Assembly: GCA_028687275.1 (NCBI GenBank)
Contig: JAQUAK010000001.1
Span: 164,213 to 228,212, forward strand
DNA from: Patescibacteria group bacterium
GTDB taxonomy: Bacteria > Patescibacteriota > Patescibacteriia > Patescibacteriales > UBA12465
DNA: 64,000 nucleotides
Direction of reading: 5' to 3'
In this document: positions 1 to 64,000 of the stretch, in pieces
Layout: each line of letters begins with the position of its first letter
How positions within the stretch are numbered: the first letter of the stretch is position 1
Program-made: the position numbers and the translations under genes
The notes under the pieces: generated by a model
What the model was told of the DNA's origin: nothing
The model's input: only the letters and a program-made list of their open reading frames with translations
Databases searched by the model: none

Positions 1-1929
1 CAACGTGTGGGTGGGGAAGTTTTAGATAAGTTTAAAAAAGTTGAACATAGTCGACCAATGATTTCACTTTATGATGCTTTTTCTGAAGATGATATGCGTG
101 ATTGGGTGAAAAGAAATGAAAATTATCTACCTTCTTTACTTAATAAAAAAAATAGTTATTACTGCGAATTAAAGTTAGATGGTTTGGCAGCTAATTTGCG
201 TTATGAAAAAGGCCTGTTTATTCAAGGAGCAACTCGCGGCAATGGTAAGGTGGGCGAAGATATCACTCTTAATCTGCGCACGATTGAGAGTCTACCTTTG
301 AACTTACACCGTCCGGAAGAAAAGGAATTAAAGGCCATTGGTTTTTCAGCTGCAGACATTTCTTTATTCTATGAATTGTTGGATGAAAGTACCATTGAAG
401 TCCGCGGAGAAATAATCATGTTAAAGGAAACTTTTAAAGAGTTAAATTTAAAATATGCTCAAGCTGGGAAACCCTTGTTAGCTAATACTCGTAATGGGGC
501 GGCCGGTTCACTGCGTCAGCTTGATCCAAAAATAGCGGCTGAGAGAAAGTTACATTTTTTTGCTTATGATATTATTTTAGGTAACTATGAACGGGGTGAA
601 ATATTACATAATCGCGCTCAAGCTGATTTATTAGTTGAGCTTTTGGGTTTTAAGCGGGTGAAGAATAATAAGATTGGTGCTGGCTTAGATGAGGTCTTTT
701 CTTTTCAAAAGAAATGGGAAAAACAAAAAGAATCTTTGCCCTTTTTTATTGACGGGGTAGTAGTTAAATATGATGACTTAGACTTGTGGAATCAGCTAGG
801 TGTCGTGGGTAAGGCTCCTCGTTATATGATGGCCTATAAGTTCTCAGCCGAACAAGCAACCACTAAGCTTTTAGATGTTGTCTGGCAGGTGGGACGAACA
901 GGAGTATTAACACCAACAGCAATTTTAGAACCAGTTAACTTGGGCGGGGTGACGGTTGCTCGTTCAACTTTACATAACTTAGATGAAATTAGACGTCTAG
1001 ATTTATTTTTAGGTGATACGGTGATTGTGGAAAGAGCAGGGGATGTGATTCCAAAAATAGTTTCAGTACTAACTAATTTACGTATTGGTAAAGAGAAGAA
1101 AATAACAGTTCCGACTCATTGTCCGCGTTGTGATGCTGAAATTAGTAAAGAAGAAGGAGCCGTTGCTTATCGTTGTTTAAATAAAAACTGTTACGCTATT
1201 AGTTTAAGAAAATTATCACACTTTGCTTCTAAGGGGGCAATGGATATTGAGGGTTTGGGCCCTAGAATTGTCGAGACTTTAGTGACTGAAGGTTTGCTCG
1301 AAGATGCGGCTGATATTTTTCGTCTACGCGCCGAAGATCTTCTTGGTTTAGAAGGTTTTGGTGATAAGAAAATTGCTAAGCTCTTAGCTGCCATTAATGA
1401 AAGAAGATCAGTAGCTTTAAGCCGCTTTATTTTTGCTTTAGGTATTTTGCATATTGGCGAAGAAAGCGCCCAGACAATCGCCTTGGAGTTAAGTAGTCGT
1501 TTAAAAGGAGAGTTAATTAAGCCTTCAGTGTTATTGAAGACAGCTTTGTCTATTAATTTTGAAGCCTGGACAAATTTGAATGATATTGGCCAGGTAGTGG
1601 CGCAAAGTTTGGTTGATTATTTTAATTTTAAGGAAACTGAGAGCTTAATGCTGAAATTTGAACAGTTTGGTCTTAACTTATTGCCGCCACTTAGCACTAG
1701 TGGTCATCTAGAGGGCAAGAGCTTCGTTTTAACGGGTTCTTTGCTTAGTTTGACAAGACAGGAGGCAAAAGATAAAATTAAAGCCAAGGGAGGGAAAACT
1801 AAGGAAAGTGTCAGCGCTTTACTTGATTATTTAGTACTTGGAGTTGAACCTGGTTCAAAGTTAGAGACTGCTCGTAAATTAGGGGTGAAAATATTAAGTG
1901 AAGAGGATTTTTTAAAGTTAGTGCAATAA
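1..1929 (+). CDS. ligA: NAD+-dependent DNA ligase, 5' end cut by window edge
   Basis: Frame is open from base 1. Adenylation motif ELKLDG, Zn finger CPRCDAEISKEEGAVAYRCLNKNC, HhH region, C-terminal BRCT-like GKSFVLTGSL. Confidence 0.95.
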   Translation, partial: QRVGGEVLDKFKKVEHSRPMISLYDAFSEDDMRDWVKRNENYLPSLLNKKNSYYCELKLDGLAANLRYEKGLFIQGATRGNGKVGEDITLNLRTIESLPLNLHRPEEKELKAIGFSAADISLFYELLDESTIEVRGEIIMLKETFKELNLKYAQAGKPLLANTRNGAAGSLRQLDPKIAAERKLHFFAYDIILGNYERGEILHNRAQADLLVELLGFKRVKNNKIGAGLDEVFSFQKKWEKQKESLPFFIDGVVVKYDDLDLWNQLGVVGKAPRYMMAYKFSAEQATTKLLDVVWQVGRTGVLTPTAILEPVNLGGVTVARSTLHNLDEIRRLDLFLGDTVIVERAGDVIPKIVSVLTNLRIGKEKKITVPTHCPRCDAEISKEEGAVAYRCLNKNCYAISLRKLSHFASKGAMDIEGLGPRIVETLVTEGLLEDAADIFRLRAEDLLGLEGFGDKKIAKLLAAINERRSVALSRFIFALGILHIGEESAQTIALELSSRLKGELIKPSVLLKTALSINFEAWTNLNDIGQVVAQSLVDYFNFKETESLMLKFEQFGLNLLPPLSTSGHLEGKSFVLTGSLLSLTRQEAKDKIKAKGGKTKESVSALLDYLVLGVEPGSKLETARKLGVKILSEEDFLKLVQ

Positions 1930-1935
1930 AAAATA

Positions 1936-1961
1936 CCTCTTCCGCAGAAGAGGCATTTTTT
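1936..1961 (+). terminator. Rho-independent terminator after ligA
   Basis: Stem cctcttc / gaagagg with loop cgca, followed by a T run. Confidence 0.6.
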
Positions 1962-2031
1962 CCAGATACAGGAACAACAATTGATACTGTTTATATTATA
2001 ATATATTTAGAAAAATAGTCAATTTGTTTTT

Positions 2032-2118
2032 TGGCGGAGAGCAGAGGAGTCGAACCTCATTCCTATCGGAACCAGACAAGTATCAACTGTTGATGTTAAC
2101 CGTAACATTTTACTCTCC
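2032..2118 (-). tRNA. Non-canonical tRNA-Sec-like (8/4, allo-tRNA-type) gene with apparent GAU anticodon, long variable arm, G73 and encoded CCA
   Basis: Hand fold of the reverse complement: GGAGAGTA/TGCTCTCC 8-bp acceptor, ATGTTA-CGGT-TAACAT D arm, loop TTGATAC, variable arm TTCC-GATA-GGAA, T arm GAGG-TTCGACT-CCTC, then G-CCA. Confidence 0.6.
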
Positions 2119-2166
2119 GACCAATTTATAGTAGCAAAAACCACATGAAGCTAGTGTAATAATTTT

Positions 2167-2445
2167 ATGAAATTCAAAACTGCCGACATACAACATATTG
2201 CTGATTTAGCTCGTCTGGACTTAACTCCGGCTGAGTTGAGTATGTATGGAGAGCAGTTGTCAGCTATTACTGCTTATATTGATCAACTGCAGGAGGTAAA
2301 AACAGAGGTGGTAATTAATAATACAGATTTACATAATGTTTGGCGTGAGGATACAGTGCTTGATTGGGAAGATGCAGGCAAGCAGATAGCTTTAGCACAA
2401 GGAGAGCGAGAAGGGGGCTTATTAAAAGTTAAACGTGTTTTATAA
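2167..2445 (+). CDS. gatC: Asp/Glu-tRNA amidotransferase subunit C
   Basis: 92 aa. N-terminal IQHIADLARLDLTPAEL pattern typical of GatC. Sits immediately upstream of gatA. Confidence 0.85.
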   Translation: MKFKTADIQHIADLARLDLTPAELSMYGEQLSAITAYIDQLQEVKTEVVINNTDLHNVWREDTVLDWEDAGKQIALAQGEREGGLLKVKRVL

Positions 2446-2446
2446 T

Positions 2447-3913
2447 ATGGATGCACAGATGTTAACGATCGCTCAGGCGAGACAAGAATTAGATAAGGGC
2501 AATGTGAGTGCGGTAGAATTAACCCGTGCTTGTTTGCGTATCATTGAAGCTCTAGATGATAAGTTAAATGCTTGTCTTTTAGTTGATACTGAGGGGGCCT
2601 TAGCGGCGGCAGAAAAAGCTGACGAGCGTTTGCGTCAAGGCGAACGCGGGGCTTTATTAGGTATTCCATACTTAGCCAAAGATATTTTGATGACTAAGGG
2701 CTTAAAAACAACGGCGGCTTCAAAAATTTTAGAAAATTATATTGCTCCTTTTAGCGCCACTGTAATTGAGCGCTTAGAAAAGGCGGGTGCTATCTTATTA
2801 GGTAAGGCAAACTTGGATGAATTTGCTCACGGTTCTTCAACTGAGAATTCAGCCTATGGTGTTACTAAAAATCCTTGGGATTTAAGTCGCGTGCCGGGCG
2901 GTTCTTCGGGTGGAAGTGCGTCCGCAGTAGCGGCTGGCTTATGTTTTTTTGCCTTAGGGACAGATACAGGCGGCTCTATTAGGCAGCCAGCTAGTTTTTG
3001 TAATCTAGTTGGTTTAAAGCCTAGTTATGGACGAGTTTCTCGTTTTGGTTTGCTATCTATGGCTTCTTCAACAGATACAGCTGGACCTTTAACTCGTAGT
3101 GTTGAAGATGCTGCCTTAGTTTTAGGAGTAATTGCGGGCAAAGATGAGCTTGATGCCACTAGTTTAAATTTACCAGTAGAGGATTATGCAAAAGATTTAA
3201 ATCAGGGAATTAAGGGTTTGCGCATCGGTGTAGTGCGTAGTGATTTAAATGATGGCTTGGACAAGGAAATTAAAGAATCTTTCGAGAAGTCTTTAATATC
3301 AATTCAGAAAGAAGGGGCAGAAATTATTGACATTGAATTACCTTATAGTAAATATAGTGTGCCAGTCTACTATGTAATTACTCCAAGTGAGCTTAGTTCT
3401 AATTTAGCCAGATTTGATGGTATTGGCTGGGGTATGTCAGTTGAAGAATCGCATAATTTGTTATCTTTCTACAAAGAAAATAGAGGGCATGGTTTTGGAC
3501 CGGAGGCTAAGCGTCGAATTATGCTTGGCACTTTTGCTTTAAGCGCTGGTTACGCCGATGCTTATTATAAGAAAGCACAAGCGGTGCGAGAATTAATTAA
3601 GCTTGATTTTGAAAACGCTTTTAAACAAGTTGATGTAATTTTAACTCCAACTGCACCTCACCCGGCCTTTAAAATTGGTGCTCAAGTAAACGATCCTTTA
3701 GCTATGTATTTGGAAGATATTTATTTAAGTGGCGCTTCTTTAGCGGGCTTGCCGGCCATCTCTGTGCCCGGTGGTTTTGTTAGCGAAGAGGGTAAGGACT
3801 TGCCCTATGGTTGGCAGTTTATCGCTCCGATGATGCAAGAAAAATTGTTGTTAAAAACAGCTGCTGCTTGGGAAAAAATTAATAATTATTCTAAACGCCG
3901 TCCAAGTTTTTAA
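2447..3913 (+). CDS. gatA: Asp/Glu-tRNA amidotransferase subunit A (amidase family)
   Basis: Amidase signature GGSSGGSASAVAAG and GTDTGGSIRQPA. The ATG at 2447 lies 1 nt after the gatC stop; the track ORF starts at 2435. Confidence 0.95.
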   Translation: MDAQMLTIAQARQELDKGNVSAVELTRACLRIIEALDDKLNACLLVDTEGALAAAEKADERLRQGERGALLGIPYLAKDILMTKGLKTTAASKILENYIAPFSATVIERLEKAGAILLGKANLDEFAHGSSTENSAYGVTKNPWDLSRVPGGSSGGSASAVAAGLCFFALGTDTGGSIRQPASFCNLVGLKPSYGRVSRFGLLSMASSTDTAGPLTRSVEDAALVLGVIAGKDELDATSLNLPVEDYAKDLNQGIKGLRIGVVRSDLNDGLDKEIKESFEKSLISIQKEGAEIIDIELPYSKYSVPVYYVITPSELSSNLARFDGIGWGMSVEESHNLLSFYKENRGHGFGPEAKRRIMLGTFALSAGYADAYYKKAQAVRELIKLDFENAFKQVDVILTPTAPHPAFKIGAQVNDPLAMYLEDIYLSGASLAGLPAISVPGGFVSEEGKDLPYGWQFIAPMMQEKLLLKTAAAWEKINNYSKRRPSF

Positions 3914-3935
3914 GTTAAAATTTATTTTTTATTTT

Positions 3936-4667
3936 ATGGAAGCCAAAAAAACAAAGAAAGTCATGATGATGTTAATGTCGGTTGCAATTTTGATATTTGC
4001 GGCTGTTTTATATCTAAATAATCATCTTGATTCTAAAAAACAAAATGAACACACTGATTTGCCACAAGATGAATCTTCGTTAATGTCAGGCGTCAAGCAA
4101 AGCTACCTTAGTTCAAATAATCCCGTGCTTGAAGAAGGTGATTTCTATGTAGGTAAAAAAGAGGCTGATCTTAAGATTTTTGTCTATGAAGATTACACTG
4201 ATGTTTTTAGTGCGGAATTAAATAAGTCATTAGCTCAAGCTAAGGACGATTTTGGTGATAATATTTTATTTATTTATCGTCCTTTTAACATTAAGCACGA
4301 TAACACCGCTATTAATGCAGCCATAGCCTTAAGTTGCGCGGCTGATCAAAATAAAGGTGAGATTTGGCGAGAACAATATTTTAGCGAGCTTATAAATAAT
4401 AACTTAACAATTGATAATTTTGATGTTTGGGTAGATGAGTTAAAATTGAATAAGGATGATTTTCAGGTCTGCTTGACTAATCAGTCGAAACAGGAAAGAA
4501 TAGAGAAGTTAATGTCGCAGGCCGCCTCTTATTCAGTCTATGGCGCCCCAACACTGTTTGTTGATGAAGAGATGATTGTTGGCGCTCGTCCTTATCAAAC
4601 CTTTACCGATTCTAATGGTGATGAAATTGAAGGTTTAAAACAAGTAATTGAAAGACAATTAAAATAA
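3936..4667 (+). CDS. Membrane-anchored DsbA-like thioredoxin-fold protein lacking the CXXC active site
   Basis: N-terminal TM helix and DsbA-like layout (IFVYEDYTDVFS..., GAPTLFV cis-Pro loop). The position of the catalytic CPxC reads DVFS. Confidence 0.65.
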   Translation: MEAKKTKKVMMMLMSVAILIFAAVLYLNNHLDSKKQNEHTDLPQDESSLMSGVKQSYLSSNNPVLEEGDFYVGKKEADLKIFVYEDYTDVFSAELNKSLAQAKDDFGDNILFIYRPFNIKHDNTAINAAIALSCAADQNKGEIWREQYFSELINNNLTIDNFDVWVDELKLNKDDFQVCLTNQSKQERIEKLMSQAASYSVYGAPTLFVDEEMIVGARPYQTFTDSNGDEIEGLKQVIERQLK

Positions 4668-4689
4668 TGCTATTTTAAATAGCATCACT

Positions 4690-4779
4690 GGAGAGTTCGC
4701 ATAGTGGTCGAGTGCGCTCGCTTGGAAAGCGGGTATACCTTAATCGGTATCAAGGGTTCGAATCCCTTACTCTCCGCCA
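4690..4779 (+). tRNA. tRNA-Ser (anticodon GGA), canonical class II 7/5 cloverleaf with encoded CCA
   Basis: GGAGAGT-TC-GCAT..GTGC-G-CTCGC-TTGGAAA-GCGGG, long variable arm ATACC..GGTAT, AAGGG-TTCGAAT-CCCTT, ACTCTCC-G-CCA. Confidence 0.9.
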
Positions 4780-4826
4780 AGACAATTTAGTATCGGATAG
4801 ACCCGATATCATAGCTAGTAATAGCT

Positions 4827-4864
4827 AAAAAAAAGAACTTGATTAATGTCAAGTTCTTTTTTTT
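4827..4864. terminator. Bidirectional terminator between tRNA-Ser and the convergent Fic gene
   Basis: A run, stem agaacttga / tcaagttct, then T run. Confidence 0.65.
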
Positions 4865-4895
4865 CAGTCAAGGAGTTTTGAAATAAGGGGAATTT

Positions 4896-4912
4896 TTAGT
4901 TCGAATCCTTAT
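4896..4912 (+). repeat. Partial copy of the tRNA-Ser T arm
   Basis: ttaGTTCGAATCCTTAt compared with tRNA GTTCGAATCCCTTAc. Confidence 0.4.
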
Positions 4913-4933
4913 TGTTTGTCTACTATTTTTCTT

Positions 4934-5992
4934 TTATCTTTTCTTATATCTAGTTGTTCTACCCACACCAATCCGCTCAATCCACTTTAATTGCAGTAAT
5001 TTATTTAAGACCTGATTAATTGTCGGTCTAGGAATACCAGTTGTCTGAGAAATTTCTAGCGGAGTAACAACCCCATCTTGTTTTGATATATATTCCCAAA
5101 CGATATCTTGTTGTGGCGACAAAAGACGGGCCACCTCTTCATGAGAAATTATGTTAATAGCCTTTTCTGATTGTTCCAAGATGATCTTCAAGAAAAAAGT
5201 TAACCAGGCAGTGATATCTTCCTTGTCTGTTCGTAAAGTTTTTTGGCTAGCTCTTAGGGCAATATAATATTCAGGTTTATTCTCTTCAATCAATTTCTCT
5301 TGAGAGACATAAGGCATATATTCATAGCCATGTTGCAACATTAAAAGATTACTTAATACTCTGGATAATCTGCCATTACCATCAGTAAACGGATGGATGT
5401 GTAAAAACTCCACTAGAAAATTTCCAATGATAATTAATGGATGAGCTGATTTTTCTAAAAAAGCAGTTTGTGTCCATTCAACTAACTCTTGCATTTCTTT
5501 TGGTGTTAGCCAAGGAGTTGTTGTGTCAAATAATATTTCTATCGGTTCGCCAGTTGGTGACACCATCGCTACTTTATTTTCATCTTTTTTATATTCACCA
5601 CGATGCAATTCATCTTTCTCGGAATATTTTAACAGTTCACGATGAAAAAATTTAATTGTACTTTCGGCAAAGGGGATTGATTTGTATGATTCAAAAACAT
5701 TAGTTAGTAAATCAAAATAACCGCGTGCTTCTTGTTTGTCGCGGTCTTTAAATTTTTTCATGGAGAGTCCTCTCATTAATCGTTCTACATCTTCATCTGA
5801 CAAATTTGATCCTTCGATTCTAGTTGAAGCTCCGGTTGAAGTAATTAAAATAGATTTTTTCAAATTACCAAGAGTTTGTTGATCTAGTTTAGCGCCATTT
5901 ACCCATTTGCTCTTTAACACATCTATCTTATTAACTAACTCAAGAATATTTTGTGGAAGTTTATTTATTCTATTGTCGAATTTATTATACAT
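4934..5992 (-). CDS. Fic family protein (probable AMPylase) with an intramolecular inhibitory motif and a C-terminal winged-helix domain
   Basis: Fic motif HIHPFTDGNGRLSR. The upstream STRIEG matches (S/T)xxxE(G/N). C-terminal HTH-like tail. Start chosen at MYNKFDNR; the track ORF extends to 6088 through low-complexity AT-rich sequence. Confidence 0.85.
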   Translation of the reverse strand: MYNKFDNRINKLPQNILELVNKIDVLKSKWVNGAKLDQQTLGNLKKSILITSTGASTRIEGSNLSDEDVERLMRGLSMKKFKDRDKQEARGYFDLLTNVFESYKSIPFAESTIKFFHRELLKYSEKDELHRGEYKKDENKVAMVSPTGEPIEILFDTTTPWLTPKEMQELVEWTQTAFLEKSAHPLIIIGNFLVEFLHIHPFTDGNGRLSRVLSNLLMLQHGYEYMPYVSQEKLIEENKPEYYIALRASQKTLRTDKEDITAWLTFFLKIILEQSEKAINIISHEEVARLLSPQQDIVWEYISKQDGVVTPLEISQTTGIPRPTINQVLNKLLQLKWIERIGVGRTTRYKKR

Positions 5993-6116
5993 AATCTTAT
6001 ATAAGTTATATATTAGATTATATAAGATTATGTATGAAATTGCAAGAGCAGACCAGAATACACCCGAGTTTTTAGTAGTTATATTCAAGATTATTAGCTA
6101 ATATGAAATAAAATAA

Positions 6117-6160
6117 AGTATCGGAGCGACCCACTTAGTTCGAATCGCTCACTCTCCGCA
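6117..6160 (+). repeat. Displaced, diverged tRNA-Ser 3' portion (att-like)
   Basis: GTTCGAATCGCTCACTCTCCGCA (6138-6160) compared with the tRNA 3' end GTTCGAATCCCTTACTCTCCGCCA. A strong terminator follows directly. Confidence 0.6.
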
Positions 6161-6165
6161 CACAG

Positions 6166-6203
6166 GGACGAGGTGAGCCTAAAAGCTCATCTCGTCCTTT
6201 TTT
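6166..6203 (+). terminator. Strong Rho-independent terminator after the tRNA fragment
   Basis: 13-bp stem ggacgaggtgagc / gctcatctcgtcc followed by T6. Confidence 0.65.
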
Positions 6204-6529
6204 ATGGAGCTTTTTGAAAGTTCGAACGTGCTCATTTTAGTGTTTAGGAGTTTCTGTGATTTTTGTATTGGTAGTAGCTATTTAAAGGTTAATATTTCAA
6301 TTTTTTCATCGTTTAGAAAAAAGTTCGAACCGAGTGAAGAAAATATCTCTCTTTTCTCTTCGGCGTCTCTTTTTAAGAATTTATTTAGACCGTGGCAAGA
6401 CAGTTCAAAAGTTTTCTTGGTAAGTTCTAATACCGATGAAAAGCCCGACTAACTTTCTTGTCCATTTTTGACTTTTAGGTGTTTTTATCTTAGAATATAG
6501 TTATCTAAAATTTTAATAAAATTGTTAAA

Positions 6530-8221
6530 ATGGAAACTTTTAAAAATAAAATTGCAGAAAGTTTAGCAAAAAAAACAAATATTGATTTTAATATTTTAAG
6601 TGAAGTAATAGAAGTTCCTACAAATGAAGAATTTGGTGATTTTTCTTTTCCATGTTTTCAATTATCAAAAATATTAAAAATTGCCCCAACAATTGTCGCT
6701 AAATCAATAGCTGAAGATTTAGAAATAAAAGGAATAGAAAAAATTGAAGCCATAGGCCCTTATATTAATTTTTTTATTGATAAGAAGAATCTGGCTAATG
6801 TAGTGATTAAGAACATTTTAAAGAAAGGAGATAAATACGGGTCTTCTTTAGTTGGCATCGGGAAAACAGTGGTAATTGATTTTTCTTCGGTAAATATTGC
6901 AAAACCTTTTCATATTGGACATCTTAAATCTACTGCAATTGGGAACTCTTTATATAAAATTTATTCATTTTTAGGCTATCAGTGTGTTGGCGTTAATCAT
7001 GTTGGTGATTGGGGCACACAATTTGGAAAATTAATTGTAGCTTTTAAGAAATGGGGAGATGATAAAAAAAAATATTCTGTAAAAGATTTAGTTAGTCTTT
7101 ATGTTAAATTTCATAAAGAAGCAGAAAAGGACGAGGGGTTAAATGAGGAGGCAAGAGGTGTCTTCAAAAAATTAGAGGCTAACGAGATTGAGTACGTATC
7201 TCTTTGGAGGATGTTCAGAGAATTAAGTTTGAAAGAGTTTAAAAGGGTTTATAAACTATTAAATATTAAATTTGATTCTTGGAATGGCGAAAGTTTTTAT
7301 AATGATAAAGTTGGAGATGTTGTTGCAATGTTGGAGGAAAAAAAAATGTTGGAAAAAAGTCGGGGTGCTTACATAGTTGATCTTGAAAAATTTAATATGC
7401 CCCCATGTATTGTTAAAAGAAGCGATGGGGCTTCTCTTTATGCAACTAGAGATTTAGCGGCAATATTTTATAGAAAAAAAGAATATAATTTTTACAAAAC
7501 TTTATATGTTGTTGGCAACGCTCAACAATTGCATTTTAAACAGATATTTAAAGTTGTTGAATTAATGGGTTTTGGTTGGGCAGACGACTTAATACATGTT
7601 GATTTTGGAACCGTGAGTCTTCAGGAAGGTGCAATGAGCACGAGAAAAGGAATTGTAGTTTATTTAGAAGATGTATTAAATGAATCTATAATAAAAGTAA
7701 ATGAGATTTTAAAGAATAAAGGTTTAACAAGCACTGAGCAGAATAGTTTGGCAAAAAAGATAGGAATTGGAGCAGTAATTTTTAGTGCATTATTTGTAGG
7801 TAGACAGAGCGATTCTACTTTTTTGTGGGAAAAGGTTTTAAATTTTGAAGGAGACTCATCCCCGTATGCTCAGTATACTTATGTTAGAATTAGAAGCCTT
7901 ATTAAAAAGGTTAACAAAAATATTAATAATAATATTAATTATTCCTTGCTTTGCCATGAAAATGAACTCTCATTATTAAAACTGTTGTCAGAATTTCCTA
8001 ACGTAATTACAGAGGCGGCCTCAAGATACGAGCCGTCTGTTGTCGCGCGATATGTAATTGAGTTGGCAAAATATTTTAATAAGTTTTATCATAATTGCCC
8101 TGTAATTAATTTAGAGAATGAAGATCTTCAAAACGCTCGCGTCTCATTATGTGTAGCTACTAGTATTGTTATTAAGAGCGGTTTGAATCTATTAGGTGTC
8201 GATTGCCCAGAAAAAATGTAA
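6530..8221 (+). CDS. argS: Arginine--tRNA ligase, first gene of the AT-rich operon
   Basis: 563 aa. Class I HIGH-type PFHIGHLKST, MSTRKG (the ArgRS KMSKS equivalent), N-terminal Arg_tRNA_synt_N-like region and C-terminal DALR-like anticodon-binding region. Confidence 0.9.
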   Translation: METFKNKIAESLAKKTNIDFNILSEVIEVPTNEEFGDFSFPCFQLSKILKIAPTIVAKSIAEDLEIKGIEKIEAIGPYINFFIDKKNLANVVIKNILKKGDKYGSSLVGIGKTVVIDFSSVNIAKPFHIGHLKSTAIGNSLYKIYSFLGYQCVGVNHVGDWGTQFGKLIVAFKKWGDDKKKYSVKDLVSLYVKFHKEAEKDEGLNEEARGVFKKLEANEIEYVSLWRMFRELSLKEFKRVYKLLNIKFDSWNGESFYNDKVGDVVAMLEEKKMLEKSRGAYIVDLEKFNMPPCIVKRSDGASLYATRDLAAIFYRKKEYNFYKTLYVVGNAQQLHFKQIFKVVELMGFGWADDLIHVDFGTVSLQEGAMSTRKGIVVYLEDVLNESIIKVNEILKNKGLTSTEQNSLAKKIGIGAVIFSALFVGRQSDSTFLWEKVLNFEGDSSPYAQYTYVRIRSLIKKVNKNINNNINYSLLCHENELSLLKLLSEFPNVITEAASRYEPSVVARYVIELAKYFNKFYHNCPVINLENEDLQNARVSLCVATSIVIKSGLNLLGVDCPEKM

Positions 8222-8234
8222 TAAGTTTAAGAAT

Positions 8235-9506
8235 ATGAAAAAATACAAATCAAAAAATGTTAATATCTGGGCTAGTAATGGTTTTGAGATGGATAACCAA
8301 TTAATTGAAATTATTGAGAGAAAAGGTGTCGGACATCCAGATACTATTTGCGATATTCTCGCCGAGAGAATATCTCAACAATATTCAAAATATTGTATTG
8401 ATCATTTTGGGGTGATTTTAAGGCACATGGTTGATAAAATTGCTATATTGGGAGGAAAGTCAAATGTAACTTTTGGTGGAGGTGAAATGATAGAGCCTAT
8501 TCGAATACTTTTAAATTGCCGGTTCACTAAAAATGTTGGTGATAAAAATATTCCTTATTTAAGTATAAGCAAGAAGGTGATATATGATTTTTTTAAGGAG
8601 ATAATGCCAGAATTTGATTCAAAAAAATGGATAAAAATAGTTAATAATATTCATTTTTCTCAAGGTCCTGGTGTAGTTTACGAGTCAGACGGCAAAACAA
8701 AAAATGAAAGAGAATATTTTTTTGCTGCTCCAGAAAAAGATTACTTGAGGCATCATGGTAATAATGCCCGATCTAATGACACTTCAACGGCAGTTGCTTA
8801 CTCTCCTCTTAGCAAATTAGAGCAATCAGTTTTGTTTATTGAAAAAAAGTTGAATAGTCAAGAATTCAAACAGAAACACAAATATGTTGGTACTGATATC
8901 AAAGTAATGGCGACTCGAGCTAATAGTGAAATTTTTATTACTGTTTGTGTGCCATTTATTTCTAAATATACCCCCGATTTAGAATTTTATTTAAGTAAAA
9001 AAAGAGAATTATCAAAGATAATAAAAAATGATGTAAAAAAATTTTTTGGGACTACGACAAAATTAGGAGTTTTTATTAATACCAGGGATAATGTATCCAA
9101 TTCTGATCTTTATTTGACATTAATTGGAAGCGCCATTGAAAGTGGCGATGAGGGAGTTGTCGGACGTGGCAATCGATATAATGGCCTAATTACTTTTGCA
9201 AGAAAAATGAGTATGGAGGCGTGTTGTGGTAAAAATCCAGTTTATCATGTAGGGAAAATTTATGCGGCCTGCGCAAAATTAATTTCAGAGAAAATTTATG
9301 AAAGTATGACAATTGAAAACACTGTTTATATGACATCACAAATGGGGAGGCCATTATCTGATCCTTTATGTATTAATATAGAGCTGGCTGTTAGTGATAT
9401 CTCCGATATTCAGCGTAACGAAATTAATTTTATTATTAAAGAACATTTAAATAATTTTAATAGCATAACAAATAGAATAATAGGCGGAGATATAGTACTA
9501 TATTAA
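8235..9506 (+). CDS. Archaeal-type S-adenosylmethionine synthetase homologue (PF01941-like), divergent
   Basis: ERKGVGHPDTICD, NDTSTAVAYSPLS, GTDIKVMA and GDEGVVGRGNRYNGLITFARKMSMEACCGKNPVYHVGKIYA match remembered archaeal MAT blocks. The ATG at 8235 lies 13 nt after the argS stop. Confidence 0.8.
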   Translation: MKKYKSKNVNIWASNGFEMDNQLIEIIERKGVGHPDTICDILAERISQQYSKYCIDHFGVILRHMVDKIAILGGKSNVTFGGGEMIEPIRILLNCRFTKNVGDKNIPYLSISKKVIYDFFKEIMPEFDSKKWIKIVNNIHFSQGPGVVYESDGKTKNEREYFFAAPEKDYLRHHGNNARSNDTSTAVAYSPLSKLEQSVLFIEKKLNSQEFKQKHKYVGTDIKVMATRANSEIFITVCVPFISKYTPDLEFYLSKKRELSKIIKNDVKKFFGTTTKLGVFINTRDNVSNSDLYLTLIGSAIESGDEGVVGRGNRYNGLITFARKMSMEACCGKNPVYHVGKIYAACAKLISEKIYESMTIENTVYMTSQMGRPLSDPLCINIELAVSDISDIQRNEINFIIKEHLNNFNSITNRIIGGDIVLY

Positions 9507-10421
9507 ATGAGAAATTTTATTAATTACAATAATACTGATTTTGAAAATTTAACCGATGGTGTCATCACCAAGGAATTAGAGGAAAAATTTCATTTTGAAA
9601 TCATCTCCATGTCCCATATTGATACCGGACATGTGAATAAATGTGTTGTCGTTGAAACACAAGAGAATACTTTTTTTTGTAAAATTTCCCCCTTGTGGTA
9701 TAAAAAGTCTTTATCAAGGGAAAAATGGTGTCTAAATAAATTATTAACTAGAAAGGTATTGGTGCCAAAAATAGTTGGTTTGGTGGAAGATAATAATGAG
9801 AATATTCCCGGTCATGAAATACTTGTTTTGGAATATATTCCTGGTAAATTAATAAGCCAGTTGCCAAATATCTCAGATGATATTTTAGAAAAAATTAGTA
9901 AAGTATATTGTTGTCTACATTCCTTTGAAGTTAAAAAATTTGGATGGTTAGACCCTAACTTTATTGGAGATAAAGATGGATGGTTGGATTTTTTATTAGA
10001 TATAGAAAATTTAGATTTATGTAGGTCTATTTCTAAGGAATTAAATAAAAAAATAAATTTTCTTTTAAATAATTTAAAGAAATTTGATTTTAAAAGTTTA
10101 AAAAATGGGCGCTTGCTTTACGGAGATTTTAATTTAGATAATTTTATTTTATCTTTGTCAGGCGAAATTTATGCCTTAGATTTTCAAAATTGTTTTAGTG
10201 GCGACCCTCTTTATGATTATTCCATTATTATTGATAAATACCCGTCATTTGTTAAATTTTTAAATTCTGAACAAAAAATACAAAAGAGACTTCTTAAATT
10301 ATATACATTGCGTTATTTACTCACAAGAATCTCTTATTTTATACAAAAAAATGATTTTGAATTGACTAATTTTTATATAAAAAGGTTTAATTCCGTTTAT
10401 CAAAAATTAAATATTATTTAA
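9507..10421 (+). CDS. APH/choline-kinase-fold small-molecule kinase
   Basis: Brenner-like YGDFNLDNFIL followed by ALDFQ. ATG directly abuts the upstream stop. Confidence 0.6.
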   Translation: MRNFINYNNTDFENLTDGVITKELEEKFHFEIISMSHIDTGHVNKCVVVETQENTFFCKISPLWYKKSLSREKWCLNKLLTRKVLVPKIVGLVEDNNENIPGHEILVLEYIPGKLISQLPNISDDILEKISKVYCCLHSFEVKKFGWLDPNFIGDKDGWLDFLLDIENLDLCRSISKELNKKINFLLNNLKKFDFKSLKNGRLLYGDFNLDNFILSLSGEIYALDFQNCFSGDPLYDYSIIIDKYPSFVKFLNSEQKIQKRLLKLYTLRYLLTRISYFIQKNDFELTNFYIKRFNSVYQKLNII

Positions 10422-10426
10422 ATAAG

Positions 10427-11086
10427 ATGTATAAAGGCAATTTATTCAACTATATTAAAACAGGACAAGAGATTTCTTTTTATTTAGTTAGACATGGAGA
10501 ATCAGCAACTAATATGGATAGTAGTTTATTTTTATCTAATTGCGATTACCCCATGACTAAAAAGGGCGTCAGCCAAATCAAAAAATTAGGGGTGAACATG
10601 GACAAAAATATTAATAAATTTAATTATATTTTTTGTTCGTCTATGTTAAGATCGCGTCAAACAAGTAATATTTTAGCTAAACAATTTCATTTAAATACAA
10701 AAAATATCTACGTTAGCACTAATCTTAATGAACTTAATATTGGTGAGTGGAATAATAAGAAGAAAAAAGAGTGTTTAAGCAACAGGAATAAGGGCAAACT
10801 TTTTGATTTAGACAAGTGGTTTTCAACTTTTGAGGGAGAATCGGGGATTAACTTACAAAATAGAGCTCTGCAATGGATCGAATCGGAGATATTAGCTTTA
10901 AAAATAACAAAAGATACTAAAATTTTAGTATGTGCTCATAGCTATTGGATTAAGTTATTTTTGCAGTTGATTTTTAATTTTGATTATAAATATGTAAATA
11001 AAATAAAAATTGATTATGCTAGTGTATCCTTATTAAAGTTAAATGATGAGGGATGGAGCCTTGAGTATCTTAATAATAAATTCTAG
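10427..11086 (+). CDS. Histidine phosphatase (phosphoglycerate mutase superfamily)
   Basis: N-terminal LVRHGES (RHG motif) and a distal CAHSYW histidine. Confidence 0.7.
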   Translation: MYKGNLFNYIKTGQEISFYLVRHGESATNMDSSLFLSNCDYPMTKKGVSQIKKLGVNMDKNINKFNYIFCSSMLRSRQTSNILAKQFHLNTKNIYVSTNLNELNIGEWNNKKKKECLSNRNKGKLFDLDKWFSTFEGESGINLQNRALQWIESEILALKITKDTKILVCAHSYWIKLFLQLIFNFDYKYVNKIKIDYASVSLLKLNDEGWSLEYLNNKF

Positions 11087-11122
11087 CATCATTAAAATAG
11101 TCATTATTAAAAAATAATTAAT

Positions 11123-11797
11123 ATGAAGTCAAATTTTGTTTTATTAAAAATTTATTGGGACAACTTTATTAAGGTTAATCATTTAAATAAAGATCAATTA
11201 TTTAATAATTTTGAAAAGAACCATTTTAATTTTTTAAATAATATATTTAATAAAATTTTAAATACCAATGGCAGTATAGTTGAATGTGGTATTGGTTACG
11301 GAAAAAGTTTTTTAATCTTTTCCGAACTAATAAAATCAAATAAAGTAGACAAGAATTTGTGGGGGTTTGATTCGTTCGAGGGGTTCCCTGAACCTAGTGA
11401 TTTTGATAAATCTAGCAGAAATCCCCAGAAAGGCGAGTGGGGGAAATCATCACCAAAGTTAATAAAAAATCTTTTAAGAAATATCGAAGAAAATAATTCT
11501 CATTTAAAAAATGTAAATATTGTAAAAGGTTTCATAGACAAAACCTTACCAAAGTATAAAAATAATATTTGCTCAATATCCTTATTGCATCTAGATTTAG
11601 ATCTTTATGATTCATATAAAACAGCATTAGAAAATTTATGGGAAATTGTTATAAAAGGAGGTGTTGTAATATTTGATGAATATAGACATCCAAAATGGCC
11701 TGGAGCAACCATGGCAATAGATCAATTTTTTAAAAATAAAGGACAAGTGATCATAAAAGATAATCAATCTAACAGGCATTATTTGATAAAAAAATAA
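11123..11797 (+). CDS. TylF/MycF-like class I SAM-dependent O-methyltransferase
   Basis: ECGIGYGKS, WGFDSFEGFPEP, LHLDLDLYDS, GGVVIFDEY. Confidence 0.65.
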   Translation: MKSNFVLLKIYWDNFIKVNHLNKDQLFNNFEKNHFNFLNNIFNKILNTNGSIVECGIGYGKSFLIFSELIKSNKVDKNLWGFDSFEGFPEPSDFDKSSRNPQKGEWGKSSPKLIKNLLRNIEENNSHLKNVNIVKGFIDKTLPKYKNNICSISLLHLDLDLYDSYKTALENLWEIVIKGGVVIFDEYRHPKWPGATMAIDQFFKNKGQVIIKDNQSNRHYLIKK

Positions 11798-11886
11798 TTT
11801 ACCTTATCATTTTTTGTAGCGATTTTTTGTATTTTATGCCAGTTCCATGATTATAAAAATTTTAGATTGGCTAATATTAATAATAA

Positions 11887-11922
11887 TTTATCAAAAAAGT
11901 TCGAATAGCGCCTCTAACACCC
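11887..11922 (+). repeat. 36-nt direct repeat copy A with tRNA-3'-end-like layout; a hairpin plus T run follows
   Basis: TTTATCAAAAAAGTTCGAATAGCGCCTCTAACACCC is 32/36 identical to the copy at 16893-16928. Confidence 0.7.
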
Positions 11923-12166
11923 CTCAGAGATAGAATAGGCTAATATTAGTCTATTTTTTTGTTGTGACACGGAATAAATACTCTTGTTTTTATTGAATTG
12001 TGACCAGATTGTGACTTAAAAATTTAATGTTTTTGTAATTCAGCTTTTTGCAATTTATCTTATTACACAACAATAAAGAAGAAAATATTTTTAAAAGCGT
12101 ATTATTTAAAGAGATGGTTAAGGCTTTCTTTATCTTATTAATTTGCTTTTAATTAAATACAAATAC

Positions 12167-12769
12167 ATGAAAAACAAATTTATTAAACAGAAAATTGCTT
12201 TTTTTGCAATAAGTCTTTTTTTTGTTTTAACGATTTCCGCTTGTTCAGTTTCTCAGCAGAGTACAAGTAATTCTAACGCTAGTGAAAACAATGCATCTGC
12301 TGTACGTAGGCCAGATTTTGGTCAACCCGATAGAACGGCTGACACAAGAGGCATAGTTAAGACTATTGTTGGCAATGAGGCTACTATTTTAGAAGTAGCC
12401 ATGAATTCAGGTCGTGGCACAGCCTCCTCTACCAATCCTACGGCAGAAAAACCAGCAGTTTCTTTAGCTGGAGGCTCAACGGGCGCTCCTACCGGTCGCG
12501 GTGAAGGTGGTTTTATGGGGGGTGGAGGTCCTGGTGATGTTAGCGCTCGTAGTGATATGTTGGCAAATCTTAAAGAAATGAGTACCGGGGAAGCAAAAGT
12601 AATAATCCCTGTGGGTATTAGAATGTTAAAATCAGATTCTGCTAGCGATGGTAAGCGTGAAATGATTGAAGCTAATTTATCAGATATAACTGCAGACAAG
12701 ACATTAACAATTTGGTTAGATCAATCTATAAGTGACAGAAAAGTAGCAGAGTTTGTTTTAATAAATTAA
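12167..12769 (+). CDS. Gly-rich lipoprotein of unknown function, first gene of the MacAB-type operon
   Basis: Signal peptide with lipobox LTISAC and GRGEGGFMGGGGPG tract. Start taken at MKNKF. Confidence 0.55.
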   Translation: MKNKFIKQKIAFFAISLFFVLTISACSVSQQSTSNSNASENNASAVRRPDFGQPDRTADTRGIVKTIVGNEATILEVAMNSGRGTASSTNPTAEKPAVSLAGGSTGAPTGRGEGGFMGGGGPGDVSARSDMLANLKEMSTGEAKVIIPVGIRMLKSDSASDGKREMIEANLSDITADKTLTIWLDQSISDRKVAEFVLIN

Positions 12770-12797
12770 ATTTAGCCAAGTTTAATAAGAGAAAGAT

Positions 12798-14663
12798 ATG
12801 GAAAAATCAATTATTGAAGAGAGTAAAAAGGCTCGTCGTGGTTTTTGGGGGAAGTTAATTCGTAGTAAAATATTTTTAGCTTTGCTTGTTATTTTAATTG
12901 GAGCGGTAACTTATTATCTTATTAGTAATAAAAGTAATCAAAATAACAGTGAGGTTATAGTTCAAAAACAAGCAGTGGCTGCAATTGAAGATTTAAAAAT
13001 ATCCATTAGCGCTAGTGGTAAGATAGTGGCTAAAGATGGAGTTGAATTATCTTTTCCGGTAAGTGGTAGTCTTGAAGTAGATAGTGTCTATGTTAATGAG
13101 GGTGATGAAATAAAAAAAGGTGATAAAGTGGCTTCAGTTAAAACAGAGAGTCTTAATTTTGAACTACGTAGTGCCTATAATAACTATCAATCAGCATTGG
13201 CTTCATATAATTCTAAAGTAGCCCCTGCCTCTGATAGTGAAATTTCAAAAGCTAAGTCTTCAATTGAGCAATCTGAGGCTTCCTTGGAACAGGCTCAATT
13301 AAGCTTAGAACAGACTAAAGTGAGCGCTGCTAATACGATTGCTAACGCCGAGGCTTCGCTTAAAACAGCTAAAGATAATTTAGATTTAAATAGTAGTATT
13401 GAGGATAGTGAAGCAGTTAATAATGCTTATAATAATTTATTGACTAATATAAAATCAGTAAGCATTTTATCTTTAAAGGTATTAAGAGATTCTGATAGCA
13501 TTATTGGTGTTGATGATACAAATATAAATAGTGAATTTGAAGCAGTTTTAGGGGCAAAAAATTCTACCTCTTTTTCTTCATCTAAAAATAGTTATCCTTT
13601 ATCTAAAAATCTAGCCCAACAATTAGAGTCATATTTATTTACTATTAACGCTTCTGACCATTATGCAATCGATCAGGCGTCGGATAAAGCAAAGACTCTT
13701 TTAGATTCATTACAGTCCCATCTATATAACATGCAAGACTTGGTTGATGCAACTATCACCTTCGTGGGCCTTTCTCAAAGTAAGTTAGATGGCTTTAAAT
13801 CAACGATTAGCTCTAATCGTTCTAGTGTTAACTCTGCTATATCTTCTTTGAATGGTTCATTGCAATCAATTAGCACGTCTAAGAATAGTTTGAGTCAATA
13901 TCAAAGTTCATATGATAAGGCAATTCGTGATTTGGATTTAGCTAAGAGTCAAACAGAACAGAATATTAAAAATGCAGAAATATCTCTCCGTTCTCGTGAA
14001 TTGTCATTAGAACAATCAAAAAATGATTACGCTGATTTGATTGCTCCAATTGATAGTTATGATTTGAGTTCTGCTAAGGCGCAACTTACCTCAGCGGCCA
14101 TTTCCGTTGATAAGGCTAAATATAATGTTGATCAGGCAACATTAATTTCTCCAATTGATGGTGTTATTTCTCAGTTGAATTACAAACAAGGAGATATTAT
14201 TTTATCAGATAGTGCTAAAAAAATGGCAAGTATAATTAATAAGGATACTTTATTTATTGAAGTAAATATAGAAGAGGCTGATATTAGTAAGTTGGAGGTT
14301 GGACAAAAAGCCAGGGCTTCTTTTGATGCAGTAGATGATGTTGAACTTGACGGTGAGCTTAGTTTTATTTCTATGACATCCGAAACTAGTTCTAATGGTA
14401 TTGTCACTTATTTAGTGCGTATATTAATTAATGATGTCGCTGATTCTCCGGTGCGAGAGGGAATGACGGCTAGTGTAGATTTTATTACGGCAGAAGCTCA
14501 AGATGTTTTGGCCATCCCAGTGGCAGCTATCCGAAATATTGCTGGTAGTCCATCAGTGGAGAAAGAAGACGGTTCAATAGTGAATGTAGTTAGCGGCTTT
14601 ACGGATGGCAAAAAAGTAGAGATTATTAGTGGTTTATCTGCTGGCGATAAGATTGTTTATTAG
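12798..14663 (+). CDS. HlyD/MacA-type periplasmic adaptor, unusually long (621 aa)
   Basis: N-terminal TM, lipoyl-like GDEIKKGDKVA, very long Ser/Ala/Asn-rich coiled-coil insert, C-terminal beta-barrel motifs. Confidence 0.8.
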   Translation: MEKSIIEESKKARRGFWGKLIRSKIFLALLVILIGAVTYYLISNKSNQNNSEVIVQKQAVAAIEDLKISISASGKIVAKDGVELSFPVSGSLEVDSVYVNEGDEIKKGDKVASVKTESLNFELRSAYNNYQSALASYNSKVAPASDSEISKAKSSIEQSEASLEQAQLSLEQTKVSAANTIANAEASLKTAKDNLDLNSSIEDSEAVNNAYNNLLTNIKSVSILSLKVLRDSDSIIGVDDTNINSEFEAVLGAKNSTSFSSSKNSYPLSKNLAQQLESYLFTINASDHYAIDQASDKAKTLLDSLQSHLYNMQDLVDATITFVGLSQSKLDGFKSTISSNRSSVNSAISSLNGSLQSISTSKNSLSQYQSSYDKAIRDLDLAKSQTEQNIKNAEISLRSRELSLEQSKNDYADLIAPIDSYDLSSAKAQLTSAAISVDKAKYNVDQATLISPIDGVISQLNYKQGDIILSDSAKKMASIINKDTLFIEVNIEEADISKLEVGQKARASFDAVDDVELDGELSFISMTSETSSNGIVTYLVRILINDVADSPVREGMTASVDFITAEAQDVLAIPVAAIRNIAGSPSVEKEDGSIVNVVSGFTDGKKVEIISGLSAGDKIVY

Positions 14664-14688
14664 AGTTTGTAATATATAACTATTGTCT

Positions 14689-15396
14689 ATGGAAAATTTA
14701 GCGATTAAACTTGAGGGGGCTAAAAAATCATATTATTTAGGTAATGGTGATGAAATCCCTGTATTAAAAGGGATTGATTTGTCTATTAAACAAGGTGAGT
14801 TTGTTGCTATTATGGGTGAATCAGGTGGTGGAAAAACAACCTTACTAAATATAATCGGTTGTTTACATCCACTATCAGAGGGAAAATATTTTTTAGAAGG
14901 TGAAAATATTGGCGATGTTCGAGACGACTTTACCCTCGCCTTTATTCGTAATAAAAAAATGGGTTTTGTTTTTCAACAGTTTAATTTGTTTACTCGTTTA
15001 TCGGCTTTAAAAAATGTTTCTTTACCAGCTCTGTATGCTGGTGATCCAGTCAGGGAAAGGGAGGATAGGGCAATCAAACTTTTATCATCACTGGGAATGA
15101 GTGAGAGAATCAATCATAAGCCGGGAGAGCTTTCCGGCGGGCAACAGCAAAGAGTAGCCATATCTAGAGCCCTTATCAATAACCCTGATATAATATTAGC
15201 AGACGAGCCAACTGGTGCCCTTGATTCTGAATCAGGCTTAGAGGTCATGAATATTTTTTCTGATTTTAAGAAGAAGGGGAAGACTGTTATTATGGTTACC
15301 CATACAGCAGAAGTGGCTAAATACGCTGATAGAATTATATATTTACGTGATGGAGTAGTGCTAGATCATGATTATAAACTTAAAAGTACCTATTAA
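14689..15396 (+). CDS. ABC transporter ATP-binding protein (MacB/LolD type)
   Basis: Walker A GESGGGKTT, signature LSGGQQQR, Walker B ILADEPT. Confidence 0.92.
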   Translation: MENLAIKLEGAKKSYYLGNGDEIPVLKGIDLSIKQGEFVAIMGESGGGKTTLLNIIGCLHPLSEGKYFLEGENIGDVRDDFTLAFIRNKKMGFVFQQFNLFTRLSALKNVSLPALYAGDPVREREDRAIKLLSSLGMSERINHKPGELSGGQQQRVAISRALINNPDIILADEPTGALDSESGLEVMNIFSDFKKKGKTVIMVTHTAEVAKYADRIIYLRDGVVLDHDYKLKSTY

Positions 15397-15397
15397 T

Positions 15398-16597
15398 ATG
15401 TTTATTGAAATAGTGAAAATGGCTTTTGAGTCTTTATGGTCTAAAAAAACTAGAACATTTTTATCAATGCTCGGTATTATTATTGGCACAGCGACAGTTA
15501 TAGCCGTTTTTGCTATTGGTAAAGGAGCTCAGAAATCTGTTAGTGACCAATTTCAAAACTTAAGTGCTAATTCAATTTTAATTACTTCAAACCGTGCCAG
15601 GGGCAATATCAGTAGTTCAAAACTTATAACTTCCGACGCTACTCTCATTCTTGAGTCGGCAGAAAATATAGAGTCAGCCTCAGGGGCTATACAAGGTAAT
15701 CTTAGCGTCTCATATAACTCAACGGATAAAAATTATGCGGTTATTGGCGTGGATGAAAACTTTGTTGATATGTCTAATTTAGTAATCGAAAAAGGTAGAT
15801 CAATAGAAGCCAATGATATTGATGATAAGTTAATGGGTGCCTTAATTGGCTCTACAGTTGTTTCTGATCTTTTTAGTGATGGCACTGATCCTGTTGGGGA
15901 AGTAATTAGTGTTGGGAGTAAGAAATTGGAAATAATTGGAGTAATAAAAAAAGTTGGCTCTCGTATTGGTATGATTTCAGTGGATGAAAGTGTCATTGTC
16001 CCATCATCGACAGCCGAAAAAAGTTTATTAGGTGATAAGGGACAAGTGATGATAAATGTTTTAGTAAGTGATTTGAATAACACCGGTCTTGCTACTAGCA
16101 CAATTACCTCAGTTCTCCGTGCTGAACATGGATTAAAAATTGAGCAGGAAGATGATTTTAGAATTATGGATGCTGGTAGTATGGTCTCAGCAGCTCAAGA
16201 GTCAGCCAAAACTATGTCCGCTCTTTTGACCGCTATTGCTGCTATTACTTTATTAGTTTCCGGTATTGGTATTATGAATGTTATGTTTGTAACTGTAGCT
16301 GAAAGAACTAAAGAAATCGGCATTGCCAAGGCTATTGGGGGCAAGCAGTCTGATATATTAACTCAATTTTTACTTGAATCAGTTATTTTATCTACTATTG
16401 GTGGTTTAATTGGTATTGCTATTGGGCAATTAGCCATACCTATAATTACCCATTTTAATTTAATTACCTTAGCAGCTTCTGTAAATGGTCCCATTTTAGG
16501 TTTTTCATTTGCAGTTATTGTTGGTGTTTTCTTTGGTTTCTATCCAGCCTTTAAGGCTAGTAGACTTGATCCAGTTGATTCTTTGCGTAGTGAATAG
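15398..16597 (+). CDS. ABC transporter permease (MacB/FtsX family)
   Basis: MacB_PCD-like periplasmic domain and C-terminal FtsX TM bundle (ERTKEIGIAKAIGG). Confidence 0.88.
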   Translation: MFIEIVKMAFESLWSKKTRTFLSMLGIIIGTATVIAVFAIGKGAQKSVSDQFQNLSANSILITSNRARGNISSSKLITSDATLILESAENIESASGAIQGNLSVSYNSTDKNYAVIGVDENFVDMSNLVIEKGRSIEANDIDDKLMGALIGSTVVSDLFSDGTDPVGEVISVGSKKLEIIGVIKKVGSRIGMISVDESVIVPSSTAEKSLLGDKGQVMINVLVSDLNNTGLATSTITSVLRAEHGLKIEQEDDFRIMDAGSMVSAAQESAKTMSALLTAIAAITLLVSGIGIMNVMFVTVAERTKEIGIAKAIGGKQSDILTQFLLESVILSTIGGLIGIAIGQLAIPIITHFNLITLAASVNGPILGFSFAVIVGVFFGFYPAFKASRLDPVDSLRSE

Positions 16598-16892
16598 GCT
16601 TCACGCTATTCATTCAATTTATCGTAATATTTGGATTAAAATTAATTAATTCAAATTGAATATTTTTTAACATCCGCTCTTTGTATTGCTAAGCTTCACT
16701 AAATTGTGACTGAGGGGGATAAACCAGATAAAACTAGACTAAAACTCAAAAATACTAATTGCCTTATATTTACGGTAGATTAATTGATTTAATTGGTATT
16801 TTTAAACATTTTAAAAATTTATTTCCATCTATATCGCCATTTATCCCTTTTAACAAGAGCCTAATTTCATATTTAGCTAATCATAAAAATAT

Positions 16893-16928
16893 TTTATCAA
16901 AAAAGTTCGGATAACGTCTCTAACGCCC
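16893..16928 (+). repeat. 36-nt direct repeat copy B; a hairpin plus T run follows
   Basis: TTTATCAAAAAAGTTCGGATAACGTCTCTAACGCCC. See copy A. Confidence 0.7.
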
Positions 16929-17025
16929 GGCAGGTAAAAAACAGTTTATATAAGCTGTTTTTTTGTGAGTTTATGAAAATTTTATCGAAATTTCATGGTC
17001 AATTTGCCATACTGATAATATACGT

Positions 17026-17040
17026 CCCACCCTCTCCGCA
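17026..17040 (+). repeat. Short tRNA-Ser acceptor-end-like fragment; a terminator follows at about 17069-17095
   Basis: CCCACCCTCTCCGCA compared with CCCAC...CACTCTCCGCA at 6131-6160. The match is short, so chance is possible. Confidence 0.35.
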
Positions 17041-17159
17041 ACATTGTGTTAGCACAGGATACCTAGAAACAGAGCTTATTTAGGCTCTTTTTTTGTCTTT
17101 AGTGCTAGGCATATTGACAGCCAATAAGCTTGATGCTAAGCTCATTATTCTTAGCCTAA

Positions 17160-17173
17160 CTACCAGTAGGTAG
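17160..17173. promoter_or_regulatory. Inverted repeat that may be a TetR operator, just upstream of the tetR-like gene
   Basis: CTACC-agta-GGTAG lies 16 nt upstream of the ATG. TATAAT at 17179-17184. Confidence 0.3.
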
Positions 17174-17188
17174 ATAAATATAATTTGT

Positions 17189-17734
17189 ATGATTAATAAA
17201 AAAGACACACACGCAGAAATTATAACTGTTGCTAAAAAATTATTTGGCACAGGTAATTTTTCATCAGTTTCAATGTCTCAGATAGCACAAGAGGTTGGTA
17301 TTAATAAAGCATCTTTATACTATTTTTTTAAGGATAAAATGGAGATATATTTTGATGTTATAGAAGATTTAATGATAAAAGTTAGCAATGAATTTAATAT
17401 CGAAGAAAAGAGACAGGCAACAAGTAGTTTTGCTGATACTATAGAAAGGGTGATTAATTTAAGCATTTCCGAGGGTAGCATGTTTGTACGATTTGATGTT
17501 GGACAAAAACAAATAAACAAAGAGCAAAAACATAAGATAATGACAATATTTAAAACTTTCTCTCAAAAGGTAGAAGATTTTTTAACTTTCTATAAAGTAG
17601 ATAGCCCAAAATTAGCTTCTTCTATTCTAATAAGTTCCATTCATAGTTATGTTAAAGATGTCTGTTTACTTAATCCAAAAATATCATCAAAAATATATAG
17701 TCAGTATCTAGAAAATCTATTTTTAAAAAAATAA
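17189..17734 (+). CDS. TetR/AcrR family transcriptional regulator
   Basis: N-terminal HTH VSMSQIAQEVGINKASLYYFFKDK. Confidence 0.85.
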   Translation: MINKKDTHAEIITVAKKLFGTGNFSSVSMSQIAQEVGINKASLYYFFKDKMEIYFDVIEDLMIKVSNEFNIEEKRQATSSFADTIERVINLSISEGSMFVRFDVGQKQINKEQKHKIMTIFKTFSQKVEDFLTFYKVDSPKLASSILISSIHSYVKDVCLLNPKISSKIYSQYLENLFLKK

Positions 17735-17771
17735 TTTATAGTTTAAGGAATCTTTATATTCCTATACTTCG

Positions 17772-19571
17772 TTGAATATTATGTCAATCAAAAAATTACC
17801 AAAATCCACTAAGCTTGTTTTATTGGGGATTGTCGTTCTGATTATTGTAATGGGAATGATTATTTCGCGTGAAGGCAAAAGTGTGTCACCGGAACCAGTA
17901 GAGAAAAGTATGCCGGTTATTTTGTTACCATTAAACAATATTACAGACAACTCTGTCGTATCTATTACCTCTGGTGAAATAGAATCTTTAGAGCAGGTAA
18001 CTCTTAGTAGCGAAATGTCCGGAACTATAGCTCAAGTTAATGTTTCTATTGGCGATAAAATTTCTGCTGGTCAAGCGTTAGTACAATTTAAAGCTGCAGA
18101 TAAATCGGCTCAATTAGCTCAAGTTCAAGCAGACTATGATAACACACTCGCTGCAGAGGCTTCTTTACTTGCACAAATAGAAACTGCGAAAGCAAATCAT
18201 CAAAAACTCATTCTTTCTACAGAGAATAGAGTTGCTACAGCGGAAATTGCTGTTGAGAAATCAAAAAATAATTTAACTCAAAATGCTCCTCAGGCGACAG
18301 AAAACTTAATCTCTGATGCTTATGATAATGCTTATATTTTTTTAACATCAGTACAAAATTCTCTCACAAAAAAATTTCAGGATGCAGATAGTATTTTAGG
18401 AATTGAGAATACTTATATTAATAACAAATTTAAATACCTTTTAGGGGCAAAAAATAGCCACACTCTTAATACAGCAAACGAGAGCTATCACTTAGCTATA
18501 AAAGAAAAACTAAAATTTGATACTACGATGAGTAATTTATCGATATCAAGTAATGATAGTCAAATTGATGCGGCTATAGTTTTAGCAGATAGCGCTTTGT
18601 TAGAAACAAAAACACTGTTTTTAGATCTAACCTCTTTGTTAGATAGCACGATTGTTAGTTCTGATTTTTCTCAAAATGAGTTAAATAGCCTGATAAATAT
18701 GGTGAACACTAGTCGTGATGATATTTCTAATAAGAGAACCATGTTAATTAATATTAAACAATCATTACAAGACGCTAAAAATACATTAGATAATAGAGAG
18801 TTGACGAATTTAAAAAACAAAGTTGATCTGGAAATAACTTACAGAAAATCTTTGAGTGATCTTGAGGATATCAAAAAACAAGTAGCGGCTGATATTTATG
18901 CCTCTGAAGCTGGAATAAAGCAATTAGAAGTAAATTTAGGGTCTCAAGATGCTATGATTAAAAGATCTCTTGCCTCTATATCAGGTGTACAAGCAGAATT
19001 TGCCAAAACATCAGTACGGTCACCTATTAGTGGAACAGTTGCTAGCATTGACGTTAAAATGGGCGAGCTTGTATCTACTGGTAAAATTGTTGCGAAAATA
19101 ATAAATACCGACGGTCTTCAGGTTAAAGCTTTTGTGCCAGATAGCGTTTTAGCGTCTTTAAAAATAGGAGGAACAGTATTAGTTGACGGTAGCCCAATAG
19201 GAACAATTTTGCGTATTGCGCCTAGTGTTAATGAAATAACAAAGAAGGTAGAGCTTATCATATCTGTAGAGCCTAAAGATGGCCTCACTTTTTTAGTCGG
19301 ACAATTCGTGGAGCTTAAAATATTAGCAAGTGCTGACAATCTGGTAGATGCTCCAATCTTACTTCCTTTGCAAGCTATAAAAGTAGACCCAACAAGTCAT
19401 AGTATCTTTGTAGTAAATGATCAGAATATTGTTGAAGAAATACAGGTTGAAACTGGAAAGTTAGTTGGTGATAAAATAGAAATAATCTCAGATTTATCTA
19501 TTTATGATGCTGTGATTTCAACAGCCCGAGGCATTGTTGCTGGTCAAGCCGTAACTGTAATTCAAGAATAA
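17772..19571 (+). CDS. HlyD/RND-type membrane fusion protein, unusually long (599 aa); paralogue of 12798-14663
   Basis: TM anchor, lipoyl-like GDKISAGQALV, long helical insert sharing the LGAKNS block with the other adaptor, C-terminal barrel. Confidence 0.8.
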   Translation: MNIMSIKKLPKSTKLVLLGIVVLIIVMGMIISREGKSVSPEPVEKSMPVILLPLNNITDNSVVSITSGEIESLEQVTLSSEMSGTIAQVNVSIGDKISAGQALVQFKAADKSAQLAQVQADYDNTLAAEASLLAQIETAKANHQKLILSTENRVATAEIAVEKSKNNLTQNAPQATENLISDAYDNAYIFLTSVQNSLTKKFQDADSILGIENTYINNKFKYLLGAKNSHTLNTANESYHLAIKEKLKFDTTMSNLSISSNDSQIDAAIVLADSALLETKTLFLDLTSLLDSTIVSSDFSQNELNSLINMVNTSRDDISNKRTMLINIKQSLQDAKNTLDNRELTNLKNKVDLEITYRKSLSDLEDIKKQVAADIYASEAGIKQLEVNLGSQDAMIKRSLASISGVQAEFAKTSVRSPISGTVASIDVKMGELVSTGKIVAKIINTDGLQVKAFVPDSVLASLKIGGTVLVDGSPIGTILRIAPSVNEITKKVELIISVEPKDGLTFLVGQFVELKILASADNLVDAPILLPLQAIKVDPTSHSIFVVNDQNIVEEIQVETGKLVGDKIEIISDLSIYDAVISTARGIVAGQAVTVIQE

Positions 19572-19572
19572 T

Positions 19573-22500
19573 ATGGAGATGAAAGAAAAAATTGAAAAAA
19601 AATCAATCTGGGAGTCATTTGTTCGTCATTATCGCTTAACCCTTATCTTTATATTGGGTATTGTGTTGCTTGGGGTTTTAGCCATTATGCAAATGCCCAA
19701 AGAATCAAGTCCTGAAATTGATTTTCCCGTGGCAGTAGTGACCACATCTTTCTTAGGGGCTAGTGCATCTGATGTAGAAGAACTCGTTACCAATCCTTTA
19801 GAAGATAAAATAAAAAGTTTGACAGGTATAGATAATCTAACTTCATCCTCACAACAAGGAATCTCCATGATTACCGTTAGCTTTGATGTTAATGCTGATT
19901 CATTAAAGTCAATGACTGATTTGCGTTCAAAAATTGATTCTGCTATTCCTAATTTACCAGGTGATGTTAGCGCTCCTAATGTTCAACAGATTAGTTTCTC
20001 TGATATGCCTATTTTACAGATTTCTGTGAGCGGGCCTTTTCAAGCAATGGACTTGAAAAATTTTGCAGAGACGCTTAAAGATGAAATAGAAACAGTTACC
20101 GGTGTTTCTCAGGTTAATTTGATTGGCGCTCCTGATAGGGAAGTGAGGGTTCTTATTAATAAATCTTCACTCGATCAGTTTAATCTTAGTATTGGGCAAG
20201 TATCTAATGCTATTACGCAAGCAAATATTAATTTGCCGGTAGGTTCTATTGAGTCTGCAGATGCAATATATAGTGTTCGCTTTGCTGGACAAATTTTTAG
20301 TGCCGAGGATGTAATAAATGTTCCTATTGCGACTATTGATGATACCGTCATTACAGTTGGAGACATTGCCCGTGTTCTTGACGGGCCAGTTGATACGGGG
20401 AGTATTGCTAGGCTGAGCGTAAATGGTGGTGAGCCAACACCTTCTGTTTCGCTACAAATTTTTAAAGTAAGCGGTGGCAATATCCTTGAAGTAGCAGATG
20501 CAATTGACAGTAAAATTAGCGAATTGAAAAGCAATACCTTACCTAATAATTTGCAAATTGAGATAGTAGCGAGTGACGCCGAACGTATTCGTATAGATTT
20601 AAATAATCTACTTGTAAATGGTTTAGAAACAATTCTAATCATTATTATCTTACTTTTGATTTTTCTAGGTTGGAGAGAGGCAATTTTAGCTAGTTTGGCG
20701 GTTCCTTTGACCTTTCTTATGTCTTTTATAGTTTTAGGTCAACTTGGTTATACTATCAATTTCTTAACTTTATTCTCCCTTATTTTATCATTAGGTATTT
20801 TGGTTGACGGAGCGATAGTAATGGTAGAAGGAATGCATAATCATCTATCAAGCGGCAAATCTCCAAAAGAGGCGGCTGTTGCCACTATACGTGAGTTTCA
20901 AACTCCTTTAATTGCGGGAACCATGACGACTATTTTTGTCTTTTTGCCAATGTTAATGACCTCTGGAATTATTGGTAAATTTATCGTCAGCATCCCCGTC
21001 ACTGTTACTGTTGTGTTAGTCTCGTCAATTATTGTAGCCTTAGGCATGGTTACGACACTTGGTTCAAAATTTCTACACACTGGCAGTGCGGTTAGTAAAA
21101 ATAATAATAAAAAGAATGGATCAGGTAAAATTATTTCAAAAGTATATGCAGCATATAGCCGCTCGCTCAGCAATTTGCTAACAAGTGCTAAAAAACGCAA
21201 TACAGTATTTTTGATAATGATAGTTCTTTTCTTTCTTAGCATGTTACTTCCTATTACAGGAATACTAAAAGTAAGCATGTTCCCACAAACAGATACAGAT
21301 ACATTCTCAATAGATATTGAAAAGTCGGTTGGAACCCCCTTAGAAACAACAGATGCCTTTTCTAAGCAAATCGAAGATATGTTAGTTGAAGATAAGCGTA
21401 TAAAATCTTTTATCACTAAAATAGGGTCAACTAGCGGTGCCGGCAGTGTATCCGCTGGTAATAGCAATTCTCATTTAGGTAGTTTCACCGTTAATCTTTT
21501 GCCAGACAGACAGGAGACAAGCATGGAGATAAGCGAGGAGTATGAAGAAAAATTTAATAATATAACTGGCGGCAAAGTCACCATTGTGCAACAAACAAAT
21601 GGCCCGGAGCAAGGTGCTCCAGTTAATATTAAAATAAGTGGTGTTAATATTGATAAGCTCGAAGCCATTGCTAATGATGCTAAGAAGTTGTTAGAAAATA
21701 TCCCGGGCTCAAATAATGTTGAAGTCTCAACAAAGGATAATAGTGGGGAATTTGTTTTAAGTATTGATCGATCTAAGGCAAAATTCTATGGAGTGAGTAC
21801 CGCGGAAGTAGCATCACTTCTTAGAAATGCAGTTACTGGAAGCACTGTGACAGTATTGAAAAAAGACGGTGAAGATATTGATGTCGTTGTAAAATACGAC
21901 ATGGATGTTCAATCAGAGGGCTTTTCAAGATTGGATGTTGTTGATATTGGTGAAATAAGCTCATTAAGCATCACTACTGCTAAAGGTAGAATCCCCTTAG
22001 TTTCCTTTTTGAGTACAGATCTTGATTCTAATCGAGCAGTTATAAATCATGAGGATGGAGACCAATTGGTTAGCGTTACCTCATTTGTGAAAGATGGTTA
22101 TCAGGCGCAGCAAATCGTTTTAGCTTTTCAAAAACAAGTAGCTTCGCTGAATTTGCCCGCTGGTTATTCCTTAACCTATGGTGGCGAAACGGAAAGTATT
22201 AATGAATCATTTGCGGATATGTTTAAAGCAATGATTTTAGGCATATTTATGATTGCCGGTCTACTTGTTTGGCAGTTTCGTTCTTATAGACAACCATTAT
22301 TTGTTTTATCCAGCATCCCCCTATCTCTTATTGGTGTTTTTCCTGGTTTAGTATTGGTAGGTCAATCAATTAGCTTTCCTTCTTTTATAGGTATTGTGGC
22401 TCTTGCCGGAATAGTAGTAAATAATGCTATAATTTTGATTGATAGGATAAATGAAAATAGAATTAATAATGGCATGTCTATAGATGAAAGCATTGCTGAT

Positions 22501-22707
22501 GCTGCGTCTAGTCGCTTACAACCGATTTTATTAACCACGATAACAACCGTTGCCGGCATACTTCCTTTAGCTCTTACTAATCCTTCATGGGGACCTCTGG
22601 GCTACTCAATTGTGTTTGGATTGTTATTTTCTACAGTCTTAACTCTCTTTATGGTGCCATTACTCTATCAGCGTTTTGGTGAGAAAGTACTTGATGCAAA
22701 TGATTAA
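19573..22707 (+). CDS. RND (AcrB/HAE1-like) efflux permease
   Basis: 1044 aa with a duplicated 6-TM plus large-loop architecture. Start lies 1 nt after the adaptor stop. Confidence 0.9.
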   Translation: MEMKEKIEKKSIWESFVRHYRLTLIFILGIVLLGVLAIMQMPKESSPEIDFPVAVVTTSFLGASASDVEELVTNPLEDKIKSLTGIDNLTSSSQQGISMITVSFDVNADSLKSMTDLRSKIDSAIPNLPGDVSAPNVQQISFSDMPILQISVSGPFQAMDLKNFAETLKDEIETVTGVSQVNLIGAPDREVRVLINKSSLDQFNLSIGQVSNAITQANINLPVGSIESADAIYSVRFAGQIFSAEDVINVPIATIDDTVITVGDIARVLDGPVDTGSIARLSVNGGEPTPSVSLQIFKVSGGNILEVADAIDSKISELKSNTLPNNLQIEIVASDAERIRIDLNNLLVNGLETILIIIILLLIFLGWREAILASLAVPLTFLMSFIVLGQLGYTINFLTLFSLILSLGILVDGAIVMVEGMHNHLSSGKSPKEAAVATIREFQTPLIAGTMTTIFVFLPMLMTSGIIGKFIVSIPVTVTVVLVSSIIVALGMVTTLGSKFLHTGSAVSKNNNKKNGSGKIISKVYAAYSRSLSNLLTSAKKRNTVFLIMIVLFFLSMLLPITGILKVSMFPQTDTDTFSIDIEKSVGTPLETTDAFSKQIEDMLVEDKRIKSFITKIGSTSGAGSVSAGNSNSHLGSFTVNLLPDRQETSMEISEEYEEKFNNITGGKVTIVQQTNGPEQGAPVNIKISGVNIDKLEAIANDAKKLLENIPGSNNVEVSTKDNSGEFVLSIDRSKAKFYGVSTAEVASLLRNAVTGSTVTVLKKDGEDIDVVVKYDMDVQSEGFSRLDVVDIGEISSLSITTAKGRIPLVSFLSTDLDSNRAVINHEDGDQLVSVTSFVKDGYQAQQIVLAFQKQVASLNLPAGYSLTYGGETESINESFADMFKAMILGIFMIAGLLVWQFRSYRQPLFVLSSIPLSLIGVFPGLVLVGQSISFPSFIGIVALAGIVVNNAIILIDRINENRINNGMSIDESIADAASSRLQPILLTTITTVAGILPLALTNPSWGPLGYSIVFGLLFSTVLTLFMVPLLYQRFGEKVLDAND

Positions 22708-22749
22708 TTATAATTAGCATTATTAAAAAAAGATATCGTGTAATGTGAT

Positions 22750-22781
22750 AAAAAAAGAACGATTTTAGTCGTTCTTTTTTT
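22750..22781 (+). terminator. Terminator after the RND gene
   Basis: Stem agaacga / tcgttct flanked by A and T runs. Confidence 0.65.
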
Positions 22782-22912
22782 AATCATAACCCATTTATCT
22801 CTATGCTTATCGAACCCCTAAGCTCTAAAGAAAAAAATGGTTTGGAGAGCATGCACGTATAACTCCAGTCTCACATACTTATATTGGTGGGAACCTAAAA
22901 CAATGGAATGAC

Positions 22913-23116
22913 ATGTGGCTTGATTTTTGGGATAGTGCAAATATAAATTGGGTTACTCTAGATGAATTTATGCTACAGCCAGACTGGACCATGCCTTTAT
23001 GGCAAATCCCAACCAACATGAATAATCCCTATACGGAAGAAAAAGTGAGGCCGCTAACTCCATATGAAATTGAAGCAAAGGTTAATAATATGTGCGCAAC
23101 GCCTGATGGTTTATAG
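22913..23116 (+). CDS. Small hypothetical protein (Trp-rich); doubtful
   Basis: ORF only. The frame is open upstream to 22829 without an ATG. Confidence 0.25.
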   Translation: MWLDFWDSANINWVTLDEFMLQPDWTMPLWQIPTNMNNPYTEEKVRPLTPYEIEAKVNNMCATPDGL

Positions 23117-23266
23117 CTAGTGAGCAAGTTGTTAAGATTAATTTTTTAGTTTTTATAATTATTTAATTTTAGTCTAAAGAGTCCTTTTTATAGGGCTTTT
23201 TTTGTATTAAAAATGATTTTAAGTAGAGCTTATGCTATAATTAAGGTATAAAAACTAAAAAAATTT

Positions 23267-25636
23267 ATGAACAAAACAAAATTAAAAAAAGCTGGTTTAG
23301 TGCTCTTAATTATCTTTGTAATCGTATTAGCAGTAATTAGTGTTTTTATTTACACAAAAAATTATTTAGCTGTCCCTAATAATGAAAGTGAGCCCTTAAA
23401 TAATTTAGTGAATAATTCGCAGCTAGTAAAGGCTAATGAGCCGATTCTTGATTTTGTGCCGACTTATCAAGAAAATAAGGTCCCGCTCAGTCAGGTAACT
23501 AATTATCAAGCTCTCAGTGCTAAGTATGGTTTAAATCTTTCATCTGAACAAGAGACATTTTTAGAGGCTAATCGCTTTCTATTAATTGATACTGATCAAG
23601 TTCCTTTTTTCAGTTCTAGCTTTAATTTTGATCAGTGGTTGCTTGATTCCGATTCTTTGGGCGGCGGTTCTATTTATGAGCGCAAGCCAGAAGACGCAGT
23701 TTTAGTGACTCCCGATACAGTACTCCATGCCTATCATAAGTATTTTGAATTAACTTTAGAGCAGTTGGAACAGCATGAGTTAAGCCAAGCACTCGGCAGT
23801 TTTTTGTCTGGCTTACATGCCAATCTCTCTGTGGCCGTTAAAGATAGTCAAGGAGAGGTGAGGACTCGTTATCAAAATTTGGAGGCACAGATTGTTTTAG
23901 CTCGCATATTGTTTGAGAATAAGAATGTAGATAAGCCTACTTATTTTGCTTCGCCTGCTGATGAGCAACAGTATGGTGAGTCTGATAAAACAGCTGACTC
24001 GCTGGTAAATGCTAAAAAACTTTTGCAGACATATTCCGCTGATTTATCACCTGAATTAATAGCAGCTATTGATTCTGACTTAGGCGATATCTATGCAGCT
24101 GAAAATATTGGCGCCTCGCCTTTATTTAAACAGTATGATGACCAGATTCAGACTGACTATACACAATTTACCCCGCGTAGTCATTATAGTAAGAATTCAG
24201 TTTTACGTGCCTATTTTCGAACCATGATGTATTTGGGTCGTAGTAGTTATCTGTTACACAGTGATTTAGCTATCGCTGATACTAATTTATTGCTTAAACA
24301 GATGGAGCTTAAAAATAGTCTATCAGAAGCCCCCATCGTGGCTTGGCATAAGATTACGGATGTGACTAGTTTTTATGCTGGTGAGAGTGATGATATCTCT
24401 TATCAGGAATGGAAAGATTTTACTACTAGTGTGTTAGGAACTCAAATTAATAAGGATGAAGAGCTTATTGCCAGGGCTAATATTGATAAGCTCAAAGCTA
24501 ACTTAGATAAGTTAAAGAAACCCAGAATATTATCGGATGTCATTATTGACGAAAATATGGCTGGCCGCGATAAGGCTTCTTTACTTAATCAATCGCTATC
24601 TTTTAGAGTTTTTGGGCAAAAGTTTTCTTATGACGCTTGGATTTTGAATGATTTAACTGCTGGACAAGAAAAAACTGAAGTTAGATTACCATCCACGCCT
24701 TCAGCTTTATTTATTCCAGCCGCTTTCGGCGATAATCAGGCTAGAGAGTATAGCGGTGATTTCTTGAAGAAATCGGCTGATTTCAGTCAGGCGGAAGTGA
24801 GTGATTTTTTTACTAAACTTGATCAAAAAAAACTTGATATTCAAAAAGTTTCTGGAAAAGAGTGGTTTAATTCTATGGCTAGTTCCTGGCTCTATATTTT
24901 AGGATCACTGACTTATGATTACGGTAATAATTACCCGCTCTACATGCAATCTCCACTTTTTTCAAGTAAACAGATCCAGTCTTTTCTGGGTTCTTACGCC
25001 GAATTAAAGCACGATACTTTGCTGTATGCTAAGCAAAGTTATGCCGAGCTAGGTGCGGGCGGAAATAATGAGCCTCTACCGCCAGTGGTTAAAGGTTTTG
25101 TTGAGCCTAATTTAGTATTTTGGCAGCGCTTTAATCTTTTACTTAATCGAACCGAACAGCTGTTTAATGATAATAATTTATTTACTAATCAAAGTGCTGC
25201 TGAGCGTTTAAGTGAGTTTAAGAAAATCTCTTTGTTCTACGCTGATATTGCCGAAAAAGAATTACGCTCTCAGGCGATTAGCGATGATGATTATGAAAGA
25301 TTACGCACAGTTAAATTGACTTTTATGGCCCAGCCTTTTGAAGCACTTGACCCCAGTGAAAGCTCCTATCAAACTGCTTTGATTGCTGACGTTCATACTG
25401 ATATGCTTAAAAACCAGATACTTTATGAAGCTACTGCGAAACCATATTTAATGTTAGCGATAGTAGCGAATGAAAATTTACCTCGGGTTGTGGCTGGTTT
25501 GGTGTATAACCATTATGAGTTAACTGATCCTATCGGCAAACGCTTGAGCGATGAAAGCTGGCGTCAGCAAGTTTATCAGACTAGTGAGACTTTACCGACT
25601 AAAAACTTTTGGTATCAATCTTTACTTATCCAATGA
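23267..25636 (+). CDS. Membrane-anchored exported protein, probably DUF3160 family
   Basis: N-terminal TM. FTPRSHYSKNSVLRAYFRTMMYLGR resembles my memory of the DUF3160 core. Confidence 0.5.
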   Translation: MNKTKLKKAGLVLLIIFVIVLAVISVFIYTKNYLAVPNNESEPLNNLVNNSQLVKANEPILDFVPTYQENKVPLSQVTNYQALSAKYGLNLSSEQETFLEANRFLLIDTDQVPFFSSSFNFDQWLLDSDSLGGGSIYERKPEDAVLVTPDTVLHAYHKYFELTLEQLEQHELSQALGSFLSGLHANLSVAVKDSQGEVRTRYQNLEAQIVLARILFENKNVDKPTYFASPADEQQYGESDKTADSLVNAKKLLQTYSADLSPELIAAIDSDLGDIYAAENIGASPLFKQYDDQIQTDYTQFTPRSHYSKNSVLRAYFRTMMYLGRSSYLLHSDLAIADTNLLLKQMELKNSLSEAPIVAWHKITDVTSFYAGESDDISYQEWKDFTTSVLGTQINKDEELIARANIDKLKANLDKLKKPRILSDVIIDENMAGRDKASLLNQSLSFRVFGQKFSYDAWILNDLTAGQEKTEVRLPSTPSALFIPAAFGDNQAREYSGDFLKKSADFSQAEVSDFFTKLDQKKLDIQKVSGKEWFNSMASSWLYILGSLTYDYGNNYPLYMQSPLFSSKQIQSFLGSYAELKHDTLLYAKQSYAELGAGGNNEPLPPVVKGFVEPNLVFWQRFNLLLNRTEQLFNDNNLFTNQSAAERLSEFKKISLFYADIAEKELRSQAISDDDYERLRTVKLTFMAQPFEALDPSESSYQTALIADVHTDMLKNQILYEATAKPYLMLAIVANENLPRVVAGLVYNHYELTDPIGKRLSDESWRQQVYQTSETLPTKNFWYQSLLIQ

Positions 25637-27435
25637 AAATAAGAAACATCATCATCATAATTGTCGCCATTTTTTTGGGCTTGGTTATTTTTGCTGGTTC
25701 ATTCTTACTTAGAAAAAATCAGCTAAAAAATAATCAGCCTGTTTTGAGCGTTGTTAAAGTTGGGGAAAATATCAATGAAGGGGCGGGTAATCAGTCTAAT
25801 GAGCCGATAGGCTCGCAGTATCTAGATGTTTCATTATTTCTTTCTGCCATTAAACAAAGTGAGGCACAGGTGATTGATAAAAAAGTTACCGGTTTAATTG
25901 TGCCCCATCATTTGCTAGCGATTGATTTGCTGGCTGACTCTTTTGCTGGTGTTGCCACTAAAAAATATCAGAACATTGTCTTGCTTAGCCCAGATCATTT
26001 TTCTGCCGGGCAGAAAGATATTTCGGTAACCGAGCGTGACTTTAGCACTGTCTTTGGTGAAGTTAAAACAGACACAGACATTTCTGCTCACTTAAAAAAA
26101 TTATCTTTTGTTGGTGAGGGTGATTTTTTTTATCGTGAACATGGAGTACAGAATATCTTACCTTTTATCCGATATTATTTTCCGACAGCAAAATTAACGG
26201 CCATTACTTTTAAGGCGGAAACTTCTCAATCTGAGTTAGATCAAATTATTGATATTTTAAAAAAAGAATTACCGGCTGAGACCCTTATTATTCAGAGTAC
26301 TGATTTTTCTCATTATCTGACGCCTATAGAAGCCCAGAAACTTGATTTAATATCTATAGATGCGATTAAATCCAGGCAGGGAGAAAATATTTTACAGCTT
26401 AAGCAACCAGAAAATATTGATTCAGTGGCCGCTTTATATGTTCAGACCCGCCTACAAAAAGATTTTTTTAATTTTTCACCAGATATCTTAGCACAGCGTA
26501 ATTCTCAAGATTATACAACCTCAGCAGTTATATCTTCTACTAGCTATATTAGCGCTGTCTATCTGGAGGCAGATAGAGACACAGGTAGTGCAGAATTTAT
26601 TTTTGTTGGTGATGTGATGCTCTCGCGTTATATTGGGGAGCAAATGGAAAAAAATCAAGACTATAATTTTCCTTTTGCTAAGATAACCCCTTTTTTAGCG
26701 GCAGCGGATTTAGTTTTTGCTAATTTAGAAAGTCCAATTTCTAACAAGGGGCAATCAGTTGGTAATCTTTATTCTTTTCGGGCCAACCCTTTAGCCGCTC
26801 TCGGTTTAAAGCAAGCTGGTTTTAGTGTTTTATCAGTCGCCAATAATCATGCTTTTGATTACGGCCTAGATGCTTTTTTGGATACGCTGATTAATTTAAA
26901 GGAGGCGGGACTAGCTTATGTTGGCGGTGGTAATGATTTTGTAGAAGCGCATAATGGCAGTTATCAGGAAATAAATGGCATTAAGACAAGCTTTCTAGCT
27001 TATACTGATTTGTTGCCAGCTAGCAGGGCAGCTAAGAAAGATCAGGCGGGCATTGCTTATTTAGAGGAGGAAGAGATGATTAATGATATTAAAGTGGCTA
27101 AAGAAAAATCAGACTTAGTTATAGTCTCTTTTCATTGGGGTAGGGAATATGAAACGGAATCTAATGAGCGGCAAAGGCGGGTAGCCGCCGTTGCTGTTAA
27201 GGCTGGAGCCTCCTTTATTGTTGGCCATCATCCGCACGTGGTGCAAGAGGTGTCCATAGTCGAAGGAGTCACTGTGGCCTACAGTTTAGGTAATTTTATT
27301 TTTGATCAGAATTTTTCTGAAGCGACAAAAAGTGGTTTAGCGCTTAAGGTTATAATTAAGGATAAAAAAATAAGTGTAGTTCAGCCCTATGTTATTGAAT
27401 TTAATAATAGTTTTCAACCATACTTAAAAAAGTAA
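25634..27435 (+). CDS. Fusion of a Memo/AmmeMemoRadiSam-B-like domain with a CapA/PGA_cap metallophosphatase-like domain
   Basis: N-terminal TM, LIVPHHLLA...LLSPDHF...STDFSHY, then VGDVMLSR...ANNHAFDYG...SFHWGREY...GHHPHV. ATGA start/stop overlap with the upstream gene. Confidence 0.7.
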
Positions 27436-27460
27436 TTAAATTAAAATATTTTATAAATTT

Positions 27461-28005
27461 ATGTTTAGGCCATTAAGTAAATTAAATAGTTATTTTCTTA
27501 AGGATTTTAATCCGGTTATACGTTTTTTAATATTATCAGACACGGTGATTGTGGGAGCCTCGGGCTTACTCGGTCCTATTTTTGCTATTTTTATTGATGA
27601 TTATATCGTGGACGCTGATGCTATTGTAGTTGAATTAAAAAAGATGAGCGCGATGACTTTCTTTTTATCTTTCCTTTATTAATTGCCGCCATGCCGCTTG
27701 CTTATCTTATAGTTAGCACTCCGTTGCAATTATATATAACTCAATTTTTTCTAGGTCTCTTTACTGCTTTCACCTTGCCAACTTACATGGCTATATTTAC
27801 TAGACATATTGATAGGGGTAAGGCGGGTACAGAATGGGGGGTATATTATACCTTAGTTGACTTGACGAGCGCGGCCATGGCTATTGTTGGCGGTTATGTT
27901 GCTAGCAGCTATGGTTTCCGTTCACTTATCATTGTGGTGGTGCTTGTATCAGTGTTGGGGGCGATGATGTTATTTCCGGTGAGAAAATACATGAGAAAGA
28001 CCTAA
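27461..28005 (+). pseudogene. Remnant of an MFS-type transporter (two short ORFs covering only the first and last TM segments)
   Basis: The 73-aa and 104-aa ORFs are hydrophobic, adjacent and in different frames. Together they are far shorter than a 12-TM transporter. Confidence 0.45.
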
Positions 28006-28090
28006 GTTATAAATAAAAGAAATTATTTTCTTGATTGGCGATATAGAAATACTTGAAATTAGCTGGAAAATCGTGCTAAACTACAAAAAT

Positions 28091-28945
28091 ATGAATTATT
28101 TACAAGAAATAGGACAAGGAATTTTACCCTGGGTTTTAGCTCATGGAGTCAAAGTTGTGGCTATAGTTTTAATCGCTTTTATAGCCCATCGTTTTGTGGG
28201 AGTATTAATTGATAGGTTAATTAGGAGGATGGTGGTATCAGATCGTTATTTAAGTAAGGCTTCTGAAAAAAAGAGGGAAGACACTTTAATTAGGATTTTT
28301 ACGGTATCAGCAAATCTTACCATTTGGCTCTTAGCCGCGCTGATGGTTCTACAGGAATTAGGCGTTGCTATTGGACCTTTGTTGGCCGCTGCTGGTATTG
28401 CTGGCCTGGCCTTTGGCTTTGGCGGCCAATACCTTATTCGTGATCTTATCAGTGGTTTATTTATTATTATGGAAAATCAGTATCGTATTGGTGATATTGT
28501 TTGTTTTGGTGACGCTTGTGGCGTGGTAGAAGATATTAGTTTACGTATGACCACTTTAAGAGACATGGATGGCACTGTTCATCATGTGCCTCACGGTGAG
28601 ATTAAAACTGTGTCTAACCTATCTAAGAATTTTGCTAGAGTGAATTTAAATATTGGTGTTGGCTATAGTTCTAATTTAGAACAGGTGATTATGGTGGTTA
28701 ATAAGGTTGGGTTAGAAATGGCTAGTGATGCTGATTGGAAGGATAAGATAATTAAAGCACCACAGTTTTTGCGAGTAAACGATTTTGCTGACTCAGCTAT
28801 TATTATCAAGATTTTTGGTGATACTCAGCCATCCTTGCAATGGGAAGTAACGGGTGAATTAAGGAAGAGATTAAAAATTGCTTTTGATAGAGAGGGAATT
28901 GAAATTCCTTTCCCACAAAGGGTTGTTCATCAGGCTAAGTCTTAA
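28091..28945 (+). CDS. Small-conductance mechanosensitive channel (MscS family)
   Basis: 3 TM followed by YRIGDIV...GVVEDISLRMTTLRDMDGTVHHVPHGEI. Confidence 0.85.
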   Translation: MNYLQEIGQGILPWVLAHGVKVVAIVLIAFIAHRFVGVLIDRLIRRMVVSDRYLSKASEKKREDTLIRIFTVSANLTIWLLAALMVLQELGVAIGPLLAAAGIAGLAFGFGGQYLIRDLISGLFIIMENQYRIGDIVCFGDACGVVEDISLRMTTLRDMDGTVHHVPHGEIKTVSNLSKNFARVNLNIGVGYSSNLEQVIMVVNKVGLEMASDADWKDKIIKAPQFLRVNDFADSAIIIKIFGDTQPSLQWEVTGELRKRLKIAFDREGIEIPFPQRVVHQAKS

Positions 28946-28963
28946 TTATTCTCAATTAAGCAC

Positions 28964-28990
28964 AAAAAATCACCATACTGGTGATTTTTT
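28964..28990 (+). terminator. Terminator after the mscS-like gene
   Basis: Stem aaatcacca / tggtgattt followed by a T run. Confidence 0.6.
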
Positions 28991-29006
28991 GCTATAATAT
29001 GCCTAT

Positions 29007-29675
29007 ATGGAAGTAAAAATTGAGAAAACTTGGCAGGCGAAATTATCGACTGAATTTGAGCAGGATTATTTTAAGTCGCTAAGAGAATTTGTGCGGAGTG
29101 AATATCTAACACAAATAATTTATCCTCGACCAGAGAATTTGTTTAAGGCCTTTGAGCTCTGTCCTTTTAATGAGATGAAGCTGGTTATTTTAGGGCAAGA
29201 CCCTTATCATGGACCTAAGCAGTCCCATGGTTTAGCTTTTTCAGTAGAAGCTGGTGTTAGTATTCCTCCTTCTTTGCTTAATATCTTTAAAGAGCTAAAG
29301 AACGATTTAAATATAATAAGAGACAGCGGAGGCGATTTAAGTTCTTGGGCTAAACAAGGGGTCTTATTACTAAACGCCACTTTAACGGTTAGGGCTGGTC
29401 AGGCTGGCTCTCACCAGGGTCATGGTTGGGAAACCTTTACCGACAAGGTTATCCAGATATTATCACAGCAGAAGAATAATTTGGTTTTTATCCTTTGGGG
29501 TGCTTATGCTCAGAGCAAAGCAGAATTAATTGATAGTTCTAAGCATTTAATTATAAAATCAGTGCACCCTTCACCCTTATCAGCTTATCGTGGCTTTTTT
29601 GGCTCTAAACCTTTTAGCCGGGCTAATAATTATCTTAAAGCTAATAAAATTACAGAAATTGATTGGAGTAAATAA
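29007..29675 (+). CDS. ung: Uracil-DNA glycosylase (family 1)
   Basis: GQDPYH, LLLNATLTV, HPSPLSA. Confidence 0.92.
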   Translation: MEVKIEKTWQAKLSTEFEQDYFKSLREFVRSEYLTQIIYPRPENLFKAFELCPFNEMKLVILGQDPYHGPKQSHGLAFSVEAGVSIPPSLLNIFKELKNDLNIIRDSGGDLSSWAKQGVLLLNATLTVRAGQAGSHQGHGWETFTDKVIQILSQQKNNLVFILWGAYAQSKAELIDSSKHLIIKSVHPSPLSAYRGFFGSKPFSRANNYLKANKITEIDWSK

Positions 29676-29676
29676 T

Positions 29677-30348
29677 ATGAATAAAAATTATAAATATCTT
29701 AGCGCTATTAGCGTTTTTTTTGTGGCCGTACTTTTAATCTCTAATGTGGCTTCGAGCAAAATAATTGATCTTGGCTACTTTGTTTTTGATGGGGGCACAC
29801 TCTTGTTTCCTCTAAGCTATATTTTTGGTGACATCTTAACCGAAGTTTATGGTTACCAAAAAACTAAGCAAGTTATTTGGCTGGGCTTTATTTCAGCCCT
29901 ATTGATGTCCTTAGTCTTTATCGTCGTTGGAGTTCTTCCAGCTGCTTCAGATTGGCATAATCAAGATGCCTATAACAAGATACTGGGCTTAACGCCGAGG
30001 ATAGTGATTGCTAGTCTATTAGCTTATTCGCTGGGACAGTTTTTCAATGCCTTTGTATTAGCGAAGATGAAAGTTCTAACTAAAGGGAAGTGGTTATGGC
30101 TGCGAACTATTAGTTCGACTGTGATTGGTGAGTTGGTGGATAGTTTTTTATTTATTATCATCGCCTTTTTTGGTATTTTACCCAACTCTTTGTTAATTAC
30201 CCTTATCATTTCTAATTATATTTTTAAGACAGTAATTGAAATTTTATTTACCCCCTTAACTTATAAGGCGGTGAATTTCCTTAAAAAAAGAGAGCAGGAG
30301 GATTATTTTGATAGGGAAACAAACTTTAACCCTTTTAGTGTAAAATAG
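29677..30348 (+). CDS. yhhQ: YhhQ/VUT-family queuosine-precursor transporter
   Basis: ISNVASSKI, FDGGTLLFPLSYIFGDILTEVYGY. Start at MNKNYKY, 1 nt after the ung stop. Confidence 0.8.
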   Translation: MNKNYKYLSAISVFFVAVLLISNVASSKIIDLGYFVFDGGTLLFPLSYIFGDILTEVYGYQKTKQVIWLGFISALLMSLVFIVVGVLPAASDWHNQDAYNKILGLTPRIVIASLLAYSLGQFFNAFVLAKMKVLTKGKWLWLRTISSTVIGELVDSFLFIIIAFFGILPNSLLITLIISNYIFKTVIEILFTPLTYKAVNFLKKREQEDYFDRETNFNPFSVK

Positions 30349-30452
30349 GCATTTTTGGGCTAATAAAAGTTATATTTGACAGATATATATTTTAGTGATA
30401 GTATCAGTTTATTAATATATTGTAAATTAACAAAGGCTAAAAAATAGTTGTC

Positions 30453-30974
30453 ATGGGAAAGTTATTAATTCTTTTGTTCTTACTCTGTGGTCCTCCGATT
30501 TGGGCACAGACAAGTTTCGCTAATTTAAACAGCGAAGAAGTTACCCTCATTTATGAGGGCGAAACCCTCTACGCCGCGGCTAATACCACTGTTCCTTGGT
30601 TTAATGCTCCACAGGGCGAGTTTATTGCCTATGTTTATACCAAGGCAAATTATGCCGACCTTGATTTGGTTAAGAAGATTGGTTTTGTCAGGTTTGAAAA
30701 CAAGCATGATTCCATTGCTTTTTCTAAGGAACCAGACATCCTGCCAATATACATTACTAATTTGCAAACCTGCGAGGTGGTAATTGAATACGGTCAAAAT
30801 TCCGTGTTTATTGGACCAGGAGCTACCAGCTGGCTACCAAATTACTATGTTTCACCCAGCTACTTCTCAACGGTCTTTTGGACAAGCTATTGCCAGGAAG
30901 AGCTAGCTGATGAGGTGCAATCAAAACTCATTAAGTTTAGACTGACAAAAGATGGCTTAAAAGCAGATCTATAA
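30453..30974 (+). CDS. Secreted hypothetical protein
   Basis: Signal peptide LLILLFLLCGPPIWAQT. No family recognised. Confidence 0.5.
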   Translation: MGKLLILLFLLCGPPIWAQTSFANLNSEEVTLIYEGETLYAAANTTVPWFNAPQGEFIAYVYTKANYADLDLVKKIGFVRFENKHDSIAFSKEPDILPIYITNLQTCEVVIEYGQNSVFIGPGATSWLPNYYVSPSYFSTVFWTSYCQEELADEVQSKLIKFRLTKDGLKADL

Positions 30975-31114
30975 AATTTATTACCCCGATATAATTGTAT
31001 TATTGGGGTTTTTTAAATTTTTTTACTTTGACTAGATCCTATTTTTATAGTAACGTATATGTAGGTATTTATAGTTTAATTGTATAAAATAAGATTAATT
31101 ATTAATTTAAATCT

Positions 31115-33268
31115 ATGTTTAAATTCTTTCATAAAGCTGAAGGGGCTAGCCCTAAAGAGCCTATTTCTTCTTCTAAGGAGATCTTATCAGATGAATTAAA
31201 TGATGAGGAGGCAGTGGCGGATATGGAGACGCTTCCATTAAGCAATGAAAAAGCTGAAACTGTCGGTAGTGTGCTGGATAAGTTGCATCAAGTAATGCTT
31301 ATTAAACAGGAATTGGGGACTAATCTTAGCCCAGCCGAGGTAGAACAAGTAACGGGCATGTCTTTAGAAGACTTCGCTGAGTTTTTAAATGGGGAAAAGG
31401 TAGATATCCAAACTAATGGTGGTGAATTCATGAAAACAATGCAGTCGGCTATGGATGCTACTGAAGGGGAAATGAAAGAGGGGACTTTAAGAAAATTTTC
31501 TAAAAATAAAATTGTACGTGTCGCCTTTGTTACTTTAATGCTGTTATTAAAGTTTGCTCCTCAAACACAGGGGGCGGAGGCACCAGCGAATGATAAGGAT
31601 AATAATAAGACTGAAAAATCATTTGATCAGAAAAATAATATAGAGCCTGATAATACCTATCAGCTCACTCCTGATGATTTAGACAAGGGTGATAAAAATA
31701 ATTTAAATAATAAATTAGACGCTAAAGCTTTAGAAGTACAGGTGAATGTTTTTGATAGCGGACGTGGCGCTCAATTTGACTTAACTAACTATTTTGATAC
31801 TGATTCTGATCATATTCCTGAGCAAGTTGAGGCTAAAATCAGTGCTGATTTTGATAATTTTTTAAGTCAAATCAATGCAGATAATATTGATGACATTCTT
31901 AATTCACAACTAGTGATTTATGGCTCCAGTGACGAGCGACCAACTACTAATTGGAATGGAGAGAACCATGAGTTAACGGCAGCTCGTTTAGCAGCAGCTG
32001 ATAAGACTTTAAGAGCGGCCCTACAAGGGTTTTCCTTTGATGGTATTCCAGTTGATAAGGTTGAGGCTTTAAAAGCCATGGCCTTTAAACATGAGATGCC
32101 TCATTCTACCACTGGTCCTGAGGTGGGTGTAACTTATATTACCGATAATGTTAATCCGGATAGCCCAGATGGCAGTAATTTTACTGCAGCTGAAGTAGAG
32201 GATATGAAAATTAATAATCCGGATAAGTATAAGCAGTTGTTAGATGATAATCGTAAGATTGTTTTTAAAGTGGTTGTTAATAATGAAAATAAGATTCAAC
32301 CCATGGAGCCAAAGACGGCTAAGCTTGAGGTTCCGGGAGCATCAATTGAAGACATAACTCCTCACATTGATATTGAACGTTTAGGTGAATATGAAAATGT
32401 CAGTCTATTATTCGACAATAGTCCCTCTGTTGCCTTATCCCATAATTACATGGCTGATGTAATTGCTAAACAAGATATTAAAGATGTAAAAGTTAATTTT
32501 GCTGTTTTCTCTGATGAGAAGGGTAAATCAACGCTGTATAATGATGCAGAGGAATTAGCTTCTGCTATTAAAGATATTAAACATGACGGGAGCCAGTATG
32601 AGAATGCCGTTAGCTCGGCTATCGATGCTATTAATGAATTGCCAGGCGATCAGAAAAATGCTGTCTTTATTATCACTGATGAACGCCTGCAAGATGTCAG
32701 TGGCAAGAGTTTAAGTGAATTAGAAAAAGCTGCGGGAGAGCATAACGCTGATGTCTTTTTCTATTATGCTGATAGCAAGGGCACAGTTCTGCAAATTTCT
32801 ATAGATGATATGAAGGCTGCCTATGAAAAATCTGTCTATAATATGATGGCCCCAAAAATAGCCTCAGAATTAAGTTTGCAGGAAAATAAAGTGGCGGCTT
32901 TAGAGAAAATATTAGGTCAACATGAAGACAAGCTCACTAAATTGGAAAAACTAGCGCAAAAAGGATCAAGTGAGACTTATCAGAAAAATTACCAGGCAGC
33001 TCAAGAGAGGGCTTTGGCGCTTAAGTCAGATATTGATCAAAATAAGAGTGAATTAGAAACATTAAGGTCTACCTGGGAGGATAAATCTTTCAATGATATG
33101 ATTGCTAGTGATGTTATCAAAGGTATGTTTGATGGCAAAAATGGACACCTTAAAATTGATAAGAACTTTGTTGCCCCTATTAATGGCAAAAATATGGGTC
33201 TTAAGTCGATGCAGATGTTTGGTGATCGTGACGCTGACCTTTTAGCACAAAATAAACAGGCTAGATAA
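31115..33268 (+). CDS. Single-pass membrane protein with OmpA/MotB-like, vWA and C-terminal coiled-coil regions
   Basis: TM VAFVTLMLLL. IYGSSDERPTT..NHELTAARLAAA is OmpA-like. MIDAS-like DNSPS and VFIITDE. Heptad-rich tail. Confidence 0.55.
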   Translation: MFKFFHKAEGASPKEPISSSKEILSDELNDEEAVADMETLPLSNEKAETVGSVLDKLHQVMLIKQELGTNLSPAEVEQVTGMSLEDFAEFLNGEKVDIQTNGGEFMKTMQSAMDATEGEMKEGTLRKFSKNKIVRVAFVTLMLLLKFAPQTQGAEAPANDKDNNKTEKSFDQKNNIEPDNTYQLTPDDLDKGDKNNLNNKLDAKALEVQVNVFDSGRGAQFDLTNYFDTDSDHIPEQVEAKISADFDNFLSQINADNIDDILNSQLVIYGSSDERPTTNWNGENHELTAARLAAADKTLRAALQGFSFDGIPVDKVEALKAMAFKHEMPHSTTGPEVGVTYITDNVNPDSPDGSNFTAAEVEDMKINNPDKYKQLLDDNRKIVFKVVVNNENKIQPMEPKTAKLEVPGASIEDITPHIDIERLGEYENVSLLFDNSPSVALSHNYMADVIAKQDIKDVKVNFAVFSDEKGKSTLYNDAEELASAIKDIKHDGSQYENAVSSAIDAINELPGDQKNAVFIITDERLQDVSGKSLSELEKAAGEHNADVFFYYADSKGTVLQISIDDMKAAYEKSVYNMMAPKIASELSLQENKVAALEKILGQHEDKLTKLEKLAQKGSSETYQKNYQAAQERALALKSDIDQNKSELETLRSTWEDKSFNDMIASDVIKGMFDGKNGHLKIDKNFVAPINGKNMGLKSMQMFGDRDADLLAQNKQAR

Positions 33269-33344
33269 TATAAATTCATAACTTTGTGGATGTTTTTGCT
33301 TAGATTTGACTATTTCTGAAAAAGCGGTTATTATCAGACGGTAG

Positions 33345-33376
33345 GCAAAATTACGCCGAGGGCGTAATTTTTGCTT
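33345..33376 (+). terminator. Hairpin plus T run between the 717-aa gene and typA
   Basis: gcaaaattacgcc-gag-ggcgtaatttttgc. Confidence 0.55.
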
Positions 33377-33430
33377 TCATTAATCAAAATCAGACTTTTG
33401 CCTTAGCGGAAGACTTAAATAAATTTAAAT

Positions 33431-35227
33431 ATGGAAATTAGAAATATTGCTATTATTGCTCACGTTGATCACGGTAAAACTACTTTAACCGATGCTTTGA
33501 TGCGCCAAACTGGTATGTCTAGTGATGAAGTTAGTATGGATAGTAATGCTTTAGAGCAAGAGCGTGGTATTACCATTTATTCAAAAAATACTTCTGTTTT
33601 TTATAAAGACACTAAGATTAACATTGTTGATACCCCCGGTCACGCTGATTTCAGTTCCGAAGTTGAGCGTATTTTGCGTTCCATTGACTGCGTATTATTG
33701 TTAGTTGATGCTCAAGAAGGACCGATGCCACAAACTAAGTTTGTTTTAAAAAAATCTTTAGAGCTAGGCTTAAAGCCAATTGTGGTGATTAATAAGATTG
33801 ATAAGCCAGCGGCTCAACCAGCGGAGGTAGTGGAAATGGTTTACGAATTATTTTTAGATTTAGGCGCCAGTGATGAACAGCTTGATTTTCCAGTAATTTA
33901 TGCCGCCTCTAAGCAGGGCTTTGCTAAGAAAGAGTTAAGTGATGAGTCAGATAATTTAGATCCTTTGTTAGAGATGATTATGGAGCATGTGACCCCAGCT
34001 TCGTCCCCAGAGGCCAGTGAGCTGCCTTTACTCGCACAACCATTTAACTTAGCTTATGATAATTTTTTAGGTCGTTGTGCTATTTGTCGTATTTATCAGG
34101 GCAAGATTAAATCGGCTCAGAATGTGTTTGTTGAAACTTTAGATGGTGAAACTCGTGCTCGTAAAATAACCAAGTTATTTACCTTTAAAGGTATTGGTCG
34201 GGAAGAAGTCCAAGAAGCGGAGGCGGGCGATATCGTGATGGTGGCTGGTTTGCCTAACATCTATATTGGCGAAACTATTGGTGAGAATGCAGACCAAGCA
34301 GCTTTGCCCGCTATTAAGATTGATGAGCCAACTATTTCTTTAAATTTCTTAGTTAATAATTCACCTTTTGCTGGTAAGGAAGGGAAGTTTGTAACCAATC
34401 GTCAGTTAAAAGAACGTTTAGAAAAGGAATTAGAAATTAACGTTGGTTTAAAGATTGATTTTTCGGAAACTAGCTTCTATCGTGTTTTTGGACGTGGTGA
34501 ATTACACGTGGCTATTTTATTAGAGAACTTACGCCGAGAGGGCTATGAACTACAGGTTTCTCAACCCCAAGTAATTATTAAAGATATAGATGGGGTTAAA
34601 TCAGAGCCTTTTGAAGAAGTTACCATTGACATTCCAGAAGCTCTATCAGGTGTAGTGATTGAAAAGATGTCTAAGCGTAAAGGCAGAATGAATGACTTTA
34701 AAACAGAGAATGGACAATCACGTATTATTTTTGATATTCCCACCCGTGGACTTTTAGGTTACCGCAATGAATTTGTGGTTGATACTAAGGGAGAGGGCAT
34801 TCTATGTGCTCAGTTATCTGGTTTTCAACCATACGCTGGTGAAATTGAGAAAAACGAACTTGGTTCCATGGTTTCTATGATTGCTGGTAAAGCCCTAGCC
34901 TTCGCTCTGTGGAATTTACAGGAACGTGGTGTTTTATACATCAGCCCTAATACTCAAGTCTATGAGGGTATGGTGATTGGCAATGTCGCTAAGGGGAACG
35001 ACTTAACCGTTAATCCAATTAAGGGGAAGCAATTAACTAATGTGCGTGCTTCTGGCTCTGATGAAGCAATTCAATTAATTCCACCAATGCCCTTAACTAT
35101 TGAAACCGGTTTAGGGATGATGAATGGTGATGAATATTTAGAAATAACTCCAGAAAATATCCGTTTACGTAAGCAGTTTTTAACTGAAATTGATCGTCAA
35201 CGAGCCAAAAGGGCAGAAGCGAAGTAA
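33431..35227 (+). CDS. typA: Translational GTPase TypA/BipA
   Basis: [25 protein letters not shown]. 598 aa. Confidence 0.95.
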
Positions 35228-35245
35228 TTAAAAGAGAGGATATAT

Positions 35246-35274
35246 AAAAACAAGCCGGAAACGGCTTGTTTTTG
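35246..35274 (+). terminator. typA terminator
   Basis: acaagccg-gaaa-cggcttgt followed by a T run. Confidence 0.7.
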
Positions 35275-35330
35275 CTTTTATTGGTTAAAAAATTATTCAT
35301 AAATGATGTATATTTACAAATATAAATTAG

Positions 35331-35387
35331 ACTATTCTAAATTGAAATTTAGAATAGTATTGACTTTTCTGAATTATAGTTTATAAT
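35331..35387 (+). promoter_or_regulatory. Perfect 13-bp inverted repeat abutting a TTGACT-16-TATAAT promoter for the AAA ATPase gene
   Basis: actattctaaatt-ga-aatttagaatagt (35331-35358), TTGACT at 35360-35365, TATAAT at 35382-35387. Confidence 0.5.
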
Positions 35388-35395
35388 AGTCATAT

Positions 35396-36517
35396 ATGAA
35401 TCGACAACAAAAAACACAAATAATCAAAGACTTAGATAAAAAGATTGTCTTTTTAGTCGGACCAAGACAAGTTGGCAAGACTTGGTTGGCTAAAACAATT
35501 GGCAGAGAATTTTCTAAAACCGTTTATTTAAATTACGACAGTCTAGAAGATCAAGTTATTATTAAGAAAGAGCAATGGCTGGAAAATACTGAGTTATTAA
35601 TTCTTGATGAATTACATAAGATGAAGGGCTGGAAAAACTATTTAAAAGGCATTTTTGACACTAAGCCAGAGAGTTTAAAAATATTAGTTACTGGTAGCGC
35701 TCGCTTAGATATTTTTAGACAAGCGGGCGATTCGCTGGCGGGTAGATTTTTTGTGCATCACTTGCTACCTTTATCTCTCAAGGAAATTAAATATGAGCAA
35801 GAGCAGCCCGATTTGAATCGTTTACTGCAGAGAGGTGGCTTTCCCGAACCATTTTTAGCAACTGATGATACGGAGGCCGATAGATGGCGCTCTCAGTATA
35901 TAGATAGCTTGATTCGGACAGATGTGCTTGATTTTGAAAAAATAAACGATTACAAAGCTATTAAAATGGTTTTTGAATTGTTAAGGCGAAAAGTTGCCTC
36001 ACCAATTTCTTATGCATCAATTGCAGAAGATGTTGGCGTTTCATCGGTAACGGTTAAAAAATATATTAATATATTGGAGTCATTGTTTATTGTTTTTAAG
36101 GTTACTCCATTCTCAAAAAAAATTGCTAGATCAATATTAAAAGAACCAAAAATATATTTTTATGATAATGGTTTAGTAGTCGGAGATGAAGGCGTGCGCT
36201 TTGAAAATTTGGTCGCTAATTCATTACTAAAATCAATTTCGGGGAGAAATGATAGCTTAGGATTAAACGAGCAGTTGCATTATTTAAGAACAAAAAATGG
36301 GCACGAGGTTGATTTTGCTATTTCTGCTAACAATAACTTGGTGGAGATACAGGAAGTTAAGTTGTCTAAGGGTGATTTGAGCAAGAATCTGAGTTATTTT
36401 TCTACAAAATATAGTGTAAAAGCTAAGCAGGTTGTAAAGGAATTAAAAAGAGAAAAGCATTTGGGAGATATTGATATTGTAAAAGCTCAAAATTATTTGG
36501 AAGAATTATTTATCTAA
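35396..36517 (+). CDS. AAA+ ATPase of the AAA_14/DUF4143 type
   Basis: Walker A GPRQVGKT, Walker B LILDELH, C-terminal wHTH/DUF4143-like region. Confidence 0.8.
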   Translation: MNRQQKTQIIKDLDKKIVFLVGPRQVGKTWLAKTIGREFSKTVYLNYDSLEDQVIIKKEQWLENTELLILDELHKMKGWKNYLKGIFDTKPESLKILVTGSARLDIFRQAGDSLAGRFFVHHLLPLSLKEIKYEQEQPDLNRLLQRGGFPEPFLATDDTEADRWRSQYIDSLIRTDVLDFEKINDYKAIKMVFELLRRKVASPISYASIAEDVGVSSVTVKKYINILESLFIVFKVTPFSKKIARSILKEPKIYFYDNGLVVGDEGVRFENLVANSLLKSISGRNDSLGLNEQLHYLRTKNGHEVDFAISANNNLVEIQEVKLSKGDLSKNLSYFSTKYSVKAKQVVKELKREKHLGDIDIVKAQNYLEELFI

Positions 36518-36742
36518 CTGGTTCTATAAATTATTTATACATTTAGACTGAGGTTTCAAATCATCATATTTTAGACTAATTTAGGACTAATTATTGTACC
36601 AATTAATACTAAAATATTATCTTATATTAATCAAAAAATAGTAATAGTAGTAAATAAATATTGTAAAAAAATGATAAAAAAAGAGCCTACTTCTTAATAT
36701 GTTATAATAGGTGGTGTAGACTGTGTAATAACCTTAATTGCT

Positions 36743-38059
36743 ATGCTTAATCGTCTGTTTTTACAGATTCAAAAAATTACTCCTGCTAAATATCAGTGGA
36801 TATTAGAACACGACGGTTTCCGTCGTTATTTTGCTAATACCGGCTGGATGTTCTTTGGTCAGATGTTTTCTCTTTTGGTGTCTTTTTTTATTGGTGCTTG
36901 GCTCGCTCGTTATTTGGGTCCGGAGAATTATGGAGTTTTGAGTTATGCGGTTGCTTTTGTAGGTTTGTTTGCTTTTATGGCTGATCTGGGAGCGGGAGGG
37001 ATTTTAAGTCGTGAGTTGGTTAAATTTCCTGAGAAGAGAGATGAATTAATGGGTACGGTCTTTAGGATGAAACTTATTGGCGGGGCCTTGGCTATGATTT
37101 TAGCTACAGGAGCGGCGATAATTATAGACATGAATCCTTTGACCCGCTTACTCATCATTGTATTTTCAGTCTCCTCTATTTTACAGGTTTTAAATGTTAT
37201 CAGTATTTATTTCCAGGCGAAGGTAGAAGCTAAGAATAATGTTAGAGCACAGGTAATGGCAACAATCATTTCTTCAATTCTAAAAGTGGCGGTTATTTTA
37301 AGCGGGAAGGGAGTTATTTGGATTATTGTCATCTTTCTATTAGATACTGTTTGGCAAGGTCTGGGGTTTTTATCTGCCTATCTTCGTGAGGGTTTAAAGA
37401 TTAGCGCTTGGCGCTTTAAAAGCTCTTTAGCGCGGACGATTTGGAAAAGTTCCTGGCCCTTAATGCTCGCCTCAGCTGCCGGTTTCATATATCTTAGAAT
37501 TGACCAAGTTATGATTGGTCAAATGTTCAGTAATTATGAAGTTGGTTTATATGCGGCCGCCGTTAAGTTAGTTGAGGTTTGGTATTTTATTCCCGGAATC
37601 ATTGCCGCTTCATTATTCCCGGCTATAGTAAACGCCAAAAAAACTGGAATAGCAGTCTACCGCCAGCGTTTAAAAAATTATTATATATTAATGGCAGTAA
37701 TTTCCGTTTTAATCGCTCTGCCGATTTCTTTATTAGCTCACCCTTTAGTATATTGGTTGTTTGGAGTTAAATTTTTAGCCTCTGTGCCTGTTTTGCAGGT
37801 TTATATATGGTCAAGCTTGGGCTTGTTCTTGGGCTGGGCTGTTAATCAGTATTTAATGGCCGAGGATAGGGTTAAGACTATCTTTGTTATTAATATTTTT
37901 GCTATGATAGTTAATATAGGGCTTAATTTGATACTTATTCCTTTATTTGGTCTAACTGGTGCCGCTTGGGCAACGCTGATATCTTATTTAGTGCTCCCTC
38001 TCGGGGCGTGGATCGCGGAAAAGAGAAGACATAAAATAGTAAATGGTAAAAAAATATAA
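36743..38059 (+). CDS. MOP/Wzx-type polysaccharide flippase
   Basis: 438 aa, about 12 TM, polysaccharide-biosynthesis-protein-like. Confidence 0.8.
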   Translation: MLNRLFLQIQKITPAKYQWILEHDGFRRYFANTGWMFFGQMFSLLVSFFIGAWLARYLGPENYGVLSYAVAFVGLFAFMADLGAGGILSRELVKFPEKRDELMGTVFRMKLIGGALAMILATGAAIIIDMNPLTRLLIIVFSVSSILQVLNVISIYFQAKVEAKNNVRAQVMATIISSILKVAVILSGKGVIWIIVIFLLDTVWQGLGFLSAYLREGLKISAWRFKSSLARTIWKSSWPLMLASAAGFIYLRIDQVMIGQMFSNYEVGLYAAAVKLVEVWYFIPGIIAASLFPAIVNAKKTGIAVYRQRLKNYYILMAVISVLIALPISLLAHPLVYWLFGVKFLASVPVLQVYIWSSLGLFLGWAVNQYLMAEDRVKTIFVINIFAMIVNIGLNLILIPLFGLTGAAWATLISYLVLPLGAWIAEKRRHKIVNGKKI

Positions 38060-38227
38060 ATTAATAATTACTTTTATATTGAATACCCAACATCACCTAA
38101 GATATTAAAGGTTATAATTACTGGTTGTATAAAAAGACGTTGAATAAAAATAGACAATAAACCAATTTAACTTTGGTAAGAATAAAATTTAGAATTTAAT
38201 GATTGTGGCTTTCTAGTATATTATTTT

Positions 38228-38920
38228 ATGAAAACAAAACAAAAAATTGTAGATGATTTCATTTATATAAAATTTAGACGACACACGGCTTCTATATATT
38301 TTATACGTAAATCAATTTTTACTGCATTAAAAGATAATATTAAATATTTGAAAGGAAAATTGTTAGACATTGGTTGCGGCAAGATGCCGTATAAAAATTA
38401 TATTCTTGATAATAGCGAAGTAACTACCTATTTAGGCATAGACATAGACACCGCAATAGTTTACGACTCAAATGTAAAGCCCGATATTATTTGGGATGGC
38501 AAAAATATCCCTGAGGGTAGTAATTGTTTTGATAGTATATTGGCAACAGAGGTTTTAGAGCATTGCCCCGAGCCAGAGGTTATTTTTAAAGAAGCTTTCC
38601 GTGTTTTAAGGGATGGTGGCGTGATGTTTATAACAACACCATTTGTATTTCCTTTGCACGAATCGCCTCATGATGAGTATAGGCTCACTCCTTATTCTAT
38701 AGAAAGAATGGCCAAAAATAGCGGATTTAAACATGTCGATATATTTCCATTAGGGGGTGTAAACGCAGTGTTGGCTCAAGTAATTTTTTCTTATAAAAAT
38801 AAATATATTAAATTATTCCTCATACCACTTATATATTTATTGATTAAATTTGATAAAAAAACAGAAATTTTTAAAGATGGCGTTTTGTTTACCGGAATAT
38901 GCGCTATATTAAAAAAATAA
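38228..38920 (+). CDS. Class I SAM-dependent methyltransferase
   Basis: LLDIGCGKMP motif I and a VLEHC..GGVMFI block. Confidence 0.75.
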   Translation: MKTKQKIVDDFIYIKFRRHTASIYFIRKSIFTALKDNIKYLKGKLLDIGCGKMPYKNYILDNSEVTTYLGIDIDTAIVYDSNVKPDIIWDGKNIPEGSNCFDSILATEVLEHCPEPEVIFKEAFRVLRDGGVMFITTPFVFPLHESPHDEYRLTPYSIERMAKNSGFKHVDIFPLGGVNAVLAQVIFSYKNKYIKLFLIPLIYLLIKFDKKTEIFKDGVLFTGICAILKK

Positions 38921-38924
38921 TTTT

Positions 38925-39851
38925 ATGAACTCGATTAATATTATTTTCTCTTCAGATGATAATTACGCCCAACATTTGGGTGTGACGCTTTGCTCTATTT
39001 TTGAAAATAAAAAAGAAGATTATTTGATTAATGTTTATGTTATTGATGGTGGAATTTCTCAAGAGAATAAAAATAAATTATTTATATTAGAAAACAGATA
39101 TTCATTTATAATAAATTATCTTCATATTGAAATAGATAATTATAAAGATTTATATATTAGTGATCATATAACGCAAGCTACGTATTATAGAATATTGATT
39201 CCAAATTTATTAAATAAGAAAATTGAAAAAGTATTATATTTGGATTGTGATCTGTTAGTTTTAGGGGATTTGATAGAATTATTTGAAATAGATATATCTA
39301 ATTATTTGGCAGGGGTTATAGAGAATGAGTTAGATGTTATGGATAGATTAGATGTTATGGATAGATTAGACATGGAGGACGGTGATAGATATTTTAATGC
39401 TGGGGTGATGTTGATTAATATAAAAAAATGGCGTGAAAATAATATTTCTGAACAAACACTCGATTTTATTAATAATAATTCAAATCTTTTAAAATTTTGG
39501 GATCAAGATGCTTTAAATTTTATTTTAAGGAAAAAAATATTATTTTTAGATCAGCATTATAATTTTTTGGTATCAGGCATAGCGAAATCACCAAGTAATA
39601 AGAATGAAAAAAATATTATACCCAGAGTGGTGCACTATGTGGGCAAATTAAAACCATGGCATTTTTTATATTGTGGTCCCTATAAAAAATTATATTATCA
39701 ATGCTTATGTAAAACACCCTGGAAAAATTATAAATATCCTGATTTAAATATAAAAAATATATTTAAAAAATTATTTTTTTGTTTTGTTCCTATTAGATAT
39801 ATAGAAATATTGGTTAAATTAAACAAACATATTATTCAAAGATTTGACTAA
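38925..39851 (+). CDS. Family 8 glycosyltransferase (LgtC/RfaJ-like)
   Basis: SSDDNYAQHLGV, LYLDCDLLVL (DxD), YFNAGVMLINIKKWRE. Confidence 0.8.
   Translation: MNSINIIFSSDDNYAQHLGVTLCSIFENKKEDYLINVYVIDGGISQENKNKLFILENRYSFIINYLHIEIDNYKDLYISDHITQATYYRILIPNLLNKKIEKVLYLDCDLLVLGDLIELFEIDISNYLAGVIENELDVMDRLDVMDRLDMEDGDRYFNAGVMLINIKKWRENNISEQTLDFINNNSNLLKFWDQDALNFILRKKILFLDQHYNFLVSGIAKSPSNKNEKNIIPRVVHYVGKLKPWHFLYCGPYKKLYYQCLCKTPWKNYKYPDLNIKNIFKKLFFCFVPIRYIEILVKLNKHIIQRFD
39331..39366 (+). repeat. In-frame 18-bp tandem duplication inside the GT8 gene
   Basis: tagatgttatggatagat occurs twice (LDVMDR LDVMDR), followed by a partial third unit. Confidence 0.8.
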
Positions 39852-39910
39852 TCATAGATATGTTTTTAACAATATTAAATCTTTATTATAAATAAGTAAT
39901 AAATATAGTT

Positions 39911-40864
39911 ATGAATCAATTTAATACTCCAATTTTATTTCTAATTTTTAATCGTTTAGAAACGACTAAGCAAGTTTTTGCTGCTATCCGCGAACGTCGT
40001 CCTAAATATTTATTTGTTGCTGCCGACGGTCCACGAGACGGTAAGATTGGTGAAGCTGAAATTTGTGAGGAAGTGCGGCAGTTTGTAAAAGGTAGTATTG
40101 ATTGGGATTGCGAAGTAAAAACTTTGTTTAGAGGTGAAAATCTAGGGTGTAAGTTGGCAGTTAGCGGTGCTATTAATTGGTTTTTTTCTCAGGTTAAAGA
40201 GGGGATTATTTTAGAGGACGATTGTCTGCCTGATCAATCATTTTTTCCCTTTTGTGAAAATTTATTAGAAAAATATAGGAACAGTAATGAGGTGGCGATA
40301 ATTAGTGGCAATAATTTCAATAACAAAGAAATTAGCGAAGCCAGTTATTATTTTAATAAAATACCTCATATTTGGGGCTGGGCTACTTGGCGCAGGACTT
40401 GGGAAAAGTATGATGTTAAAATGTCGGAATATCAAAATTTTAAAAAGGAAGAAAAAATAAAAAATATTTGGAGTGATAAGAGAGTGCAAAATTATTGGAT
40501 TAATATTTTTAACGAAGTGTATAATAATAAAATTGATACCTGGGATTATCAGCTAACTTTTTCAATTTTTCTAAATAATAATTTGTGTATTTGTCCGAAT
40601 GTAAATTTAGTATCTAATATCGGTTTTGGAAAAGATTCTACTAATACATTAGTATCAAATAAATCCATAACAAACCTTCCTGTAAATAATATTATTTTTC
40701 CATTAATTCATCCAAAAAAAATAGAATATAATGAAAAAAATGATGATATTATTAATAATTTTCAATTAAAAAACTACAGGTTAAAAAAAGTATTAAAATA
40801 TTTGGGAATTTTTTCACTTGTAAAGAAAGTATACACGCATGTTTTGTCATATTCGCGGCAATAA
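39911..40864 (+). CDS. Putative GT-A fold nucleotide-diphospho-sugar transferase
   Basis: PILFLIFNRLETTKQVF, ILEDDCLP acidic motif. Confidence 0.5.
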   Translation: MNQFNTPILFLIFNRLETTKQVFAAIRERRPKYLFVAADGPRDGKIGEAEICEEVRQFVKGSIDWDCEVKTLFRGENLGCKLAVSGAINWFFSQVKEGIILEDDCLPDQSFFPFCENLLEKYRNSNEVAIISGNNFNNKEISEASYYFNKIPHIWGWATWRRTWEKYDVKMSEYQNFKKEEKIKNIWSDKRVQNYWINIFNEVYNNKIDTWDYQLTFSIFLNNNLCICPNVNLVSNIGFGKDSTNTLVSNKSITNLPVNNIIFPLIHPKKIEYNEKNDDIINNFQLKNYRLKKVLKYLGIFSLVKKVYTHVLSYSRQ

Positions 40865-40880
40865 AATTAAAAGCTGTTCT

Positions 40881-42092
40881 ATGAAAAAAATATTAATTAT
40901 TAATACTACTTTTAACACGGGAGGAGCCGCCCAGATAGCTAAAGAACTATTTAGTCAAATTAGTCCAAATTTTGTTGTATTTTTTGCTTATGGCCGAGGA
41001 TTGAAGATAAAAAATGATCAAATTTATAAATTTGGCAATATTTTTGAAACATTAATTCATATTTTTTTGGTTAGGTTTTTAGGCCTGGAGGGTTTTGGTA
41101 GTTATTTTTCAACTTTAAAATTAATTAGATTTATAGAAAGAGAAAAGTTTGATTTAATTCATTTACATAATCTTCACGGTTATTATTTGAATTTCTTTAT
41201 GTTGATTAATTTTTTGAAGAAAGAAAAAATAGCTATTGTTTGGACGCTGCATGATGAATGGTCGACCACTTGGCTGCCAGCCTACAGAGCTAATATAGAA
41301 AATTCTAGGAGTAATCAGGTGGAATATAATGGTAAAGACGTTTATCCTAGAAACTATTTCCCCTTTTTTAAAAATTTCATGTTTGATAAGAAAGAGAAGT
41401 TATTTTCAAATGGTTGGAACCCAACATTAGTCTGTCCTTCTCAGTGGTTAGCAGATGTCATTGCCACATCGTATTTAAATAAATTTACTTTAAAGATTAT
41501 TTACAATGGGATTGATACTCAAATATTTAAGCCCGTTGATGATAAAAGATTATTAAAAACAAAGAACGGGATCAATCTTAACAAGAAAATTATTTTATTT
41601 GTTGCCGCCAATTTGAATGATAAACGGAAAGGAATTAGTAATATTATTAATGTTGCTAAAATATTAAAAAGTAAAGATTATTTATTTATTGGTATTGGTC
41701 GAGGAGAACTAGATGTTCCTGATAACGTGAAAATTATAAATTATGTTTATGATAAAAATGAATTAGCTGAAATATATGCCTTATCTGATTTATTTTGCTT
41801 TGCTTCATCGGCCGAAACCTTCTTACTGACAGTAGCGGAATCTCTCGCTTGTAGCACCCCTGTTGTTGGTTTTGATATTAAAGTCGTTAGAGAAATATTC
41901 AAAGAAAATGTAGGTATTTTAGTTAAATTAGGGGATGATAAATCTCTCGCTGAAACTATTAATAGATTGCTAGACAATGGAGATGAAAGATTGATTATGG
42001 GTGCTAATGGTAGAAAATTAGTAGTTAATAATTATTCAAAAGAACTATTTTATCAAAATTATAATAATTTATATAATAAGCTACTAAAATGA
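40881..42092 (+). CDS. GT-B (family 4-like) glycosyltransferase
   Basis: N-terminal KILIINTTFNTGGAA and C-terminal E(x7)E-like SAETFLLTVAESLACSTPVV. Start at MKKIL. Confidence 0.8.
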   Translation: MKKILIINTTFNTGGAAQIAKELFSQISPNFVVFFAYGRGLKIKNDQIYKFGNIFETLIHIFLVRFLGLEGFGSYFSTLKLIRFIEREKFDLIHLHNLHGYYLNFFMLINFLKKEKIAIVWTLHDEWSTTWLPAYRANIENSRSNQVEYNGKDVYPRNYFPFFKNFMFDKKEKLFSNGWNPTLVCPSQWLADVIATSYLNKFTLKIIYNGIDTQIFKPVDDKRLLKTKNGINLNKKIILFVAANLNDKRKGISNIINVAKILKSKDYLFIGIGRGELDVPDNVKIINYVYDKNELAEIYALSDLFCFASSAETFLLTVAESLACSTPVVGFDIKVVREIFKENVGILVKLGDDKSLAETINRLLDNGDERLIMGANGRKLVVNNYSKELFYQNYNNLYNKLLK

Positions 42093-42838
42093 AACTTTCA
42101 TTAATCACTCCATCATACAATTCAGCGGCAACCATTACTCGCACCGTTGAGAGCGTGATAGCGCAGAATTATTCTGATTTGGAATATATTATTGTTGATG
42201 GCGCCTCAAAAGATAATACGAAAGATATTGTTTTAAGTTATCAAAATAAAATAAATATTAAATTTATTTCGGAGTCTGACTCCGGTATTTATGAGGCGAT
42301 GAATAAGGGGGTGAAATTGGCTAACGGGGAAGTCGTGGGAATCTTGAATTCTGATGATATGTTTGATAATCCTGAAGTTTTAACGAAAGTAGCCGCTCTT
42401 TTTGATGATGATAAAATTGAGGCTGTTTATGGTGATATTAATTATTTTTCAAAGGACGTTAATAAAACTACTAGAGTGTGGCGCGCTGGAGAGTATCAAG
42501 AAAATAAATTAAATAATGGTTGGGTTATTCCACACCCGGCTTTATTTTTGCGCCGAGAGGTTTATGAAAAATGTGGTTTATTTAGAACGGATTTTAAATT
42601 AGCCGGTGATTATGAATTTATTTTAAGAATTTTAAAAATCCATAAAATAAATTTAAAATATCTTCCAGAAGTTTTAGTGCGAATGTATAACGGTGGTGTT
42701 TCTGGTAATAATTTAGGGCAGAGGATTAAGGGCTGGAAAGAATTAAAAAAAGCCTGGAAAGTTAATAATCTAACTCTGCCCAAGCTTTTTATATTGCGAC
42801 GAATAATATTTAAGTTAAAGCAATTTTTGCCTATTTAA
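42089..42838 (+). CDS. Family 2 glycosyltransferase
   Basis: LSLITPSYNSA...YIIVDGASKDNT, NSDDMF. Confidence 0.85.
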   Translation: MKLSLITPSYNSAATITRTVESVIAQNYSDLEYIIVDGASKDNTKDIVLSYQNKINIKFISESDSGIYEAMNKGVKLANGEVVGILNSDDMFDNPEVLTKVAALFDDDKIEAVYGDINYFSKDVNKTTRVWRAGEYQENKLNNGWVIPHPALFLRREVYEKCGLFRTDFKLAGDYEFILRILKIHKINLKYLPEVLVRMYNGGVSGNNLGQRIKGWKELKKAWKVNNLTLPKLFILRRIIFKLKQFLPI

Positions 42839-43781
42839 CCCCATTTTCTTCTTCCCACCCAAAATCTGCTTTTAAAGTTTCTCTTAAACCGTCCTTAAAG
42901 GAGCGGGGTGAAAAGTCGGGCATAATGCTTTTTAGTCTCGTTATATCAGTGCGCTTTTCTAAGGTTCCGTCTGGTTTAGTTGTGTCCCAAATAATCTCTC
43001 CTTTATAGTCTATTACTTCCTCTAAAATCGTAATAAATTCTTTAATGGAATAATCAAAGCCGGTGCCGATGTTCACTATCTCGGCTTCGTTATAATTATT
43101 CATTAAATAAATACAGGCGTCGGCTGTATCATCAACATATAAAGCTTCGCGACGCGGCGTGCCTGTCCCCCAAAAAGTGAGGGGACTTTTATTTTTTTTG
43201 GCTTCAACAAATTTTTTAATTAGTGATGGAATCATGTGGCCGTTTTCCAAGTCATAAGTATCGTTGGGGCCATACATATTGGTCGGCATAAGGGCGATAG
43301 CATTGATATTATACTGCTGACGATATAACTGGCAGGCGACAACACCAAGCCCCTTGGCAACCGCGTAGCCCTTATTAGTTTCTTCTAGGCGTCCGGCCAT
43401 AAATCTATCTTCATTTATTGGTTGAGGATTTTCTTTGGGGTAAATACAGGTTGAGCCGGTAAAAAGAATCTTTGTTTTTGGGCTGAAATTCTTGATCGCT
43501 TCTAAAATGTTCAAAATCATGATTGAGTTCTGATAAAGAAAATCAGCTGGTCGCTTAGAGTTGCCGTAAATACCGCCAACAAGGCCAGCCACCATAAAGA
43601 CAAATTCTGGTTCTTTAGTTTTAAAATATTCATCAACTTGCAGTTTATCTAAAAGATTAAGCTCATTACTCCTTGGGGCATCAATATTAAGATAGCCCTG
43701 TTTTTTTAATTCACGGATGATAGAACTGCCAACGAGACCAGTTCCACCGAAGACGCTTATTTTACTGTCTGTTTGCATCAT
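42831..43781 (-). CDS. fcl: GDP-L-fucose synthase (GDP-4-keto-6-deoxymannose 3,5-epimerase/4-reductase)
   Basis: GGTGLVGS Rossmann motif, YAVAK catalytic YxxxK. Overlaps gmd by 20 nt. Confidence 0.88.
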
Positions 43782-44820
43782 ATATTTTTTTCTCCTTTTT
43801 AAAATCAGCTTCCGCCATAATATTAACTAACTCGGCAAATTTTATTTTCGGTTCCCACCCTAGCCCTTGCTTGGCTTTAGCGGGATCGCCTAGTAATATA
43901 TCTACTTCTGCTGGACGGAAATATTTAGGATCAATTTCAATAATAATTCTACCACTTTTTTTATCTATTCCTTTTTCTTTTAGGCCTTCGCCTTCCCAAA
44001 CTATTTCTAAATCTAATTTTTTGCCAGCTAGCTCAACAAATTCTCGGACAGTGTGAGTTTCTCCGGTGGCTAAAACGTAATCATCGGCTTTGTCGGTTTG
44101 AAGCATTAGATACATCCCCTCAACGAAGTCCGGCGCATAACCCCAGTCACGTTTGGCATCTAAATTACCTAAAAATAGTTTTTCTTCAGTGCCTAATTTT
44201 ATTTTGGCCAGGCCGCGAGTAATTTTTCTAGTTACAAAAGTTTCGCCACGACGTGGTGATTCATGATTAAATAAAATGCCGTTAACGGCGAAGAGATTAT
44301 AGCTTTCGCGGTAATTGCGGGTTATCCAATAAGCATAAACCTTAGCGCATCCATAGGGAGAACGAGGATGGAAAGGGGTATTTTCTGTTAATGGTAGATC
44401 TTCTGGTGCGACTTTACCGAACATTTCGCTTGATGAGGCTTGGTAGAATTTAGTTTTTAGTCCGGCTTGCTTAATTGCATCTAAAATTCTAATTGTGCCC
44501 AAGCCGGTTGTATCAGCAGTATACTCTGGAAGGTCAAAACTGACACGCACATGGCTTTGAGCCGCCAAATGATATATTTCATCTGGTTTGATAGTTTCAA
44601 TTAGGCGGCTGATATTACTACTATCAGAAATATCACCGAAGTGGAGAAATAATCTAACGTTATTTAAATGCGGATCTTGATAAAGATGATCAATTCTTTC
44701 AGTATTAAAAGTAGAAGCACGACGGATAATCCCGTGAACTTCATAGCCTTTTTCTAACAGAAATTCCGCTAAATAAGATCCATCTTGCCCTGTTATGCCA
44801 GTAATTAATGCTTTTTTCAT
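43762..44820 (-). CDS. gmd: GDP-mannose 4,6-dehydratase
   Basis: [41 protein letters not shown]. Confidence 0.95.
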
Positions 44821-45026
44821 AGATTTTTATAATTAATATCCAGTTAAATATAGCTTATCACAATTTTTTGAAGATTATAAGGGAATGGAGTTTATTAATG
44901 CAATTAATTAATAAAAAAGAACTATTTGACACTTAACTAAGATTTTTTTATCCTGTATTAGCATAAATTGGATGGGGATAATTTATAAAAACTTTATCTT
45001 TAATTTAGCTATATTTTATTTAATAT

Positions 45027-45070
45027 TAGCAATTATTAGGCTTGATAGCAATTATTAGTTGTGCTATAAT
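45027..45070 (+). promoter_or_regulatory. Two 13-bp direct repeats abutting an extended -10 upstream of the Bro-N gene
   Basis: TAGCAATTATTAG at 45027-45039 and 45046-45058. TGCTATAAT at 45062-45070. Confidence 0.4.
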
Positions 45071-45099
45071 ATTTAAGTAATAATTTATTGTGTAAATAT

Positions 45100-45978
45100 A
45101 TGGATAAAAATAATCAAAATTCCTTGGCCATTTTTGAAAATTTTAAAATTCGCCGATATTATAATGAAAAAAATGAAACTTGGTATTTGTCCGTTATTGA
45201 TATAATCGCGGCTCTGATCGGGCAGACGGATTTTAAAAAAGCAAAAAGTTATTGGACAACCTTAAAAAATCGCTTAAAAAATGAAGGAAGTCAAGTGGTC
45301 ACAGAATGTGAGCACTTGAAAATGATGGCTCAAGACGGAAAAATGCGAGAAACAGACGTGGCTGATGTAAAAACAATTTTGCGTTTGATTCAATCTGTTC
45401 CTAGTAAAAAGGCTGAATCTATCAAGCTCTGGTTAGCGCGTGTTGGTTATGAAAGAATGCAGGAAATTAACGATCCGGAATTAGCTTTGAATCGCAGCCG
45501 AGAATACTGGCAAAAGCTGGGCCGGAGCGAAGCATGGATACAACAGCGGATGATGGGGCAAGAAACGAGAAATAAGCTGACTGATTATTGGAGTGCGCAC
45601 GATGTGAAAAAGAGCGATGAGTTTGCAATTCTGACTAATATTATTCATGAAGAATGGAGCGATTTAACCGTTAAAAATCATAAAAATTTAAAAGGTTTAA
45701 AAACACAAAATCTTAGAGATCACATGAGCGAAGAGGAATTGATTTTTTCTGCCTTAGCTGAATTATCAACCAGAAAAATTGCGGAAACTATGGAAGCGGG
45801 CGGATTAGAGCAAAATAAGACACCGGCCAAAACAGGCGGGCGAGTCGCCAAAAATGCTCGGAAAGAATTAGAGTTTGAAACGGGAAAAAGTGTTATTTCT
45901 AGTAAAAATTTTTTATCATCTAAACAACAAATTAAAAAACTTTCTAGTTTCAGTCATCCCCAAATTGGAGACAACTGA
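45100..45978 (+). CDS. Bro-N domain protein (antirepressor/DinD-like family)
   Basis: IFENFKIRRYYNEKNETWYLSVIDIIAAL, ILRLIQSVPSKKAESIKLWLA. ATG at 45100; the track ORF uses TTG at 45088. Confidence 0.7.
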   Translation: MDKNNQNSLAIFENFKIRRYYNEKNETWYLSVIDIIAALIGQTDFKKAKSYWTTLKNRLKNEGSQVVTECEHLKMMAQDGKMRETDVADVKTILRLIQSVPSKKAESIKLWLARVGYERMQEINDPELALNRSREYWQKLGRSEAWIQQRMMGQETRNKLTDYWSAHDVKKSDEFAILTNIIHEEWSDLTVKNHKNLKGLKTQNLRDHMSEEELIFSALAELSTRKIAETMEAGGLEQNKTPAKTGGRVAKNARKELEFETGKSVISSKNFLSSKQQIKKLSSFSHPQIGDN

Positions 45979-45980
45979 AA

Positions 45981-46088
45981 CTAGAAAGTTTTGATGGTAA
46001 AAAATATGAAACTGACCGCGCTAATACCGAGGGAATATTTCGCATAATTCAATCAATTCCTTCGCTTAAGGTGAAACTGTTCAGATAA
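45981..46088 (+). pseudogene. Fragment of a second Bro-N paralogue
   Basis: Translates to LESFDGKKYETDRANTEGIFRIIQSIPSLKVKLFR*, aligning to QDGKMRETDVADVKTILRLIQSVPSKK of the adjacent gene. No start codon, and a different frame. Confidence 0.5.
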
Positions 46089-46113
46089 AATTTATAAAAA
46101 CATTTATAATGTC

Positions 46114-47451
46114 CTATCTCCCCATCATCCCCAAAACAGTTGCCACCGTTTTAAGAACAATAGAGAAGTCTAAATAAACCGATCTGTGTTTAATGTAGTA
46201 CAAATCGTTTTGTAATTTTTTTATAGTATCTTCTGGTGTGGCTGAGTGATATTCACCAGAAATCTGATCCCAGCCGCTTATCCCTGGTTTAATTAATAGG
46301 CGGGTGGTGTAAAAGGGAATAGCTGCTTCTAACTTTTCGGACAAGTCTGGCCTTTCTGGACGAGGGCCGATAAAGCTCATCTGACCTTTAAGAATATTAA
46401 TTAATTGAGGAATTTCATCAAGACGGGTTGAGCGCAGTAGTTTGCCCACAAGAGTAATACGCTTATCATTTACAGCCGTGATAGCACCATCATTGTCATT
46501 TACCCTCATAGTGCGAAACTTATATAACTTAAACAGGCGGCCATTTTTGCCCACGCGCATTTGGGTGAAAAGAATTGGCCCGGCACTATTTAATTTAATT
46601 AGGATAGCAATTAAAATCCACAGGGGCAGGCTAACCAGGAAAAAGATAGCGGCTAAAATATAATCAAAACTTCTTTTGGTAAAGTCAAAGTAATTTTTTT
46701 CAGCTTCGGCCAGGTTTTCTAGAAACCAGTCCTGATTAATATTTTCCACCGGCACCTTGCCGTTTACTTGCTCATAGAAATTTTCAAAAGAAATAAAACT
46801 AACCTGATGGCGTAAGAGGCTGAAGAGGATTTGGCGTAGGGCGATGTTGGCTCCAAAATCATCAGCTAGAATAACTGTGCGAATATTGCGATCAAGAATT
46901 TTCTGTCGTAGCTCCTTCAGCTCGCTCATATCTTTAAAGATAAGAGCGGTCTGATAGCCAAGACCAGGACGTCTTTGCATATTTGTCACTAACTCTTGTA
47001 CGTGTTCATTGTAGCCGATAATGGCAAGGTTATTTTGCCAGACAGATGATTTGAGCAATAGATAGGCTAGGCGGCGCCAAATTAAAAAGCCAGTAAGAGC
47101 GATAAGGGCAAAGATGACTAGATTAGTCTTCGGAGCGATATCTACTTGAGGGTAGATATAGAAATAGATAATGGATACCAGAGAAGCAACAATAACGCTA
47201 CTAAGAGTGCGACGGATGAAATTACGCTCTGAGGCCATTTGTCTTAGGCTATAGAGATTGTTTATATAGAAAACAAGCAGGAAGATGATAAAGACGCCAA
47301 TAAAATAATACCAGTGGTCTTGCCAATGAGGAGTGATGCCTTCAATGTCACTTAGTAGTCGATAGCGAACAAAAAGAGTTAGCGCTAGAGCTAAATGCAA
47401 GACCACAATATCTCCTAAGAGAAAAAATAGTTTTTTTAGGCTTTGATTCAT
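46114..47451 (-). CDS. Polyprenyl-phosphate hexose-1-phosphate transferase (WbaP/Bac_transf initiating enzyme)
   Basis: 4-5 N-terminal TM, KRSFDYILAA, LYKFRTM, PGISGWDQISG. Confidence 0.9.
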   Translation of the reverse strand: MNQSLKKLFFLLGDIVVLHLALALTLFVRYRLLSDIEGITPHWQDHWYYFIGVFIIFLLVFYINNLYSLRQMASERNFIRRTLSSVIVASLVSIIYFYIYPQVDIAPKTNLVIFALIALTGFLIWRRLAYLLLKSSVWQNNLAIIGYNEHVQELVTNMQRRPGLGYQTALIFKDMSELKELRQKILDRNIRTVILADDFGANIALRQILFSLLRHQVSFISFENFYEQVNGKVPVENINQDWFLENLAEAEKNYFDFTKRSFDYILAAIFFLVSLPLWILIAILIKLNSAGPILFTQMRVGKNGRLFKLYKFRTMRVNDNDGAITAVNDKRITLVGKLLRSTRLDEIPQLINILKGQMSFIGPRPERPDLSEKLEAAIPFYTTRLLIKPGISGWDQISGEYHSATPEDTIKKLQNDLYYIKHRSVYLDFSIVLKTVATVLGMMGR

Positions 47452-47517
47452 ATATTTTATGCTTAAATAATAGCAATAAGTAGAGATAAAATCAATTTGT
47501 TTATTTCTAAATTACAC

Positions 47518-47546
47518 TTGACATCATCATATAAATATGCTATAAT
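47518..47546 (+). promoter_or_regulatory. Consensus sigma70-type promoter for the 450-aa secreted protein gene
   Basis: TTGACA (47518-47523), 17-nt spacer, TATAAT (47541-47546), with TGC immediately upstream of the -10. Confidence 0.6.
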
Positions 47547-47583
47547 TCCTCTGGGTTGAAAGTCTTAATAAATAGACAATATT

Positions 47584-48936
47584 ATGCTTAAATTAAACAA
47601 AAAACTACATATTTACCTTTTAGGGGGCTTAATTTCCTTGCTTTTAGCTGTTGTTTTGCTTATCCCTAGCCAAGCTTTGGCCCTAAGTCCAGCTGTTAAT
47701 CAGGTGAAAACACCTAATAATTCAGCTGTCTATTACTTAAACCATGCTACACATCAGCGTAAAGCCTATATTAATGCAGCTGTATTTTTAGATTATGGCA
47801 ATAATTGGAGTCAGGTTAAGGTAATTAGTCCAGAAGAATTGGCTCAGTGGCCCGAAGCACGTTTAATTAAAACGGCTAATAGCGATCAGTTATATTATAT
47901 TAATGAAGGGAAGAAAGTCTTGATGCGTGATTTACAAGATATTTTAAATTATCATCTTGAAGATGTTCTCCCAATTACTGTGAGTGAGTTTGAATTAATG
48001 CAATATCAGACGGAAACTTCATATGCTGAGACTGGCTTAAGTAAGAGTAATGGCTTAATTGTTAGTCAGGACTTAAATCTTGATCAGGCTAACCCCGGTT
48101 ATAGCTTAGTGCCTAATACTCGTGATAATCAGGTTATGACTTTATATTTAAGTGCTCGTACAGAAACGGTAACCTTAAATAGTCTTAGTTTTCAAATAAG
48201 TGGTCTTTATAATAATGATTTAATTGATGAAGTCTATTTGGTAAATAAGGGTAATAATAAAAGGATTAAAAGTAGCAGTAGTTTTCGCGATAGAATAGTA
48301 ACGGTGCGTTTTAATTCTAATGATTTTATTATTACTTCTGGTAATACCATGGCAGTTAGAGTGATGCTTAGTCTTAATAACGCTAGTAATGTCAATAATC
48401 AAACCCTACAATTTAAATTAATTGAATCAGGTTCAGTAATTGCTAATTTAAATGCCGAGGGTTCTTTTCCTTTTCTGGGGCGTCAGTTTACTCTGCTTGA
48501 CGGCAATGAACTTTTAGCTAAATTAGTTGTTAATGAAGAAAGTTTAGGTTCTAATCATAGTCAACAGACTTTAGGACGCTTTGTTATTACTGAGACTAGC
48601 GGCAAAGAAGATGTTTATATTAAGGAATTAGTTTTTAGAAATAATGGCTCTGCTAATAAGTTTGATTTGAATAATTTTAAACTAAAGAAAGATAATCAAG
48701 TTATTGCTAATGCTTCAGCTATAGACAGTAATTTAATTAGCTTTAATATTGCCTATCTACGTCTAGCGGCTAATAGTAATGTAAGCTTAACTGTTTATGG
48801 TAATCTGATGACTGATTATGATAGTGGTCGTAGTGTTAATTTGAGTCTCACTGATATGACTGCAGTTGGAAAGACCTATGGGCAATCTTTGAGCTCAACT
48901 ATTAATAATATTAGTGAAAGTTTTAATCTTAATTAG
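47584..48936 (+). CDS. Secreted or cell-surface protein of unknown function
   Basis: Signal peptide ending SQALA and a beta-rich Asn/Ser-rich sequence. Confidence 0.55.
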   Translation: MLKLNKKLHIYLLGGLISLLLAVVLLIPSQALALSPAVNQVKTPNNSAVYYLNHATHQRKAYINAAVFLDYGNNWSQVKVISPEELAQWPEARLIKTANSDQLYYINEGKKVLMRDLQDILNYHLEDVLPITVSEFELMQYQTETSYAETGLSKSNGLIVSQDLNLDQANPGYSLVPNTRDNQVMTLYLSARTETVTLNSLSFQISGLYNNDLIDEVYLVNKGNNKRIKSSSSFRDRIVTVRFNSNDFIITSGNTMAVRVMLSLNNASNVNNQTLQFKLIESGSVIANLNAEGSFPFLGRQFTLLDGNELLAKLVVNEESLGSNHSQQTLGRFVITETSGKEDVYIKELVFRNNGSANKFDLNNFKLKKDNQVIANASAIDSNLISFNIAYLRLAANSNVSLTVYGNLMTDYDSGRSVNLSLTDMTAVGKTYGQSLSSTINNISESFNLN

Positions 48937-48941
48937 AGCTT

Positions 48942-48969
48942 AAAAAACAGGCGATTAAGCCTGTTTTTT
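48942..48969 (+). terminator. Terminator
   Basis: aacaggc-gattaa-gcctgtt followed by a T run. Confidence 0.65.
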
Positions 48970-49051
48970 GTTTGGCGAAGCCTGTTAGATATGCTATAAT
49001 TACAAAAAATGAGTGTAACTTTAGTCGAGATATCTTTTTAAACATATAAAT

Positions 49052-51838
49052 ATGAAATTTAAATTACTGCTACTTTTATTAATCCCAGCTGCCTTCTTAT
49101 TAAATGCCTCAGTGGCTAAGGCAGACCTTTGTACTACTGACACTAAGGTTAATGTAGTTGCTCGTGATCCTGGTGGTGTTTATATCCCTGGGATTAAGGC
49201 GGAAATATATACTCAAGTGATTGATGCTAATGGCGCAACTAAGCCGGGCACAAAGATGGCCAGTGCGTCAGCTAATGCCAGTACTGGCATTGCTACTTTA
49301 ACTTTCCGCAATAGAGACGCACAACAAGCTATTTATGCCTTACGCATTCAATCTATCTCTAAGGAATTTACCAGCTACTGGTATTATAATTTGACTTTAA
49401 ATTGTGGCGAAGAGGTCAGCGTAGATAAAACTTTAAGTGGGATTAATTTTGTGCTTAGAGATTATAATGGTGACCTATTATACAACACTAAATTTAATGT
49501 TTATAGTCAGAAATATGATGCCGATGGTAATCCCATTAAACAAAGCAAGGATTTAGTGGCCTCTTTAGATAGTGGTAATAGTGGTTCTGCTCAAATCTAT
49601 GTGCCTCAGGGCAGTGTTCGTAGCATCGATGGCAATCAAGGTGATTATTATATGTTGGAGATGACTCGTGATCGTAAAGTTTTTAGTTTATATGATATTA
49701 AAGTACTAGATGGACTAATGACTTTTTCTGAATATTATTCTAGTGCTGTGAAAATCACTTTACGCACTTCTTTAGGGGCTCTTTTTCCAAGTGGTACTAA
49801 GATTCAAGTCTATCAACAAACCATTGATAGTGATAATAATGATGCTCAAGGCGATCAGGTGGGTGAGTTTGTCACTAATGACGAGGGCTATGGTATTTTT
49901 GAATACCCAGCTGGCTTGTATGTTCTAGGGATAAAGAATGATAGCAGTCAGTATAATTATTTGTGGGATGTAGAAATTATGGAAGGGCAGTTAAACGAAT
50001 ATGATTGGCAGGTGGGCAATAATGTGCAAACAGGGAATGAAACCTGTAGTGAATCGTCTCAGTTAACTCTTAATTTGATTGGGATTAATGGCGATCCTTT
50101 GAGTGCTTTTAAATATGAAATTTATGAACAGGATGCGGATGTTTTTGGTCGTCCCATCCCTGGTCGAAAAATAAAAAGTGGGACTACTAATTCAGCCGGT
50201 CGGGCCGAGCTAGTCTTTAAGCCAGACTCAAGAAAAAGTTATGTCGTTAAGGTTTATGATAAGAAAAGTGATGTCGGTGAATTTTGGTTCTTTGATGCGG
50301 CTAGATTTACTTGTGGTTATGACCGTGCTGTTACCAAGAGCTTGCCTTATTTAAGAATTATCTTGCGCGATGGACAGGGAAATCTAAAAACTAATGCTTC
50401 TTTCTCTCTTTATGAACAGAGCTTTGATGTTGATAATAATCCAATTAAAGCTACTAATAAGTTAGTGACAAGTATGAAGACTGGTAATGATGGCTCCGCT
50501 ATTATGTATGTTGCTCCTGCTCATTCCTTTGACCAAAATCGTCGTGGTTTATATGTGTTATCAGCCACCATTGGCAAAACAGTCTTTGACGCCTATAACA
50601 TTGCAGTTACCGCTAATCAGAATGCAACTTTTGAATATGTATTTAGTGATTTGTCTTTAAGTTTAAAGTCAGCCGCGGGTCAAGCTTTAGCTAATAAAGA
50701 AGTGAAGCTGAAGGCTCAAGTTAAAGACGGTAATAAATATTTATTAGGTGATGAGCTAAGTAGCGGCAAGACCGATGACTCTGGCTTATTGCAATTTGAA
50801 TATCCGGCTGGAACCTATGCCTTAGTCGTCACTGATGATTTTAAACAAGATAATATTTTTTGGGATGTAGTTATTAAAGACCGACAAAGTAATCGGGCGA
50901 CTTTAAGTGCTAATTTAACTCGAGTTAGTTTGTCTCATCCTTTAGGAGAAATGTCTTCACTTGGCTCGGCTTTAACAGTCTACTCTCTTTATGAAAATGG
51001 CGGCTATTTCTACAAAGATAAAGAAGTTGGAACAATTAAACTTTCAAGTACTAAGCAAGGCGAAGCCTTATTGGCTGATGGTCCTTATCTAATTTCCTAT
51101 GTTGATAAATCTAAAGTGGAATATGGACAGGCTTTCTGGGCGGAGAATGATAAGCTAAATACTATAAAGATTAAAATCGAAAAAACACAGCAGATTGATG
51201 TTGGTCAGAAATTTTCTGTAACTAAACCGGCCCGAGCAACAGCTATTGTAAGTAGCAGCCCTACAACCACAGGTAATAGCGCTAGCACTAATTTGAGTAA
51301 GCGTTTAGCCGGCTATATATTATTACAAGTTGAAGATAAGGGTAAAGCTTGGTATCTTAATCCTACTGATAGTAAACGTTATTATTTAGCTAATGGTGCC
51401 GGTGCTTATCAAATTATGCGTAAGGCTGGCGTTGGCATTACTGATAAAGATTTAAGTAAAATCCCGATTGGCGTGGATGCTCGTTTTGCTAAAGGCGATA
51501 GTGACGGCGATTTATTACCAGACGGTTTAGAGGTGTCTATTGGTAGTGACCCTCATAATAGCGACAGTGATGGTGATGGCTTTCTAGATGGAGCAGAAGT
51601 GCGTGATTCCTATAACCCTATTGGTAGTGGCCGTTTAAACTATGATTTAAATTTTGCTAATAAGTTAAAGGGCAAAATTCTATTACAAGTACAAAAAAAT
51701 GGGGAAGCGTGGTATGTAAATCCTGCTGATGGTAAACGCTACTACTTAGGTAATGGTGACTTAGCCTTTCAAATTATGCGTTATTTAAGTTTGGGTATTT
51801 CTAATCAGAATTTAGCCACGATTAATGTCGGTCAATAA
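49052..51838 (+). CDS. Large secreted repeat protein: about 7 prealbumin/CarboxypepD_reg-like repeats, then two copies of an AWYxNPxDxKRYYL module flanking thrombospondin-type-3-like Ca-binding repeats
   Basis: Signal peptide ending AKA. Recurring ...Y.Q..D..GNPIK...SG.(T/K)...G.A...(P/V) units. DSDGDLLPDGLE...DSDGDGFLDGAE. Confidence 0.6.
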   Translation: MKFKLLLLLLIPAAFLLNASVAKADLCTTDTKVNVVARDPGGVYIPGIKAEIYTQVIDANGATKPGTKMASASANASTGIATLTFRNRDAQQAIYALRIQSISKEFTSYWYYNLTLNCGEEVSVDKTLSGINFVLRDYNGDLLYNTKFNVYSQKYDADGNPIKQSKDLVASLDSGNSGSAQIYVPQGSVRSIDGNQGDYYMLEMTRDRKVFSLYDIKVLDGLMTFSEYYSSAVKITLRTSLGALFPSGTKIQVYQQTIDSDNNDAQGDQVGEFVTNDEGYGIFEYPAGLYVLGIKNDSSQYNYLWDVEIMEGQLNEYDWQVGNNVQTGNETCSESSQLTLNLIGINGDPLSAFKYEIYEQDADVFGRPIPGRKIKSGTTNSAGRAELVFKPDSRKSYVVKVYDKKSDVGEFWFFDAARFTCGYDRAVTKSLPYLRIILRDGQGNLKTNASFSLYEQSFDVDNNPIKATNKLVTSMKTGNDGSAIMYVAPAHSFDQNRRGLYVLSATIGKTVFDAYNIAVTANQNATFEYVFSDLSLSLKSAAGQALANKEVKLKAQVKDGNKYLLGDELSSGKTDDSGLLQFEYPAGTYALVVTDDFKQDNIFWDVVIKDRQSNRATLSANLTRVSLSHPLGEMSSLGSALTVYSLYENGGYFYKDKEVGTIKLSSTKQGEALLADGPYLISYVDKSKVEYGQAFWAENDKLNTIKIKIEKTQQIDVGQKFSVTKPARATAIVSSSPTTTGNSASTNLSKRLAGYILLQVEDKGKAWYLNPTDSKRYYLANGAGAYQIMRKAGVGITDKDLSKIPIGVDARFAKGDSDGDLLPDGLEVSIGSDPHNSDSDGDGFLDGAEVRDSYNPIGSGRLNYDLNFANKLKGKILLQVQKNGEAWYVNPADGKRYYLGNGDLAFQIMRYLSLGISNQNLATINVGQ

Positions 51839-51842
51839 TATT

Positions 51843-52841
51843 ATGAACATAAACTCCGATCAATTTCAGTGGCCCCCGCTCGGTCAGGATCGAGCTGTTT
51901 CTTTTTTGGAAAAAAGTATTCTATCAGGTAAATTAACCCAAAGTTATATTTTTTCTGGTCCTAAGGACTTAGGTAAGACTAGTTTGGCCCTGGCTTTTGC
52001 TCGTAATCTTTGGAATTTTGATCGACAAACTGAAGCAAGTAGTGATAATTTTTCGAGTTTAAATACAGATTTAAATATCTTAGAAAAAGAAGTTGATAAA
52101 AAACAAATCGGAGTTGAGCAAACGCGTGACTTTATTAAAAAGTTAGGGCTGAGTTCTTTTCTTAACTCTTATAAAGTTGGTATTATTAAAGATGCGGAAT
52201 TATTATCTATTGAAGCCCAAAACGCTCTTTTAAAAACCTTAGAAGAACCCAGAGAGAAAGTGATGATAATTTTAATCACGGAAAATGTTGAGCTCCTCAC
52301 CCCTACTATCACTTCTCGCTCACAGGTTCTATACTTTTACCCTGTATCAGGAGGCGCTGTTTATGATTATCTTTTAGCTAGTTCAGAAATAAATAGATCC
52401 CTAGCTAAGGAAATCGCGGCCGCTTCTATGGGTAGGCCCTTGCAGGCCTTGCATTGGTTAGAGAATATTGATGATTATCATGAGCAAAGGGAGCTAGTGG
52501 AAAAATTATTTAACTTCATTAATGAAGATTTAGGCGGACGTTTAGATTTAATTGAATCATTAACTAAGGCTAAGGATTTTTCTTTAGAAAAAGCTGAAGT
52601 TTATTTACATATTTTTGAAGGCCTATGGCATGATGCCCTACTTATTTCTTTGGGCCATGAAGACCATCTGCGTTATCCTAATTTTCGTGAAGCTTGGCTA
52701 CAATATTTTAAAAAACAGGCTGATGGTGATGAAAGTTATCGTGCTTTTATTAATTTAAAACAACTGCAAAAGTCTGGTGAATATTTACGAGGCTTTGTTA
52801 GCCCAAAAAGTGTTTTAGAAAGTTTAAGTCTTTATTTTTAA
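51843..52841 (+). CDS. holB: DNA polymerase III delta' subunit
   Basis: GPKDLGKTSLA, ALLKTLEEP, TITSRSQ. Start at MNINSD; the track ORF starts at 51825. Confidence 0.78.
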   Translation: MNINSDQFQWPPLGQDRAVSFLEKSILSGKLTQSYIFSGPKDLGKTSLALAFARNLWNFDRQTEASSDNFSSLNTDLNILEKEVDKKQIGVEQTRDFIKKLGLSSFLNSYKVGIIKDAELLSIEAQNALLKTLEEPREKVMIILITENVELLTPTITSRSQVLYFYPVSGGAVYDYLLASSEINRSLAKEIAAASMGRPLQALHWLENIDDYHEQRELVEKLFNFINEDLGGRLDLIESLTKAKDFSLEKAEVYLHIFEGLWHDALLISLGHEDHLRYPNFREAWLQYFKKQADGDESYRAFINLKQLQKSGEYLRGFVSPKSVLESLSLYF

Positions 52842-52845
52842 TTTT

Positions 52846-53952
52846 ATGTCTTATCTTAAATTAGGTATTTTACTTCTAGCCTTTGCCGCCCTTACTTCCG
52901 CTTGTAGCGTTTCTTTGGGCTCAAATAGTGTCGGCACAGCTAATGACGGTGGCGTTTGGTTGTCAGGAGACAAGGGTGCGACTTGGCGACAGGTATCATC
53001 AATTCCAACCATTAGCGGTCGTCCGGGTAGTTTAGCTAATACTGATATCAATATGCTTAGTATTGATGCTCAGGATAGTTCAGCCGTTTATTTAGGCACA
53101 ATTAGCAAGGGTTTGTACTACACCTATAATGTTAATAATGGTTGGGTCGCCATGGATAATTTAGGGCAGGGTACAATTAATGATGTTAAAGTTGACCCAA
53201 AGGCAAAATGTACCTTATTTGTGGCTATTACCAACCGTCTCTATCGTTCACTTGATTGTGGCCGCGGTTGGCAGCAAGTTTATTTTGATAATAATCCTGG
53301 TGTCAATGTAACTACCATTGCCATTGATCATTATAATAGTGAAAATATCTATATTGGCACCTCACGTGGTGATATTATTAAGAGTATTGATCGCGGTTTA
53401 GCTTGGCGCACGATTCAGCGTGTGAATGATAATATTGCTCGTATAATTATTTCTCCTCAGGATAGCCGCTTAGTGTTTGTGGCCACAAATAAGAGTAATA
53501 TTTATAGTTTCTATTCTAATTCGGTAACTGTGCCAAAAGATTCGGCTAATGTTGATAAAAATTTTGCCGTTGATAACTGGCAGGATTTAAGTTTGGTTTT
53601 AAAGGATTTTAATTTAGGTTCTAATTTTCGTGATATTGTAGTTTCTCCAAGTGACGCTTCTTTATTTTTAGCCACTGAGAAAGCGATCGTGCGTTCACCA
53701 GACCAAGGTCTAACTTGGGAAAACATTAAGTTGCTTACTCCGGAAAAAGACGCTATTATAAATGCAATTGCTATTAATCCTAATAATTCTCAGGAGATTT
53801 ATTATGTCACTAATACCACTTTCTTTAGTTCGCCTGACGGCGGGGTAACCTGGATTACTAAAAAATTGAGCACCAGCCGCGCTGGTTGGGAGTTATTAGT
53901 TGACTTTAATAACCCTAAAAATATTTATTTGGGCACTAAGAAATTACAATAA
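52846..53952 (+). CDS. Lipoprotein with BNR/Asp-box repeats (beta-propeller, Ycf48/sialidase-like)
   Basis: Lipobox LTSAC. Five SxDxGxxW boxes: SGDKGATW, SLDCGRGW, SIDRGLAW, SPDQGLTW, SPDGGVTW. Confidence 0.7.
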   Translation: MSYLKLGILLLAFAALTSACSVSLGSNSVGTANDGGVWLSGDKGATWRQVSSIPTISGRPGSLANTDINMLSIDAQDSSAVYLGTISKGLYYTYNVNNGWVAMDNLGQGTINDVKVDPKAKCTLFVAITNRLYRSLDCGRGWQQVYFDNNPGVNVTTIAIDHYNSENIYIGTSRGDIIKSIDRGLAWRTIQRVNDNIARIIISPQDSRLVFVATNKSNIYSFYSNSVTVPKDSANVDKNFAVDNWQDLSLVLKDFNLGSNFRDIVVSPSDASLFLATEKAIVRSPDQGLTWENIKLLTPEKDAIINAIAINPNNSQEIYYVTNTTFFSSPDGGVTWITKKLSTSRAGWELLVDFNNPKNIYLGTKKLQ

Positions 53953-53965
53953 TAATTTAAAATTT

Positions 53966-54520
53966 ATGAATACTTATTTAAGTGAAGAAGCAGAGAGTTT
54001 TGCCAATGCCTTAGACTTTTTTAAGCGTGATATTGCTACTTTAAGAACAGGCAGGGCTAGCCTAGCCGTTTTAGATAATGTGCAGGTTGAGGCCTATGGC
54101 GTCTTAAATCCAATTAATGCTGTGGCTAACATTACTGTGGCCGATGCTCGTAGTATTATCATTGCCCCTTGGGATAAAGGTATCTCTAAAGACATTGAAA
54201 AGGCAATTATCGAGGCTGATTTAGGTTTAGGTATTGTTAACGAGGGTGATAAGGTGCGTTTGAGTGTGCCGGCTTTAACTGAGGAAACTCGCAAAGAGAC
54301 GGTGAAGAAATTGAATGAAAAAATGGAGAAAGCACGTATTAATATACGTCAGGCCCGTGAAGAGGTAAAAAACGCGATTGAAAAAGCAGAAACAGCTAAA
54401 GAAATTTCTGAAGATGAGAAGTTTCGCTACGAGAAAGAAATGGATGAATATGTGAGTAAAAAGAACGATGAGTTAAAAGTGATGAGAGATAACAAAGAAA
54501 AGGATATAATGGATATTTAA
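53966..54520 (+). CDS. frr: Ribosome recycling factor
   Basis: LRTGRASLAVLDNVQVEAYG, NIRQAREE. ATG at 53966. Confidence 0.93.
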   Translation: MNTYLSEEAESFANALDFFKRDIATLRTGRASLAVLDNVQVEAYGVLNPINAVANITVADARSIIIAPWDKGISKDIEKAIIEADLGLGIVNEGDKVRLSVPALTEETRKETVKKLNEKMEKARINIRQAREEVKNAIEKAETAKEISEDEKFRYEKEMDEYVSKKNDELKVMRDNKEKDIMDI

Positions 54521-54544
54521 TTTTTGACGTTAACACAATAATTT

Positions 54545-55687
54545 ATGATAACAGCTATAATTTTTATATTAGTATTGTCGGTCTTAGTTTTTGTGCATGA
54601 GCTGGGCCACTTTTTTACTGCTCGACGTTTAGGCGTGAAGGCAGATGAGTTTGGCTTTGGTTTTCCACCTAGAGCTTTAGGGGTATATAAAGACGTCAAC
54701 GGTCGTTGGCGTCATTTTTGGGGTAATAAAGCCTTAGATAGCTTGCCTGAGGGGCAAGAAGCAGCTGGCACCGTTTATTCGCTGAATTGGTTGCCTTTGG
54801 GTGGTTTTGTGCGTATTAAGGGTGAAAATGGAGAAGGCAAACAAGAAGCTGATAGTTTTGCAGCCAAGTCTTTATGGCGCCGAGCTTTAATTTTAGCGGC
54901 TGGTGTCATTATGAATATTGTCTTAGCGGCAGTTCTATTATCAGTCGGTTATATGATTGGTATGCCTCAGTCTTTGGAAGATGCAAGACCTTCTGCTCAT
55001 ATTACTCAAGCGGAGATATTAGTGGTAGAGACATTGGCTGATTCGCCAGCTCAAAAAGCTGGTATTCAAACCGGTGATATAATTGTCGCTATTAACGGCG
55101 AAGCTGTTAGTAGTCATGAGCAATTACAAACTTCATTAGCTACTAATCAGGGGGAAGCGGTAGATGTATTACTTAAAACTGAGCAGGGTTCAAAACATTT
55201 AGAAATAGTTCCGGAAATGATTGCCGGCACAAATAACCCTGGGCTTGGCGTTTCCATTTATTCTTCAGCTACGATTCGCTATCCTTTCTTTATTGCTATT
55301 TGGGAGGGAATCAAAATGACGGGAGTGATGTTTTGGGCCATCATTGTTGCTTTCTATGGCTTGATTGTTGGTTTATTTAGCGGCGCTAGTATGGGCGCAC
55401 AAGTAGCAGGTCCAGTTGGTATTGCCACTTTAACCGGTCAGGTTGCTAGTTTAGGCTTTGCCTATTTACTCCAGTTTATGGCCCTATTATCTCTTAATTT
55501 AGCCCTGATTAATATCTTACCTTTTCCTGCTCTTGATGGTGGACGCTTACTCTTTCTACTCATTGAAAAGTTTAAGGGCAAGCCCGTACGTCAATCAGTC
55601 GAGGCTTGGATTCATACTATTGGTTTCTGGCTGTTAATTATATTAATCGTCTTTGTTACCTATAAGGATATTGTTCGTTTATTTTAA
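54545..55687 (+). CDS. rseP: RIP site-2 metalloprotease RseP/YaeL family
   Basis: HELGHF, PDZ region (GDIIVAINGEAV), NILPFPALDGG. Confidence 0.9.
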   Translation: MITAIIFILVLSVLVFVHELGHFFTARRLGVKADEFGFGFPPRALGVYKDVNGRWRHFWGNKALDSLPEGQEAAGTVYSLNWLPLGGFVRIKGENGEGKQEADSFAAKSLWRRALILAAGVIMNIVLAAVLLSVGYMIGMPQSLEDARPSAHITQAEILVVETLADSPAQKAGIQTGDIIVAINGEAVSSHEQLQTSLATNQGEAVDVLLKTEQGSKHLEIVPEMIAGTNNPGLGVSIYSSATIRYPFFIAIWEGIKMTGVMFWAIIVAFYGLIVGLFSGASMGAQVAGPVGIATLTGQVASLGFAYLLQFMALLSLNLALINILPFPALDGGRLLFLLIEKFKGKPVRQSVEAWIHTIGFWLLIILIVFVTYKDIVRLF

Positions 55688-55756
55688 TAATTATTAATTT
55701 GTCTTGAGTAATTTATGATAAGGTTTACATAATTACTTTTAGACATCATTAGGCAT

Positions 55757-56080
55757 ATGAAAATAAATTTGAAAGCTAGTAATATTGAATTAACTGATGC
55801 TATTAAAGAATACGTACAGACTAAAGTAGATATGCTAGAAAAGTATTTAGGCGACACCCAGGTAATTAATTGTGATTTTGAAGTCGCTAAATCAGTCGGA
55901 GGACAGAATAAAGGAGAAATCTACCGGGCGGAAATAAATTTGGATATTCCTGGGGAGTTGTTGAGAGTTGATAAGACAGAAGTTGATTTATATAAGGCAA
56001 TTGATAAGGTAAAAGATCATATGGAAGAAATGATTATTAGTCATCGTGAAAAATTACGTGATCAAAGGAGAGGAAAATAA
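55757..56080 (+). CDS. hpf: Ribosome hibernation factor (short HPF/RaiA)
   Basis: 107 aa. IELTDAIKEYVQTKV and the charged C-terminus are typical. Confidence 0.85.
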   Translation: MKINLKASNIELTDAIKEYVQTKVDMLEKYLGDTQVINCDFEVAKSVGGQNKGEIYRAEINLDIPGELLRVDKTEVDLYKAIDKVKDHMEEMIISHREKLRDQRRGK

Positions 56081-56101
56081 AATTTAAATAAAACTGGGGA
56101 T

Positions 56102-56137
56102 AACAGAGGTCAAAATGACCTCTGTTTTTGTTTTTTT
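56102..56137 (+). terminator. hpf terminator
   Basis: aacagaggtc-aaaat-gacctctgtt followed by a long T run. Confidence 0.75.
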
Positions 56138-56152
56138 ACTAACCTTCGCTAG

Positions 56153-56212
56153 TTGTCCCATTACACCTTATATGGTATAATAGCCATTAGCTTAGGCACT
56201 ATATGTAGATAT
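56153..56212 (+). promoter_or_regulatory. nrd promoter with two NrdR-box-like sites
   Basis: TTGTCC (56153-58), 17-nt spacer, TATAAT (56176-81, with TGG upstream). ACACCTTATATGGTAT (56163-78) and GCACTATATGTAGATA (56196-211) compared with the remembered consensus acaCwAtATaTwGtgt. Confidence 0.4.
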
Positions 56213-56249
56213 TTGCTTTAGCTATTAAAAACTAATTATTTAAGAACAT

Positions 56250-57533
56250 ATGGTAGATAATTTGGAGCTATCCATTAAAAAAAGGAATGGCCTCGTCCTC
56301 GCTTTTGATAAGGAAAAAGTGGCCGTGGCTGTTTTAAAAGCGATGCAGGCAGTTAATCACGGAGAAAGAAGTGATGCCGACATCATTGCCACTGTGGTTG
56401 AGCAAAGAGTGAAGGAAATAAAGCAGGAAAAGCCTCAACAGATTCTTAATGTTGAAGACATACAAGACCTGGTAGAGGAATTATTAATGTCTAAAGATTT
56501 TCACGATGTGGCTAAGGCCTATATCTTGTATCGAGATAAGCGTGCCTCCTTAAGACGTCGTGATATTTTTAAGAAAAGAACGAACTTAAAGCCCTATGAA
56601 TATCCAGAGCTTTATGAATATGTTAGTGCTATTCGTCATTCCTATTGGATTCATACTGAATTTAATTATGTGAGTGATATTCAGGATTTTAAGACTAATG
56701 TTAATGAAGCCGAACAGAATGCTATTAAAAATACGATGTTAGCAATTGCCCAGATTGAAGTGGCGGTGAAGGCCTTCTGGGGTGATATTTTTAAGAAATT
56801 ACCCAAGCCAGAAATTGCTGCCGTTGGCTTTACTTTCGCTGAGAGTGAGGTCAGACATATGGATGCCTACTCGCATTTATTAGAAATTCTTGGCTTAAAT
56901 GATGAATTTAGCAAGATTAAAGATATTCCCGCTTTAATGGAGCGAGTGGAATATTTGGAAGATTCAATTAGTACTTCTAAAAGTGAAGATGATCGTGAAT
57001 ATGCTTTAGCTATTCTGCTATTTTCTCTATTTATTGAACATGTCTCTCTCTTTTCTCAGTTTCTAATCATGATGTCCTTTAACAAGCATCGCAATTTATT
57101 CAAAGGAATTTCTAACGCAGTCGAGGCAACTTCTAAGGAGGAGCAGATTCATGGCCTATTTGGCATTGAAGTAATTAATCTAATTAAAGCCGAGCATCCA
57201 GAATGGTTTAACGATGCTTTTAAAGAAAAAATTGTGACTGCTTGCGAGCAGGCTTTTGTCTCTGAGCAGAAGGTGGTTGATTGGATTTTAGAAAAAGGAG
57301 AATTAGATTTCTTGCCCAAGACTGTGATTATTGAGTTTATTAAAAATAGATTAAATAATTCTTTGGATAGCATTGGTATGGCTAGAATTTTTCCAGTTGA
57401 TGAAAAGCTATTAGAACAAACCGAATGGTTTGATGAGGAGGTAGCAACTACTAAACACGGAGACTTCTTTGTGAAGCGCTCAATTAATTATAATAAACGC
57501 AGTCAAAGTATTACCGGTGACGATTTATTCTAA
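56250..57533 (+). CDS. nrdB: Class I ribonucleotide reductase beta subunit with an N-terminal ATP-cone
   Basis: ATP-cone: IKKRNGLVLAFDKEKV...VEDIQDLVEELL...AKAYILYRDKR. Ferritin-like ligand blocks ESEVRHMDAY, FIEHVSLF, KEEQIH. Confidence 0.85.
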   Translation: MVDNLELSIKKRNGLVLAFDKEKVAVAVLKAMQAVNHGERSDADIIATVVEQRVKEIKQEKPQQILNVEDIQDLVEELLMSKDFHDVAKAYILYRDKRASLRRRDIFKKRTNLKPYEYPELYEYVSAIRHSYWIHTEFNYVSDIQDFKTNVNEAEQNAIKNTMLAIAQIEVAVKAFWGDIFKKLPKPEIAAVGFTFAESEVRHMDAYSHLLEILGLNDEFSKIKDIPALMERVEYLEDSISTSKSEDDREYALAILLFSLFIEHVSLFSQFLIMMSFNKHRNLFKGISNAVEATSKEEQIHGLFGIEVINLIKAEHPEWFNDAFKEKIVTACEQAFVSEQKVVDWILEKGELDFLPKTVIIEFIKNRLNNSLDSIGMARIFPVDEKLLEQTEWFDEEVATTKHGDFFVKRSINYNKRSQSITGDDLF

Positions 57534-57561
57534 TATTTATAAATTTATTTTTACATAACAT

Positions 57562-59241
57562 ATGCAATGGTTAAATGAAAATTCACGTACATTTTTAGCG
57601 AAAGGTTATTTAAGTCCCGGTTTGAGTGCTGAAGAGAGGATTAGAAATATCGCCGATACAGCTGAAAAGATATTAAAAAAAGAGGGCTTTGCTGATAAGT
57701 TTTATGATTATATGTCCCGCGGTTATTATTCCCTAGCTTCTCCTATTTGGTCTAACTTCGGTTTGAGTAAAGGTTTGCCTATCAGTTGCTTTTCTTCTTA
57801 CTTGGGTGACGACATGGGGCAGATTTTATATACTCAGGCAGAGGTGGGGATGATGAGTAAGTATGGCGGTGGCACGGCTGGTTATTTTGGTGATTTACGT
57901 GGGCGGGGAGCGGCTATTAAAGATAATGGCACTTCTTCGGGGGCGGTACATTTTATGCAGCTCTTTGAGACTTTAGTTAATGTAGTTAGCCAGGGTTCAG
58001 TCCGTCGTGGTCACTTCGCTCCTTACTTACCCCTTGAACATCCAGACGCGGATGAGTTCTTAAATATTGGCAGCGAAGGTAATCCCATTCAAGAAATGAC
58101 TTATGGTGTTACCGTCACCGATGCCTGGATGAAGGAGATGGAAGCAGGGGATGAGAAGAAGCGGGCTTTATGGGCTAAGGTCTTGCAGCGTCGCAACCAG
58201 ATGGGTTATCCCTATATCTTATTTACCGACACGGTTAATAATAATACGGTTGATGTTTATAAGGATAAAAATCTAAAAATAAAGGCTAGCAATCTTTGTT
58301 CAGAGATATTGCTACCCTCTAATGAGGAGTGGTCCTTTGTTTGTGATTTATCTTCTTTAAATCTTTTACACTACGATGCTTGGAAGGATACAGATGCGGT
58401 TGAAACTCTAGTTTATTTTCTAGATGCAGTGATGAGTGATTTTATTAATCGCTTAGAAACCTTGAGGGATGGTGGCAATAAGCAAAAAGAGCAGGCTTTC
58501 CACTTTATGAAGCGGGCCTATGATTTTGCTGTGTCTAATCGGGCCATTGGTTTAGGTGTGCTTGGTTGGCACTCTTTGCTACAGAGCAAGATGTTACCCC
58601 TAGAAAGCAAGGAGGCAGCTCGTTTAAATGTGGTGATCTTTAAGGACATTAAAGAACAGGCTTATGCTGCTTCTAAAAAATTAGCAGCTGAATATGGTGA
58701 GCCAGAAATATTAAAGGGCTATGGTCGTCGCAATACTACTTTGATGGCAATTGCTCCAACTACCTCCTCCGCCTTCATTCTCGGGCAGGTTTCACAAAGT
58801 ATCGAACCAATTTGGTCTAATTGTTATGTGAAAGATATTGATAAGATGAAAGTAACGATTAAGAATAAGGAGTTGACTAAACTTTTAGAAGAGAAGGGAA
58901 AGAATTCAAAAGAAGTATGGGAGAGCATTCGTAATAATGATGGTTCAGTTCAACATTTAGATTTTTTATCTGAAGAAGAGAGGGCGGTCTTTAAAACTTT
59001 TCAAGAAATTGAACAGAAAATTATTATTGAACAGGCAGCTGCTCGACAGGACTATATTGATCAGGGTCAGTCCTTGAATTTGGCCATTAATCCAGATGTT
59101 CCTATTAAAGAAATTAATGCGCTTTATATGTATGCCTGGCAGTTGGGTATCAAGACTCTCTACTACCAGCACAGTATTAATGCTGCCCAGCAATTCGGTC
59201 GTTTGAAAGATTTACAGAATTGCCAAGCTTGCCAATCTTGA
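57562..59241 (+). CDS. nrdA: Class I ribonucleotide reductase alpha subunit, short form without ATP-cone
   Basis: SNLCSEILLP active-site block, PTTSSAF, C-terminal CQACQS redox pair. 559 aa. Confidence 0.9.
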   Translation: MQWLNENSRTFLAKGYLSPGLSAEERIRNIADTAEKILKKEGFADKFYDYMSRGYYSLASPIWSNFGLSKGLPISCFSSYLGDDMGQILYTQAEVGMMSKYGGGTAGYFGDLRGRGAAIKDNGTSSGAVHFMQLFETLVNVVSQGSVRRGHFAPYLPLEHPDADEFLNIGSEGNPIQEMTYGVTVTDAWMKEMEAGDEKKRALWAKVLQRRNQMGYPYILFTDTVNNNTVDVYKDKNLKIKASNLCSEILLPSNEEWSFVCDLSSLNLLHYDAWKDTDAVETLVYFLDAVMSDFINRLETLRDGGNKQKEQAFHFMKRAYDFAVSNRAIGLGVLGWHSLLQSKMLPLESKEAARLNVVIFKDIKEQAYAASKKLAAEYGEPEILKGYGRRNTTLMAIAPTTSSAFILGQVSQSIEPIWSNCYVKDIDKMKVTIKNKELTKLLEEKGKNSKEVWESIRNNDGSVQHLDFLSEEERAVFKTFQEIEQKIIIEQAAARQDYIDQGQSLNLAINPDVPIKEINALYMYAWQLGIKTLYYQHSINAAQQFGRLKDLQNCQACQS

Positions 59242-59277
59242 TTTTAACTAACTATAGTTAAAATAATCATATAAATC

Positions 59278-59309
59278 AGTCCGTCACTGGATAAAGTGAC
59301 GGACTTTTT
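59278..59309 (+). terminator. nrd operon terminator
   Basis: agtccgtcac-tggataaa-gtgacggact followed by a T run. Confidence 0.75.
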
Positions 59310-59431
59310 GATTGCCCATATAACATTTATATAGATATTGGTCAATATTTATTAAATAGTCAAAGCATATTATACTGCAAAGAGCGCATCAGGCGTAATT
59401 TTTTGTCATTGAAGCGTTAAAATATAAATAT

Positions 59432-62173
59432 ATGAATATACTAGATAAAATTTTAGGTGATCCAAACGAAAAAATAATTAAGGGCCTACGCAAAGAAATT
59501 GAGAAAATTAATGTTCTGGAGCCAGATTTTAAGGCTTTGAGTTTGGATGAATTAAAAGGGAAGACGGCTGAATTTAAGAAGCGTTTAGAAGTTGGTGAAA
59601 GTTTAGATGATTTAATGCCAGAAGCCTTTGCTACTATGAGAGAAGCTTCTAGTCGTTTATTGGGACAAAGGCATTATGATGTCCAGTTAATTGGTGGTCT
59701 TGTTTTACACCGTGGTGAAATTGCTGAAATGAAGACCGGTGAAGGTAAGACCTTGGTAGCTACACTTCCTTTGTATTTGAATGCCTTAGAGGGCAAGGGA
59801 GTGCACCTTATTACCGTTAATGATTATTTAGCTCGAGTTGGTGCTGGTTGGATGGCTAATCTCTATTATGCTTTAGGTTTAAGTACGAGTGTCATCGTTC
59901 ATGATGCCGCCTATATGTTTGATCCTGAATATGATGATGAAACTCAGTATGATGAACGTCTGCGTCATTTCCGTCCAATTTCTCGCCGTGAAGCTTATTA
60001 CTGTGATGTTACCTATGGTACTAATAATGAATTCGGTTTTGATTATTTGCGTGATAATATGGCCTATAATCTTGGTCAAACCGTTCAGCGTACTTTAAAC
60101 TATGCCATTGTCGATGAAATTGATTCTATTTTGATTGATGAAGCGCGTACGCCTTTAATTATTTCTGCCCCTGCCGAAGAATCAACTGATAAGTATCAGA
60201 AATTTTCCCAGTTAGTACAACGCTTAACTGAAAATGATGATTATAATGTTGATGAGAAGATGAAGGCTGCCACTTTAACCGAGGGGGGGATTAATAAGAT
60301 TGAAGAATGGCTCGGTATTGGTAATATTTATGTTACTGGTGGCGTTAAAGAAGTGCATCATTTAGAACAGGCCTTAAAAGCTATGGTCCTATTTAAGCGT
60401 GACCGAGACTATGTAGTTAGGGATGATGAAATTATTATTGTTGATGAATTTACCGGTCGCATGATGCCTGGTCGTCGCTATAGTGAAGGCTTGCATCAGG
60501 CAATTGAAGCTAAAGAAGGGGTCAAGGTACAGAAAGAATCACAAACTATGGCCACCATTACTTTCCAGAATCTTTTCCGTATGTATAAGAAGTTATCTGG
60601 TATGACTGGTACGGCTTTAACCGAGGCGGAAGAATTTCATAAAATCTATAAATTAGAAACTGTAGTTATTCCAACTAATAAGCCTAATGTACGTAAAGAT
60701 GATAATGATTTAATTTATCGTGACGAAGAAAGTAAATATGCGGCCGTAATTAAAGATGTTAAAGAAAGATCACTTCAAGGCCAGCCAATATTAATTGGTA
60801 CAATTTCTATTGAAAAAAATGAATTGATGGTTAATTTGATGGAACGTGAGGGTTTGCGTCCACAAATGTTAAACGCTAAAAACCATCAGAAAGAAGCAGA
60901 AATTATTTCTCAAGCTGGTCGTTCAGGTGCCATTACTTTAGCTACTAATATGGCTGGTCGTGGAGTTGATATTATTTTAGGTGGTAATCCAGATCCAAAT
61001 GATCCAGCAGCAGTGGCTGAAGCTAAATTAGAACAAGAAAAAGTTTTGGCGCTAGGTGGTTTGCATGTGATTGGTACTGAGCGTCATGAATCTCGTCGTA
61101 TTGATAATCAGTTGCGTGGTCGCGCTGGCCGTCAAGGTGATCCTGGCTCATCTCAGTTCTATGTTTCAACGGATGATGATTTGATGCGTATTTTTGGTGG
61201 CGATCGTATGAAGGCGATGATGAAGACCCTAAGGTTACCGGCCGATGTGCCCATTCAGAATAAAATGATTTCTAACTCCCTAGAATCTGCTCAGAAAAAA
61301 GTGGAAGGGAATAATTTTGATACCAGAAAACACTTAGTTGAATATGATGATGTAATTAACAAGCACCGTGAATCAATCTATCGTCGTCGTCGTGAAATTT
61401 TAGAGGTGGCTGAAGCTGAGTTAAAGGAAGGCGAAGCTAGTCCGGTGGAACGCTTAGGTGAAATGGTCAAGGCACAGGTTGAGGAAGAAATTAACCGTGT
61501 TGTTAATTTCCATTGTGCGGGCGATAAGGCCAGCGAATGGAACTTAAAAGAGATTGCCGAGACCATGAAAACAATGCTTAGCTCTGACAATAAATTAGAG
61601 AAATTACAAGAATTAGCCGGTGAAGGTAATGATCTTGGTCGTCAAGCGGTGTTAGATTACTTTAAGAGTGAGGCGATAAGAACCTATGATGAATTGGTAG
61701 AAAAATTCTTACAAGCGGGGATTGATTTTGTGGAAATTGCTAAAGGCATGCTCTTACGTTCAATTGATCAAACTTGGATTGAGCATTTAGAAACTATGGA
61801 TTATATGCGCCGCGGCATTGGTTTACGTGGCTATGGTCAACATGATCCTTTGGTTGAATATAAGAAAGAAGCTTATAGAATGTATCATGAATTACTTGAT
61901 TTAGTTCGCCAACAGTTAGTGTATTCAATTTATCGTACCGCTGACGCCTTGCAAATGGCGCCTTCAGCTTTGATGAATTTAAGCCAAAGTGAGCAACCTA
62001 AGAATCTAGTTCTTGAAGGCGCTCCTAAACAAATGCAGAAATTAAGTGAAAAGAGAGACAATTTTGATTTAGTTAGAGACAAAGCAAAAGATGAGTCTGG
62101 CAAAACAGTTGGGCGTAATGATCCCTGTCCTTGTGGCAGTGGCAAGAAGTTTAAGAAATGTTGTGGGGCTTAA
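59432..62173 (+). CDS. secA: Preprotein translocase ATPase SecA
   Basis: MKTGEGKTLVATLP, DEIDSILIDEARTPLIIS, C-terminal Zn motif CPCGSGKKFKKCCG. Confidence 0.97.
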   Translation: MNILDKILGDPNEKIIKGLRKEIEKINVLEPDFKALSLDELKGKTAEFKKRLEVGESLDDLMPEAFATMREASSRLLGQRHYDVQLIGGLVLHRGEIAEMKTGEGKTLVATLPLYLNALEGKGVHLITVNDYLARVGAGWMANLYYALGLSTSVIVHDAAYMFDPEYDDETQYDERLRHFRPISRREAYYCDVTYGTNNEFGFDYLRDNMAYNLGQTVQRTLNYAIVDEIDSILIDEARTPLIISAPAEESTDKYQKFSQLVQRLTENDDYNVDEKMKAATLTEGGINKIEEWLGIGNIYVTGGVKEVHHLEQALKAMVLFKRDRDYVVRDDEIIIVDEFTGRMMPGRRYSEGLHQAIEAKEGVKVQKESQTMATITFQNLFRMYKKLSGMTGTALTEAEEFHKIYKLETVVIPTNKPNVRKDDNDLIYRDEESKYAAVIKDVKERSLQGQPILIGTISIEKNELMVNLMEREGLRPQMLNAKNHQKEAEIISQAGRSGAITLATNMAGRGVDIILGGNPDPNDPAAVAEAKLEQEKVLALGGLHVIGTERHESRRIDNQLRGRAGRQGDPGSSQFYVSTDDDLMRIFGGDRMKAMMKTLRLPADVPIQNKMISNSLESAQKKVEGNNFDTRKHLVEYDDVINKHRESIYRRRREILEVAEAELKEGEASPVERLGEMVKAQVEEEINRVVNFHCAGDKASEWNLKEIAETMKTMLSSDNKLEKLQELAGEGNDLGRQAVLDYFKSEAIRTYDELVEKFLQAGIDFVEIAKGMLLRSIDQTWIEHLETMDYMRRGIGLRGYGQHDPLVEYKKEAYRMYHELLDLVRQQLVYSIYRTADALQMAPSALMNLSQSEQPKNLVLEGAPKQMQKLSEKRDNFDLVRDKAKDESGKTVGRNDPCPCGSGKKFKKCCGA

Positions 62174-62182
62174 TTTGTCTTT

Positions 62183-62617
62183 ATGATTTATCATGAAAAA
62201 CCAGATAATTTTCAAGCTAAGTTCAGCACTGTTAGTTGTTATCTAGAGCATGATACTAATATTTTATTCTTACTGCGCCAGGATTATAAATCTGAAGGTA
62301 ATCGTTGGGGCATGCCGGCTGGTAAGATTGATGAGGGTGAAGATAAATTAGAAGCAATGCTTCGGGAAATTAAAGAAGAGACTGGGCAAGAGCTCTTTCC
62401 GGCTGATGTGGAATATTTGCAAACTGTTTATGTTAGATATCCCGAATATGATTTTATCTATCATATGTTTCGTTCTCGTTTCTCCTTATTACCAATAATT
62501 AAGCTCAGTGCGACTGAACATAAAGATTATTGCTGGTGCACACCTCAGGAGGCCCTCAAATTAGATTTAGTTAAAGACTTAGACGCTTGCCTTAAATTAT
62601 CTTACATGATTGATTAG
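62183..62617 (+). CDS. NUDIX hydrolase
   Basis: Nudix box GKIDEGEDKLEAMLREIKEETG. Confidence 0.8.
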   Translation: MIYHEKPDNFQAKFSTVSCYLEHDTNILFLLRQDYKSEGNRWGMPAGKIDEGEDKLEAMLREIKEETGQELFPADVEYLQTVYVRYPEYDFIYHMFRSRFSLLPIIKLSATEHKDYCWCTPQEALKLDLVKDLDACLKLSYMID

Positions 62618-62661
62618 AAGTTTGTCCTTGTTTTTATAAAAATTTTATCTTTTCTTTATTA

Positions 62662-62763
62662 AAGGGCGGTGGTGTAGCTTCTAGAGCCCTAAAAGAATTA
62701 GAAAAACGTACTGGTAAGTCAGTTATTTCATATAATAAATTTTTATTGAATAAGGAAAAGTAA
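62662..62763 (+). pseudogene. 3'-terminal fragment of a Bro-N/45100-type gene
   Basis: Translates to KGGGVASRALKELEKRTGKSVISYNKFLLNKEK*, compared with KTGGRVAKNARKELEFETGKSVISSKNFLSSKQ at the C-terminus of the 45100-45978 protein. No start codon upstream. Confidence 0.5.
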
Positions 62764-62801
62764 TTGCATCTTCAATTTAAATAAAGTTTAAAAGTAAATA
62801 T

Positions 62802-63437
62802 ATGGGCATAGAACAAACTAATTTTCTCCATATTTTTGATGATACAGGAGCTGAAAAGAAGCTTGATTCTTCTGATTCGCAGGCCGAGATTATTAAGGAA
62901 GATGTTCATATTGAAGATATATCAAATGAAAAGAAAGAATATTTAATTTCCGAAGCTTTAATTAATAGGGAGGAAGAAATAAAAAAAGAAGCTGAAAGAA
63001 GTTTAAAGCGCTTACGTTTAATACAAACAAACGACGACATCCCTTTAGCCTCATTTAAAGATATAATGCCAGAAATTAAGGCTTATGAAATCCGCTTATC
63101 AATGCTTCGAGCTGCTTATAATAGAGCTGCTCCAGGAGAGGATAAACAGAGAGCTTATTTAGTCTTAGTTAGCCCTGAAATAAATGATGATGAAGCTTAT
63201 CGCGATAGTGCCCGTCTTTATTTTAAATATTTAGAAGCATCGAAAATAGATGCAAAACAGCAAGCAATAATGAAGAGTAAGAAAACTAAAGGAAAGAAAA
63301 AGACTTTAGCTAATGCGCCAGTTAAGCCAGAAATAGATAAGACTGAAAGAGAGATTGAATCGGGTGATGATGTGAATGATGCACCCGATCCCTATGGCGA
63401 TATTTATCCCTATAGCCGTAAGTGGCGTAAGAATTAG
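62802..63437 (+). CDS. Highly charged (Lys/Glu-rich) hypothetical protein
   Basis: ORF only. No motif recognised. Confidence 0.45.
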   Translation: MGIEQTNFLHIFDDTGAEKKLDSSDSQAEIIKEDVHIEDISNEKKEYLISEALINREEEIKKEAERSLKRLRLIQTNDDIPLASFKDIMPEIKAYEIRLSMLRAAYNRAAPGEDKQRAYLVLVSPEINDDEAYRDSARLYFKYLEASKIDAKQQAIMKSKKTKGKKKTLANAPVKPEIDKTEREIESGDDVNDAPDPYGDIYPYSRKWRKN

Positions 63438-63471
63438 TTATCTAAATTAGTAAAATAAATTTTTAAATATT

Positions 63472-64000
63472 ATGTCTTCAAAACAAGATACAACAGAAAC
63501 TCCAGCCTTAACTTTCCCAGAGGCAGAAGAGATGGTTCTTAATTTTTGGCAGGAGGCTCATATCTTTGATAAGTCTTTAGCCAAAGAATCACCGCAAGGG
63601 GACTATGTTTTTTATGACGGCCCTCCTTTTGCTACGGGGACACCTCACTATGGTCATTTGGTTGGCAGTGTCATGAAGGATGTTGTTCCTCGTTATCAAA
63701 CTATGCGCGGTTATCACGTGGAACGTAAGTGGGGTTGGGATTGCCATGGTTTGCCGATTGAAAATATTGTGGAAAAAGAGCTAGGCACGAAGAGTAAGAA
63801 AGATATTGAAGAATTAGGTGTGGGCAAGTTTAATGATTTGTGTCGTTCTAAGGTTTTAACTTATGCGCAAGAATGGGAGAAGGTAATTACCCGCCTTGGT
63901 CGTTGGGTAGATTTTGATAATGCCTACAAAACCATGGATCTAGATTACATGGAAAGTATTTGGTGGGTATTTAAGCAGTTATGGGACAAGGGGCTAATAT
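63472..64000 (+). CDS. ileS: Isoleucine--tRNA ligase, 3' end cut by window edge
   Basis: ATG at 63472. [17 protein letters not shown] (HIGH), WDCHGLPIE. Frame is open to the window end and is not in the supplied ORF track. Confidence 0.93.

Follow-up and report, generated by a model that had tools for sequence, protein, structure and literature searches.

The stretch of DNA analysed here (referred to throughout as the window) is a 64,000-nt segment of a Patescibacteria contig, and on its reverse strand, at positions 2032-2118, it carries a tRNA gene that combines a serine-type body with an isoleucine anticodon. The gene was called independently, with exactly these coordinates and with anticodon GAT at position 35, by ARAGORN. 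Together with the unit of a predicted small RNA (sRNA), it forms a module that is inserted between ligA and gatC on the opposite strand (Table 1).

Table 1. Features of the tRNA/sRNA module, in coordinates of the window.
Feature	Position	Strand	Basis or remark
8/4 allo-tRNA gene	2032..2118	-	ARAGORN, sequence, family consensus fold and covariation
Anticodon GAT	2082..2084 (tRNA positions 35-37)	-	ARAGORN; 7-nt loop UUGAUAC with U33 and A37
tRNA segment complementary to sRNA 5' end	2079..2092	-	14-bp run: 13 Watson-Crick pairs and 1 G.U
Putative promoter-like extended -10 of the tRNA, TGcTACTAT / TATAAA	2125..2136	-	Sequence reading; ends 6-9 nt before G1
Near-consensus sigma-70 promoter of the sRNA: TTGACT, 16-nt spacer, TATAAT	1995..2022	-	11/12 matches
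Predicted sRNA, ~61 nt	1928..1988	-	Transcript ends inferred; ends in terminator
sRNA 5'-terminal seed AGUAUCAAUUGUUG	1975-1988	-	Antisense to anticodon arm
sRNA hairpin UUCCUGUAUCUGGAA	1960-1974	-	Resembles variable-arm antisense
Bidirectional intrinsic terminator stem, T runs on both strands	1936..1953	.	Terminator scan

The reverse complement of the gene reads as the first-pass annotation had written it, and all of the parts described there are present. An 8-bp acceptor stem, including a U7.G pair, is followed by AA and by a D arm (AUGUUA-CGGU-UAACAU) composed of a 6-bp stem and a CGGU loop; the 14-nt variable arm (GUUCC-GAUA-GGAAU) forms 5 bp closed by a GAUA loop; the 4-bp T stem, which bears the loop UUCGACU, abuts the acceptor stem; and the 3' end consists of G73 and an encoded CCA. 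The assignment of GAU to the anticodon position of the 7-nt loop likewise agrees with the ARAGORN call. The anticodon stem, by contrast, had been taken as a weak helix of 5 bp with an A.C mismatch, whereas the family consensus gives a stronger stem of 6 bp with a single bulged C in its 3' strand (C-G, A-U, bulge, A-U, C-G, A-U, G.U). Folded as a single sequence (z = -2.4), the RNA reaches -24.6 kcal/mol as an 8/4 cloverleaf versus an unconstrained minimum of -27.4, and the fold of lowest energy differs from the cloverleaf. Three copies of the T-loop motif GGTTCRANTCC are present in the 64-kb window, where 0.07 would be expected; the third of these, at 1840-1850(-), is taken as a chance match within the ligA coding sequence, without surrounding stems. 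The acceptor 5' strand GGAGAGU is common to the gene and to tRNA-Ser(GGA) at 4690-4779, a likeness already remarked upon in the first-pass annotation, and L081, an independent sample, contains a sequence identical to the window gene. The species-representative genomes, among which this lineage is missing, gave no match when searched for an exact stretch of 26 nt.

Is the 8/4 branch genuine, or would a canonical 7/5 arrangement describe the gene equally well? The fold was derived with RNAalifold from the window gene and seven metagenome relatives (8 sequences) using alignment A5 and hand parsing, which replaced a MAFFT alignment (A3) that had put the D-arm gaps wrongly. A common 8/4 cloverleaf (8 bp + 4 bp) was obtained for the eight sequences with 17 of its 29 pairs compensatory. 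In this consensus fold 96.9% of the cells are paired; none of 500 shuffles was as good, and slid controls reached 38-54%. All six pairs of the D stem have changed on both sides across the eight relatives, the variable-arm helix is 100% paired within the family and contains two compensatory pairs, and both extra pairs of the anticodon stem (columns 29:48 and 30:47) occur in all eight sequences. The diagnostic pair 8:65 covaries among the distinct family members (A-U in 49, G-C in 9 and U-A in 2; 60 of 62) and is U.U only in two canonical 7/5 tRNA-Ser genes that were caught by the search pattern. The rival 7/5 pair 49:65, on the other hand, is U.U in 49 and U.C in 9 distinct members (58 of 62), and the 7/5 pairing therefore fails. 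The GGAGAGU acceptor seen in seven Ser-type genes was fixed by the search pattern.

The anticodon loop UUGAUAC is identical in three relatives (L104, L134 and L153-A) and reads CUGAUAC in L153-B and CUGAUAA in L102, such that a GAU-bearing loop has been retained in six of the eight Ser-type members despite changing stems, which indicates that the anticodon itself is under selection. In all eight of these partnered genes the canonical anticodon loop has 7 nt with U33 and A37, the D loop contains GG, the T loop is of the TPsiC type, and the discriminator is G73.

To which class of tRNA does such a molecule belong? A 12-bp 8/4 branch, a Sec-like D arm, a long variable arm and G73 are used by SerRS without reading of the anticodon, SerRS and AlaRS being the two synthetases that ignore it; IleRS identity rests on A73 and a short variable loop. 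A canonical tRNA-Ile(GAU) was accordingly rejected, given the failing 7/5 pairing, G73 and the 14-nt variable arm, and the general tRNA model (RF00005) gave no match to the gene at its gathering threshold. The best Rfam match is tRNA-Sec (RF01852), at 36.2 bits versus a gathering score of 47. The gene resembles bacterial tRNA-Sec (selC, RF01852) in its 8-bp acceptor, 6-bp D stem, CGGU-type tetraloop, long variable arm, G73 and GGUUCGACUCC T arm, but its branch is 8/4, i.e. 12 bp, instead of 8/5, i.e. 13 bp, and its anticodon is GAU instead of UCA. Together with the sub-threshold score these differences rule out tRNA-Sec identity, in keeping with the first-pass view of a Sec-like shape that is no tRNA-Sec. 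The likeness to E. coli selC that the first-pass annotation had noted is weakly borne out: tRNA-Sec genes are the sole E. coli blastn matches, with 92% identity over 26 nt that belong to the T arm and to the acceptor stem's 3' strand (E=3).

The evidence instead supports an assignment to the allo-tRNAs sensu Mukai et al. (2017; PMC5389517), as had been suggested from the combination of an 8/4 branch, Ser-type features and GAU. That study defined the family and described its toxicity and decoding in E. coli: the 12-bp acceptor branch is arranged as 8/4 or 9/3, not 7/5, the discriminator is G73 or U73 with Ser-type identity, some members decode efficiently in E. coli whereas those of the UAU group are inactive there, and regulatory roles were proposed for some (PMC5389517). 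Charging with Ser or Ala whatever the anticodon, and acceptance by the ribosome, was demonstrated in E. coli for other allo-tRNAs, though not for every one (PMC5389517). The window gene shares with the 8/4 class the 12-bp branch, the long D stem with tetraloop, the long variable arm, G73, an anticodon stem of more than 5 bp (here 6 bp), a Ser-type body that bears a non-serine anticodon, and a patchy occurrence. It differs in its host, since the phyla named were Clostridia, Proteobacteria and Acidobacteria and not Patescibacteria, and in the GAU anticodon, which the main text does not mention (PMC5389517). Legitimate 8/4 tRNA-Ser and tRNA-His genes exist as well, the (8/4) tRNA-Ser(GCU/GGA) genes being hosted by Clostridia, rumen and gut bacteria and their phages (PMC5389517). 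These serine genes, retrieved by the same search pattern as the partnered genes, have the GGAGAGUA acceptor stem, the 4-bp T stem, G73 and the long variable arm in common with the window gene; unlike it, they have serine anticodons, most of them have only 4 bp in the D stem around a larger loop, and an antisense partner is lacking in every case.

Directly downstream of the tRNA gene lies such a partner, a predicted antisense sRNA that the first-pass annotation had missed and that we regard as the chief point of interest here. The predicted sRNA starts 43 nt downstream of the tRNA gene. Promoters equivalent to its own match the consensus at 12/12 positions in L104 and at 10/12 in both L153 modules. 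The tRNA would be transcribed from its extended -10, which most sister species retain in the form TGnTAnnAT and which reads TGCTATGCT in L230 (alignments A1 and A4); a consensus promoter scan made no call at 2125..2136(-), as there is no -35 at this place. The terminator stem serves both ligA on the forward strand and the tRNA/sRNA unit on the reverse strand, and is conserved in sister species. The sRNA architecture is repeated in 13 further modules, and in most relatives the sRNA unit sits upstream of the tRNA, behind a terminator. A gene that stands in a conserved promoter-to-terminator module, and whose anticodon stem is stronger than had been assumed, does not fit the decay that the first-pass annotation held in reserve.

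The complementary tRNA segment takes in the anticodon stem's entire 5' strand and the loop and extends one base into the 3' strand, and the sRNA seed is the best complement to the anticodon arm on that strand in the whole 64-kb window. A chance 13-nt complement to the anticodon arm is nevertheless present elsewhere in these 64 kb, and the case therefore rests on position and covariation. All of the non-serine-anticodon 8/4 tRNAs that were found (8 genes) have an adjacent sRNA unit on the same strand, in which a near-consensus promoter is followed by a 5' end that matches, as a complement of 12-19 nt, the anticodon-stem 5' strand and loop of its own tRNA, and then by a terminator. Those found by pattern all have a complement of 12-17 nt at a fixed distance (7/7); the eighth belongs to another pair, matched on its own, on a Magasanikbacteria contig that already carries one of the seven. 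Among the Ser-anticodon 8/4 controls (about 80 in all: ~60, and 19 distinct viral ones, the viral collection containing 8/4 tRNAs with Ser anticodons only), by contrast, complementarity stayed at shuffle level and no partner was seen.

In a small sample of 14 modules, eight of them Ser-type and six Ala-type, seed and anticodon arm covary, and the helices measure 12-19 bp. The helix pairs counted comprise 166 that are Watson-Crick and 11 that are G.U. Allowing G.U pairs lengthens the helix in 7 of 11 modules, whereas allowing A.C, the opposite-strand equivalent, does so in 1 of 11, which argues for pairing at the RNA level, on the tRNA-sense strand. Judged by the gain on co-folding, the cognate pair ranked first in 8 of 11 rows. 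For the window pair itself, the thermodynamic model returns a net hybridisation gain of only -2.0 kcal/mol and does not form the seed duplex. RNAduplex energies were set aside as confounded by GC content and the shared GAU loop, and the partner tests relied on were co-folding, run length and covariation. L093 contains an orphan unit that resembles the sRNA, and its 6.4-kb locus offers no complementary target. No description of an antisense-partnered allo-tRNA was found in the searchable literature.

In distant relatives (61% GatA identity) ligA abuts gatC with no spacer, and the module-bearing spacer occurs only in relatives with at least ~76% GatA identity, the closer orthologous loci having been reached via exact-protein look-ups. 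Insertion sites lie in housekeeping spacers (ligA/gatC, dnaK/dnaJ and clpP/ftsH), and one copy adjoins a transposase. At the ligA-gatC spot of sister species there are six Ala-type tRNA-like genes, each with an adjacent sRNA unit of the same kind. The Ala-type RNA is 7/5, with G3.U70 and A73, has no D stem and has C at position 37, and in two lineages a hairpin is inserted into its T loop. Its best Rfam match is the tmRNA tRNA-like domain (RF00023; 36-37 bits, E ~1e-11, threshold 47), in an alignment that deletes the entire middle of the model. The two are alike in G3.U70, A73, a GAUU..GG..UCGA D-loop analogue, the 5-bp T arm and the lack of an anticodon function, but the Ala-type RNA measures only ~72 nt and has neither an mRNA-like domain nor pseudoknots. 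A split, two-piece tmRNA with the sRNA as tag template was considered for the sister species and rejected, there being no conserved reading frame: the aligned sRNAs differ by indels of 1, 2 and 7 nt, which are not multiples of three. Judged from its sequence features, the Ala-type RNA is unlikely to decode, and the function of the module may thus not require translation.

How might the two RNAs work together? We put at about even odds (roughly 0.5) the reading in which a functional allo-tRNA gene belongs to a two-RNA module acting as a device for conditional mistranslation or addiction, in the manner of a toxin-antitoxin pair. The likeliest role, we infer, is Ile-to-Ser mis-decoding, or that of a decoy tRNA, held in check by the dedicated antisense RNA. 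The first 14 nt of the sRNA would anneal to the anticodon loop and to the 5' side of the stem below it, and its second segment, which mirrors the variable arm, may act there too, so that the sRNA would open and sequester the anticodon arm and possibly also the variable arm that SerRS requires. If expressed and serylated, the tRNA would be silent while paired and would otherwise insert Ser at AUC/AUU codons; a drop in the sRNA level would render it active. A more specific version, which we advance only tentatively and hold distinctly less probable, is an RNA-only poison-antidote or conditional-recoding pair whose tRNA would be charged by an anticodon-blind synthetase, SerRS here and AlaRS in the sister species. 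As a poison, the free tRNA would rewrite the very common codons AUC/AUU to Ser, and the strongly transcribed antisense RNA would inactivate it by prying the anticodon arm open; should the sRNA disappear, be it through transcription shut-off, loss of the element or phage attack, proteome-wide mistranslation would follow.

The most serious competitor, possible though clearly behind the two-RNA mistranslation or addiction device, is a tRNA mimic with a non-translational task. It might serve some tRNA-binding protein as decoy, sponge or cofactor (candidates include SerRS, AlaRS, EF-Tu and SmpB, as well as a modification enzyme or an anticodon nuclease that attacks tRNA-Ile), or it might be a target or sponge of the sRNA; either way the module would be a regulatory RNA duo that leaves the proteome unchanged. 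This reading draws on the sister-species RNAs, which keep the same sRNA arrangement while lacking decoder features (no D stem, C37), having a T-loop insertion in two lineages and matching the tmRNA tRNA-like domain best, as well as on the bulge conserved in the anticodon stems of this subgroup; moreover, regulatory roles have been proposed for some allo-tRNAs and some are inactive in translation (PMC5389517). All eight Ser-type members, on the other side, retain the full anatomy of a decoder, the Ser and Ala identity sets are those of anticodon-blind synthetases, which is sensible if charging matters, and other allo-tRNAs decode efficiently in E. coli (PMC5389517).

The remaining explanations are far less probable. 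That the gene is simply an odd-shaped minor tRNA-Ile, charged by IleRS via GAU, with the complementarity as an accessory of transcription or processing, is improbable: the ARAGORN label is tRNA-Ile, the GAU loop is conserved across lineages and legitimate 8/4 tRNA-Ser and tRNA-His are known (PMC5389517), but G73 and the long variable arm are determinants for Ser and not for Ile (PMC5389517; established identity rules), the score against the Rfam tRNA model is below threshold, legitimate 8/4 tRNA-Ser genes go without an antisense partner, and the gene is missing in close relatives that keep the rest of the locus and is hence dispensable. Still less credence is due to an inverted repeat acting at the DNA level, either as a recombinase-invertible promoter segment or as the remains of a mobile element, with RNA pairing incidental. 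Its arms do flank a promoter, and the module does occur in differing housekeeping spacers, once beside a transposase; yet almost every mismatch between the arms is a G.U pair on the tRNA-sense transcript, where a DNA repeat would be expected to keep its arms identical, no recombinase recurs next to the module, an inversion would cut the tRNA gene in two, and each half has its own promoter and terminator. Least probable of all, to the point of being negligible, is a chance cloverleaf or a decaying tRNA-Ser or tRNA-Sec pseudogene, for which the sub-threshold Rfam scores, the modest z of -2.4 and the non-cloverleaf minimum-energy fold could be cited, and which is already contradicted by covariation for all five helices, by the identical sequence in the independent sample and by the conservation of the transcription signals and partner sRNA.

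To our knowledge, allo-tRNAs have so far been a structural curiosity with no known biology, a 'serine' or 'alanine' body bearing another anticodon, and a conserved, co-varying antisense RNA that accompanies the members with a 'wrong' anticodon and none of those with a 'right' one is the first concrete clue to how cells might tolerate or use them. If the window tRNA decodes, the module would be a natural, switchable, RNA-only device for mistranslation or addiction; if it does not, it would represent a new class of tRNA-mimic and sRNA pair. Should the poison-antidote version hold true, it could explain the patchiness of allo-tRNAs, their toxicity in E. coli and the diversity of their anticodons. 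The range of allo-tRNAs is, in any event, extended to the small-genome Patescibacteria. Matched tRNA/anti-tRNA pairs, of which one genome has two, might find use in synthetic biology as controllable suppressor tRNAs.

Known RNA systems offer partial parallels. In E. coli, 3'ETS-leuZ, a 3' external transcribed spacer of a tRNA, sponges unrelated sRNAs; it, too, is a small regulatory RNA segment that acts by base pairing, and it is encoded immediately 3' of a tRNA gene, but the window sRNA is complementary to the tRNA itself and has its own promoter. What chiefly sets the module apart from the allo-tRNAs described previously is precisely this adjacent sRNA, dedicated to the anticodon arm as its antisense: neither 'antisense' nor 'complementary' appears in the text of the study by Mukai et al., in which the only association of this kind is with protein toxin-antitoxin genes (PMC5389517). 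Closer in design are the type I and type VIII systems with RNA antitoxins, such as CreTA (PMC8501985), with which the module shares adjacent genes, a putative antidote in the form of a short, strongly promoted antisense RNA, a putative poison that acts on translation, and the look of a selfish element, patchy and lodged in intergenic insertions. The architecture of an RNA antitoxin is seen here in the adjacency of the two genes, in promoters matching at 10-12/12 positions and, across 14 modules, in co-varying helices of 12-19 bp. Unlike in those systems, the putative poison would be a tRNA, whereas CreT sequesters tRNAs on ribosomes and is no tRNA (PMC8501985), and the putative antidote would pair with the anticodon arm of the poison itself.

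ARAGORN placed a tRNA gene at 2032-2118(-), with the anticodon GAT at position 35, exactly where the first-pass annotation had transcribed one without error; the only other tRNA that it found in the 64 kb is a canonical tRNA-Ser(GGA) at 4690-4779. A third exact T-loop motif (GGTTCAACTCC), at 1840-1850(-), antisense within the ligA coding sequence and 180 nt from the allo-tRNA, has no flanking stems and was rejected as a coding-sequence coincidence. Under permissive settings tRNA-Sec is the top Rfam match, with 36.2 bits vs a gathering score of 47, and at gathering thresholds Rfam has no match at the gene; tRNA-Sec identity is ruled out by the anticodon, by a branch of 12 bp where tRNA-Sec has 13, and by a score short of the threshold, and canonical tRNA-Ile identity was likewise rejected. 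Because the single-sequence fold is unremarkable (z = -2.4) and the hand-drawn 8/4 cloverleaf (-24.6 kcal/mol) lies above the unconstrained minimum (-27.4 kcal/mol), this sequence by itself is not decisive, and relatives were therefore needed.

A metagenome scan with a pattern that constrains nothing beyond the unusual 5' geometry and the T loop (GGAGAGTNAA, 6 free bases, YGGT, gap, GGTTCRANTCC) matched 102 loci (L-numbers, here and below, denote loci outside the window), the majority belonging to the (8/4) tRNA-Ser(GCU) class known from Mukai et al. 2017. Seven distinct pattern-found genes carry non-serine anticodons: GAU in five (the window, L104, L134, L153 and L102), AAC in L190 and CAC in L121; the L153 contig has another GAU gene at a separate position, the eighth in all. 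Could these be canonical 7/5 tRNAs after all? Among 62 distinct tRNAs, base 8 and the base after the 4-bp T stem form A-U in 49, G-C in 9 and U-A in 2, the two with U.U both being canonical 7/5 tRNA-Ser genes caught by the pattern, and the rival pair is U.U or U.C in 58 of the 62, which upholds the 8/4 split. Given the eight partnered genes, RNAalifold recovered the 8/4 cloverleaf unaided: the acceptor has 8 bp, the D stem and the once-bulged anticodon stem 6 bp each, the variable arm 5 bp and the T stem, set directly against the acceptor, 4 bp; in the window, the 5-bp anticodon stem with an A.C mismatch drawn at first gave way to C-G, A-U, bulged C, A-U, C-G, A-U, G.U. The related genes do carry compensatory changes, 17 of 29 pairs being kept through two-sided changes, although the first seven acceptor pairs were set by the search pattern and are thus uninformative here, the other four helices (D, anticodon, variable and T) having been free to vary, as was the acceptor's 3' strand. 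Overall, 96.9% of cells are paired, none of 500 shuffles reaches any observed measure, and sliding the partners lowers pairing to 38-54%.

PMC5389517 defines allo-tRNAs by a branch split 8/4 or 9/3, a D stem that is long and closed by a tetraloop, a long variable arm, G or U at position 73, an anticodon stem of more than the usual length and anticodons that are mostly not those of serine; the window gene has every one of these features. The first-pass reading, an 8/4 allo-tRNA that is Sec-like, has Ser features and carries GAU as its anticodon, is upheld, and we put the probability of a genuine gene of this kind at about 90%. The hosts reported in that study are Clostridia, Proteobacteria and Acidobacteria, and its text mentions neither GAU nor Patescibacteria; L153 comes from a Candidatus Magasanikbacteria MAG, so that, together with the window's host, at least two Patescibacteria lineages have allo-tRNA genes. 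The window tRNA thus extends the known class to a new phylum.

Alignment of the spacers revealed complementarity to the anticodon arm in a stretch downstream of the tRNA, and the two change together between species. All pattern-found 8/4 tRNAs with non-Ser anticodons have such a 12-17 nt complement of their own anticodon arm (Watson-Crick or G.U) on the same strand, 105-190 nt upstream in L104, L134, L153, L102 and L190 and 43-50 nt downstream in the window and L121. The best runs of ~60 distinct Ser-anticodon 8/4 tRNAs, at 6-13 nt and random positions, equal those of shuffled controls, and those of 19 distinct viral ones are likewise at shuffle level. In each case the complement, or seed, forms the extreme 5' terminus of a small unit that runs from a predicted near-consensus sigma-70 promoter (matches of 11/12 in the window, 12/12 in L104 and 10/12 in both L153 units) through the seed and a second segment to an intrinsic terminator; this second segment is a mirror of the variable arm, except in L085 and L121, where it mirrors the D arm. 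Over 12 modules the seed helix measures 12-19 bp (166 Watson-Crick and 11 G.U pairs) and always spans the 5' strand of the anticodon stem and most or all of the loop. Allowing G.U lengthened the helix in 7 of 11 modules and allowing A.C, which is G.U on the other strand, in 1 of 11, an asymmetry that argues for a constraint on RNA transcribed in the tRNA sense and not for DNA repeats. L153 has two 8/4 allo-tRNA(GAU) genes 10 kb apart on one contig (863-949(-) and 11381-11472(+)); each upstream seed matches only its own tRNA's anticodon stem, making two separately matched pairs.

In co-folding, which charges the cost of opening each RNA's own structure, the cognate partner came first in 8 of the 11 rows, all but those of two sister species with a common seed and of the window itself. 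There the A/U-rich duplex brings a net gain of only -2.0 kcal/mol and the seed duplex stays unformed in the model; for the window copy, this low predicted gain is the main weakness of the case. At the level of sequence, the comparisons show a conserved two-gene RNA module with specific, co-varying complementarity between sRNA 5' end and anticodon arm, and we consider it likely that the pairing is real and functional.

Two further observations concern individual modules. On L121 (4600-4800(+)), a GC-rich contig probably from outside Patescibacteria, the putative downstream sRNA is antisense to ~32 nt of the 8/4 tRNA(CAC), nearly its whole 5' half, and co-folding the two gains -27 kcal/mol, a hint that the sRNAs may have arisen by inverted duplication of the 5' half of the tRNA. 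The five modules with upstream sRNAs encode CCG or CCC, not CCA, and have a leader motif, CGGCGG (GCGGCG in L104), 15-20 nt before the tRNA gene and complementary to its 3' end CCGCCG, a sign that leader and trailer may form a helix in the precursor. By contrast, the window gene has almost no leader and encodes CCA.

The window gene occupies a 237-nt spacer between ligA and gatC, on the strand opposite to both, and the next genes after gatC are gatA, one for a DsbA-like protein, and tRNA-Ser(GGA). An identical copy of the module is present in a second sample (L081). Spacers measure 211-252 nt in relatives with 76-85% GatA identity and 20-140 nt, without a tRNA-like gene, in those at 71-75%; the closest species-representative genomes by GatA are Candidatus Falkowbacteria (~61% identity), and in such distant relatives ligA abuts or overlaps gatC with no tRNA between. 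Judged from this distribution, the module is therefore an insertion into a housekeeping operon, restricted to one lineage. In L093 (74% GatA identity) the spacer (3577-3716) keeps promoter, sRNA-like unit and terminator; the unit's 3' part is homologous to the window sRNA, there is no tRNA-like gene, and no complementary target occurs within 6.4 kb. We read this unit as an sRNA that is either orphaned or ancestral.

The gene that comes directly after tRNA-Ser(GGA), at 4934-6088(-), encodes a Fic/DOC-domain protein (Pfam Fic E=4e-14) whose C-terminal domain is a winged helix. A large serine recombinase takes its place in sister species L084 (2415-4097; compare window 4690-6088), and rve transposases lie near the same position in L088 and L231; the 3' side of this tRNA looks like an integration hot spot. 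AT-rich islands (25-31% GC vs ~36% elsewhere) cover 6000-12000 and 38000-42000. The first, which starts right after the Fic gene, contains ArgRS (6530-8221) and an archaeal-type AdoMet synthetase (PF01941, 8196-9506) and may have been acquired horizontally.

Genes flanking the spacer, and tRNA-like genes at the same place in sister species
Feature	Position	Strand	Remark
ligA	window 7-1929		5' flank of spacer
gatC	window 2167-2445		3' flank of spacer
Ala-type tRNA-like RNA, 72 nt	L082 3589-3660	(-)	equivalent to window 2032-2118
Ala-type tRNA-like RNA, 72 nt	L085 2041-2112	(-)	equivalent to window 2032-2118
Ala-type tRNA-like RNA, 72 nt	L086 3602-3673	(-)	equivalent to window 2032-2118
Ala-type tRNA-like RNA, 72 nt	L088 3603-3674	(-)	equivalent to window 2032-2118
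Ala-type RNA with T-loop insert	L230 ~2540-2625	(-)	
Ala-type RNA with T-loop insert	L231 ~560-645	(-)	

What might such a module do? The sRNA would invade and sequester the anticodon arm, in several members also the variable arm, and so block the tRNA's activity, whatever that be. SerRS ignores anticodons, and the window acceptor shares G1-C72, G2-C71 and A3-U70 with the host's own tRNA-Ser, besides having G73 and a long variable arm; charging by SerRS would hence be the most economical reading, and the charged tRNA would then decode AUC/AUU as Ser. A decoding role fits the GAU-bearing loop, which 6 of 8 members retain as their stems diverge, U33 and A37 in all 8, and the restriction of module bodies to Ser and Ala types, the two anticodon-blind identity sets. 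A consensus sRNA promoter vs a -10-only tRNA promoter (both predicted), patchy distribution and insertion into unrelated housekeeping spacers (ligA/gatC, dnaK/dnaJ, clpP/ftsH, and one beside a transposase) would fit a selfish poison-antidote element. Other allo-tRNAs show identity-driven decoding in E. coli and are toxic there (PMC5389517). As the outcome, controlled Ile-to-Ser mistranslation or toxicity nevertheless seems tentative, with perhaps one chance in three.

The rival view holds that the module acts by tRNA mimicry and not in translation, and its main argument is the non-decoder anatomy of the RNAs in six relatives, which have a different tRNA-like gene at the same ligA-gatC place between flanks homologous to the window's (extended -10 of the first gene, second promoter, bidirectional terminator). 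These RNAs, ~72 nt in four relatives and 85-86 nt in the two with a T-loop insert, have the alanine identity set (G3.U70 and A73) on a 7/5 branch, no D stem, a 9-bp 'anticodon' stem, a loop GUUGACA, CUUAACA or AUUGACA that puts C at position 37, and no encoded CCA; by this anatomy they are poor decoding candidates. L230 and L231 are natural T-loop insertion variants: an extra 13-14-nt hairpin (UCCGCC-AGCC-GGCGGA) in the loop would be expected to disrupt the elbow of the tRNA. In the six relatives the sRNA seeds follow the stems of their own tRNA-like RNAs equally well, pairing AAAAUUGACAC with GUGUCAAUUUU in L230 and AAAGUUGAC with GUCAACUUU in L086.

Our search of the literature on allo-tRNAs, anti-anticodon sRNAs, RNA toxins and CPR tRNAs, incomplete in coverage, found no such pair; as far as this search reaches, a tRNA with a dedicated anti-anticodon sRNA would be a new arrangement, with readily testable biology. 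The top Rfam match of the Ala-type RNAs is the tRNA-like domain of tmRNA, all of its middle being absent (36-37 bits, E ~1e-11); they look like a 'mini-tmRNA head' with a matching sRNA of their own.
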